From Paragordius varius (Eukaryota; Animalia; Nematomorpha), in the NCBI GenBank assembly GCA_964247055.1, contig OZ176055.1, positions 3,782,001-3,846,000 on the forward strand: a DNA stretch of 64,000 bases. Direction: 5' to 3'. This document shows, piece by piece, positions 1 to 64,000 of this stretch (position 1 is the first letter of the stretch; every line of letters begins with the position of its first letter). Position numbers and translations under genes: made by a program. The notes under the pieces were generated by a model that did not search any database, was not told the DNA's origin, and worked only from the letters and a program-made list of their open reading frames with translations.

Positions 1-373
1 GCTACTGAGCGCGTTTTTTCCACAGTAAATCAGGTTTGGACATCGGAAATATCAAATTTAAATGTTGAAATTTTAAAGGCCGTTTTATCTGTAAAATATA
101 ATTTGACAAATTCTTGTGAAGACTTCTACAATATTTAAAAAAATGATGACAATCTGCTAAAACGCATTCACTCAAACAAAATTATACCAAAGAATACAAT
201 ATTTTCTTATATTTATAAAGTTTTTATGTTAAAAAATAAACAAATTACATAAAATATTGTATAAGTCTTCATAATTTGTCAAATCATATTTGAACACAAA
301 ATGGCTTTTATTCAACATTTAAATTCCGTGTCCTTACTTAATTTACTGTGGAAAAACGCGTTCAATAGCAGTG
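1..373. mobile_element. CACTG-ended (CACTA/EnSpm-type) MITE, left terminus clipped by window edge
   Basis: Positions 1-~135 (gctactgagcgcgttttttccacagtaaat...) are an imperfect inverted repeat of ~255-373 (...atttactgtggaaaaacgcgttcaatagcagtg). The right end is CAGTG, the reverse complement of CACTG. The TSD cannot be checked because the left end lies outside the window. Confidence 0.65.
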
Positions 374-739
374 GTTCAGGTAAAGATAATGCAAATTCTA
401 CAATTAAAATATTATTGTATGGAACATAATTTGTTTAAAAATGATTATTTTAACCATTTCTATCCTACGTATTTTTTTCTGTTGTCCATAATATAAGTTT
501 TCATTCAATATATTAATTTAATAATGAGACTTCATCAAAAAGTGTCATTGTGCACCGTTTTGTCTTCCAAATAATCGTTTCTGTTTGTATAAAACATTTT
601 TATATTCTGGTTATTCATTGAGCCTTGTTTTGGATGCTTTCTAATATTGCGATTAGGTAATGGTATAAAATTATTTTCTAACCTTTTTTGACTTGGAATT
701 TTGACCTTTGTCCTGTGATAAAAAATAGGATTCCAGGAG

Positions 740-960
740 ATTACATTTTTAAAATATTTCATTGGCTGGCAAAAGAGCTAACCAACAGTTCTACAATATC
801 CAAGCATTTTAACATCTATATTTTCCACATCCAGGGGTAACAAATCAGTAGCTGTTTGAATAGCGTTGTGTATCTGCCAATAATGTTTTGATTAAGATAA
901 TTCGCTAAATTGTTAAAAATATTTTTTGTGCCGCTTCTTGCATCACCCAGCGCACTTTGT
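740..960 (-). pseudogene. Decayed hAT-like DNA transposase fragment
   Basis: Frameshifted minus-strand pieces read GDARSGTKNIFNNLANYLNQNIIG / HNAIQTATDLLPLDVENIDVK / GYCRT-WLALLPA, matching the recalled hAT-type transposase blocks (GTNNVF..L..IG, HNAxQTAxDxLPxDxE, TRWLALLPA). Multiple stops and frameshifts. Confidence 0.65.
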
Positions 961-3141
961 GATGATTTCGTCTTTATTATTTTTTTCTAGATTATTACAA
1001 TCACTTCACACTTTGTTCATGCACATGTAAATTTACTGAATAAGGTACAAACAACCTGTAAGGTACAGATTTTTTTATATTTATAATGTATTTGTGATAA
1101 AAATAAATAAATATTACAATAAATTTTTTGTATAAAAATTTTTGGTTGGACCCCCCAATGACCCTCCCCCTTCTCAGATTTGTCCTGCTTTTTCCTTCAA
1201 AAAATCTGGTCACCTTATTCATGACCATCAATAAATTTAAAATAAAACTAATAAACATTTATATTGAACTGCTGAATAACCTTGATGGTTTTTTAACATA
1301 AACGTGTTTATATTGTATATTTAGGCTTCGGGAGAAATTTAAAAAATATATTAGACTTTATCATTTACAATTTAAATTATACTTAAAGAGGCAGAACAAG
1401 TAATTTAATGTTAATTTTAGTATCTAAATAACAAACATAATATATTAAAGTATTTAAAATTACCCAGATAGGAATAAATTGTTTTGAGCAACTAACTAGT
1501 TCGCCAATATAATAAAAGTATAGAAAAATATAAATAATAACACATTTTCTTACAAAACCTACATAGTGTCAACTCTGTAATGAAAAAAATATATCTCCAT
1601 TTACACACAGTTAGTAAGAAGTAAAAGATATAATATTGGATAAAAAATCAAATTAATATTCATTTCAAAAACTATATTTAACTCACCAATATATATAATA
1701 ATATTAATATCATTGGGAAATAGATAAGTTAGTCACTGAATTTTGAATTCAATTATATGTGGCGAAATCATGAGGCAGGCATGGTGTTGAACTGTTGTGG
1801 AGTAGGACATGATTTATAAATGTTTAGATTTTCTTTAGCATAAAAATAAAAAAAGTAACATGATAACACTCATTATCATTGAAATTAATAGATTTATTGT
1901 GATTTATTACCAGTTAAACCGTAATAAATAGCTTGATCCTACCCATATCAATTTGTTTCCATAAATTGACTTAAAAAATAATTTTTAAAATAAGCATTTG
2001 ATTTTAATTTATAGGAATTTTCCATATGGGGAAATATATGGGATTTCTACCCCACTTTAAATCATATTATAATATTTTAAGTTATTTCTTTGCAAAAGTT
2101 ATTTAGGTTCTTCGAAAATCAAACTAATGCAAACAGCTGATTTTAACCGTATAAAATTATAAATTAAATAAAAAATTTAAATTTTATTATTTTATCATAA
2201 TATAATATATATTGCAATTTTTTTAAGGACACAAAAACCCTAAAAAGGGGTGGTTGGTTGTGGATTTTTTACATTTTTCCATTCAATTTTTTGGATATAT
2301 GCTTTTAAAATGCCTATGAAATTTTTTTTAAATTATCGCTATATCATAGATCTTTTGGTCACTCTGGGGTTTTTTTCACCAAAAGATTATGTAAACGTAT
2401 ATAATGACAGTAGTCGATAAATAAATTAGGTGAATACTGGGCATTGGATCAATCCATCATTCAGAATTTTTCGAATTTTAAAATTATTAAATGATTTTAA
2501 AATCGTTAATAGAATTTTTTAATTAAATATAATGCTATTTAAAACAATTCATATTAAACTAAAAAGGACAATATGTTAATTTTAAATAGTACAAAATCAA
2601 GTGAATTTTATGATTTACATTTTTTAGAAGATCATCCAATATCCATAAAAATACAAAAAACTACAGCTAAATAAAAAATTCCAAACCATAAAAATTTTTG
2701 TTAATTAAAGTAACGATGTTAAATTTATGATCAATTATAGATTTAGTTGCGATAAAATGGTGAGAATAAGTAGATTACTAAATTTCAAAATTAAATGCTA
2801 TAATAATCATAAAATTATTTAATTATAATTTAATCTATCAAACTTAAAAAAGCTTAATAACCATATTAGTGGCATAAGGATTAATATTTTCACATGTAAA
2901 GGTTCATGTGCTATGCTACAAAAAAGAAAACTTATCAAATTGTTAGAACTAAACTTTATTTTTTTTAAATAAAAATAATAATTTAATACTGAGTCCGTTT
3001 CTTATAACATATATTTATCGTGGCATTAAAATTCAACTTGCATTGGCATTTTTTGACAAAAAAGTACACAGCAATCTTGGTATAAATTTAATTAAATTAA
3101 GATCAATTAAGGTGTCTGGACTAGTTGTGTATACTTTAGAG

Positions 3142-3382
3142 CAGGGTGTTCAACACAAATGGCTTAGCGGGCCGCATTTTTGGATCTAAAAATCAGATGG
3201 GCCGTATTTGATAAATATATGGCATTGTCTTATATACATTACCCTGTAAAAACAACTTATTTTATTAATCTATTGCCGGTTCAGTGCCAAAATAAATTAA
3301 TTTAACTAAATTATGTATTTTGCATTTAAAATTTCTCGCGGTTTGCAGAAATATTCAGTGGGACACGTGTTAGCTACCCCCG
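3142..3382. mobile_element. hAT-family MITE (CAGGG-type TIR)
   Basis: Starts cagggtgttcaacac and ends gtgttagctacccccg. 8-bp TSD CTTTAGAG (3134-3141) / CTTTAAAG (3383-3390). Internal gcgggccgc motif typical of these elements; a related fragment lies at ~12975-13010. Confidence 0.75.
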
Positions 3383-3401
3383 CTTTAAAGCCATATATAT
3401 A

Positions 3402-5422
3402 CTAGCTGGCCCTATCACGCTTGGCTGTGACGCAGTCTCACCGATAATTATTCTCAATAATTTGCAATAAAAAGAATGTAGATAAAAAATTAATAAAAAA
3501 ACATATTTAACAAAAAGAATGTCTTTAACAATTCTTTTACAGGTTTTTGCATAGGCTTAAATATTGTTTACTCGAAACTGACCATATTAAAATTGTCCCT
3601 TAATTTAAGTTCATTGGATTTATTTTAAGATTTTTGTTTTACGAAATCATGGTTAAAAGTTTTATTTTGAAATTGTGTTCACACAGCTGGGATCAAGGGG
3701 TATAAAAAGTAATTCATTTGTGGTTCCTTTTTTAAGGAAAGAATTATATTATACAAATTCCCCAAAAATGTGTTTAATTGAACTCATATGGCTTCTAGTT
3801 TTTTAAAATCAACTCTAAAACCACGCCATTTTGTATGGCGTCTCAGTTTTACACCGGTATACTTTCTACCCATAGACCTATATGGAAAAAGCGCTGAGTT
3901 AAATTCTTTGCCTTTATAGGGCAAATATTTGATACCATCGGCTCATGGGTTATTCGAAAAAAAACCTCAACACTAAATAATCGTTATATGATGGCGTATT
4001 TTTAGGGGCATAAATTTTATCTAGTTACGGGTAATATTTGAAGCTTTTAATGAACTCTTATGGCTTCATAAATTTTCTGTAAATTAGCTCCAAACGCAAT
4101 TTTCTAGTGGCGCAGTTTTTCGGGTAGCCCCTTACCCAGGGGCTAATATAAAAAGCGTTGAGCAAAATTTTGCCTTTATATGGGGGAATATCTGGAATTA
4201 TTATGGATTCCATATGTTCCTAATAGACACATAGGTTTTATGAAATTTGACTTCAAAGGCATGCTGTATCGATATGGTGTTGCAGTTTTATGCGGGTAGC
4301 CCCCTAACCAGAGGCAACACAAAAAAACGCTCGATTAAAATTTTTGCCTTGATTCGGGTAAAACCTGGAATCCTGACTAGTTCCATGTGCTCTCGTGGGA
4401 TTTTCGAAAAATTGCCTCAAAACAAAAAGTCATTCTATGGTGGTACATTTTTCATGGGAAGGGCCTAATTAAGGGGTAATTTAATAAAACCGCTCTACTT
4501 AAATTTTTGCCTCTTTACGGGTAATATTTCAAGCCCTTATTGAAATCATATGGCCTGATTCTAAAATTTTCCTCCAAAGTCTTGCTGTATCGATATGGTG
4601 GCGCAGTTGTTGGCGGGTATCCCCCTATCCAGAGGCCAATATAAAAAAGAGGCTTGATAAAATTTTCCTTTAAAGGGGAATACCTAGAATCATCATTTAT
4701 ATAATGTTCTTAATTTGGAATGGCTTCAAAACTAAATAATAGTTCAATTATACATCAGGGCTTAAAGGGCCTAATTAACGGATAATTTTAAAAGACCGTA
4801 CGATCTTTTTGCCCTGTTAAGGGCAATAAGCAGTTATTGGACTCATATGGCCTGATAGGTTTTCTGAAATTTAGCCCCAAAGGCACGCTATTTCGATATG
4901 ACGTTTTTAGCGGATATCTCCTTACCCAGCAGCTATCATCAAAAAACGCTTGACTAAAGTTTTTGCCTTTTAACAGGAAATACCTGGAATCCTTATTGAA
5001 TTTTTACGGTCTCATACTTTGGGCCAAAAATAGATTCAAACAAATATTTTTGTCGTCTTTTCTTTAAAAAAAGTGGCATTTTAGGGAGGGGACGGGTAAA
5101 AAGGGGGTTTAAATTAAAAAAGCGAGCCGACGACTATGTTCGGCGCAATCGAAAATAGTAAAAAAAAATCATATTTGAAATCTAATAGTCCAACACGTTT
5201 TCGGGAAAATTGTCTTAAAGACACGATTTTTGTGGACTTTCAAAAAAACCGTTTTTACACGGGGTGGGCCCGAACTGGGGACCTAATTCAAAAAAGGGCC
5301 AAGCTATTGTCGGGGCATTCATAAATGATTATATTTTTTCGACATTTGGATTTGAATGGGTCTACCGGTTTTCCGGAAACAGATCACAAAGCCACCACTT
5401 TCCATTTTTATAAATATATAGA
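3402..5422 (-). mobile_element. Non-autonomous Helitron, copy A (~2.0 kb)
   Basis: On the minus strand it begins TC (5422-5421) and ends CTAG (3405-3402), inserted in an A|T site. Subterminal hairpin (gtcac-agccaagc-gtgat) lies ~10 nt from CTAG. Colinear with copies at 38116, 39957 and 62716; no Rep/helicase ORF. Confidence 0.85.
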
Positions 5423-5440
5423 TCTATATATATATATATA

Positions 5441-5832
5441 CCATTTACAGTTCAAATTCACCCTTAAACAATTCAAATTCACCCTTAAACAATTCAAATT
5501 CACCCTTGAACAATTCAAATTCACCCTCGAACAATTCAAATTCACCCTCAAATAAATAACATGTTTTTTAAGATTAAAAATTACCTATATTTTAATATAT
5601 TTTTAAAAAATAAAATTTTGTTTTTAATTAAAATAATACTGAAAAAAATAATTATTTATGCCATAAAGATATATTTTATATTAATAATGAGTTATATTAG
5701 TTCGAAAAAACATAATTTATTTTTAGGGTGAATTTGAATTGTTCGAGGGTGAATTTGAATTGTTCAAGGGTGAATTTGAATTGTTCGAGGGTGAATTTGA
5801 ATTGTTCAAGGGTGAATTTGAACTGTAAATGG
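5441..5832. mobile_element. Foldback-type MITE whose TIRs are 5 x 21-bp tandem units
   Basis: Termini CCATTTACAGTTCAAATTCACCC / GGGTGAATTTGAACTGTAAATGG. The core TTCAAATTCACCC recurs at 5451, 5472, 5493, 5514 and 5535, and inverted at 5726, 5747, 5768, 5789 and 5810. Flanked by (TA)n on both sides. Confidence 0.85.
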
Positions 5833-5859
5833 TATATATATATATATATATGATAACGC

Positions 5860-7135
5860 GATGTTTTTTATTGCATAACGTTTGGCACTGCAGATATCTG
5901 TGGAATATTGTTTCCATTTCTTTATTATATTTTCTTTTTCAGTTATTTCTATCCCATTGGAATCAAGTATTGGACCTTTAATATTTTTCTATTTGCAATA
6001 GTTTGTTTGACTCAGGTGAAAAGGTTTATACCTTTTTTATTTCTATCTCCAATCTCATGGGTTTATACCAATTTTTTGTTGGTTAGCAAACTCTTTATTT
6101 AATTTATTATAAACATCCTTTTGATTGATTTTTTTGGCTATTCGCCTTTTTCGGCAATATCGAGTTCAGCGAATGAAAGATAAGTCATCTTTTTCTTTGG
6201 TTACCTAATAAAATGTTTTTGCGAAATAGTGTAATTTTTTTACGTAATTCCAGCAGTCATTGGTATTCAATTTGTTTATAGGTTCTAGTGATGAAAAGCT
6301 GTAAGTTGGTTCCATTTTAATGAGTTTAATTTCGGAATAATAGTTATTATTGATGTATATTTTGTTATTAATTTTTAGTTCAATGTTGGCATACAGGAGG
6401 CTATGATCAGAGCCGCAATTAACACCTGGGAATGTTCTGACATTTGTGAACGAGTTTTACCTTTATGTTGACCAATAATAATATAATCAATTTGGTTTCT
6501 TGTCTTTTGATCTGGGCTAATTCAGGTATATAGCTTTGCCTTAGGTTTAGAAAAGTAGGAGTTTGACATAAATCAATTGTTGTTGAAACAAAATTTATTA
6601 AACCGGCGTTAAGCTCGCCCAGTCTTTTACCACTGGAGACCCTTGGTATTGAGGAGATCTAATTTTCGCATTGAAAACATCCAAAGTAATCAGAATAACT
6701 GTTTTTTGACTTCGGATGCTGATTGTAGATCGGTGTAAAATAATATAGTGGCTTCGTCTGATGCACTTGTAGGGGCGTAAGCATATATGATAGTGATATC
6801 GAATGATTTTTTAAGGATCCGGATTGATGTGAACGGTCGGAGTGCGGTTCATATAAATCCGCGTTATTGGAAATTTCTTCCGAATTAGGAAACCTACGCC
6901 ATTTTTCTTGGCTTTTACGACCTGAATGGTAAAGAACAAAGTCATTGTATTCATAAGTACCGTGATCTTTCCAATGGGTCTCGCTAAGTCCTAGTGTTGA
7001 AACATCTCTTATCATGGAATTTGTCAAAAGGTTGAGCTTTTTATCATTTAAACCAGGGACATTTAGTCTAGCTATATTGTTATAATTAGTTGCTACAATT
7101 GTATTGTTTTTTGGTTTAATGGAAAAATAATGCAA
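5860..7135 (-). pseudogene. RTE-clade LINE remnant (APE endonuclease region)
   Basis: LGLSETHW...LYHSG in the 6659-7135 ORF; downstream broken frames give LYT*ISPDQKTRNQIDYI and VRTFPGVNCGSDH, the RTE endonuclease signatures. Stops and frameshifts throughout. Confidence 0.85.
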
Positions 7136-8029
7136 TTAATCAGTGAGATGTAATAAGAAGTGTCGAGACAAGATTTATAATCATATACCGGAACCCAGTC
7201 CAGGTTCCGCCTCCAAAATTTTAAAATATAATATGTAGTCTAAAATATTATTTAAATTTGATTGTATTATAATATTTTTCTGGTTGTTTATAAAAATGAA
7301 ATGGCCATAAAAATTAAAAATTAATTGTATAAATAATATTTTTTGAATGCTGGTATCCGATTGAAAAAATGCAATACCATGTTCCTAAATGGTATCGGAT
7401 GTTAGGGTTTATGAAATATTAATTTGGTTAAAACTAAAAAAGTCTGTTGCGCTTCTGGCTGCAAAGGCAGCCGAGTGCCTGAATTCGGAAAAGATTTGCT
7501 TAGCCTTGATTAATAAAGAACGCGTTTATTCAGATTCCAAGTGCCTAACACTTTACCATTATTATACCCGAGAAAATATATAATAGGCTTTTGCGAAATG
7601 AAAGATTTTATTAACAAATAATCTCATATTATATATAACATTTGCATTAAATTTTTTATTTACGTACATCCAACTACAAATGAAATATTTTCTTTATTAT
7701 ATATTTACATTGTCCGAAATCGGTATTTAATCTTAACAATATAAAATGTCAAAAGTATCTGAATTTATTTTGTTTGTTTGTACTTTTTATTATTTACTAG
7801 TTTGAATTGGAAAAGAATCGATGTAGCGGCGATTTCTATCGGCTGAGTAATGGATGATAAATCTTGTGCGATTGAATTATAGTCAGGTTTATCACTTTTA
7901 TTCCGAAATAAAATGGATTGAATTTTTTCATATTGTTACCATGTTGTTTTTTGATATTCATTTTTTGAAATTCTAACTGTGAAGCAGTCGATAGACCGGT
8001 TTCTATCGACTGAGAAGTTGATGAATCGT

Positions 8030-8500
8030 ACCTGATGAATGTCGATGTTGAATCTCGTGAACTTCAAGTTACAGAAGAGCGGTGCACTTGCCATCCTCTC
8101 TTTCAATATAAAACATTCTGCATCCCCCAAGTTTTGCCCATTCATTTGCACTATTAACCATTGTTTCACCCATTAAGGGTACTATTCTATTATTGTAGCC
8201 TTTTACAGGTTGTATGGGTCTAATGTTTTGGATACCAACTTGCTTCCATATCTCAAAGTTGATTATACTGATATCGGTTCTGTGTCATAGATATCTCGTT
8301 CTGTATTATCATTATTTTTACTGTTTGGCATTACATTTCTATGGATCTGGAGGGTTGAACATACTCTTGGCAGCATGCTCTATAAATTTTAGTGAAGTGG
8401 TTGGGTTTATCGCATTTGGATTTGCCGTTCCAAACAGAACATATGTTTGGCATGGATACTTCCACAGAGGTTGTATGTGTCAGAATTTTTGTTACTGGCT
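8030..8500 (-). pseudogene. Gypsy LTR-retrotransposon gag-protease remnant
   Basis: Degenerate double zinc knuckle (LCGSIHAKH.. / CSVWNGKSKCDKPNHFTKIYRA) followed by protease-like YDT(G)ADISIINFEIWKQVG...VKGYNNRIVPLMGE. Frameshifted. Confidence 0.6.
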
Positions 8501-8622
8501 GTCGTGAAGGCATGGCCTTATTATTATTGTTGAGTGGTAGTCGATTTAAATTATTACAATGGTTATAATTGGTATTAGTATTATTGTTATTAAGAGCGAC
8601 TCTAGCAGCCTTGTGTGTGTTG

Positions 8623-9702
8623 TCACACCTGGCATTTAATAATTTTTTTCAGCACTGTAGTGAGTTTATATCTGAGTTGATGCATAAAGACGAAACAGAT
8701 GATAAAATTGGAGCCGTATAATATCACGAGCATCATTATATAACTATAAATTTCGGTTACAGACAATTCCTTTCCAACAATTTCCCTAACATTGATGGTT
8801 GAAATGGTAATAATTACGAGCAGGTATATCAGGAATGATGCAACCCCATACCAAAGTATATCATATTCTTTTTGTTGTCGTGTCCTATGCAATGCCAACG
8901 GTGGAATTGTTGTTTTAAACAAACCATTTTCCGTTTTGACAGCATAAGGCTGAGATGCCATTGTAGTTTTAGTATTGGGGTTAGGTGAATCCGGTACCAT
9001 TAAAGACGGGGGTGCGCTTTTGGGATGTGTCAAATCTCGGATTTGGTCAACTTGGTGGATTCGTTTACGTGATCGTTTGATATATATCCACGTTCGAACA
9101 TAAAAATATATGGTGACAAACGCCATCACATACAACAAAACTAAATCAATAATGCTTTCAGCCAAGGTTTGATTGAAGGTTATGGCACATATGCGATTTT
9201 TGGATATTATGTTGCGAAATTTGAAATAACCTTTGGGTGCGGCAGCTAATAACCATAGAATTACCATATAACCTGAGCTCTTATGCGTCAATAATCGTAA
9301 TAACTGACGGTGTCGAGGTATTCTTTGTGAGGTTCCGATAGTTGGGCGACACATATATCGTTGCAAGTTCCATCCTAAAACGACCATATGAAACGAATGG
9401 CACAAAAAAGCCCAATCAATGAGATACAGTAGGGTTTTACACTGTAAACAGGTTATTTTGAGGCGATTTGCAAACGTGTTGAATCGTATAATTACGATAG
9501 TTAAGCCAAAAACATCACAAACCGCCAAACTAGTTAATATGATGTTGCAGACGATGGATTTTACCCTTTTAGATGAAACGATTAGGATGTAAATTAGGAC
9601 ACAGTTGCCAATAATTCCAATGACTGAAAAAATATTTGCCATCACAAATATATTGGATGAGAGCTCAATCTCTAGCGCAACATTTAACCTTGCGTTAGAC
9701 AT
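8623..9702 (-). CDS. Intronless class A (rhodopsin-like) 7TM GPCR, 359 aa, orphan
   Basis: First true ATG is at 9702 (the ORF-track start at 9711 is TTG). Seven hydrophobic segments: TM1 GIIGN, TM2 LAVCD, Cys before TM3, QRY, TM4 W..AAAP, TM5 Y, long basic ICL3 and a basic helix 8. Confidence 0.88.
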   Translation of the reverse strand: MSNARLNVALEIELSSNIFVMANIFSVIGIIGNCVLIYILIVSSKRVKSIVCNIILTSLAVCDVFGLTIVIIRFNTFANRLKITCLQCKTLLYLIDWAFLCHSFHMVVLGWNLQRYMCRPTIGTSQRIPRHRQLLRLLTHKSSGYMVILWLLAAAPKGYFKFRNIISKNRICAITFNQTLAESIIDLVLLYVMAFVTIYFYVRTWIYIKRSRKRIHQVDQIRDLTHPKSAPPSLMVPDSPNPNTKTTMASQPYAVKTENGLFKTTIPPLALHRTRQQKEYDILWYGVASFLIYLLVIITISTINVREIVGKELSVTEIYSYIMMLVILYGSNFIICFVFMHQLRYKLTTVLKKIIKCQV

Positions 9703-10108
9703 AAATACCAATTTTTTGTGACTTAACTTCCACAGTTACACTTGAATGTTTATTTCTTTAAGAAACCAAAATATGCATAATATGCTTTAAATATTGTATA
9801 TTTTATTCTACTGACTCCCCATCCCACACACTGCTGCCATTGCCAATAGAATTAAAAAGCGTTATTTTTTTACTCAATATTTTAATCAAAATAAATTAAC
9901 GCAGGTAAGATGAGATGAAACCCAACAAAAGTATGTGAGATTAACTAAGAGAGGCAATTTAAGGATTAATAATGATTAATTTGCTATTGATAACATTGAT
10001 TACGTAGGTAATAAATAATTTATATAGTTTAATTCACATATATCATAACATTTTAAATATTTATCAGTTTTTAAAGTATTTACTTAATTTATGGATGTAT
10101 CAAAAACA

Positions 10109-10111
<3 letters not shown>

Positions 10112-10143
<32 letters not shown>
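10112..10143. repeat. (TA)n microsatellite; others at ~5425, 5833, 21020, 22277, 31816, 37572, 48212 and 57103
   Basis: Read directly from the sequence. Confidence 0.95.
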
Positions 10144-10148
<5 letters not shown>

Positions 10149-10980
10149 CATAATCATTCTACCATAATGTATGAGACTTCATAATTATTTAAAAAACATC
10201 TTCATGATAAATTGCAAAGTTGCTAACATAAGTCATCTCTTACTACAATAAAATTTTATTTAGAATAACTTGTTTTAAATATGATACACCAAATATTCAA
10301 TAAAATTAAATAATTTATTATATTAATACATTTTTTTGACAAATTAAATTCTTAATCAACAACGTCCGTTAAAGTTTGACTAAAATTTTGAATCTCCTGA
10401 AATTTTTTTATATTAACGAGAAAATTTTGTATATGACCTTAGTCGCGTTTAGCTAATTAACTCAATCATGAAATCTTTTAATTTGTTTTAGCTTTAGTTT
10501 GCTTTTACCGTTATTACCTAGTCGAATCCCAGACCAAATTAGTCTCATAAAATTTAATCATTTTATAAGAAAAAAACCTTCTTAATTGTTGAAAATAAAT
10601 TATAACTTATTATTATTAAAAATTTTTGTTAAAGTATATAATATTTAAATCCTTTTACTATCATAACTCAAACGGTGGCCTGTATTACGAAAAATTAAAT
10701 TAATCTTCATCCGTTAAATTTTATTTGTAATTTAAAAAAATACCTCCGCCGATCTTATGAAAAAGATTATGATGCGTTTTCTTAATGTTATATAAAAAAA
10801 CATTTATAATTCTTAATAAGCAATAATGTATATTAAATACTAAGTATATAATTTATTACCAAAATGATATATATATTACTAATTAAAACATGATGGCATA
10901 TAAAATAAATTATCGAATCAATAAATAATGAAGTTGTAAGATCAGTATGTGTATTTGCCTAGCAAAAGCCCAGTAAATTT

Positions 10981-13900
10981 TTACATTTGTTGAGTAGAAT
11001 TCCCATTCCAAGTGTTATTGTCAGATGAACTGTCTTCATCCGTTCGAGTTGTGTAAAGTGTATTAATTTTATTTCTTTTCTCATTAGCTAACTTTTTGCT
11101 TGCACCTTTTCGTTGTTTCAGACTGCTATTATTTCTATTATTACCATTATCTTTATTTCTATTTGAGTGTGAAATGTAAAAAATTGGTTGTAAAGAGTGA
11201 GGTATAATATATACGGTTTTAGTAAGTGAATGTTATTTTTGAATATTGCCAGATAACATTTATAATAATTAGCATAATTACAAGTTAAAATCAATTTATA
11301 ATTATGGACCAACTTCAAGCCAGTAATATATAACACATTAATAAAAATACAGTAAAATTTGAAATTATAACGAAATTTAAATAAAGACAATATTTTTTTT
11401 CGAAAGATAACGATATTATGTAACTCATCGCTTTGGATTGCAAATTAAGGAACAGAGATATAAAAATTGGTAACACAATCAATTTTCTAGTTTATAGAGT
11501 TCATATAGGAAAAATTAAGGTGTTAAAAAATATTTGTCTTTTTTAATATGTTCGGTTTGTAAAATTTCGATTCTTTACCGAGTTATCTAGCAATATCGAA
11601 TGAAAAACTAACAATTATTATTATATACACTATATATCCGAAAATTGGTGATATAAGAGAGCTTAATAACAAATTAGTAATGGTAAAAACAATTTTATGT
11701 AAAAAATCAAATATATATATTAAGTGTTAAAAGCTTACAAGTTGGTTGAATACGGTGCGTTTATAGAATTTGTGTCAGTATTCGTCCATTTTTCTAAATT
11801 TAAAATCAGTAATTAGAAGATTTTAGCTCAAATTACCTTTTCAGATTTAACAATTCAAAGATCCTACACTTTATATTTATTTTTTGTTTTGAATAGTCAA
11901 AATTATTTTAATTTAATATCAACTTAATTTTATATAAAAAATAGAATAAATATATTAATATATAAATAAAAAATTCTTTTTATGTTAAAAATCAGATATC
12001 ATATAAAATAGGAATTTAAGAGTACTATTTTCTCAAGTTATATTAAAAATTTTAGTTTGAAATTAAAAATGGTATGGTTAAGAACGGTAATTAGCTTAAG
12101 GGTTCGTTGAAAAAAAACGAATTCCTACCTAGAAAATACTAAAAAAGTAAAACTAGATAATATTGGAAAAAAAATTTAATTTAAATATCTAAACTTGTGT
12201 TAGATACGAGGTAATGAATGCAATAAATTTTTTCTTAAATTGAAATTGTTAATTATACTTAGTTTTTTTTACTATTTACATGTTTTTAAGTGACTTTCAC
12301 ATCAATTTTTTGCTGGTCAATGCGACAAAAATTTAAAAAAGGATGCAATTTACCTCTTAAAAATGTTTTCGTAGCATCTTGTAAAGGGGTATCCTTATGA
12401 CTTGATTTTGTTTGAGACGAACTGATATTGCTTGAAGAAGTATTAGCTATGGAACCATACAAATGGCTGATAAAAGACGTTAAAATGGTATATGCCGATT
12501 GCATGGGTAAAATTATAAAAGTATTTAACAGTGAAAAAGTGCTCAACGGTTGTAGATAACGCGATAGTGTGGTACAATAAGCCCATTTTGAATCACTCGT
12601 GGATTTTGAATAGGAACTAGTTGATTTTTTGTCCTAAATAAATATAAAATGCACCTTTGTTAGTTTTTGCTCAAATGTTGCCAGAGAGTATACTTACTGT
12701 AAAGAGCAATTGGATAAAAGTTGGTGCATAGCAAAAAAAATTTTTTGCCGCTTTTCGCGAATTTTTTTAAAATAAACAAATAAACCTAATATTTTATTAG
12801 GACACATCTTAGTAAAATTATAAAATTAATAAATCAATTACTTTAAATATTATATTTTTATAATATTTTTTAGAAATTATATGTATTTCGTTTATTAACA
12901 CCATTGATTGTTTGGTAAAGGGGTATTTATGGGTTTTTTGACACTTAGGTATACCACATATTATCCTTATTATTAACAATACGGGCCGCGAAGCCATTTG
13001 TGTTGGATTCCTCTGATTTAATTTTTCCTCTCTTTTTAAGTCAATAATTGTCATCGTCAATATGAAAAACTAGGGCAATAGAAGATGCACTTTACTCATA
13101 TTGTAATACTATTTGCACTTAAGAGGGTCTTTGAAAACTTCAAGTTAATCCTTAAACCTTTTAAATTTGGATTTAACCATAAATTTTGCATAAAATTTAT
13201 TTAATTAGGTTTTATCCTAATTTTCTTGATTTATTATATATTTATTTATTTAAATAATATATTTCTTTTGAAGAACAACTTTTAGTTTCAAACTAATTTA
13301 TTAAATTTAAATTGTAATTAACAACCCATAAAACTTATATATTTTTCAATTATCTTATTATTAAAATATTTAAGAACTTAATAAATATAGAATTGATTAA
13401 AAATGATAAAATAGTTAAATGATACGTGGTTTGATTGATAAAAATTAAAAACAAATTATGAAAGTTGAAAGACCAGTAAAGTGTTTAAGGACCAACTGGA
13501 AGTGTTTAAGGACAATCTTAAAGTGCAAATGGTATATGTTGATAAGAGAAATGTCTTTTAACAATGCAAAAAATTACCAAAACTATTATAAGGACGACAG
13601 AAGGTGCTAAATCTAATTCCCTTAGTGTTTGATTGCATGAAGGATCAAAAGAGCGCTTTGGAAACACCGAATGTATTTTAAAAGAATCTGTAATACCCCT
13701 TTCTTCCAATTGCTATAGAAAAAGAAATGACAAAAATATTAATACATGTATTAATTAGAAATTAATTATTAGTTGTTGTTACACTATGGTCTATGTTCCA
13801 TACCATTTGAATAATAGGGTTAAAAAATAGGTCATAATTATTTAATATTAACCAATATCAAATGGAATACTTTTTGAACATATCCAAAAAAATAATTATA

Positions 13901-15106
13901 ATAGGGAGCGCCGCTATCCAAAGAACTATATATCCTAATTTTTTTGAGAGATTCCCAAATAATAAATAGGACTTTGGCGTAAGATTTGCCAACAATATAA
14001 TATATATAACTATCTATTTCGCGTTCCAATTTTAGCGCATAACTGTTATATATTTCATTTATTTTAACAATATTCCAATCAATAAAAATTATCTTTCTTC
14101 AAAGAATTAACCAAAATATAAAATAAAAATTATAAAAACAACCTTTGCAATTAATGAAATAATATGAGTATGGCATTTGACTCTTTGGTGTATACGTAAC
14201 TCAATTAGCCCTCAAAATTCAATTTGGTTTTTGGGAAAACATAAAACTAGTTAATTTGTGATAAGTATATTTTTTTCTATTTTTATTTTAAGTTCAAGTT
14301 TTTTAATTTTCAGATTGGTAATTGCCCTAAAAACATTTATCATAGGTAATGACTGCAGAAATATAGTACACTTATATGATTATTAAGGATGTTATAAGGG
14401 TGAGAGCGCATACAATGCAATCACAAAAGACTTTTTTCGATGTATTTAAATATTAATCCATACCTGTTTAACATCTGAATATAGCGATCTAAATTGAACA
14501 TTACTATCATAACTTCGAGTAAAGTTCAACGAATCGCCAATTTTGTACAAAACTTTACAATGTCTTAAACTATATAATTAGAAAATTGATACTCAATTTT
14601 CGGCTGTGTTATTTTTTGTTCTTGCAACTTTGCATTTTTTAAGTTAAGCTCATTTATTTTTTTCTGCTTATCCGCTAGCCATTTTGAATCTTGATCTTTA
14701 CGTAGTGTTGAAATATCGGAGGTAATTAATTTTTCTTCACTCAAGACTGGTTTACCAAAAATTTGACTAACTTTCTCAATTATTTCTATTAGACTAAAGT
14801 TTCCCCCAATTAATTCTTTCGCTTCACCATTTGAATCAATAATGTATAAACATGGAACTTTGAGAACTGGATATATTTGTGAGAATTGTTTAGATTCTTT
14901 AGTGTCTTTGTTTAACTTGAGAGCAACGGATTTATCATTTATAATTTGTTGCACAGGTTTAGATTCTATATTTTGGATAAAGTTTTTGGATTCTAGACTA
15001 TTATCTAGAAATAATAACGAATTAAACCAAATAGTAGCACGACTAAAAACTTCTTTTCTGACTTTGCTACTGCAATAGCTTCTGGAATGGTATCTTTAAA
15101 CCACAT
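10981..15106 (-). CDS. UBXN4: UBX domain-containing protein 4 (erasin), 7 exons, 414 aa
   Basis: complement(join 10981..11158, 11739..11793, 12354..12633, 13578..13712, 14464..14569, 14593..15004, 15028..15106). All introns are GT-AG, phases are consistent and the total is 1245 nt. N-terminus MWFKDTIPEAIA..QFSQIYP, UBX domain ..VFPKRSF..LRELDLAPS, hydrophobic hairpin, and the diagnostic C-terminus NNTWNGNSTQQM*. Confidence 0.93.
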
Positions 15107-15156
15107 GAAATATTTTATTACATAATTTTCACTTTCTTATGGTCGGATAGAAGCAA
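15107..15156. promoter_or_regulatory. Putative bidirectional promoter / 50-bp divergent intergenic gap
   Basis: The UBXN4 ATG (15106, -) and RBM7 ATG (15157, +) are separated by exactly 50 bp. Function is inferred from geometry only. Confidence 0.6.
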
Positions 15157-16355
15157 ATGGATTTGGATAAGACGCTTTACTGTGGTAACATTTCGGAAGA
15201 AACAACAGAAGAATTGCTTTATGAACTCTTTTTACAGGTATTATAAAAACTTGTTAAATAATAATTTTTATTGATAGTGAGTTAGGTTTATTTCATTAGT
15301 CAGCCCTTTTGTATAAAAATATATTGGTTATAAATATTTACAATTTATTGGTTGATATTGGTGATTTTTATATTATTAACTTAATGCTGTTATATTTTTA
15401 ATTTAAATGGCAACCGGCATTTAATTTTAATGCAAAATTCTTTATTTATATTATGCATATTTTTTATTTTCTAAATAATGTTCTTATAATTTTTTTATCC
15501 TATTGAAAAGTTTTAATAAACATTCTCATTTAAATAATGTCTATTTATTTTTAGGCTGGGCCTTTGAAAGACGTTAAAATTGTTCGGGACAAGGATGGAA
15601 TAAGGAAAAGTTTTGCATTTATCACCTTTTATCACAGTATTTCTGTGCCTTATAGCATTGATCTCATGAATGGAATTCGGTTATGTGGATCCGCACTCGA
15701 CCTTAAATTTAGGAATGGTTCAACTCACGAAAAAGACGAAACGTACATAAGTAAACTAATACAGCATTCTTCGTTAGATCCTATTGCAATTATGCGGTTA
15801 AAGGCATTAAAGTATCAAAACATCTTTGATAAACTTTTTTATAAAGAGTATCCTAATAATGATCATGAGAAATCTATCGTAAAAAATGACTCTCATTCAT
15901 CACCTAGCAAACGTGATAATACCAATATTAAAACATATCAAAATGCTACAATATTTCATTCTTTACCTTCAAACTTTAATCATAACACTGCTGTGCCAAC
16001 CTGTTCCAATATTTATAATCCAAAAAATAATTTGGATTATTTTACACCTCAGTCATATCATTCATATCAGTCACCTTATATTGGCTCCCATAATAACAAT
16101 GGACACGCACAACCAATCCTTAGAGATTCGTATATGCAACATGATTATAGAGGATATGATAACAATATGAATAATCCTTACAGCAGAAATCCCCGTTCTC
16201 AAATGTATGTAGCACATCCCCCTTTAATGAGATCATCTAATAACAGAAATTTTTCTGATCCATCCTCAAATCGAAATACACACTATTCATCACTTAGGTC
16301 TAACAGAAATAATGGACATCACAAAGATGACGCCTACAAACGACGTTACAAATAA
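15157..16355 (+). CDS. RBM7: RNA-binding protein 7/11 family (NEXT complex RRM), 2 exons, 293 aa
   Basis: join(15157..15237, 15555..16355), 317-nt GT-AG intron. DKTLYCGNISEETTEELLYELFLQ|AGPLKDVKIVRDKDG...FAFITF.HSISVPYSIDLMNGIRL matches the RBM7 RRM; low-complexity N/S/Y/H/R tail. Confidence 0.92.
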
Positions 16356-16540
16356 TTTAAATTAAATTATAAATACACATAATATGCGCAAAATATGTTA
16401 TTTGTTTCGGTTAAATAGTACAGGGATAAATATGAAAATATCAGTATAATAATGAATATGTTCTTAAAAATATATCTGAAATGTAATAATGAATCGTATA
16501 AGTAGCATGAAATTATTTAGTGTTTTTAAAAGTAAACTTT

Positions 16541-16741
16541 TTAGTGTTTTCGGTGGTGATCATATCGGTTTCTATCTCTATAAATATAAGGGTCGCGATC
16601 ATTTTCATAATAAGAATATCTTTCTTTATACGGACCAATACATGGGCAACATCTTTCCCTATGATGCCTTTTATCCCTGGTCGATATTTGATGTATAAAA
16701 GTTGTAATTAATATGATATAGAAAAATATTTTAAAATTCAT
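16541..16741 (-). CDS. Small putative secreted peptide precursor, 66 aa
   Basis: True ATG, signal-peptide-like N-terminus (MNFKIFFYIILITTFIHQIST), dibasic DKR, CCPC motif and a Tyr/Arg/Asp-rich tail. GC is higher than the flanks; convergent with RBM7. Confidence 0.6.
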   Translation of the reverse strand: MNFKIFFYIILITTFIHQISTRDKRHHRERCCPCIGPYKERYSYYENDRDPYIYRDRNRYDHHRKH

Positions 16742-16974
16742 AATATTATAAAAAATATGTCAAATGAAGTTTATAACAATATATATAACTATTTTAAGAA
16801 AAAAACGTGACAGGATTAAAATAAGATATTGCGAATTGCCAAAAAAACGTTTTATGTAATCATGTGTCCCTATTCTCTTTACCATTTGGCATTTGGCCCT
16901 ATAAGAGAGACAACAAATATTGACTTTAACAGCCATTCTTGCAAATAGTAAATTTATTTCTTTAAAGTACATAG

Positions 16975-17500
16975 ATAGTATATTTGAAAAAAATTGGTCT
17001 AATACCTATATTAAGGTTTATGGATAATTTTTGGCGATTTAACATTAAACTCGAAAAAATTAAAAGAATTACATATAGAGCCATGTATTTTATATAATTT
17101 AAAAGATCTCAAAAAACTATCTTTCGAATGGTAGTAAGTCAAAAATTATCTCAAACAAACTAATTTAAAAATCATATAAATTATTTTAATATAAATATTA
17201 GGGTTTCATTAGTATAAAACGAAAAAAATCTTTAAAAAAAGTTTTTAGTGTGCTTTTTTATCTTAAGATTATAAACCTCCTAAAGAAAATAAATTAATAT
17301 TAATGAGATGGGGTTTCAAAAAACGAAAAACTTAAAAGCGGCAGTTGTAAATGACATAAAAGCAATAAATGTTTTAGCCAAAAAAAACTTTTTTGTGTTA
17401 TTTTTTTGGGCATTCATTGCAATCTTCACAAAGTTTGAGTTATTTTCATCCTATATTTTAAAAAAATATATTAATTAAGAAAAACGCTTTTGCTTCGGGC
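16975..17500. repeat. Dispersed repeat (probable non-autonomous DNA transposon); second copy at ~26440-27140
   Basis: Shared colinear blocks between the two loci (gaaaaaaattgg.ct, atggataatttttgg, tggtagt, catataaattattt, taaacgct). No clear TIR/TSD identified. Confidence 0.5.
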
Positions 17501-17559
17501 GTTTGTCGTTTCACCGTTATTCAGTCAAAAGCAACATTTTTTCAAGCTAAAGCATTAAT

Positions 17560-18260
17560 AAATGTTGTTTGAAATAGTATTGCTTTTACTGAAATGGAAG
17601 TAGCTTATTATATATTTTAGTAATATTTTTTGGAATTTAACAAATTGTGTGCAAACATATGAGCAGTTACTACAAAAGGGATAATTTTCGTGCACGTAAG
17701 GGCCACAACAAAGCATTATGATGATACTGATATATTTTTTTCTCAGATATTTCTCAAATATATATTTTTGCATCCCTCGATTCAAACAAAAAATCCGGCG
17801 GAACTGGAAATGTAACCAAAAATGGTTTTAAAAAGCATTGGATAACCGATTCAATAAACAATATAATTAACCGAGGAGAAAAACAAAATCCGCCCGAAAG
17901 ATGTATATGCTTGACTTATAAATAACAATACATCCAAAAAAATTAGCATTATAACAAAAAACGATGTGCGTGTTTATTAAAAACTACCAAAGAATTTATT
18001 GTTTAAGACCTCCCCGAGAACCCTAAAACAATTGTACCGTCTACTACAAGAAATGTAATGATTGTCCTGCGCACTATATTGGACAATTCAAACGCCCTTT
18101 AATTATTAGAGAAAAAGAGCACAATAGAAAAGGTTCAGCCGTCTACGACCATTGCAAACAGGCCACACCTTCGCCCCAGTATCCATTGTAGCACAAGCCG
18201 ATAAATTTAAGCGACAAGTTGATTTTGGAGGCTTGTTTCCATTTAAATAGTATACACCTT
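17560..18260 (+). pseudogene. Penelope-like retroelement remnant (GIY-YIG endonuclease)
   Basis: VYYKKCNDCPAHYIGQFKRPLIIREKEHNRKGSAVYDHC...ILEA (~18035-18235) is the PLE GIY-YIG pattern; upstream linker NG[FY]-like block. Frameshifted. Confidence 0.8.
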
Positions 18261-19512
18261 ATCATCAAAAGAGAAGGTCACTTAAGACTTCATATAAGGA
18301 ACAGATTAGTTAAAAATATTTACCACTCCAAGATAAAACCAATAGAGAAACCACATGGACATCACAATTTAAATTTTTTGTTTTTATCATAATTAATAAT
18401 TATATTTTTCAAATTTTGTTTTAATTATTTTATTTTATTATTTTTCTTTTGTTTTTAGTTAATCCATTGAAAATGATACTATCATGTATCGAAAATTTTG
18501 GATATATCAATTTAATAAATTAATATTTTAACATCAAAGATTCGCTCTCTTTGACAACGTTAACAAAGATGATTATATAAATAATTTATTATATAATTGC
18601 GTTTATCATGTCCTACTGTCGTCTTCTGTCCAATTTGTCTTATATATATATAATATGTTAATTTAAATTAAATAATTATATATTTAATTACAAATTGTAT
18701 ATATAAATTAATAGTAAGGTGTAGCATTGTTAATCTGGTGTTTTAATGAAAGCGTGTATATCATATGGTGGATTATATTGAGCAAAAAAAATACATTTTT
18801 ATAGGGGAACATGTGTGGTGTATTAATTTGTAAATATATTATAATTCTAATGTTATATCTTATTATAAATATTGTATTAATTTTTGATAATAAAGTGTTC
18901 ATGTTTTCAAAAATTATGATTCTGTAATAATTAAATTTGCTAATTTTTGAAACTTATTTCAAGGAAATAAATATCATGTTTGATTCTATTTCAAAATATA
19001 TTTAAGCTTATAGAATGCGCATTATTTTGTTTTTTAGAAGAAATAATCATTTATTTTGTTGGACTTTTATTACAGTGATTATAATTTAAAGTATATTATA
19101 ATCTACTGATGACAAGTAATTTGCGAATGTATGAAAAATTTAATGTGTAGAATCCCCTGTTTTTGGTGTATTCTGCCATCAAATTAAGGTATAATTTTCA
19201 ATTTTTTCTAAAACTACCATTTTTTCAAATATTTCAATTTTAATACTTATTTTAAGGTTTTATTTGTTGTATTACAATACTAATTTGTACCATTCTTAAT
19301 TACAATTTTTCAATCAAACATTATATGGTAGTATGTCTGCGATAGTACATGCATGATTCATATGGAATATATATAAATACATTTTTTCAATATATATCCA
19401 AAAAAGTATATATATATCTCACTATACATAGATCTTTAAATATGCATATTATAATTTAATTAATATGATATTATTTAATATTTTAACGTCAAAAATTATT
19501 TCAAAATTATAT

Positions 19513-22500
19513 TTATGTTTTATTGCATAATAAAAGTTCTTGGTATATTGTGTGATTGGGTACTTTATATATCAGCTGATTATAGAGGGCGTTCTTAATT
19601 TTTAATGCAATCTCCCATGCCGTATTTTGAAAATTTTGATTATTTTCAAAAAAATTAAAATCATCTTCATTAATTTTTTTGGCGGAAGAATTTTCCAAAA
19701 CATTGTGGGAAACATTTGAGGCTTGATTTTGAAATGTTAATAAATTTTCTAAAAGTAAAAAAAATCACAAATATAAAAAAATAGAAAGTTTAGATGTAAA
19801 TACAAATAGTCATTCAATATTATATATCGATGTGTAATCATACAGTAATAATTGACATTATGCAGAGGACAATATTTAGAAGCCTATACAATCATATTTT
19901 TTTTCAAAACACTGTGGAGGCTTTTAAACCGTAATTTTTGTTAGGTAAAACTTTCATTGTTTAAATATGTATATCTGTAACACAATCAATAAAACATTTA
20001 ATTGACAATTACTATTAATCTTCCATTAATAAGAAAAAATCTTGTTTTTAAAAGTTTAGCAGGGTTGTCTATTAAAGAAAAATTTATCTTTTAGCCTTGA
20101 CGTTTTGTCATCTGATTTATTTTTCAGTGTAATTAGATAGTACATATGCGACAAACAACTGATTGGTTTACATACGTTTTTAAATTCTTAAACACGAAAA
20201 AAATGCAAAAAAGTTACAAAAGCTGAATAGTGATCGCAAGTTAACACGACTTTTAATTATTATATGCAAAATAAACACAATAAGAAAGCGACAAAGAGCT
20301 GATTATGATTTATCAGGGATAAAAAATAGATCTCACTTTTTAAATCTTGAACTATCTGCTTGAAGGAATGATGGGAGCTTAAATGTTGCATGGTTTTAAC
20401 ATATGTTTCCATATTTTGTTGCAAAACATTTGGCGTTGCCATGGTAACGGCACTAAAATCAGCTGCTCTGGATAGCTGTGTTTTAGCTTCTGTGATATTT
20501 TTATTTATGATATTATTTGAGGAGTTTTGATGAAAATTATTGTTTGTTAAATGTTTGGGATATTCTGGGAATGGGGTAAAGAGCTAAAATTGTTAATATC
20601 GAAAATTAATGAAAAAAATTATTTAAAAAATATATAAAATAAAATAATAACATTTACAAAATAAAACAATTTTAAATTTAAAATATTTATAATGTTATAC
20701 TACCTTAATCATATTTAATAAATTGGAATTTTTCGGAAAACCATCAGGTGATTGCGTGAATGAAGCAAACATTTTATGAATTTCACATACTTCTTTAAGA
20801 CGATTCTTCCATATTTTGTAATGTAGAAATGATTGAATTTCAAAACTAATTTTTAATAAATAAATAAATATACTAAATATTAAAAATAATAAAAAATTAT
20901 TATATAATTATATTATTTTTAAAAAAATATAATTTTTATAACAACAATGTTAAATCATAATTTTATAAAAATTAAAAAATAATTTTTAAAATTTTAATTA
21001 AATTTATAAAATATTATATCATATATATATATATATATATATAATCAAATACTTTAATTAAACTATCAATAACATATAAATTTAATATTTTTTTAATTTC
21101 TCTTACCATATGATATAAAGGCAAAAATATTGAGTAATTTCTTCTTTGCTATTTTTAATATTGGAAGGCGGCGATTTTTCAATTCTTTCTTGAATATGTC
21201 TAAAGAATATTTAATTAACATATAACATATACCATATACTTATTAATACTTAATTAATGAAAAAAGCAAATAATAATTTATGAAGATATGCTGTAATAAA
21301 TTATATATTTAAAATTAAAGATGTTTTTCAAAAAATATTATTATGTAAATTTATGAACAAAAATATTTATTTAAATATTAGAGTTCTTCGAAATATTCAT
21401 CATATATATGATACAAAAAATAAATAAACTAAAAATTGAAAATACGCTTACAAAATATGTTTAAAAATTATTCTATTTAATAATAAAAAATAATTTTTTA
21501 TCAAATAAGCTTATTTTGTTGTAAAAGTAAATAATATATTTAAATATCAGTAAAATGATTACAAATATTTATCTTATAAAATTATTTTTAAAGAATTTTT
21601 TTTAATAAATATTATATTTATTAAAAACTTCAACTTTTTTGAAAAATTATTAAAATATATACAAATAACTTTTTTATTACATTTTAGGACAAATATATCT
21701 TAATTTACGGTAAAAACCAAAATATTAATACATTTAATAATTATATATCTAAATTATTACTAAATATATTGAATAGAAAAAATTTTTTTTATATAATATT
21801 AAATTTAATAAATTAAAGATTAATTTTTGAAAAAATAATATATTATACAGGCATAATTTTAACGTATCAGAATAGATTGTGAGGGCACGTGAATCATCTC
21901 CAACGTGATGTTCCATAAAATCAGCTGATAGAATAAAATATGTAATGGCGTCTATATATATAAGGGTTCGTTTTGTGCGGCAAATCTGTATGAAATAAAT
22001 ATTAATTAAATAATTAAATTATATATATGTATAAATTTAAAATTATAAATTTTCATAAAATAATATATGATTGAATATAAAATATATTTTTATTTAAATT
22101 TTGAAAATATAAAGATTAATAAATAAATTAAATATAATTTTATAATATTATACTTATTATTTGAAAAATATTAATATTTATCATATAAATAAAAATTAAT
22201 ATATTAGAAATTTAAATTTTTTAGATAATAAAAATTTAAAAATTATCAATTAAAATCAGAGATGAAAATTACATAATATATATATATATATATATATGTA
22301 ATGATTTATGGCCAACAAAGTCCTATTGCCACCTCCCCGTGGTGTTGGCCGGGGCATAAAAATGCGCTGACTGCAAAGGCCAGTTTCTTATAATCTTTAA
22401 AATCATTAATTGTACACAACGGCATGTGTTACGTAAAAAATCGCCTCAGATCGCGAAGTAAAATATTATGAAAATGAATTACTTCCGGAGTCCCGCCCAT

Positions 22501-25500
22501 GGATCTTATTTTTACTTTTAAATAAAAATAAAATTAAAAAAAACATTTTTTTATAATTATCTAAAAATATAAATTTAATATATAATTTGGGAAAGAAAAG
22601 ATATTTTATGCAAAAATATAAAATCTAATAAATTAAATAATTTGAAAATATATAAAAAATATATTTTTTTAAAAAAAGGAATTTACTTCAACATCAGCTG
22701 TACGTTTTAATTTTTTGGCCACACGATACAGCTGATTATATGTCACGTGTGGCAAGTCATCAGGTGGTAGACCAACACGTGACCACCATTCTTTGATAGA
22801 CTTGACAGCTGGGAGCCACATGACATTAGTGCCTATTAATCATGTGTGTAGATGAATAATTGAATAAAATGTGATATATTTATTAATTTATTAAAACATT
22901 TACAGTTCAAATTCATCCTTGAACAATCAAATTAACCCTAATAATAATAAATTATGATTCGGACTAATATGACTCATCATTAATAAGAAATATGTAGTTA
23001 TGGCATAGTTTATTATTTTTCAGTAATAATTTATTTTTATTCATATTTTAATTTTTTAAAAAATATAGGTAATTTTTAATCTTAAAAAATACTTATTTTA
23101 GGGGAATTTGAGGTTTAAATGGTATCTTCTTTTACAAAATTTTAAAAGTATAAAAACATCTGATTAAAAAATGGCTTGTTAAAAAATTATATTAATTTAT
23201 AATTAATTTTTAATTAAATTTGAAATGGTTTAGCTCAAAAAAGTTTTTATGATTTTTAAAGATATATATTTAAGTAATCTTTCAAACATGTGTTATATAT
23301 ATAAAATTAGAATTTAATTAATTATTTATTAGTCTAAATATATTTTTATTCATAAATAAATTAATTTTTAATATTTAAAATTAAATAGATATATCAAAAA
23401 ATTAATTATTTTTCAAAAAAAAATAAATTTAAGTTATAAATATTTAAATTTAATATAATTAAAAAAAATTATTTAAATATATACTTTTGTTATTGCCATT
23501 TGTATGATTGGCCCATGGTATTTCATATAAAACATTTATTTCATTCTATTCAGGAAATATTAAGGAAAAAAATTTAAATTATTCATAAAATTTAATTTAT
23601 ATAAATTAAAAAAATATTATGTTAAAAAATAATATTTATTGAAATAGGAAAAGAGCAATTGTTTAAAATCGTATTATAAAGTATTTAATATTTTTTTTAT
23701 AATATTTTGATTATTATTTAAAAAAAATTATATCAATAAAGAAAAAAAACTTCAAAATTGAAATTAAAAATAAATAAATATAATAATTAAATATTTTATC
23801 TTCTACAACAATATATGTTAAACGCAAATATTTTTGATTAAAAATATCATTCAAAAAAAGAATTTAAAAATTTATTTATGAATTACTTATTTTTACATTT
23901 TTTATAAAAATAATAATTATCTATATTATTCAAAAAAAATTTGAAGATACTAACCTGAGATAGAATACTAGCTGATTGGCTTATTTCATTATTAGTTGCA
24001 CAAATTTCTTGATTATTGCGCACATAAGAATTATTTCGATTATTATAGTTAGTTACATTAATTTCTTCAATATTACGCACACTAAATTCTTCATGATTAG
24101 ATACACCTATTCCATTATTAGTCACACTAAATTCGTCATTGTTACGTACATAGGTATTTTGATTATTATAATGTGTTACATTGAATTCGTCATTAGTAGT
24201 TACATTGATTCCATTATTATTGGGAATATTATTGATAAGCAGAGATGAATTTATATTTTGATTCGTATTGTGTGCATATGTATAATCAAGATTTAAATTT
24301 GAATTTAATTGCTGAGTCCTTCTCGACAATGAATATCTATCATTATTGTTACTAATATTAATATTGTTAGTTACATAATTATCATTATTAGTTATGTAAC
24401 TATTTTGTTCATTATTGATAGTTACATTATTCATAGGATTGTTTATATTCGATGTATTATATCTTACACCAATACGATTGAGATGATCCAAACCATATTG
24501 AACTATGGACGAACTTAGAGTTGTTGGCACCGCTGACGTATTACTGAAATCGGCAGCTGATCTAGACAGCTGATTTTGTGTAACAACGGATGAATGTTGT
24601 TGTCTAGCATTATACAGATACGGCAAAATAGGTATTTTCTTAACGAGTGTTAAATGTAACCGAACCGGAAGAGTGCTAGGCATTACGGTGATCAGCTGAT
24701 GTTTGTCTTTTTTATTGTTTTTTTGAAGTTTACGTTGGGACTTTTTTGCACCTTTCTTCTTTTCGTGTTTTTTGGAATGCTTGAAATGTTTAGATGTGCT
24801 TCCGTGCTGTTTATGATATGTTGTTTTGTCAAAATTAATTTTATGGAAAGAGTTTGTGGATGATTCCAAATTATGTTCATCATTCGCTTTTTTCTCGATA
24901 TTATTGTTTTTGTTATTAATATCAACATAATTATCAATTATCTCTTTATTAATATTGGTAGTTGTAACATCAAATGTGCCATTTACTATTTCCATATCCG
25001 ATTGAAAAGGGCGTTTATTAGCCCTTACTATATTCTTATCATCATTAATAATTACATAACTTTTCTCATTTTTGCTTATATTAATTGGCTCATCAATAGT
25101 TTTAATTCCATCATTAATCGTTGTTGTGTTAATCTCATCATTAATATTGTTTGCAACATTCAAAAAATTACTTAAAGACCAATCACCACCAACATTCCCG
25201 CCAAAACTTTCACTGTTTGAAACAGCTGATTCTCCGATCTCATTCTTGGTTAAATTTTTGATCTTGGAAATAGCTGATTCACTGTTCTCATTATTAGTTA
25301 AATGACAAATTTTATCATTGGGAACAGCTGATTTCTTATCTGATTCGTTATTAATTACACTGGAAATAGCTAATTCGCTGTTTAGTTTTTTGGGGACATT
25401 AATTTTTTCATTATTATTATTATTAATTTTATTAATTAAATTATTTTTGTGGTCGTTTTTTCCAGAAATAGAAGCATTAATAACTTTCTAAACAAAAAAT

Positions 25501-28500
25501 TTTAAATTACCTATTAATTTGAAATAATAAAAAATATAAAAATAATATATAATTGGATTTTGTTTCAAATTATTTTAACAAAGACTAATGCATTTTACAA
25601 AATTATTCATTTTTTAAATATTGGATTTTTTTAAATCATTTATGTATAAATAAATTTTAAAATTATTATAATATTATATATATAATTAAAATAAAAAATT
25701 AAAATATTTTAAAAAGTTATATGGACGTTTTTGTACAAATAAATATTTTTATGAAAATTAAAAAAAAATATTCTAAATTTTACAAAATTAATAATTTATT
25801 AATTAAAGCTTTTTTTAACATATAAATCATTTCAATATATAAAATACTTTATTTTCTGGCGGACAAATTTTTGGGATGATTGGAGGAAGCACAAATAATT
25901 TCTAAAATAAAAAAATAATATAATTAAAATATATAAATAATATAAAATTATAACAAGTTAAAATTTATTTAAACGAATATATTTTAAATTAATGCAGTAT
26001 TTAGAGTATTTATTAAACAAAAAATAAAACAAAACAATATTACAAAATTGATTATTTTTATTTAAAAATCTAATATCTACATAAAAAAGATATAAAATAT
26101 ATTAAATTCAAAAATAATTTAATCATAAAACTAATTAATACCCCAATAATGCAGGAAAAAATTGGTTTTGGTGGAATCTAAAAAAAAATAAATATTTAAA
26201 ATATAAAAACCCAACATATTTTATTCAAAAAATAAAAAATAATTTAAATATATTAAAAAATATAACGAACCGAAAATCATTTTAAAATTAATTAAACTAA
26301 TTATAGATAAAAAATTTTTGATATTAAATTTTCTAAAAAAATATTAATTATTAAAATATTTTAGTATATTGTATGAATAATAAAATATTTAATATCACTA
26401 GACAACAAATTTTGTTTTTTAGCAGACATTCTTATAAATTGTATCAAAGTACATAAATAGTATATCTGAAAAAAATTGGCCTAGCACTTAAAAATTCTTT
26501 TTTATTAGGGTTCTCATGGATAATTTTTGGCCCCGATTTAAAATTAAACTCAAAATTTTCAAAACCATGATTTGATTCGAAAGAGCGAAAAAATTGTTTC
26601 TTTAAAATGGTAGTTGGTCATTTAAATAAATCTAATGTAAAAATTATTTGTCTTTATATGGTCAAAATTTTCAATTCTAAAATAGATAAAAAAAATCACA
26701 AACTAATTAAAAAACCATATAAATTATTTTTGTGTAATTACTAGGGTACCATTAGAAAAAAATTAAAAAAAATCTTTAAAAAAGCTTTTGGCTTGCTTTT
26801 TTAATAATAAATTTATCAAAATTATTTTACCTAGTGGATACTGAAATACATAATAACTTATATAATAGTTATATTAGATCGAAAATACCTTAACTATATT
26901 CTTAGTCTTTAAAATTTTAGAATTATAAGCCTTCTAAATAAAATTAATTAATATTTATGAAGTGGTATTTTTTGAAAAACAAAACTTAAAAATGGTTGTT
27001 TTGAATGAAAAAGCATAAATAAGTGTTCTAATCCAAAAAACTTTCTTGTGTTAACAATTGCCATCTAGACAAGGTTTGAGCTATTTTCATCAATTAGTTT
27101 TAAAAACAAATTAATTAAGATAAACGCTCTCGCTTCCTATCTCCAATATTGATGTAAAACATATAGTAATTTGATAAAGTTTTTATCACTCTTTTGAATG
27201 ATATATTACAAATGGCATTTGATTTTTAAAGAAAAACATTTATTATTATAATTTTAATAAAGATGGCGCATAAAAAAATATAATTCTTAAGTGTAAATAT
27301 CATTTTTATTTCAAATCTACTGATAGAATTATAGTAAATACCAAAAAATGCAAAAAACTCGAGTGGCAGAAAAATTTGTCTAGTGTAATAATTTAAAGAT
27401 AAATAACATAAATTTTATCAAATAACGTGTATAAATTATTATGGAAAAAATTCAAAAATCTTTAAGATAAAAAACTGAATACAGATAATGCAGATTATTT
27501 AAAATAATTATTAATATAAAAAAAATTTTTCAACAATTTTTCGAAAAATCATATTTACAAATTAATTATAGCACAAAAAATTTACTTGTTTAAATAATAA
27601 ATGCCGATTAATATCGTTTTGATTTTTTCCTTTTTTAGCGTCATTATCTTGGATATTACATTTTCGATTATCTTCTTTAGTTGCCACGGTAACCGATTTA
27701 TCAGCAGTTGTTTTAGAACCGGTAATTAGTGTAGCTGTCGAATTTTTATTAACCTCTGTGGTCACCATGGTAACCGTTGAATCAGCTGTTTTAGCATTAC
27801 CACCTTTTGTTTTCACGATAAAGTCGGAAGATACTGATTTTTTTATATTATCAGATGTTGTGAAACCGTCCTTTGTCGTTACCATAGGAATGCCGTTAAA
27901 CTTTTTTCTTTTGATACCAGCGGCATTATCAGCTGACACTGCGGTGGCGAATAACTTTTCAAGCACTGGTTTAAAATCATTAAAATCTCCAAGGGTTTGT
28001 TTTATGAGCCGTTGAGTTTCATCCATTTCACATGGAAGAATCTAGAAAGAAAATTAAAAAAATATAAAGGTGTTGTTTGTTATCTAAAAATGTAAAAATA
28101 AATTTTTCTATATATAAATTAAGTTTTACGTACAATTGTGAAAAATTAAATAATCAATGGCTGATCAAAACAGCTTTAATATTTTTGTATATATTAATTA
28201 TAAATCTAGAAGGATATTAAAACACAAATTAAAAAAATGTTGAATATTAATAAAGACGTATGAATAATAATTTTTTCCTAAGGGAGAAATATATGATCAG
28301 CTGTGTTAAAAACATTAATGTTTATGGCAAAAGAAGAAAGGGGTGACCACTCTTTTCTTATAATATAATAATATAGAAATGGACTTGAATCAAAATAGCC
28401 TTACGACAAAGCAATGTAAAGATCGTAAGTTATGACTAAAATTACTTCGTGGCTAGAAAACCCCGAATCTGGAGTTCTGAACCTTACAATGCATATTTAC

Positions 28501-30139
28501 ATATATATATATATGTGAAATAATTTTTTGTATAACCTTAACAGGCGCACCGAAAATAGGTGTATCAGCTGTTGTCGTCGTTTTTGTCACTAAACCATCA
28601 GCTGATTCAACTGTTGCTAAATCAGCTGGTTTCTTTTTATATAAAGGCACATTTAATTTAATACTATTGCTTTCATTATTATTATTAATATTGCAATTTT
28701 GATGACTCATATTTATTATTGCCGCTGCTGCAACATTCTTTTTGTTTGAGGTCAGCTGATGATCTGGAAACAGCTGATTAATATCACAGCTGTTGTTTAA
28801 ATGATGACTATCAGAATCTATGTATTAATAAAAAAATAAACTTTATTATAGTATGATAACGAACTAACTTATGTGCTAAGATAAATAAGTTTTATATTAA
28901 AAATCTATAAAATTCTTTCTTTCTTTGAAATTCACCCTAGAATAAACAAATTAACCGTAAAATAAGTTGCATAGTTATATTTTAATAAATATGTGAAGTC
29001 CCGTTTTAAATTGACATATAAAAAAATACTCCAGGGATATACAACACGCTTTTTTAGCTGGGCAAAAAGGTGCCCTAAAAATGTTAAAAAAATAAAAAAT
29101 TGGATATTAATTAAAAATTTATAATTTATTATCTCTATTTTGCAATTTTAAGCAATGAAATATTATTAAAAAATCAAGACATAAAATATGTTTTTTTAAA
29201 AAATATTTGTATAATATTTTTACATATTGTCCGTATAATTTCAGTTTTTACTAAAAATATATTTAACATTCCTGTATTAGACTATTTATGCCCCATAAAG
29301 ACAAATTTCATTATAAGGAATGATGAGTAAGTTATATCACCAAAATCACTTATTTATTTTTAGAGCGGTGAATAATTAGCCAAAAAATTGTTTATATATA
29401 TATTATTTACAAGTTTTTTTGATAAGAACGAGTTTGTTCAAAAAAATTTAAAATTCAGTTTATTAAATCAATTAATATAAAAGTTAATACCACTAAAAGA
29501 TGTAGAAGAAAAATAATTACTGGAATGTTGATCAGCTGTTGGTTGCCGGTAGTAATCACCGTTGCCATTAGCAACTGCAACAATGACGTCATCGCCGACA
29601 CGTGATGAAAGCTCCCCCAACCGTGATTGGTGATTGGCAACACGTTGTTTCCGTGCCAGCTGATCCCGAAGTTTGAGTTCCTTGATCGAAAGATTGCCAG
29701 CAGATGATGCAGCGGTTAAAGGTGAAGCGTCAAAGACCTTATTTGTAATCAGAATTGTCGGTTGTTGATTAGTAGATGAGTTTTTTAAATTATTTGTATT
29801 ACTCCTATCATAATTACAAGAATCAGCTGGTCCCGCAAGTTTGCGCAGGCCATCACTTTTCATCGCGCTTATAACACAAGTTATTTGCTTGGTTGATGAA
29901 TTATGCGACGGTTTAATATTTCTATTTCCGATGACGTCATTTTGGTTGCTACCAATGCTATTGTTTTTGTGTTTTGGGTCGACAACCATATGATTGTTGT
30001 TTCCAATGGTGTTATTGTTGTTTGCGACGGCAAGATTTTTTTTATTTCCGGTGACGTCATGGTTGCTAACGGCAACGCCACCATTTGTTGACGACCCGTC
30101 GGGGAAAAAAGGTAAGAAGTGTTGCGCATTAATATTCAT
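19513..30139 (-). CDS. AFF4: AF4/FMR2-family super-elongation-complex scaffold (AFF1-4/lilliputian), 13 exons, ~1356 aa
   Basis: complement(join 19513..19748, 20337..20583, 20704..20845, 21107..21199, 21849..21985, 22687..22832, 23485..23545, 23955..25487, 25848..25901, 26142..26177, 27586..28041, 28537..28817, 29491..30139), 4071 nt, all phases consistent. PIFGAPVKILPCEMDETQRLIKQTLGDFND resembles the cyclin-T1-binding segment; WSLSNFL; LPVRLHLTLVKKIP resembles the AF9/ENL-binding motif; AKKLKRTAD...YIDAITYF..IYSDT is the C-terminal homology domain. Last-exon stop is less certain; the symbol denotes the family, not a specific paralog. Confidence 0.85.
22310..22500 (-). pseudogene. Unidentified protein-coding fragment inside AFF intron 8, homologous to ~56440-56660 (+)
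   Basis: Shared nucleotide blocks (aaactggccttt..gt.agcgcattt...tg.ccc.gccaacac..gg..ggt.gcaataggactttgttg) and shared frame EVI.F.NI....RFF.*..P.C..NDF..Y.KLAF.VSAF.CP.QH.G.VAIGLC. Confidence 0.5.
22898..23110. mobile_element. Degraded second copy of the 21-bp-unit foldback MITE
   Basis: catttacagttcaaattcatccttgaacaatcaaattaaccct followed by ...aaattatgattcggactaatatgactcatcattaat matches the reverse complement of 5680-5832. Confidence 0.65.
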
Positions 30140-31811
30140 TTTTTAGTATTTGTTATTTTGTGATTATATTCATTTCAAAACGTTAAAATATATTTTGGAC
30201 AATGCTAATGATGTTATGTAATCAACTGATTATATATTGAGCAATTGCAAGGAAATTGTTTATCAAAGGGTTGGATTTATTTTTTGGGATGAAATCTAAA
30301 AATAAATAATATTTAAATATTTTCATTTATATTAAAAAAGAGATTTATGGCCATGTGAATGAGCCTATTGAGCCAACTCCTTCACATGGAAAAGTAATCC
30401 AGGTGAGTGAAATAAAATTTTATATATGTATATCGAAGGTTAAAAAAATTTGAACATGTATCCAAAATTATTTTTCAAGCAAGCGTGTAATGGAGTTTAT
30501 AATTTTCTGTCTTGTATATATATATATTTAGCGTTTTCTAATGAAATTAAAGTTTGGCAGCATTTAAATGAACATTCTAATCTTCTGCAAGTTTATAGAC
30601 ACGAATCAACAAACAAGATTATATAGAGGACTTTGTCATGCATATACTTTCAATCTATATTAGGTATTGTATTGCTGATTTTTTTCAGAAAAATGGATAC
30701 ATATTTAACAATTTTATTCCCATCAAATAAGAAACAGGCCATTCATTTAAATTTTAAAACAGGTTGTTAAAACTGTAATTTTTAGGTTTGCTAAGGAGAA
30801 TATATATATATTCAATATGAAGCTCTAATAAAATAAATAACATTTGTATCTTATTTTCAAAATCTATGTGCTATAATACATTTTCAATATTGTTTTTGTT
30901 TTGGTGGGTCTGTTAAGAAATTTAATAGTGTAAATACAGTTTAAAAACAAAAATTGAAAATTATATTATATATACACTGGATTTCCAAAGATGTTTTGAG
31001 CAAATTATGACTGTTATTGAAACATTAATCATTAGCAGGTTCTGAAAAATTATATGATATACTTATGTATAGGCAAGATGATATTAATCTCTTGAAAGGT
31101 GATTAGTATAATGAATAGGAGTTATTATGTAACATTTTAAAAGAAAATTGATTCCATGAGTAATGTCAAGCTTTCTTCTGATGCATGACATTTTTTTGTC
31201 TGTGCTTTAAGTGTTTTTACCCTATATCCGTTATTTATTAACTCGTAATTTTCGAAAAAATTTCGCCCTTATCATATTTATTCATTGTATTTGAAAAGGG
31301 ATTGTTATTTATAAATAATTTTAAAAATTCTCAATAAAACCCACGAATAGATGCCGAGAAGTGTTATACATATTCATTATAACTTGCTTTCTAAATAAAT
31401 CTAAATTGCCGCCTTAAAAATCTCATTCACCTCCCTTAAACATATTTTTCTTCATAAGCCATATGTGAATGAGCCAATTTTTTAGATCATTCACATGACC
31501 CTTGGATTTACAGGGGAACAAAACCAGCTAAAATCTTAAAACATTAATTATTGTGATAATTTTTATAAACTTTATCAAAATAAATAAATAAGGTAGTATA
31601 ATATTATGTAAATATTAAAATTTGGGAAAGTAAATAATGGAGGATGATTTTGTTTTTCAAATTTTTTGCATACAACAAAGATTTATGCGTTGTGAATAAA
31701 ACACAAAAATGGTAAAATGTTTCATAATTTTGAAGGCAAAATTATTAAATAAGGTATAAATGTATAATTTTAGCTATAACAGGATAGTGACATTAACCTG
31801 TCTAATTGATT

Positions 31812-31847
<36 letters not shown>

Positions 31848-32624
31848 CACTTGGCATTTCATTTGAGATGCTTGAAAAACTTGATACAATGCAAAAAATC
31901 GTAAATCATTTTTATTCAATACTTTTATAATAATTATCATTTCTAGTAGTTAATTACTTAAAACCCTGATATATTTATTTGAAAAACCGAGTTACAAAAA
32001 ATTTATATTAAAATAACCTGATTGTGAGTTTTTGAATGGAATAGAAAATATAAATATATCAATACAAATTAAATAAATGATTTATTTTTGGTTGGAAAAA
32101 AATGTTGATATCCAAAAAAGCAGGCGATAAATAATCAAACATATGGTAGTTAACAGACAAGACTACATCACGAGGAAAATATTTTTTATAAAATTTAAAC
32201 TTCACCTTATCAATTGGTTCCAGTTTACATGTTAGGATCTACAGTTTGGAAGGTTATTTTAGTGAAAATTTCTCTATGTGTTATATAAAAATGCTACTTT
32301 TTATAGTTTTGTAACTTTAACTTCTAGCGTCAAAAATTAGGACAGCAACTATTAAGTGAAATCAAAATATGTTAAATTTTTGTTGGTAAATCTAGCGTGA
32401 AAGCTTTTTAGAATTGATATATATTTTTAACTATATATGCATTAATTTGCCTTCCGTATTAGGTTTATAGAAAAAAATCTAAGCGAAAATGTTTAAGATG
32501 TCTTAACAATTTTACTACTTTTTAAAAAATTTAATTCGTAAAAGGCTAAAGAAAGCATATTCTTGAATTCCGCTTGTGGGATATGAAAATACTAAAATTC
32601 ACCATTAATAAAAGACTATATTAA

Positions 32625-33737
32625 CACTTTGATACTACACATTCATTTCAGTCCTTCGATACAAAATGGGGTAATCGGATACCCCAGACAGCAAAAAATA
32701 TACTAAACACCTATTATAAAGTTCTATCGATTAATTTAAATTTATTAATCCCTAATTAATTAAATGTTATAGGAAATTTACATTTTAATTCAAGTCTATA
32801 AATGTTCAGACAATCGAATTACAAATATCCATTATTTTTATTTAGCATAGAAAGAAATATTTTCTAAATTTTTTTAATCTATAGGCTTGACATATATTTG
32901 TATATTCTTATAAAAGATATTTGACAGTTACAATAAAATTAGTCTTATAAATTTTGTAAAGAGATTTCTTAAATTAAAAACATTCCACTAACTCCTGAAG
33001 TAAATTTTATATATAGGATAACTATACAATAGTATTAACACTTCGATTTAATTTTATCTAACCAGATTAAATTTGAGTTAGGATTTTTAAAAAACTACTG
33101 AAGGAAACGGTCCCAATTTAAATTTATGCTTCTATCCTAATAAAAATTATATAAATATGCCATAATATTTAAATGAAATTTTGTTTTTAAAAAAAGTCCG
33201 AAGTCAAACTACTTCGCCGCCATTTTTATTTTACTAAATTTTTGCAAAATATCGTCTTGATTTAATTTTAAGGGTAGAATTAAAGCTAAATTTTTATTTA
33301 AATTACATCTAACATTGATAGAAATAGAAAAAGCGGTTTATTTTGTATCAAGGTGTATCAAGAAAAGGGTGTAGCAGACCCATGTCGCCACTGTCCACAA
33401 AAGACGTCCCTTGCTGTCCTTCTATACACCAAATGGTGGTTCAGTGACAGCCGTCTAGTAGCGTTGGGGGTGGGGTATATTTCGAATTTTACCATTGCAC
33501 ACATGTCACATTCACTAAATTTTTACCTTTCGGTTTTAGCTTAAAATATATAATATCAAGTATTTTTGAATACAATTTTTTATATATTTCGGTTTATTAA
33601 TGTTATATAAGCGCGAAATATTGCCATGGTTTCGATTCCTTCTATATTTTAAAAGAATTTAGTTTTAAACAGGCCTGGGGTATTTAACTACCCCAATTTG
33701 AATCGAAGGACTAAAATGACTGTGTTGTATCCAAGTG
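32625..33737. mobile_element. piggyBac-like non-autonomous element (~1.1 kb)
   Basis: TTAA at both flanks (32621-32624, 33738-33741). ~65-bp imperfect TIRs (cactttgatactacacattcatttcagtccttcgatacaaaatggggt... vs reverse complement of ...accccaatttgaatcgaaggactaaaatgactgtgttgtatccaagtg). Related TIR fragment at ~37220-37254. Confidence 0.75.
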
Positions 33738-34688
33738 TTAATGAAAGAAACAGAATCAGATGTCAACAGATCAATTAAATTTATTAAAATCTTGATTTCT
33801 CAGAATATTTCTAGGGAATCGTTTAATATTTGATGCTTTATATCTAATTATGCATCTTTATTCATACTTTGATCTTTCAAAATCAAATTTGCTTTTTGCT
33901 TTTTGGAAGTAAATCGTTTAATATTTTGATCAGTAAAACTCAAACCGCGGCTGGTGCATCTCTATTTTAATGCCATGAATTATTAAATTATTTTTTGTGA
34001 TTGTTTAAAGCAATTTTTCTCAATTTTAAACCTTTTCTCAAAATTTATGTGGTTTTGATTATACGCATCTCTTGAGATTCGATTCAAATGTGTTGAAGTT
34101 ACCCTTGTTGTTTTGTCTCAAGTTGCATCAAGGCATATTAAAATAAAATTATTTTGAAACACATAGATGACTTGGCCTGTTATGATAATCAAATTTGTCA
34201 AAATTGGTTAATATTAAATGTTATATGTTATTAATTAAAATAAATAATGATTATCGGTATATTGTGGCCATAGATAAAATATATTTTATTTGGCCGGTTA
34301 ATTTTGGTGAGTATTTAGGATTGTTCGATGGATAATCACAACGGATTCCGATTTAGCATAGATCGGTAAACATATTAATGAAATTAAATTTCCAAATAAT
34401 TTATTTATATTATTTTCATAGTTTATGCAAACAATTCCAGAGGATCTAGCTCAACACATATTAGATATAAATTTAGCTCATAATAAAACATTATGAAGAA
34501 AACAACAAGAAACGCTCCTTTGGGAACACCTCTTCAATCAACAATGAACATAGTTTAAATCATGGATTTGAATATGTGCTCAAGTTCAGAAAAAATTGAT
34601 TATCAAACATGTTATTTATTCTGCGAATACTCATTAAACGTTTTATATAAACAAAAAATCAATAATAAAAATTATTATTGCAATAAAT

Positions 34689-35907
34689 CAGGGCTTCTTA
34701 AACTAAAATGACCAGATCGGCTGTGTTTCGCAGTACAGTACTGGGTTTTCGGAAAAAAACCGCGCCTGTACTGTGCTACTTTTGTATTGCTTTTTGAAAC
34801 AAAATTTTTTTTATAAATGTTTAACTACCTTTTATTTATACAATTTTTTTTGTAGAATTTGATAAAGTACCCTTTGTTAAAATAAAAATAAAAGATTCCT
34901 TTTGCGGTTAAAAAAACTATGGTTTTTTTAATTAGAATATTTTATTTTCTGCTCTAATTATACATAGAATTGGGTTTTGGACCGGTCAAATCGCTTATGA
35001 AGGCATCTATTCGCGCAGTGGCGGAACCATAAATATCAGACTTCAGATCTAGGCTAATGGCCCTTTCACTCAGGGAATCCGCAAAAGCGATCTCAAATTT
35101 AAAATAAACACAAAATAAATTTATGTATTTGTAATTTGATCAAGTTTTTAAAATCCAGACATATTAATATTATTATATATCCTAACATATGATATAATTA
35201 TGCGTACATACATTTATATTAAATTTTTAATAAATTTATTATTTGGATATTTTTAATTGTTTCTAATGGGCTTTTATAACGAACAATATCATTTAATATA
35301 ACACATCGAAAATTTGGTGTAAAAATAGGCAAAGTATGTTTTAATTTTGTACTGCGCGTCAGGGTTTTAAATATCTGGAAACATTTTAAACTTTTGTAAT
35401 TCCCGACCCCATTTATGATTGCGAGTTTCTTAATGACCCCAACAAATATAAAAGAAAAATAAATTAATATTTTTTGATGATATATTTATTAGGTAACAAT
35501 ATGCACATGCATACAAAAATATATAAATTTAGAATTCATTTTGAAACATATCAAAATCTAAAATTGAAATTTGCACAAAATATTATAGAAATGTTTTTGT
35601 AGTTTCTTCGAAATAACACTTACAAATTTTGTTGATATTTATCAGGATTATTTCGGTTTTAAGAGGTTGACAAAAATAAATTTACATTTTTATAAATTTC
35701 TATAACATCTGCTGATTTAAAGTAAATTTATATTTCCGAACCAGAAGATTTTATATATATTTATCCACGATGATTGTTATTTTCTTTATAACAATAATTT
35801 TACAAGTTAAAAAGTTTTTTTGTTAAATCGTATTTTTATCACTCGCGACCACATAATTTTGCTAGCGACCCCATTTGGGGTCGCGACTCATAGTTTAAGA
35901 AGCCCCT
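34689..35907. mobile_element. hAT non-autonomous element (~1.2 kb)
   Basis: TIR CAGGGCTTCTTAAACT / AGTTTAAGAAGCCCCT, perfect 8-bp TSD CAATAAAT (34681-34688 and 35908-35915), and subterminal gcgacccc-atttg-gggtcgc hairpin. Confidence 0.88.
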
Positions 35908-36317
35908 CAATAAATGATTGTTTTTCTGTGGTTTTTGCACACCGGATTTTGGCATACTTGGCAAAATATAACTGATTTTTTGACAACAGATCTTGGACAC
36001 AAATAGAACCCTGTATAATATATAACTATATATATCTTTTTGGCACATTAATATTATTGCGTTCCAAAATCCCTTTTCTAAAGCCAAAAAAGATGATTTT
36101 GTTAATTTTTTGTTTTTCTTGCGGACTTGAGGCAAGTTTTTTACTAATTTCATCTAAAACGCCCATTAATCAAGATACCTAAATTTGTATAAAGATAATA
36201 TACCTAAAAAGGCATCAAATTCTATTTTTAAACTAATCCAGTTTACCAATGAAGGTGGGCATTTGTGTACATAATCAAATTATATATGTCATTAGTTATG
36301 ATAGAATTGAATTGTTC

Positions 36318-36725
36318 GTACCGTCCTCACATACGGATCCGAATCCTGGCCGATGTCAAAAACAAATAAATCCAAACTCATAAACGCTGAATCCAAACTA
36401 CTGAAAACAATATTATTGGCACCCAAATCCTCTAAATTCAATTATACCGAATCCATAAACCCGTACCATATACTCAATCTCAACCCCATCAACAACGTTA
36501 TCAGAAATCTCCGGTTACAATGGGCTGGACATGTTGAAAGACGGCAAGATACCCACATTCTTAAAACTATGAAAAATTACTCGGTTGAACTATCAGCGAA
36601 ATCCAATAATAAAAGACCTCGAATCGCTTGATTTAAATCTAGAATTAGCCAAATCAAGAGAAGAGTGGAAAAAACGGGTGTACCGTCATTTAATGGCGAA
36701 TCTCCATACAAATGAATGATGAGGG
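36318..36725 (+). pseudogene. RTE-clade LINE 3' fragment (post-RT region and tail)
   Basis: PVLTYGSESWPMSK...KLINAESKLLKTIL...IRNLRLQWAGHVERR...KRPR, then a short 3' end finishing in aatgaatgatgag; 5'-truncated. Confidence 0.82.
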
Positions 36726-37572
36726 TCTGGATAATTGATTTGGGCTCGGGGATAAAACGGATTTGTTGGATTGCTTGATTTTAGTAGGATTTAAGTGTTC
36801 AATCCAAACAAATAATTTTTTTGAATAAGCAGATTTTCCATTATATTAAATTCTAAATAAATTTTTCATGCGAATGAGCCGACATGGCCCGAGGAGTCAC
36901 TATCTACATTATCGCATAATCTCTGCTGCTATCAAAAGCATCTGAAAATTCTTCCATAACTCAAAAATAATTTTTCTTAACGGAAAATATTTTAAATGAA
37001 ATCTTTACAGGAAGTGAGATTAGGCAAACTTAAAAAATAAGATGTATGGTAAATCAAAAACAATTGCGCCAACCAATTCGAAATGAGAATTTTTTTCATA
37101 ACTAAATTTTATTTAAATATTTTGGTTTAATTATATAATTTTTATTGGGATAGAAGCATAAATTTAAATTAGGCCCATTCTGTTCGGTAGTTTTATAGGA
37201 ATACTAATTTAAAAATGGTGTGGGATATTTAAATACCCCAATTTGAAGTGTTAAAATATACCAAAAAATCAACATGTTTCAAAGATTAATATTTTATAAT
37301 AAGGTAAAAGATATCTATTTTTAATTATTTAAACTTTATATCATTTTATGGTATTCATGTAAAGATTTTTAATATCTTCTATTTTAAGGTTAAATTTACT
37401 TTTATTATAATAATAAATATTAATGTTTTTTATAACAAAAATTATTAAAAAATATCAAGATTATGGTGATTTAATAACAAAAGTATTATTTATTTGAAAA
37501 ATATATTATAATATGATATGAAAATCCATAGCTTGCTTTCATATTTACACCAAAAAGTATTATGATAAAGAT

Positions 37573-37599
<27 letters not shown>

Positions 37600-37609
<10 letters not shown>

Positions 37610-38110
37610 TAAACCAACTATTCTTTTAAAATAAACGCAAAAACCCATTTCACGATAAAATTTTTAATATGCTAAATTTTGACATCAAAATATATTTTCA
37701 AAAAAATGCATACTTTTAAAAAATGTAATTTTTAGCAAAATTTTGTTGAGGCGTACTTCCTTTTTAGGCATTTTGAAAACGATATAATTACGCTTAAAGC
37801 TTTTTTTACATGATTTGACGATGCTGAAAATATTTACTCAAATTCTTGATTACATCATTTGTCTTCAATTTTATGTCAAATATGTATTTTGTTTTTATAT
37901 ATATAAATTCACCAAAATTCGAAAGAAAACGAACCTTTTAAAATATTCTGAAGCGATAGAAATGGGAATCATCAAGTGTTTTTACTATATCTAAAAGCGT
38001 ATTATATTGTTTCCATCATGCATAAAAATAGTAGGAAGTACGCTTTAACATAATTAAAATTAAATTATTATAAAAGTACAATTTTTTTAAAAAAATTATG
38101 TCAAAATTTA
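37600..38110. repeat. Dispersed MITE-like repeat related to 45925-46555
   Basis: Shared blocks cacgataaaa..ttaatatgctaaattttga, gaagcgatagaaat, aaacgaacc and tttccatcatg. Confidence 0.5.
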
Positions 38111-38115
38111 TCATA

Positions 38116-39771
38116 CTAGCTGCGCTGTGACGTAGTCTCACTGATAATTATTCTTATTAATTTGCAATAAATAAAGGTATTGGAGATAAAAAAAAATAAA
38201 AACACATTTAATAAAAGAATGTTTTCCATTATTCTTTTACGGGTTTTTGCATAGGCTCAAATATTGTTTACTCGAAATTGATTATATTTAAATGCCTCTT
38301 GATTGGATTTATTTTAAGATTTTCGTTTTAAGAAATCATGGTTAAAAGTTTTATTTTGAAATTGTGTTCACACCGCTGGGAGCAAGGGATATAAAAATAA
38401 TCATTTGTGGTCTCTTTTTAAAGGTAAGTATGATATTATGCAAATTTCCCAAAAATGTGTTTGAATTAGCTACAAAACCAGGCCATTTTTGTATGGCGAG
38501 TTTTAAACCGGTAGATCCCTACCCATAGACCTATATGGAAAAAGCGCTGAGTTAAATTTTCCTTTATAGGGAAAATATTAGTAATCATCTTTGATACCAT
38601 CGTCTCATTTGTTAATCTGCCCCAACATTAAATAATCGTTATATGATGGTGTATTTTTAGGGCATAAAGGCCCCAAATTAATGGCTAATAAAAAAACACC
38701 TGTTAATTTACCTAGTTACGGGTAACATTTCATTTTAATGAGATCATATGGCTTCATAAATTTTCTGATAGCTCCAAAACAACGCGATTTCCATATAGTG
38801 GCGCAGTCTTTGGCAGTTAGCTCCCTACCCAGGGGCAGTTATAAAAAAAGCGCTGGGCAAAATTTTTGCCTTTATAAGGAATATCTGGAATTTTCATGGA
38901 TTCCATATGTTCCTATTAGTCAATTAGATTTTCTGAAAGTTATCTCCAAAAGCATGCTGTATCGATATGGTGACGCAGTTTTACGCGGTAGCCCCCAACC
39001 AGGGGCAAAACAAAAATACGCTCGATTTAATTTTTTGCCTTAATTCGGGTACCTGGAATCATGATTGATTCCATATGCTCTCGTGGGATTTTCGAATGCC
39101 TCGCAAGGGTCTAATTAAGGGATAATTTATCGAAACCGCTCTACTTAAATTTTTGCCTTTTTACGGGTAATATTTTATAAGCCCTTATTGATCTCATATG
39201 GCCTGATAAGCTTTCTAAAATTTGCCTCCAAAGTCACGCTGTATCCATATGACGGGGCAATTTGCGGTTATCTGTTTACCCAGCAGCCAATATAAAAAAA
39301 ACGCATGACTAAAATTTTTCCCTTTTAACATGGAGTGCCTAGAATTTTCGAATTTTTACGGTCTCATGCCTTGGGCGAAAAATAGATTCATAAAATTATT
39401 TTTGACTTGGTTTTTTCAAAAAAATGGCATTTTACGGGGGGAGCGGGAAAAAAGAGGGCCGTTAAAAAAGCGAGCTGACTATGTTCGGCGCCATCGAAAA
39501 AAAAGTAAAAAAAATCATATTTAAAATCGAATGGTCCAACACGTTTTCTGGAAAGTTGTCTCAAAGACACGATTTTTGTGGACTTGTGTTTTCAAAAAAC
39601 CGTTTTTTACACCGGGTGGGTCCGAACTGGGGGCCTAATAAAAAAAGGCGAAGCTATTGTCGGGGAATTCATTAATGATTATATTTTTTCGATATTTGGA
39701 TTTGAATGTGTCTACTGGTTTTTTGAAACAGATCACAAAGCCAGCATTTTCCATTTTTATAAATATATAGA
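38116..39771 (-). mobile_element. Non-autonomous Helitron, copy B (~1.66 kb)
   Basis: CTAG at 38116-38119, TC start at 39771-39770, A|T insertion, colinear with copy A. One arm of the 3' hairpin is deleted (ctagctgcgctgtgacg). Confidence 0.85.
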
Positions 39772-39956
39772 TTATGACCCTCGTTTAGATTTGTTAGGAG
39801 ATTGTTTTTATGAAAATATTGTACTTTTATTGATGGCATAGGACAAAATATAAAGGTGGAAAAATAATATTCTGTTAACTAATATTTTAATACTATTTGT
39901 AATATATAAAACATTGAATAATGCTGCTTTTATTTTTATCAAATTTTTTTGGTACA

Positions 39957-42307
39957 TCTATCTATTTATAATAAATGGGACATGCTAGCTTTGTAATATG
40001 TTTTCGGAAAACCGGTAAACCACTCTAATGCAAATGTCTAAAAAATATAATCATTAATGAATGCCCTGACAATAGCTTCGCCCTTTTTTGAATTAGGCCC
40101 CCGATTCGCGCCCACTTCATGTAAAACGGGTTTTTTCGAAAACACAAGTTCAAAAAAATGGTGTCTGTGAGACATTTTTATGGAAAAAGTGTTGGACCAT
40201 TCGATTTTAAATATGATTTTTTTTACTTTTTTTCGATTGCGCCGAACATCGTCGGCTCGCTTTTTAATTTAGGCCCTTTTTTTACCCGCTCCCCCCGTAA
40301 AATGCCATTTTTTTCAAAAAATATAAGCCCACAAAAATAATTTTTTGAGTCTATTTTTCGCCCAAGGTATGAGACTGTAAAAATTCAATATTCCATGTAT
40401 TCCCTGTTAAAAGGCAAAAATTTAGTCGAGCGTTTCTTTTATATTGGCTGCCGCGTAAGCAGAAACCCGCTAAAAACAGACCCGTCATATTGAAATAGAT
40501 GCTTGGGGCTAAATTTCAGAAAGCCTATCAGGCCATATGAGTTCAATAGCTGCTTAAAATATTACCCAACAAGGCAAAAATTTAGATCGTGCGGTTTTTT
40601 AACATTAGCCGTTTAGGCCCTTTACGCCCTGAAAAATGCGCCACCATACAATTATTTTTTAGTTTTGAGACAATTTTTCCAAAAATTAAGGAGAGCATAT
40701 GGAATCAATTATGATTCCAGGTATTCTCCGTGAAAAGGCATAAATTTTAATCAAGCGCTTTTTTTGTATCAGCCTCTGGGTAGGGAGCAACTTGCCTAAA
40801 ACTGCGCCACCATATCCAAATTGCGTTGTTTAGAAGTTAATTTTCAGAAAACTTATTAGGTCATATTAATTTAATAAGGGCCTGATATATCACCCGTAAA
40901 AATGCAAAAATATAAGTCGAACGGTTTTTTAAATTAGCCGTTATAGGCCCTTTACACCCTAAAAAATGCGCTATCATTGAGCTATTATTTAGTTTTGAAG
41001 CCATTCTTCCAAAAACTATTAAGAAATAAAGAAATGCTGATTCCATGTATTCCCCTATAAAGGAAAAATTTTTTGAAAATCTTTTTTATATTGTCCTCTG
41101 GATAGGGGGCCACCCGCCAACAACTGCGCCACCATATCGATACAGCGTGACTTTGGAGGAAAATTTTTTAGAAAACTTTTCAGGCTATATGAGTTGGCTT
41201 GAATTATTACCCCTAAAAAAGCAAAAATTTAAGTAGAGCGGTTTTATTAAATTACCCCGTAATTAGGCCCTTTTTCTGAAAATAAGCCACCATAAAATAA
41301 CTTTTTGGTTTTGAGGCAATTTTTAAAAATCCCACGAGAGCATATGGAATCAATTATGACTCCAGGTATCCGAATTAAGGCAAAATTTTCAATTGAGCGT
41401 TTTTTTTGGTTTGGCCCCTGGCTAGGGGGTTACCCGCATAATACTGCGTCACCATATTGTTATAGCATGTCTCTGGAGCCAAATTTCAGAAAACTTATAG
41501 AGAAACATATGGAATCCAAAATAATTCCAGATATTCCCCATATAAAGGCCAACGCTTTTTTATACCTGACCCTGAGCTAGAAGCCACCCCCCAAAAGCGC
41601 CACTATATAGAAATTGCGTTGTTTTGGGGATAATTTACAGAAAATTTATGAAGCCATAATAGCTTAAAAGCTAAAAATATTACCCGAAACTAGAGGAAAA
41701 GGTCAGGCTTTTATATTAGCCTTTAGTTTGGGGCCTTTATGCCCTAAAAATACACCATCATATAACGATTATTTGGTGATGAAGTATTTTTCAAATAACC
41801 CATGAGATGATGGTATCAAAAATGATTCCATTGGCCCTATGAAGGCAAAAAATTTTCCTCAGCGCTTTTTCCATTTTATGGGTAGGGGTCTACCGATTTA
41901 AAACTGAGACGCCATAAGAAAATGGCCTGGTTTTGGAGCTAATTCAAACACATTTTTGGGAAATTTGCATAATATCATACTTACCTTTAAAAAGAGACCA
42001 CAAATGATTATTTTTTATATCCCTTGCTCCCAGCGGTGTGAACACAATTTCAAAATAAAACTTTTAACCATGATTTCTTAAAACGAAAAGCTTAAAATAA
42101 ATCCAATCAAGAGGCATTTAAATATAATCAATTTTGAGTAAACAATATTTGAGCCTATGCAAAAACCCGTAAAAGAATGATTAAAGACATTCTTTTTATT
42201 GAATATGTTTTTTATTATTTTTTTATCTTCATTACCTCTATTTATTGCAACTAATTAAAAATAATCGATGAGACTACGTCACAGCGAAGCGTGACAGGGC
42301 CAACTAG
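39957..42307 (+). mobile_element. Non-autonomous Helitron, copy C (~2.35 kb), inverted relative to B
   Basis: Starts tctatctattt...; ends with intact hairpin GTCAC-AGCGAAGC-GTGAC then agggccaaCTAG|T (42304-42307). Carries more internal subrepeats than A or B. Confidence 0.88.
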
Positions 42308-42410
42308 TATTTTAATATTTACAATTTAATTTTATAATATTAGCGTAACAATCATTTTATTATTGATTGTTTATAACTTACATTATTAATTGCTCTTTAA
42401 AATTTAAAAA

Positions 42411-43557
42411 ATGAAACGCATATCGTCTGTTGTATTAAAAAATAATTCAAAAAAACAAAAAATATCTCAAAACACGGCATCCAAAATTGAAAGTAAACTG
42501 ACAAAAGCAAAAGACAAACAGTCAACCGATAGCAAAAAAACGGAAAACCATCGCAGAAAAATGAGATGGCAAAATAACAATATTAAGGGAAAAAGTTTAA
42601 ATAAACCAAGTACTGTAACGAAACCCAAGAAATCGGTAGAAAATAAAATCGAGAAAGTTTTAAGAAGTCCAAAAACAAAAGCAGAAACTTCAAAACGGAA
42701 CATGAAAGAGACTTGCACCAACAAAGTTATCAAACATAAAAGTCATCAATCAAGCAAAAACAATGGCTCCAAAGTGAATCGCAAGGATGAAATACCTAAT
42801 AAGAAGGAAAAAGAAAGGAAAATTTCCAATAAACGTGTAATGGAAGCTATGAAAAATGTAAAAGGAGGCAATAAGAGATTAAAAGCTGAAAATATACCTT
42901 TGGAAATTAAAACATCAAATTTAAACTTAAGTATTCTATGTCAAAATAACTCGATTTCAGAGTTAAAGATGGAGAAAAAAATCGATAATACCATAAGTGA
43001 ACATATTAGTATAACTAATAAGGATGGGAGAGACACTGCTATACGAATTGTGCGAAAAACGAATATATTACCTAAACAACAAATAGTGAAAAATGATGAA
43101 ACCCCAAGAAGCGAAACTAATTCTCTCCACAGTAGAAGTGAGGTCAGGCAATCTATTGCCAATCGAGTCCCAGGTTATTATACCCATAGAGTTATTAGCG
43201 GAAAACCTGCACCCTATCGTTCGTGCGTTTGGCGAACTCGATCTGCAGATGCCCGCAAGTCATCGCCAATGCCAAGAATGAAAAAGCTAAATATCTTGTG
43301 TTCAAAGTACGATCTTTAAAATTATAAACTTATTCAATAACATATCATTTTTAAACTACACTAACTATAGATGTAAATGTGCGTACTTTGGAAATTCTGA
43401 TTCAAACGATGATCTTCCGTACATTAGAAGGAGAAGAGGTAGAATTTTTACAGAACCCGTACCTATCTGTCCATTGCCTGGCCAGGAAAACAGTCATAAT
43501 CTGCCAGAAATAATGGGTCCCAATTGCTTGGCCCCTATATTTTCTTCCCACTTTTAA
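42411..43557 (+). CDS. Lys/Ser-rich basic hypothetical protein, 2 exons, ~360 aa
   Basis: 302-codon ORF from a true ATG. A 64-nt GT-AG intron (43307..43370, with CTAAC just before TATAG) joins it to a further 61 open codons ending TAA at 43557. No family recognised. Confidence 0.65.
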
Positions 43558-43689
43558 GGTATACTTTATTCTAATTAAAAAACTGATTACTTTTAATTAA
43601 GCAATAATGTCAACAACTTAAGATATTATAAATAATTGCATGCGATTCATATTAAAGCAATTAAATTTTGAAGTATGCCGTTATTATTA

Positions 43690-44260
43690 GATAACCTAAC
43701 CCAACAACAATCAAATATCAATAATTTAGAGCATTTTAATTTTTATGGATATCTCACAAACACAACCAGACAGTACCTCGGTTTATACTATTACCAAAAA
43801 GTAACATATTCTTATTAAACCACCACAATATTGTGAAATCAATGTGTTCTTACATAAAAAACCATATATACGGATGGATATATTGATATTATTGCTAAGA
43901 CAAACATCAATCATCTAATAACTAAATAGATGAAATTAAGTCAAAATTCGTAGCTATTTACAACAATGTATTGAATAATATCTCCTGCTTCTATCAGTGG
44001 TCCTCCCTTCATTATTGTCAAAAACGATCACAAAGTATAGAAGACAAACAATAAGCCACCGACTTAATAAAAATAAGAATAACAAGTAAGTAAAAGTTTC
44101 CATGTCAATCGTTGTATGGAAAGTAAAAAACATCAATAAATATCCAACAAATATTCAAAAAGTTCTAAAAGACAACGAATAACTCATATTTTATTAATTG
44201 ATAAAGAAGTCAACAATATCAGCATCAGGGGTAAAACCAGGTCATTCAATCTAATTTGAT
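43690..44260 (+). pseudogene. Possible heavily decayed LINE reverse-transcriptase remnant
   Basis: A/C-rich strand bias and faint RT-like words (F.DIS.., I.GPP, Y.D). Too degraded to assign a clade. Confidence 0.25.
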
Positions 44261-44949
44261 AGTTTCAGTCTGCAGATATCTTAAAATCATGCCTCATACA
44301 ACTATACGCAGAATTTTTGGCTGGCATAAATAATCGTAATAAAAGCGAAGTATCATTATCGTTCATCTACCAAACCCAATTTTAAATGGCTTTGCCAATT
44401 TACATTTACTATTTACAAAAAACCGTTGTGTGCATATTACAATCCTTATAAAATTCTTACCATTTATTGCAGACCAAGCTGCAGGAAATTATGTAAAAAT
44501 TCATTAAAAAAATAAAAAAAAATAAATATTAAATATCATCTAATATATTTGGATTATTTATGCAGATGTGGTATCTATATGTAATACTTTTAAAATATTC
44601 TATATTTTCTAATTTCGATTAAGAAAGAAAGGGCATTATAGAATTATGGTATCATAGATACTAAGTTAAATATAATATTAGCATGGCAATTTAGTCGCCT
44701 CTTTTTAAAAATGTTAAATTGTAAAAAATTTACATCTTAACTTTTTACAGCAGTACTTTTTTAACATTTTTGGTTTATAGTAAAACCTGGCAAATATATT
44801 ATGTTAAAAGTAAAGCTGAACTGAGGGGCATTTAGAAAAGGCTTAGTCACTTTCAGCGCAATTGCAAAGCAATCAAAAAAACTTTATTTAAACTGACTGT
44901 GTCCACACATTTTTTGATATCGTGTGCCAAAGCCAACAATTGTTAAAAA

Positions 44950-45263
44950 ATGTCATTTCATAGGTGTGGGAATAAACTTGACTGATTAAAAAAATGGGCT
45001 TGTCACCCTCTGTGCATTTATAAAACATTATGAGAAGTACACTATTGTAACTGAAAATGACCCTGACCCACACGTTTTTTGGAAACGTCGACTTACAATT
45101 TTAGGGACTTTCATTTTTAAAACACCCGATTTTTACATGGGGTGGCGGCAAAACTTTGGCCCAATTCAAAAAGGGCTTTGTCACTGTCGGTGTATTAATA
45201 AATGATTAAATAATTTTTACTGTGGAATCGGCCCAACTCACACCACTTATATTAATATATAGA
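44950..45263 (-). mobile_element. Diverged Helitron-family 5'-terminal fragment
   Basis: acatggggtggcggcaaaactttggcccaattcaaaaagggc...ctgtcggtgtattaataaatgatta...atatataGA parallels the terminal ~170 bp of copies A, B and D. Confidence 0.45.
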
Positions 45264-45924
45264 TAGATATAAATTGTGTTTTTTCACCGAAAATCGAAAG
45301 TAATCGAATGTTTAAATTAAAATTCAGTGAATAGAAAGTCAGCATCATTGAATTATATGGGAAAAGTGTTTTTAAAATATTTAATGTTTTTATACCTCTC
45401 CATCATACCTCTAATACTATGAAGTATGCTCCCACAAAATTTTGCTCAAAAATTTAAAATATGCTTTTTTGAGATATGGTTAGGAAATCAAAATATAGCA
45501 TATATTTAAAATTTTATTGCGCAAACTCTGCAGCGTTTAAGTAAAGAGAATTACCATTATAGAAAAGCGAGAAGATTTGGGACTTTCGGAGCGTACATGT
45601 TGAAATTAAAATGATTTTTGTTTTTTAAATATATAACATATGATATATTTTGGCATTTGGCTTTCGCCAAAAAAATATTGTTTAAAAAATGTGCGCAAAT
45701 TTTGCTACTTTTTGATATGGAGGACTTACCATAAAAGGGTTCAAAACTATCTTAAATCACTCATAAGTGAAAAAATTAAAAACACCATGATAATACTGAC
45801 ACATTTCTCTACCAGAATATATATTTGATCAGGCCACCCGATTTCGGGCACAATGTATATAATCACGTAGGATGAATGATTCGTTTCAAAAAAATATCAT
45901 TAAATTTATTATGAACTAGATATA

Positions 45925-46555
45925 AAACGCAAAATATTATTTTTATGTAGGCTTTGAAAATCCCAAATTTTTGCCTGGTTCAATTAAAATAAAAGCAAAA
46001 ATGCCATTGCACGATAAAAATTATAATATATGCTAAATTTTGATATCAACTAAAAATATTTAGCAAAGTTTTTTGAACCTAGCTCATATAAGTTTAAGAC
46101 ATGATGGAAACGTTATAAAACGTTTTAGGACATAACAAAAATACCTTTCCCAGATAATCATTGCTGAATGTTTCAAACTCATAGTTCCAATTAAAATATT
46201 CGTGTTTTAAGTTAATATACAAATGGTGTTCTTTTTACGAAAATTCACCAAATATTGATAGCAAACGAACCCCTAAAAGATTTGGAAGCGATAGAAATAC
46301 CTTTTCCATCAGCCTCAAAATACTATAAAGTACACTTAAACACAATAATAATTAAATTTTTAAAAAATGTATGCATTTTTATAAATATTTTTAGCAGATA
46401 TCAAAATTTAACATATAATTAAAATTTTTATCGCGCAATATCGGCATTCATTTATTTTAAGAGAACTAGCCGATATTAAAATAGCGAAACATTTTGGCAT
46501 TTTCGAAACCCAAGTCTAAAAATTAGAGTTTTGTAAAAATATTGTTTTGCCTTTT
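45925..46555. mobile_element. MITE-like element with long imperfect inverted arms
   Basis: aatgccattgcacgataaaaattataatatatgctaaattttgatatc (~46000-46048) is inverted at ~46398-46448, and the arms extend outward. TSD not resolved. Confidence 0.5.
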
Positions 46556-47028
46556 CGTAGTTTTTCATATATTATATGATATTGGTATAGACCAAGCTTT
46601 TACCAAACAATGTGGGTTCGCTTTTTACTGATATGCAACAATGCCACAAAAGTCTAAAACAAAATGATATTCCTGATAGATTTTCATATATATTTTATAG
46701 ATTTTTTTTATACACCCAATTTTGGACGCAGTTTGATAGCTGGATATTTTTTTGTAACCATGCAGACAAGATAGTTCGATGTAATGAGCATGATAAAAAA
46801 AGTGTTAACATATATTCTAAAATAGGCATCAAGGTTTTCAAACTTTTTTTGATTTTGTCGCCTAAAATCTTTTTTTAATAATCATAATCACAAGTATTTT
46901 ATAATTTGCTGTTTAGATTAAACTTACTTAATGATTTATATCCAAATATTCAATATTATTATTTTGAATTTTTAAAATATAACTTATTATTTACTCCACA
47001 TTTTAACACTCTTTACAGATTTTCAGGC

Positions 47029-48207
47029 ATGGGTATAATACGAGATTTTCTTCGATATGAACCTGGACCAAGATTTAATGTATTATGCGGTCCAAAGGGA
47101 AATATTAAATTAATAAATAACACAAATTGTTTATGTCCTATATCTGAAGATATATGTGGTTATGATCTTAAAACATTTGAAAGAGTTTTTACAATTAATA
47201 TTTAGAATCTAACATTAAACGGTGAAGAATCTGAAGTTACCCAAATCGCTATATACAATCCAAAAAAGTATGTTGCCGCTGGAACAACTGATGGAAAAAT
47301 CAATATATATCAAGATATTCTACATGATTTTAATAGTAACCTATCTTTTCATGGACATAAATCAGCAATTACTGCTTTGAATTTTGATTCGTTTGGATCT
47401 AGACTTGTAGCTGGATCTTTGGTATGTAGCTTTTAGAAATTTAGGATTCACATATAACTTTATGGGATTTAGTCAGTGAAACAGGAATTCTGAAATTTAA
47501 AGGTCACAAAGGTCCTATCACTCAATGTTTATTTTTACAAGACAACCCACATTACGATGCAATGAATTCTGACTGTCCAGAAAATACTATTATATCATGT
47601 TCCAAAGATGGTATGATAAAATTTTGGAACATAACTTTACAACATTGTTTTCGCACGGTAATATGTGATGGAAACGATATTTCCACTTCCAATAACATTG
47701 AATGTTATGATATTTTATTAATCCCTCCAAATCTGTCCAAATTTGCTACCCTAGCAGACAATTTTAATAAGGAAGATGTTTGTCCAAATTATCGGTTATT
47801 ATCGATATCCTCAGACAATTATATTCGATGTTGGGATATATCTCAGAATCCAAAAGTAAAATTAACATTTACCGCAGATGCCAAATAGTTATTGTATTGG
47901 ATATATACATTAATGAATATGTATTTTTTTTATCAAAATTTCATTTTCCAATTTTAATTCAAAGGCTAAATCATTTTGATATTTATTTTGAAAAAGATAC
48001 AATACATGTTTTTTATTTTTCTAGAACAATACAACACTTTACACACCAGGAGAAGGGGGAGAGTTTGATTATATCAATGTGGATTATGTTGGAAAAATAT
48101 TGAGAAACTCGAAAAATTTTGGGATGCGTTTCGTAATCGATCCTAATCATAAATATATTGGTTAAAAACTATATTAATTTTTAATGTAAATATTTTTTAA
48201 CCTTATT

Positions 48208-48247
<40 letters not shown>

Positions 48248-51200
48248 GTGTACATGGAAACGATAAACTTCTTTCAATGTATGAAATCACACCGATCGAA
48301 AAGCTAAATAAACGATATCGCAAACAAACAAGCAAATTATCTCTAACGAATCAATCTTTATTGGAGACAGGAAATGCAATAACCAATAATACTCCAGATC
48401 AAAGTATTGATTTTCTACTAAAACATAATATAGCCGTCCATAAACCTATCCGTCAATTCTCGGATGAACTTAAATGGCTAGGCCACGATTTACATTTGAG
48501 TCAATGGGCTAATGAAAATATTGGACAAAATGTATCTCAATATGAAGATGATTTAAAGACCATTCTTAGTCAGGCTAAAATTAAATCGTGTGATTTTATA
48601 TGGTCAACTAAGAAAGAGTATATAGAAGAATTCAATCATAAAAATAGTGTTGAACCGAAACAGCAACATATGGCAATAATTGATGGCAATAATGAGAATG
48701 AGCTTTTGAAATCGACAAAATCTGATGGTAGGAAGAATAAGAAGAAAAAGAAAGTTAAACAATCCATGCCAAGCCCAAATACATTTTCATTAGAGGAGGA
48801 TAATGATGAAACTAAATCAATGAACCGTACAAAAATAATGGTTAAGGGCCAAGTATTAAAAGTATATTTTGCCTTTCTAATTATTTATCCGTGAAATTTT
48901 AAACTTTAAAACGATCAAAATAAATGAAAGTTTTACTTAGTAATAATAGATATTTATGTCAATCGTTGTTGCAGATAAGATTAAAGGATAACAATAATAA
49001 CTATACGTTTCACTTAATTTCACATTATATTTCAACATATAATTTTGCTTTAACCATGTGTGTCTAGGTGGCACTCATGTTAAATAACAATGCCATAGCT
49101 TTCTTAGAATATCAACCAACAAATGATAAAATTCAATCCGAAAATAAAAATGTCTCAAATTTCGCCGATTGGAAATTAGTAGGTCTTGTCCACAATCAAG
49201 GTCATAGTTCAGATGTGAGATCATTAGCTCTTTGCACAGATTCTAGTCTTCTCCTATCAACCAGTGCGGAGAGTTGTAAAATTTGGAATCGGTTTGTTTT
49301 TTATTTTTTACTTATTTTGCATTGTAGTTTTTATGCAAAGTTAAATTTATAAGTCTAAATACTTCAGTTGATCGTCCAACCATTGTTGAGAAAAAACATG
49401 GCTCACTACTCGAAACGATCCATACTTGAGCAAAATTAAATATTTGAGTCCACACACCAAATCATACTATAAAACAGGGGTGGCCAACACACAGCCCTTC
49501 AAGACTTTGTGTGCGGCCGGCAAAATTTGGAATCCATAATTTACAAAAACATGCATTCATAAAATCTTTGTAAAATTGATGATTCTCAGATAATTATTTG
49601 CCAAATAAGTTTATCACAATATCAAACACGAGAAAAAAATGTTACATTCCGCTTTCTTTGTGTAGTCTTTGTTAAAATAAATTATTAATGAATGTTCATA
49701 TATATTTCAAATGCGGTCCACAAAGCTATTTGTGTTGTGCTATACAATAGATTGTAATTACCCTATTCTAATGACTTTAAAACATTCTTTTTACAAATTT
49801 ATATAATCCATATTAGAACTACACAGAGATGTTTGAGAACTATGCCTTGCGAATATGGGTTATGTTGTTTATTTTTACCCATGGATCGATATTGTGCCGT
49901 TGGGACAAAGGTATATTGATTGGAAACAATAATATTAATATATTTTTATTTCAATTTGAACTCTTTAATCTTATTATTTTACACAATTATGCCTATTTGT
50001 TAGACTGGTAAAATTCATTTATATGACGTACAAAGTGGAGATTTAATCGAAAATATTGAGGCTCACACTGGTCCGGTTTGGACTATGGCTTTACATCCAA
50101 ATGAAGTATATTGTGATTTTTTTACACAAAAATTTAACCAATTTCTTAAATTGAAAACATATTTTGTTGTTTTTACTGTAAATTTAATAGCTCTAATTAA
50201 AATCAAACATTTTAGAATGAACAATGGTAACTAAGGGTACTGTTTTTTAATGTCTATATGTTCAATTTAATCAAAATACGGTTATCATTTAGTTTTCACA
50301 ACAGTTTTTTAGACCAGGGATGTTCAACACGCTTTTTTCGGGACCCAAAAGTGGTTTAAAAAATGGTAAAAAAATTAAAAATTCAATCAAAAATTTACGA
50401 TTATTTAGAATACATCCATAGTTCGGCTTAACATAAATAAGCAAAAATATTCAAAACAGCCGTAAAGATATTTGTGTTGGATATCCCTGGTTAAGACAAT
50501 GAGTATAAAATATTATATTTTCTAATCTATTCGAATATTATATATGTCACATATAAATAATAGCTTATGTATTTTACTTAACAGTCATTTTACTAATAAT
50601 ATAATCACTTAATTATTCGTTTACAAAATTAATGATTCAATATCAAAGATATAAGATTTATATTTAAATAATTTTATAGAATTTCATAGTGACAGGTGGT
50701 GGAGACCACATAGTCAAATTTTGGGAACTTGTATTTGTAAATGATCCTGATTACTCACAAACTGTCAAAAGAATTACTTTAAAAGAAAGTAAAACGCTTG
50801 TATTAACTGAAGAAATTATTTGTCTTGCCATAAGGTAAAATAAATTTTTGTTGTAAAAATGATGATTTTATAAAATGATTTTATAAATAAATCTCTTTAC
50901 AAAATTTATTTAGTCCTGATGAAAAATATTTAACGCTCGGGATGTTGGATAACACAGTTAAAATATTTTTTACGGATACATTGAAGGTAGTTTTTTTATT
51001 ATTGTAATAAATTGATTTATGCCCTAAATTAATACTTATAAATTTCAAAACTATCTATTATATAAAGAAGCATATAAATTTATAACTCGTAAAAATAAAT
51101 TTTTTAAACACAAATTAATCTTTGATTAGTATTATTTCTTGCTGACGGTTTTCATCGAAATAATTTAAACAATTTATCACGATCAAAAAGTTTTAAATAT

Positions 51201-54200
51201 AAATAAATTTATTATAGTATTTAACTCCATCATTCTTTCACTCGATTGTGAAAATATATTTTTATTTTATATTACAATAGTTTTATTTGAGTTTATATGG
51301 GCATTCCTTACCCGTTACCTGTTTAAGCATTTCTCCGGATAGTTCTTTGATTGTAACTGGGAGTGGAGATAAACTTTGCAAAATTTGGGGCTTAAAATTT
51401 GGTGATTGCCATAAAACATTGTTTGGTCATGCTGATGCAATTACCCACATCGCTTTTGTCCCGGTTAAACGATCCTTTGGTTTTTTTAATCCAGGTAATT
51501 TTGGTAGGGGGATATTTTTGAGTGTTAAATTTAAAAAAAATGTGATTTATATCATATACAACATTATAGATTAAATATTTTCACAGATATACTAATAGAG
51601 AAATTTGATTAAAAAATAACTTTTTTATATTTAACGCCAAACTTAGCATAAGATATAATAATTTTTACTATATTCCCATAAATCAACGTGAAACTTTTGT
51701 AATCTATAATATATATCTGCGATTTAATTTTCCTATTACAATCGATAAGTTAATTATAATGGTTTATTAATTACCGTTTTTCATGTTTTCTGGAAGATAA
51801 GTTAAACTATTGTTTTAATTTGCATTATTTTGTTCCTTTATTTATCCATTCCAAGTATCTCTTGTTTTTATATACGTTGACCGCAACAACAATTTTTTAA
51901 AGGGCTGGAAATAACCGATCATGATAACGAGGATGAGGTGTTGGAGCGTGATAAATGTCTCTTTTTTAGCGCAAGTAAAGACGGAACCATAATTCAATGG
52001 GATGCAATCAAATTTATCAAAATCTTTACGCTTAGGGTAAATAAATTTATGAAATCACACCTTTAATACACTGCAGTTAAGAATTAAATAATCGGATATT
52101 TAATTGCAGTCATATTTGCAATTTTTTTCGATCAGAAAAAGATAATAAAGACTGTAAGGTATGTTAAGTGTTGAATCTAAATGAAAAATGGTAAAAATTC
52201 TTTTTTAATGACTTGATTGCAATAAAAATTCTTTGAGTTTTTTCATTTAATATACTCGATAGCATGCAGAACTTTTGTTATGACTATATTACTACGTAGT
52301 CTTTTTAAGTTCATAATTCTTTAAAAATGTTACTTTGAATGAAGAATAATACATATAAATATATGTTTACTTATTTAAAATCGCGTTGCCTTAAGTTCAT
52401 TTGTACTATATCTATATTGCATTCTAATCCGATATTGGTAAACGCTTTAAACATTATTTTCTCATTTTCCATACCTATTTTTCATTATTTAGGGTCACCA
52501 CGCAGAAATTCGTGCAATGACTATTTCACCCATAGTGTTGGTTAGCGCATCCCATGATAAAACTATTCGATTTTGGTATAAGGGAGATTGCATCGTTAAT
52601 CCTGATGATGAATCAGCTACTGAAGCACAGCTAGAAAGTGAAAAACTTGCCCTGGAAACTATGGGGCTTAATGTAAAAATATTAATTAACCAGCTTTTTT
52701 TATCTTTTTCCCTTTGTTTCCTTGAAAACTTAAAGGTTTTAATTACCTTAGGGACCTTAAATTTGAGAATTAATGTTAAAAAATATTATAATTTGCAATA
52801 TATATAATGAAAATATAAATTTTTTCATTCTTAGACTTCAATCAAAGATATAATCAAGTTTGACCTATTATAATAATTCGAATACTAGACCCCATTTTAA
52901 AATTTGAATATAATATTGCCTGATTACACTGTTCAACAAGGTTTTGCACCACCCCATTATTTTTGCATTTTCTGATACCTAATGGCATGGAAAGGCCAAA
53001 ACAAAAAAGAAAATTGAGGCCACCAATAGGATTTTTCCGAAATTTAATTTTTGAATTTGTATTTAATTTAAAAATAACAATCATTTCTCGTGTACATATG
53101 TTTAAATATTCAAACGAACAAGTCGATACAAATAATATTCCATGCATGAATAACGAAATTCTAGGCATTAAATAAGATATTAAACAAGCTAAGAGCCAAA
53201 GTATTAAAAATCTAAAAGGGGCTTATGTATAGTGTGATAGATCCGGGCGGCTGCACAAGCTTTGCATATCCCCCAAGCGATCTAATTATGCCAGATATGG
53301 CAAAGATAACAATAAGTAATCGTAAGGCCCGATAAGAGAACTTGCAAGCAAAATCCAGGCAAATTGACATGTCAAATTAACCAATTCACAGAATAAAGTT
53401 AGATAAATTCTACAATTAAATTGAATAAAAAGATTAGGTAAATACAAATGGTCCAATCCCATAATAGTAAATTCTACTAAAAGTGGCTACACAACATCCA
53501 TCTGATATTAAATATACAAAACAACCAATAATTTTAAAATATAAAGTATATCCACTAGGTATAAAAAAAGGATTTTTTATAAGAACCAACTCAAGAAAAA
53601 AAGCCTAATAAGTACTCGAAAGAACGAAAACTAACAAAAGAAATATAGCCTACCTAAAAGCCGAAGGTTTAAACCATAGTGCCCTTTTTAGTATTTTTTT
53701 AAAAATTTTTATACGTATTAAAAATTCACTTGAAAGAAAAAGACTAAATTTTGACGTTTAAGTCCGTACTATTTTTTTCTCTCTGATATTTAAATGACAT
53801 ATTTATATTCAAAAGATAGAGTTTAAAACGCTTTATTAAATGATATTAAGTTTATAATATAATAACATTTTATTATAAAGTTATATTTAATTTTCTCTCG
53901 ATTTTCTCTTGTTTTTGAAAAATTGAAAAACCCATAATATTTCAAAATTCTGATTGGCGGGATCAAAAATTTTTTCACATTCGGTTTTAAAACACTGAAA
54001 TTAGTCATAAGTTAAAAGTTTGAGTGGTTGGTGCTCAAAAATGTCCAAATTTGTCGACTAGTGTTTTCAGCACGAGCTTTTTAGTTTTTAGAAGCTGTTT
54101 ACTTTAGAAACGCTGATTATGATGGGAGCGTTTACTATAAATACCCTTTTATATAAACTTTTTAATGCAATAATGTTTGCTGTTAACAGATATTCCCGAC

Positions 54201-56281
54201 TAAATCAAATATAAATTATGAAGTTGGTTTACCAATCGCTAAAGGCCTTAAAACATTGGATGTTACCGAAAGACTCATGCAAACATTAGATGAATACGAG
54301 CAAACGCTTAAAAATGGTTATTTATTATATATTAATCATATTAAATTTTCCCTGATTAATTATTTAAATTAGTTTTTCATTGGGAAATTATAAGTATGGT
54401 ATTCATTGGCCATTAAATTACAAACTGTGTTGTTATTATTACAGTAAAAATTGGAATTATACAGATTACATGTTAAAATATAATGACAAATATTCTTTTT
54501 TAAAAGACAGCCATACTTTTCAAACTTGATTTTTTAAATAAAACTCATAAGTACATAATAGAGATGTATATTGGTAACACAATTAATTATGTATTTTACG
54601 ATTGTTAAATGATTTTTATAGCATAAATTAAGGTTTAAAAAAGTATGGTTATCTTTTGAAAAAAAAATACTTTTTATATATTTACGTTTCGTCCGTATAA
54701 TTTTCAATTTTTACTGTGCTAAATAATTTTTTTGAATATAAGGCTCCTCTCAAGCTATATGTCAACCAACTACCAATCAACATGTTAGCGCAGATACATT
54801 ATTTGATGAGGCCATTATGCAAGAAATACATAGTTATACATCTATTCCTTCTAATATAACTGAAATTGAAAATAATGCTATACCATCAGAGGACTCAAAT
54901 AATGTTGATGAGCTTATGTTAGAAAATGAACAAAATGATGGGAATGATGAGGGTTTTATAGATGCACCACAGTAATTTATCTATATATAATGTGCTTTTT
55001 TTAATTTTTTTACAAAAAATGGTTATAATTTAATTTATCTTATTTTTTTATCTAAGGGCTTGATATTAAAGCTTTACTCATTTATTAAGAATTTTTGCAA
55101 TTTATACCCCATTAGTTATATGCCCTTAAGTTATGCTCACAAATTTCTTACTTATTTCCATTATATAAATATTAATGTGAGAATAAAGTTTAATTCCTAC
55201 AATATTTTGCATAAAATTATTTTACCCAAATAGGCAATCATTAATTGAACCACAAACCATTAAAGACCAAATTAATAACGATAACACAATTTTATCTACT
55301 AATTCTCCCCAACGAAAAACAGTTGGAGAAATTTTAAAAGAGTGGGATCAATTACCGAGCGGATATACAGGAGCGCTTGCAAAAGAGGAAAAAATATCCC
55401 TTCAAATTCGCACTTTACATGAATGTGTTAAGAACATGAAATACAGGTTATACATTTATATATATTAGAATTATCATGCGATCGTATTTATGATTTGAAA
55501 ATATTGGCATGCTTTTGCCAAAAATTTGAATATCAATACATTAGTTTTATTTTTTCATACCACATTTTACGGCTACATCCACATCATATCATTTAGTATA
55601 TATATAAAATTTTTCATTTGCTACAAATAAACTTTTTTTAAAAAAATTACTTAATAAAATATAAGAAATTTGCTTCTCAACCAAATAAATTGATATAATT
55701 TTTTTTATATAACGGCGTTTTTAGATTGTCAATTTAATTATTATATTTAAACTGGACCTAAATTTAAGTTATTTATTTGTTAAATTTACTCTTTTTTCAA
55801 TTATACTGTTTTTAGTGAAATGGAATTCGCGTCACTTTTGCTCCCACGATCTCAATTATATAGTTTGATTCATTTACTTCATGGTTACATAAATTGTCAC
55901 CAAATTTCTCCGGAAAATATTCCTGTTATAATAGATGGCCATGCCCTCGAAGCTTGTGTTAGACTTTTATGTTTTATTTTCAAAACACAAATATCGCATC
56001 CGGATAATATACCACAAATTCATATACCCATTCTGTTGGATTTGAAAGAAAAGGTAACATTTCTTTTTTCTGGAATAATATGTTTGATGAAAAGTTATTT
56101 TATTGTTATTTATATTAAAATTTAGGTTGCAAAGCTAATAAGCCATTATCGGGATACCATTGGGTTCAACAAAACTATATTATCTTACATAAGCAAATTG
56201 CCCAAAAATGAAATCTCTACCAACAACAATAAATCACAAATGATGATTCAAACAAAACAGAAAAAGAAAAAAGGAAATTAA
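47029..56281 (+). CDS. WDR3: WD repeat protein 3 / U3 snoRNA-associated UTP12 (DIP2), 18 exons, ~1223 aa
   Basis: join(47029..47184, 47206..47421, 47445..47855, 48025..48160, 48248..48861, 49068..49291, 49817..49910, 50004..50105, 50680..50834, 50914..50986, 51281..51494, 51903..52036, 52493..52672, 54190..54316, 54743..54971, 55234..55446, 55816..56053, 56126..56281), 3672 nt, phases consistent. MGIIRDFLRY, FHGHKSAIT, GHSSDVRSL, SLYGHSLPV..KIWGLKFGDCHKTLFGH, and Utp12 domain ..RDTIGFN. Confidence 0.93.
49475..49740. mobile_element. hAT MITE remnant in WDR3 intron 6
   Basis: Left TIR CAGGGGTGGCCAAC and internal gcggcc/gcggtcc motifs; right end degenerate. Confidence 0.5.
50315..50489. mobile_element. 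hAT MITE in WDR3 intron 8
   Basis: TIR CAGGGATGTTCAACAC / GTGTTGGATATCCCTG; degenerate 8-bp TSD TTTTAGAC / GTTAAGAC. Confidence 0.72.
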
Positions 56282-56439
56282 TTATCTTAATTTAATATTA
56301 TCTTAAAAAATAACTAAATGAAATAAAAATACTCCCATAATTATACCTAAGAAATTATAATAATAAAAATTTATTTTAATAAAATTGGCCATCATCAACA
56401 AAATACATAGATAGGCAGGTATATAAGTAGGTAAAGATT

Positions 56440-56660
56440 GAGATACCGGATTTGAAGTATTCTTCCCACGAAGTGATTTATATTGATAATATTCCTACTT
56501 CATGGTTTATTTATGCGATTTTTTGCATAATACGTGCCCATGTGTAAACTAATGATTTTGCATATCATTATAAAACTGGCCTTTCCCGTTAGCGCATTTT
56601 CATGTCCCAGCCAACACAGTGGAAGGTAGCAATAGGACTTTGTTGTGTTGGGGTCTGTTG
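56440..56660 (+). pseudogene. Unidentified coding fragment homologous to 22310-22500
   Basis: Same conserved blocks (KLAFPVSAFSCPSQHSG / VAIGLC) with frameshifts. Confidence 0.5.
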
Positions 56661-57799
56661 GATATAAAGAACAAAAGAATCACCAATTATAAATCGATTT
56701 ATTTTGACTACGAATATTTGAAAATATTCCAGCCTAATACAGTTTCAGTAAATTTTTCGACAACTCTTTAACGTTTATCATGTATTTGTGCCCGCTCTTA
56801 TAGTTGCGTTTTAGTTTTTCCGATGTTCAATTTTTCTGAGGATATTTTTATCCCAAATATATTCGCTATATCCAATGGGGTAGATAACCCCCTAACACCC
56901 GCCCCTTTATATTTCACTAGGTGTCTTGATCGGAAACTATTTATAGAAAGTATTTTACAAATATATTGTGTTATATTTGTTATCCAATTATCATTATAAA
57001 TCCTTGTATGCTGCAAGAGTGGCCGATCTTCTGGATGTATTTTGCAAGTAAAGGCGCATCTGTCTATTTATCATCACACATTGTCCACAAAATTTGATTA
57101 AATATATATATATATATATTTTGATTGGAAATCCATCAATATTATCGATGCTTTTGGTTTTGGGCCTTACGATAGTTTTAAAAAGTTATTAACACCGTAA
57201 TGGTAATATTCCTATATCAGAATATAGAAAAATTTGTGCACATTTCGTTTGATAAGATGTAAATGCATCAAAAATATCCCTAAAATATAGCATAAACTAC
57301 ACATACGAAGCAAAAATTTATAAAATTTTAGATCTTGGCAAAGAAAATCCTAAATTTTGACTAAAATGGACAGGTATCGCGGGATAATAAATTTCAAATC
57401 TGTGTTAAATTTTGGCACCAAAAAAGCCATTTCCAAAAATGGATATTTTCTTCAAAATTAATTTTTTGAAAATTTTAGTGATGCGAATTTTATGGCATTT
57501 TGAAGTATGGTGAAGCGAAATTATAAAAGTTACTTTTTTAAATTTGTGTAATGTTAAAAAACCATTTATTAAAATGAAAACGAAAGATTAATAAAAAATT
57601 CTGTGATAGAAATTTTAAGCATCATTATATTATCTCGAAAAATGCTTATCTTGAAGCGTTTTTCCGTTTCCATTATGCTTCAAAATACCATTACCGTTCT
57701 GGAACCACTCTTGTTCCGGTTTCACAGTGTAAAGAGGTAGTTCTCTTGGGTTGTTGTAAGAAATTTTTAAAAAGTTTTAAGATAAGGCCAAAAAGAATT

Positions 57800-58410
57800 T
57801 ATTTTTATATTTAATAAAAACATGCAAGATTCGTAGCGAAAGAATGATTTTTGTCGGATGGAATTCGGTAATGCCTTATTTTTGATGTTAAAAGCAAGAA
57901 AAAGGTTATTTGAGATTTTAAGGTCATTTTATTTTTACCTGAGATTGAAAAAGGCGAAGATATATCTTGTGTATCCCCCTGATTATTTTGAGACTGTTCG
58001 AAAAAGAATTAAATATTGAGGAAATGAAAAATACTCAAACCATTTGTTTTTGAATGATTTACAAACTTAACGAAAGTATATTACTACTGTTATAAATAAA
58101 GATTTAAGAATTAATCCGTCAAAATTAAAAATAATGGTCTCAAAATCATTAAATACTTCATTTCTGAAATTATAAAACATTCCTTAATTCGGCAATCAAT
58201 ATATTGGAAACAGTGCCAAAATGTTTTATTCCATTAAATGTGGTCTTAACTACCGCATAAATAATAGCTTACTTAAAGGACTCGCAAATGAAAGCAAAAG
58301 CACGATAAATCCTGATACATTGTATATATAGCTTCCATTTGGAACTAAAGTTGCTGAAAAATTGTAACCGATTCTTTGGGTAAGAACCGTCCTTCCCAAG
58401 ACTATCTTAT
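57800..58410 (+). pseudogene. Possible decayed Penelope-like RT/linker remnant
   Basis: Fragments such as GLNYRIN...LYI*LPFGTKVAEKL resemble the PLE linker NGY...LPY.G..SEKI. Heavily degraded. Confidence 0.3.
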
Positions 58411-58744
58411 TTTAATTTTTATAAATTACCCTAAAAGATAATATGTTAAATGCATATAAACTTAATTATTTTATTTTTAATTTATACTGTTTCGGGTGGC
58501 ACTTTTTTAGGATATAAGATAAATTAGATATATTAGGCAACAAAAAGTGTGGGAAAAATGTTTTGTAAATAATGCGCACAGAGTGATTTTTAATTTATAA
58601 CATTTAGATTTGTGGATTTGAAACGCAAATTTTAATAAGAACTAAATTCATCTTTGTTTACTCAGATGATTATGTATGTCAACCATTCATATAAAAACGT
58701 GCAAGACATTTGAGGTGTGCACCATGTGGTAATTTTTTACAGGT

Positions 58745-61700
58745 ATGGTGGATTATTTTCCATCCTTTGGTAAAATTTTGTAATTACTTTAGGATTATTA
58801 ATATGTGGCTTTTTAACTGCGGCTTATTTTTATCAAAAATATCAACCTCCACCAAAACCGACTATTGTTGGTCTTGATTTAGGGACCACATATTCATCAA
58901 TAGGTACATTTCATGCCGTTTCAGGGGACGTAACTATATATGATCTAGATCAATCACATAAAAGCATTCCAAGTCAATTATATTTTGGGTATTTTTTTAT
59001 TTTTAAAATAAGTTTAGATGGGAATATTTATTTGGGATACGAGGCTCAGGTTTTAGCCCAACAAAATTCATCTTACCTTGTGTATGACGCTAAAAGATTT
59101 ATTGGAAAAAAATTTACCGATGCCGAGCTATTGGAATTAACTCAATTATATCCTTTTGATGTAATATACAATTTTTTTATGCAAACCTTTTTATTTTTTT
59201 GATATCTAATAGCTCAAAAACTGGAACGGAAATATATATTTTGCCCTACCAATGAATTATCATTTGCAACATGGAACTTTAAACGATATTTTATCAAAAC
59301 TTGGCACCACATGCTCGACCCCTACCCATTTCACAAAATTTACCGGGAGCCGTGGTAAATATATATTGTGAGAATTAAATATTTTATCTCCATATCTTTT
59401 TTTTGAGCTTGTTTTTGAAATATTTATAATATATTCTTTTCTTGAAAATTAATAATTTTCCAAGGCAAGGGTGAATATCTATCGTATTTATTTCCGTAAT
59501 TTAAATTTTTACAGATTATGAAGCAATCATTGCGAGTTATAATAAATCACACATTGTTTGGCATTCAAATACTATGTACATTTCCCCTGAATGTATTGGA
59601 GCCATAATAATATCATTTATGGTTGGAAAAGTTAAAGAAAAAATTAATAGGAATCTTGGAAAGGGCATAATGGCCGTTCCGGCTGATTTTGATTCGTATC
59701 AAGAGGCCGCCACGAACGTTGCTGCAAATATGGCTGGTAAAATTTTTTAAATTCTTACAAAACCATAAAATATTAACGATAAGGACAAAAAAGTCATAAT
59801 TTATATAAAGATGGTCATATTTTTTAAATTATATGTTTATATGTTTTGGATAACGAGTAATCTTTTATTTTATTAAATAATTGTAATAATATCGGTTTAA
59901 CTGAATTCATGGATTGTAAAAATGATTTTTTATATAAATTAATATTTAATAAGTATTCTGCTAGGGAGTTTCTGAATTGGTGTCTACTTTTAAATTTTTA
60001 TTGCACATTATTTTCCTATAAAAATTTAAAGTTACAAATAATTTCTTGGGTCCTTTTTTTTCTTTGATTTTTCATGGGTTTTTTTTCAGAGATTGGAACC
60101 CAATTGTGTTAGGTAAGAAAACAAAATAAATAGCTTGTGATTACTCTACAAATAATTATATGGTACGGACCCTACTTATATATCTATGTAAGCCCCTTTA
60201 AAATCAAACGCTCAAACATTATATACTTTTTCCATATTTTTTACCCCCAAAAGATTTTTGTATATTTTTTTGCAATGTAGGTTTAGACGTTTTACGAACT
60301 ATTAGTGAACCGACGGCTGCTGCCTTATCTTGCGGTCTTCACCTGAAACGAGATTTAAAACATGTCATAGTGATTGATATAGGAGGTGGTACCACAGACA
60401 TTTCTATGTTAAGTTTACGAGCTGGCATGTTTTATGTCCAATCTTTATCAGGTATCTGTCTCATTAGCACAAAAACCTATATATGGATATACACATCCAA
60501 GCTTGTTCTAAATCTTATTATCCCTTGTTTTAGTTTTATTATCTTTGTAATTGTAATTTATTTTTTAGAGGAATATTTTTAACTATTGGTATATTTTTTT
60601 AATCATGACAAAATTTAAGATAATAATCCTCCTTCCCTTTATACAAGTAAAAAAATTCTAAATCATTTTTATATATTATTGATATTCATTAAGGTAATAA
60701 TCGCTTGGGTGGTCAAGATTTTAATTATCAACTTTTACATTACATATTACACGTGGACATTAAAAGGCTTTATGGAGCAAATGTACAAATACAGAGAAAT
60801 GCCGATCTTGAAGCCCTTAAAATGGGTGTGGAAAGGGCCAAATTATATGTTTGTACCATAGATAACACAGTAAAAATTAATCTTTTTAAAATAAAACATA
60901 AAAGGCAAATGAAATAGTTTCATGTGTAAAATTATTTTTGATTTTTTCCCATAACTAATATGATAACATTAAATATAAACTTATGTTTATTGCCAACATT
61001 TAAATTTTTACCTAAAATGTTATATGTTTGTTTTAAATATAAATATTTAAAGTATGGTATTTTTTATAAAAAATATTAGTCTATACTCCATTTTTATGTT
61101 TGGTTTTTATATATTTCATTTTGATTTTCTTGTAATAATTTTTATAAAATTTACTGAACAGGTAAATTTGGATCAGAAAGCCTATTATACAATAGAAATG
61201 CCTCTCCATTTAGTACAGCAAAAAACTGGCGGACATAGCAATTTTGATGTTAATAATGAGAAAAGTATTTTTAATTTTTTTTTATATTACCATTACGTGT
61301 TTTTTTATAAAATAGAGACTTCATAAAATTTAACCGTTATTAGACTCTGAATATTTTAGTCATTAATTGTAATAATAATGAATTAATCCCATAAACGTAA
61401 GGATATGTTAGAAATGAAAAAAATAAATACCAAAATTGTTATTAGTAATAGTATAAATTAACAACTATTTTCCAAAAATTTGATTTTACATTTATTTACA
61501 TTATATTTTATGCTATTATTTAACTTTCATTTAAGGTTTTAAACTTATGATATTATTTGGCTTATTATTTATAATAACGTCATAGTCGGCGTTCAAAATG
61601 TATTTAAAACCGGTCCAATTTAATAATTAGCAAAGAAATATGTTAAAACAATGTTAGATAAAAATATTGTATTAAATCGATTCCATATGTAATTTATTAT

Positions 61701-62282
61701 AAAATTTTTATGTATAATTTATATGATAGATGTTGATACCGTAGTAGTGAATTATACGATAAATGTTACAAGAGAATTGTTTGATATGGTGAATGAGCCA
61801 ACTGTCAATGCTATCATAGATGCTCTGGAAGAATGTTTGAAACAAGGACACATTTACACTGCACAAATTTTAGAGAAAGGTATAAATTCAAATTTGTTCT
61901 TTGATGGAAATATTTGAAAAAATATTTTGTTAATTGTTTTATCTTAACTCTTAAACATGGAACTTAAATGTATACTTGGGTAAATTAACGATTCCCATTT
62001 CAACAACCAAACTATAATAGATACAATGCATCTTTTGATTTTTATTAACGCACACAAGAGTAATTTATTATTATAGGGTTTTTCAAGAATTATATCATTA
62101 ATGAAATATATTTTTGAATTTATACATTATTTTAGATTCAAACTTAAAATCTAAATTATCGAAGAATCACGGAGATTGGATTCAGGAAGTGGTTTTAGTA
62201 GGAGGTTCTGTCAAAGTACCGCTTGTGTATGAGCGCATTAACCAATATTTTGAGAAAGCATGGCTACACTATAAGGATCTAG
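58745..62282 (+). CDS. HSPA13: Microsomal Hsp70 family member 13 (STCH), 10 exons visible, 3' end beyond window
   Basis: join(58745..58769, 58793..58988, 59013..59160, 59213..59354, 59515..59736, 60281..60451, 60694..60848, 61162..61264, 61730..61879, 62136..>62282). N-terminal hydrophobic anchor ..AAYFYQKYQPPPKPTIVGLDLGTTYS, VYDAKRFIG, SEPTAAA, IDIGGGTTD, GNNRLGGQDFN and QEVVLVGGS. The exon 7 donor is slightly uncertain. Confidence 0.9.
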
Positions 62283-62460
62283 GTATTAATTGTATTATAT
62301 TTAAAAAAAATTAAAAATACATTTATATGAATTTTTATAATAGAGAAACTAATAATGAATTTTATATGTTTCAATCAGAATTTCTCAATCATTCAAATCG
62401 TAAATGTTTTAAAGTTATACAAAAGTTTTATTTTTTGTTAGCATATGATACATTTTAGAG

Positions 62461-62640
62461 CAGGGGTACTTAAACCGCGACCCTTGGGCCTCAAACGGCC
62501 TTAAAAGTGTTTATTTATGGCTTTAAATTATTTAAATTATTTAACACACTCATTTAGATAATAATTATCTGCAAATTCAAGCAGGTATTAGATTTTTATC
62601 AAATTATATGGTGCAAATTTTTGCGGCCCTTTCAAATGTT
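62461..62640. mobile_element. hAT MITE fragment (right end not found, possibly disrupted near Helitron D)
   Basis: ttttagag|CAGGGGTACTTAAACC left TIR and internal gcggccct motif. Confidence 0.5.
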
Positions 62641-62715
62641 TTGCTAACATATCATAATTAGAAATTGTAAATATCGAAAACACAGGATATATAGCATATT
62701 TATTTTATTATATTA

Positions 62716-63842
62716 CTAGCGTAAATCTCGTGCTGCTACGCAGCACGAGAAAGTGCTTCGGACTTCTGGGGGGGGGGGGGGGGGTTTCGAAGTTTGGCTT
62801 TGAATGGGTCTACCGGTTTTCCGGTACCACATCAAAAAGTTACATGAGGAATCAGTTTTTAGCGGGTAGATCCTTACCCAGCAGCTATCATCAAAAAAAC
62901 GACTGACTTTAACAGGGAATACGTGGAATCCATATTGAATTTTTACGGTCTCATACCTAGGGTGAAAAATAGATTTAAAAAATTATTTTTGTGGACTTTG
63001 TTTTTTTTTGAAAAAATGGCATTTTACGGGGGGAGCGGGTAAAAAGAGGTCCTAAATCAAAAAAGTGAGACGACTATGTTCGGCGCGATCAAAGATAGGT
63101 AAACAAAAATCATATTTGAAATTGAATGGTCCTACACGTTCTCCAAAAAATTGACTTAACCCATTTTTCACACGGGGTAGGACCGAACTGGGGACCTAAT
63201 TCCAAACAGGGGGCGAAGCTATTGTCGGGGCATTCATTAATGATTAAATTTTTTCGATATTTGGATTTGATTGGGTTCACCGATTTTCCGGAGACAGATC
63301 ACAAAGTTACATGAGGAATCAGTTTTTAGCGGGTAGCTCCTTACCCAGCAGCTATCATCAAAGGAAGGCCTGACTAAAATTTTTGCCTTTTAACAGGGAA
63401 TACGTGGAATCCATATTGAAATTTTACGGTCTCATACCTAGGGCGAAAAATAGATTTAAAAAATTATTTTTGTGGACTTTTTTTTGAAAAAAATGGCATT
63501 TTACGGGGGGAGCGGGTAAAAAGAGGGCTTAAATTAAAAAAGTGACCCGACTATGTTCGGCGCAATCGAAAATAAGTAAATAAAAATCATATTTGAAATA
63601 GAATGGACCAACACGTTCTCCATAAAATTGTCTCAAAGACACGATTTTTGTGGACTTCTCTTTTCAAAAAAACCGTTTTTCACACGGGGTGGGCCCGAAC
63701 TGGGGGCCTATTTCAAAAAAGGGCGAAGCTATTGTCGGGGCATTCATTAATGATTATATTTTTTCGAAGTTTGGATTTGAATGGGTCTACCCGTTTTCCT
63801 GTACCAGATGACAAAGCCAGCATTTTCCTAAAAATATATAGA
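62716..63842 (-). mobile_element. Chimeric/tandem Helitron, copy D, in an HSPA13 intron
   Basis: Same TC-side terminus as A and B (63842), but a different CTAG end (62716-62719) with a perfect 11-bp hairpin TCTCGTGCTGC-TAC-GCAGCACGAGA. Followed by G17 and then tandem copies of the terminal ~500 bp. Confidence 0.8.
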
Positions 63843-64000
63843 TTAACAATGATTTACAATTGATCATAACGACCTTTTGTTAACACTAATTGACATAGCG
63901 TTCTTTGATTGTTTTGTAATGATGTGATTTAAGAATAGAGTCTTTTTAAAAAAATTATAAAATTTCGAAATCTCCTTTTAGTCCATTAATCAATCCTATA

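Follow-up and report, generated by a model that had tools for sequence, protein, structure and literature searches.

A recurrent symmetric CAGCTG word in the exons of a hairworm AFF-like gene: candidate dimer sites within coding DNA

Introduction

Short words that are over-represented in coding DNA are familiar from bacteria, where they include DNA uptake sequences, Chi and the CCWGG driven by VSP repair. In vertebrates, exonic transcription factor sites ('duons') and exonic enhancers were reportedly described by Stergachis in 2013 and by Birnbaum in 2012. The in vitro AP-4 site is flanked by A-W and W-T (AWCAGCTGWT). AP4 forms homodimers only and binds CAGCTG (PMC3698521, PMC7914591), so the site of this obligate homodimer has two-fold symmetry. 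In Drosophila, CAGCTG is a housekeeping core-promoter motif (PMC3375229, PMC8842121). Hairworm mitochondrial genes are another setting for which coding palindromes have been described (Mikhailov et al., 2019, as that work is cited in PMC10380579). Our literature search returned no paper that pairs CAGCTG with Nematomorpha or hairworm; AWCAGCTGWT as a string was likewise absent, and no relevant report dealt with an excess of CAGCTG in coding exons.

Here we describe a nuclear gene from the very AT-rich genome of the hairworm Paragordius varius, analyzed within a 64-kb stretch of DNA (the window), in which a CAGCTG-centered word recurs throughout the coding exons.

The AFF-like locus

The motif-bearing domain coincides with a single transcription unit, an AFF/lilliputian-like gene. 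Its rebuilt model has 12 exons in one open frame of 1321 codons, canonical GT/AG at all junctions and a minus-strand CDS of 3966 nt, which replaces the 4071 nt of exon given by a first-pass annotation of this DNA.

19513-30139, minus strand: AFF/lilliputian-like gene, ATG at 30139, stop at 19513
29521-30139, minus strand: exon 1; CAGCTG at 29533, 29657 and 29824; CACGTG at 29599; three TGACGTCA
28537-28817, minus strand: exon 2, 281 nt; six CAGCTG, at 28566, 28599, 28623, 28753, 28771 and 28787
27586-28041, minus strand: exon 3; CAGCTG at 27783 and 27930; X-boxes at 27680 and 27761
26142-26177, minus strand: putative micro-exon, 36 nt; motif-free, AG/GT-flanked, in frame
25848-25901, minus strand: putative micro-exon, 54 nt; motif-free, AG/GT-flanked, in frame
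23969-25487, minus strand: exon 6; CAGCTG at 24554, 24567, 24693, 25223 and 25325
22687-22832, minus strand: exon 7; CAGCTG at 22695, 22729 and 22806; CACGTG at 22744 and 22776
21849-21985, minus strand: exon 8, AFF4_CHD match; CAGCTG at 21922 as full ATCAGCTGAT; CACGTG at 21886
21107-21199, minus strand: exon 9, motif-free
20704-20845, minus strand: exon 10, without a perfect motif; near-match ATCAGGTGAT at 20743
20337-20583, minus strand: exon 11; CAGCTG at 20460; X-box GTTGCCATGGTAAC at 20435
19513-19748, minus strand: exon 12 (last); ATCAGCTGAT at 19571-19580, with the stop codon 58 nt further on

The model is uncertain in two respects: the donor of exon 6, which may be 23969, preserving the frame, or 23955, where the GT is stronger, and the micro-exons at 26142-26177 and 25848-25901; no CAGCTG site is affected by either. 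Alternative exons may lie at 20059-20187 and beyond 20337. The 3' third of exon 6 (about 23969-24500) is Asn-rich, carries tandem repeats and contains zero CAGCTG.

The gene encodes a highly divergent protein rich in Asn. The sole Pfam match, obtained with single exons, was that of exon 8 (45 aa), which aligned to positions 39-80 of the PF18876 (AFF4_CHD) profile at E=0.0077; its score of 16.2 bits falls short of the curated cut-off of 24. Exons 1, 3 and 6 gave no Pfam match, and neither the N-terminal homology region nor the Ser-rich/ALF central region was recognized in them. Exon 6 had 0 relatives among 1.84 billion representative proteins, and neither exon 7 nor exon 8 had a match in the PDB. 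A search for homologous proteins with exons 1 and 6, under a length filter that would mask full-length proteins, returned zero matches, and an exact-product look-up with the exon 1 ORF found no match.

CAGCTG is concentrated in the AFF exons

CAGCTG occurs 25 times in the window, compared with 2.7 ± 1.8 times in dinucleotide shuffles, 0 of 100 of which reached 25. The AFF-like gene holds 23 of the 25 copies, and every position reported for them by the first-pass annotation carries the word. The rebuilt gene model reproduces the reported division into 22 exonic copies (5.5 per kb) and one intronic copy. Of the two copies reported elsewhere in the window, that at 2134 is present and the second lies at 3684, not 3685.

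28298-28303, no strand assigned: intronic CAGCTG in intron 2, the sole perfect intronic copy

The sites are spread over 10.6 kb, from the first exon to 58 nt before the stop codon, and 4 of the 12 exons contain none. No copy spans an exon junction, which rules out that the word is created by splicing. Exons occupy 37% of the locus and hold 22 of its 23 perfect sites, an observation that runs against an array of sites acting in DNA.

The six neighboring genes present a different picture. Their recognizable coding segments are free of CAGCTG, as had been noted by eye, and of the 19 opportunities that about 7.1 kb of their coding DNA offers, none is taken; where the protein permits the word, these genes keep the near-misses CAGCTA, CAGCTT and CCGGCTGAT. 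No comparably enriched word was found in any of the six.

Null models were compared with the 22 exonic copies. Base composition predicts 0.31, in agreement with the earlier estimate of well under one, and shuffling of codon order gives 0.78. A synonymous-codon shuffle that keeps both the protein and its codon usage yields 4.2 ± 1.8 copies, with a maximum of 12 in 5000 shuffles; because of these values, the codon-shuffled null that had been named beforehand as the refuting test does not reproduce the observed count. Chance or base composition as the cause of the excess is thus rejected by composition, dinucleotide and codon nulls alike. An unbiased k-mer scan, run at k = 6, 7 and 8, was led each time by the CAGCTG family.

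The word also leaves its mark on codon and amino acid use. The core occupies 22 of its 36 synonymous opportunities (61%), including 7 of 9 Q-L and 10 of 12 [STPA]-A-D. Of the 53 Gln codons in this gene, 11 are CAG, and of its 87 Leu codons, 11 are CTG; seven of the 11 lie inside the word in each case. The copies read as x-A-[D/V/A] (14), Q-L (7) and N-S-C (1), which bears out the multi-frame reading proposed for them; with three frames in use, the codon null exceeded and codon choice distorted, the proposal that the bias acts on nucleotides and not on amino acids stands. Peptides compatible with the motif number 33, four-fold above the 7.5 ± 2.7 in shuffled protein. The word is therefore frequent enough to set codon and amino acid choices of the AFF-like gene.

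The word is a symmetric 10-mer

The recurring unit is the symmetric 10-mer AWCAGCTGWT. On the coding strand, the flank profile of the 23 sites has A at -2 in 19 and T at +2 in 16; the inner flanks are T (13) or A (6) at -1 and A (14) or T (7) at +1. This palindromic profile is what one would expect of a reader with two-fold symmetry, and the CAGCTG core with two-fold symmetric flanks is what characterizes an AP-4-type site. The full AWCAGCTGWT occurs 10 times in the CDS, where 0.04-0.78 are expected, and the 22 perfect cores compare with at most 4 for each one-mismatch class. With one mismatch allowed, the AFF introns contain 4 matches to the 10-mer versus 0.33 expected, few in number and two of them possibly within decayed or alternative exons, and the remaining window contains 5 versus 4.7 expected. 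The near-matches 5' of the ATG and in introns include the following.

30221-30230, no strand assigned: near-match ATCAACTGAT, 82 nt 5' of the ATG, in 5' UTR or promoter
20154-20163, no strand assigned: intronic near-match AACAACTGAT, possibly in a decayed or alternative exon
20294-20303, no strand assigned: intronic near-match AAGAGCTGAT, immediately beyond the exon 11 donor
23155-23164, no strand assigned: intronic near-match AACATCTGAT

Companion palindromes share the same exons

Three other palindromes are enriched alongside CAGCTG. The CRE palindrome TGACGTCA occurs three times in the window, each time in an AFF exon (codon null 0.10; 0 of 3000 shuffles reach 3), two of these copies being non-independent members of a duplicated coding module. 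All three full RFX-type X-boxes of the window are likewise in AFF exons (codon null 0.16; 0 of 3000 reach 3), and exon 1 has additional X-box-like words with a 3-nt spacer. CACGTG is found four times in AFF exons versus 0.47 under the codon null, a count reached by 2 of 5000 shuffles; the positions reported earlier (21886, 22744, 22776 and 29599) are all occupied and all exonic.

29584-29591, no strand assigned: CRE palindrome TGACGTCA, full form ATGACGTCAT
29932-29939, no strand assigned: CRE palindrome TGACGTCA, full form ATGACGTCAT, within the duplicated module AGCAACCA..TGACGTCA.CGGAAAT
30052-30059, no strand assigned: CRE palindrome TGACGTCA, in copy two of the duplicated module
20435-20448, no strand assigned: RFX-type X-box GTTGCCATGGTAAC, exon 11
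27680-27693, no strand assigned: RFX-type X-box GTTGCCACGGTAAC, exon 3
27761-27774, no strand assigned: RFX-type X-box GTCACCATGGTAAC, exon 3

Outside the AFF exons, the palindromes of the window are diverse and none of them recurs, which rules out a general enrichment of palindromes.

What the word may be for

The reading that we favor, with a probability of about 0.5, is that the AFF-like unit is overprinted by a selected 10-mer whose copies are predicted homodimer sites of the AP-4 kind, and that the exons double as cis-regulatory DNA, as the CRE, X-box and CACGTG palindromes within them suggest. A two-fold symmetric 10-bp word, A-W-CAGCTG-W-T, would overprint the transcription unit and be maintained by nucleotide-level selection that overrides synonymous codon preference, and selection for it would raise the content of Q-L and [S/T/P/A]-A-D in the protein. 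The copies are candidate double-stranded DNA sites for a homodimeric bHLH(-ZIP) protein of the AP-4 kind (TFAP4, fly cropped, worm HLH-11), predicted to form a dense array of identical copies along the gene body, and the fewer CRE (bZIP), X-box (RFX) and CACGTG (Myc/Max/USF-type) palindromes would share the AFF exons with them. The counts, null models, symmetry, gene selectivity and co-occurring palindromes are direct observations on this DNA; from them we infer a protein dimer that would read it and the probable identity of that dimer, and we would guess that binding serves to control the transcription of selected genes or to mark their chromatin.

Among the options offered by the first-pass annotation, exonic binding by a bHLH dimer agrees best with the data, in view of the symmetry and of the co-occurring CRE, X-box and CACGTG. 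Exon marking, exon definition or a splicing signal is unlikely, as the word is missing from 4 of 12 exons and from all neighboring genes; a splicing enhancer would be strand-specific and present in most exons, whereas the profile is palindromic and intron-containing neighbors lack the word.

A broader proposal, which we advance only tentatively, is a gene-selective 'gene-body code', in which the word and its CRE and X-box companions would be distributed across chosen genes, read by predicted dimeric transcription factors, and serve as a licensing, chromatin-organizing or co-regulation mark that dictates codons and amino acids.

The rival that survives best, although we regard it as unlikely, is that the word functions in RNA, its self-complementary copies compacting the mRNA, binding a duplex-recognizing factor or linking mRNAs into granules. 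Self-complementarity would allow each copy in the (pre-)mRNA to pair with any other as a perfect duplex of 6-10 bp, and the symmetric flanks suit such copy-to-copy pairing equally well as they suit a protein dimer. A role in RNA would explain why 22 of the 23 perfect CAGCTG are exonic, and the main point in its favor is that sites in exons carry a coding cost without obvious reason while kilobases of intron are free. The predicted minimum free energy of the CDS is -758 kcal/mol, whereas 10 codon shuffles average -709 ± 14 (z = -3.6). In the corresponding structure of the CDS, 12 of the 22 sites are base-paired with a second copy, but many palindromes lower folding energy automatically, so the energy is not independent evidence and folding does not discriminate an RNA role from a DNA role. 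Against an RNA role, the co-enriched palindromes are canonical bZIP, RFX and bHLH-ZIP DNA sites and not arbitrary self-complementary words, and near-matches occur in excess within AFF introns and 5' of the ATG.

Less probable still is a neutral, sequence-directed bias of mutation or repair that turns near-cognate words into CAGCTG with no function, for which the enrichment of CCWGG by very-short-patch repair in E. coli, or a biased gene-conversion hotspot, offers a model. In its favor, perfect cores far outnumber one-mismatch variants (22 versus at most 4 in each class), and a strong drive could override codon and amino acid choice as seen here. However, the six genes within 40 kb are untouched and keep their near-miss CAGCTA, CAGCTT and CCGGCTGAT, and three more unrelated palindromes are enriched in the AFF exons, for which one repair specificity does not account.

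A cause at the protein level, namely a repeated S/T-A-D or Q-L peptide needed by the AFF protein, is effectively refuted by the failure of the protein-preserving codon shuffle to attain the observed count: [STPA]-A-D (12 times) and Q-L (9 times) do exceed expectation several-fold, and the A-D of K-R-T-A-D in exon 7 presumably matches a conserved position of vertebrate AFF, but one DNA word encodes unrelated peptides in three frames, and Q-L is written CAG CTG in 7 of 9 cases despite the rarity of CAG (11/53) and CTG (11/87).

Significance

If a DNA-binding dimer reads these sites, the AFF-like gene would show, more clearly than any other animal case, a regulatory word taking precedence over the protein code, a claim based on the 61% use of opportunities, the fourfold excess of motif-compatible peptides and the untouched neighbors. 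The long-debated effect of transcription factor sites on codon choice ('duons') would then be directly measurable, and one could ask why an extremely AT-rich genome places regulatory sites in exons and not in its abundant AT-rich introns. Should the word work at the RNA level, it would represent a new type of signal by which mRNA pairs with itself. In both cases protein evolution is distorted by the word, and analyses of codon usage and selection in this genome would be misled; if the gene-body code is true, the word shapes the evolution of the encoded proteins.

Comparison with known systems

Among the closest relatives of this word are the sites of AP-4/TFAP4, Drosophila cropped and C. elegans HLH-11, which have the CAGCTG core and symmetry in common with it and, for AP-4 in vitro, the flanks as well. 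Known AP-4 sites number one to few per target and are scattered over promoters and enhancers, whereas the AFF-like gene has 22 in 4 kb of coding DNA. Its vocabulary is also that of Drosophila core promoters, namely E-box1 (Ohler motif 5), DMv2 (TGGYAACR) and E-box2 (CACGTG) (PMC3375229, PMC8842121), and half of the AFF-gene X-box is a TGGYAAC-containing word, as in DMv2. The fly motifs lie within about 100-200 bp of the TSS; in contrast, the AFF-gene words extend over a 10.6-kb gene body, are mostly exonic, and so lack the TSS proximity of a Drosophila-type core-promoter E-box.

Palindromes embedded in protein-coding DNA occur within the same phylum in hairworm mtDNA, which, to the extent that the citing paper describes it, has long, individually differing inverted repeats, unlike the one short recurrent word of the nuclear AFF-like gene. 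The bacterial words resemble this one in being short, over-represented by hundreds-fold and fitted into coding sequence in any permitted frame, but they are prokaryotic, genome-wide and not gene-selective, and most are not palindromic transcription factor sites. Duons share with the AFF-gene word the placement of a transcription factor recognition sequence over codons and a proposed bias on codon choice. They are subtle, involve many factors and are found genome-wide, whereas the AFF-like gene uses a single word at 61% of its opportunities and its neighbors are spared.

Concentration of CAGCTG in one gene

The hexamer CAGCTG occurs 25 times in the window, compared with 2.7 ± 1.8 times in dinucleotide shuffles, none of which (0 of 100) gets to 25, and the DNA is strongly AT-rich (17-36% GC per 2 kb). 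Twenty-three of the 25 sites fall within 19573-29824, in a putative AFF/lilliputian-like gene, and match exactly the positions listed in the first-pass annotation, which had proposed that the coding exons of this gene are saturated with the word. That annotation also correctly counted two sites outside the locus and placed one at 2134; the other is at 3684 and not at 3685, and both are in non-coding or repeat-like DNA.

The gene was modelled from open segments spliced at canonical AG/GT sites, which gave 12 exons on the minus strand and a single open frame of 1321 codons (ATG at 30139, stop at 19513; CDS of 3966 nt). Two micro-exons (36 and 54 nt) are putative, and the exon 6 donor may be the strong site at 23955, which disrupts the frame, or the weaker one at 23969, which preserves it; none of these choices affects a motif site. 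The AFF identity is also putative: exon 8 alone resembles PF18876 (AFF4_CHD), scoring below the cut-off (E = 0.0077), while exons 1, 3 and 6 had no match in Pfam, exons 7 and 8 none in the PDB, and exon 6 none among 1.84 billion representative proteins. This model places 22 sites in exons and one (28298) in intron 2, the same split reported previously.

CAGCTG in the 3966-nt AFF CDS under three null models
Base composition: expected 0.31, observed 22
Codon order shuffled: expected 0.78, observed 22
Synonymous codons shuffled, protein and codon usage kept exactly: expected 4.2 ± 1.8 (maximum 12 in 5000), observed 22

The expectation from composition is thus well under one, as had been estimated, and the codon shuffle, proposed earlier as the refuting test, did not reproduce the count. 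In an unbiased k-mer scan of the CDS against the synonymous-codon null, CAGCTG and its extensions ranked first at k = 6, 7 and 8, with ATCAGCTG found 12 times versus 0.67 expected. No description of such a phenomenon was found in the papers searched.

A 10-bp palindrome held sharp

Read on the coding strand, the flanks of the 23 sites are non-random and symmetric (A occupies -2 in 19 of them and T occupies +2 in 16; -1 is T in 13 and A in 6; +1 is A in 14 and T in 7), so the site profile is the palindrome A-W-CAGCTG-W-T. The full 10-mer, AWCAGCTGWT, is present in 10 copies in the CDS versus 0.04 to 0.78 expected, and some deviations from it are due to reading frame, since the reading xxC-AGC-TGx bars A after the core, where a stop codon would arise. 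The only good extended match beyond the AFF locus is a solitary, full AACAGCTGAT at 2132-2141 in apparently non-coding DNA. Perfect cores (22) greatly exceed any one-mismatch class (at most 4 each), so the sites are held sharp rather than decaying.

Effects on codon choice and protein sequence

Synonymous choice permits the core at 36 places in the AFF protein, and it is carried at 22. Q-L is encoded as CAG CTG in seven of nine cases, even though Gln is CAG at only 11 of 53 codons and Leu is CTG at only 11 of 87, and [S/T/P/A]-A-D, which is compatible with the longer CAGCTGAT, uses the word in 10 of 12. The protein sequence itself is biased toward the word, because it contains 33 motif-compatible peptides versus 7.5 ± 2.7 in shuffled protein. 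The word is read as x-A-D/V/A (14 sites), Q-L (7) and N-S-C (1); these three frames yield unrelated peptides, which excludes a peptide-level cause and, with the codon null exceeded, bears out the earlier proposal that the bias acts on nucleotides. The 3' third of exon 6 (23969-24500), an Asn-rich region of degenerate 21-24-nt tandem repeats, entirely lacks the word, unlike the remaining exon, and these coding repeats may be a recent expansion that has yet to gain sites.

Neighbouring genes and repeats

Six neighbouring genes provide ~7.1 kb of coding segments:

8626-9735, 7TM receptor-like ORF
14568-15095, UBX/thioredoxin-like exon
15555-16352, RRM protein
42408-43316, Lys-rich ORF
about 47.2-52.8 kb, WD-repeat gene
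58.8-60.9 kb, Hsp70-like gene

These segments permit the word at 19 places and use it at none, in line with its reported absence from the exons of other genes. The near-misses CAGCTA, CAGCTT and CCGGCTGAT remain unconverted, and no comparably enriched alternative word was found in the six genes.

The following features also lie in the window:

22310-22379 (+), predicted HDV-like self-cleaving ribozyme (Rfam RF01787 drz-agam-1, 38.5 bits; gathering score 37), within a GC-rich island of AFF intron 7
about 56470-56645 (-), second copy of the ribozyme region, ~175 bp, opposite strand
4244-5400, 38700-41600 and 62600-63860, dispersed repeat family (GC about 0.36-0.45) without CAGCTG, with recurrent ORF-like fragments on both strands (e.g. 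...GPNWGPNSKKG...)
6208-7135 (-), endonuclease-like fragment
36311-36628 (+), fragment

The two ribozyme copies probably represent 5' termini from a retrotransposon or SINE family, and the last two fragments look, by eye, like LINE remnants.

Companion palindromes

All three copies of TGACGTCA (CRE) in the window are inside AFF exon 1, and all three full X-boxes (GTNRCCNNRGYAAC) are inside AFF exons 3 and 11; the codon null predicts 0.10 and 0.16, respectively, and 0 of 3000 shuffles attain three. CACGTG, previously noted four times in the locus, has four exonic copies versus 0.47 expected. In AFF exons, every perfect palindrome whose arms are 4 bases or longer belongs to the CAGCTG, CRE, X-box or CACGTG family; those elsewhere in the window are diverse and do not recur. 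Two CRE copies are non-independent, since both lie within a composite module duplicated in exon 1 (29925-29960 and 30045-30075) that contains, in this order, an X-box half-site (AGCAAC), CRE and CGGAAAT (ETS-like). This module encodes the repeated peptide N/H-D-V-I/T-G-N and may represent either a repeat at the protein level or a regulatory module that was duplicated.

Biased repair or conversion would account for the sharpness of the sites but fits neither the untouched neighbouring genes nor the three other palindrome families, and is an improbable source of the word.

Exons versus gene body

AFF introns contain four matches to the 10-mer (at most one mismatch) versus 0.33 expected, a number attained in 0 of 300 simulations, and a further near-match lies 82 nt 5' of the ATG, whereas matches elsewhere in the window are about as frequent as chance predicts (5 versus 4.7 expected). 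This is modest evidence that the enriched domain is the AFF transcription unit, because two of the intronic matches may sit in decayed or alternative exons. The introns flanking exon 11 have open, slightly GC-richer stretches (20059-20187 and 20263-20336) with inexact copies of the word, ATCAGTTGTT giving I-S-C and ATCAGCTCTT giving N-Q-L, and these stretches may be alternative or decayed exons.

Possible readers of the word

A two-fold symmetric word suggests a reader of like symmetry, which could be a protein homodimer bound to duplex DNA or an RNA duplex of two copies. An RNA-level role, from which exon concentration would follow naturally, appears unlikely. The predicted fold of the CDS is 49 kcal/mol more stable than codon shuffles and pairs 12 of 22 sites with another copy, but stable folding is an automatic result of many palindromes.

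We favor a reader acting on DNA, a putative protein homodimer, with a probability of about 0.5. The main objection is that perfect sites are overwhelmingly exonic, which a DNA array need not be. A DNA-level reader is favored because enrichment extends into introns and the 5' flank, because the companion palindromes correspond precisely to canonical sites of bZIP, RFX and bHLH-ZIP dimers, and because AP-4, a factor that dimerizes solely with itself, binds CAGCTG (PMC3698521, PMC7914591). In flies, CAGCTG is a housekeeping core-promoter motif, alongside TGGYAACR and CACGTG (PMC3375229, PMC8842121).
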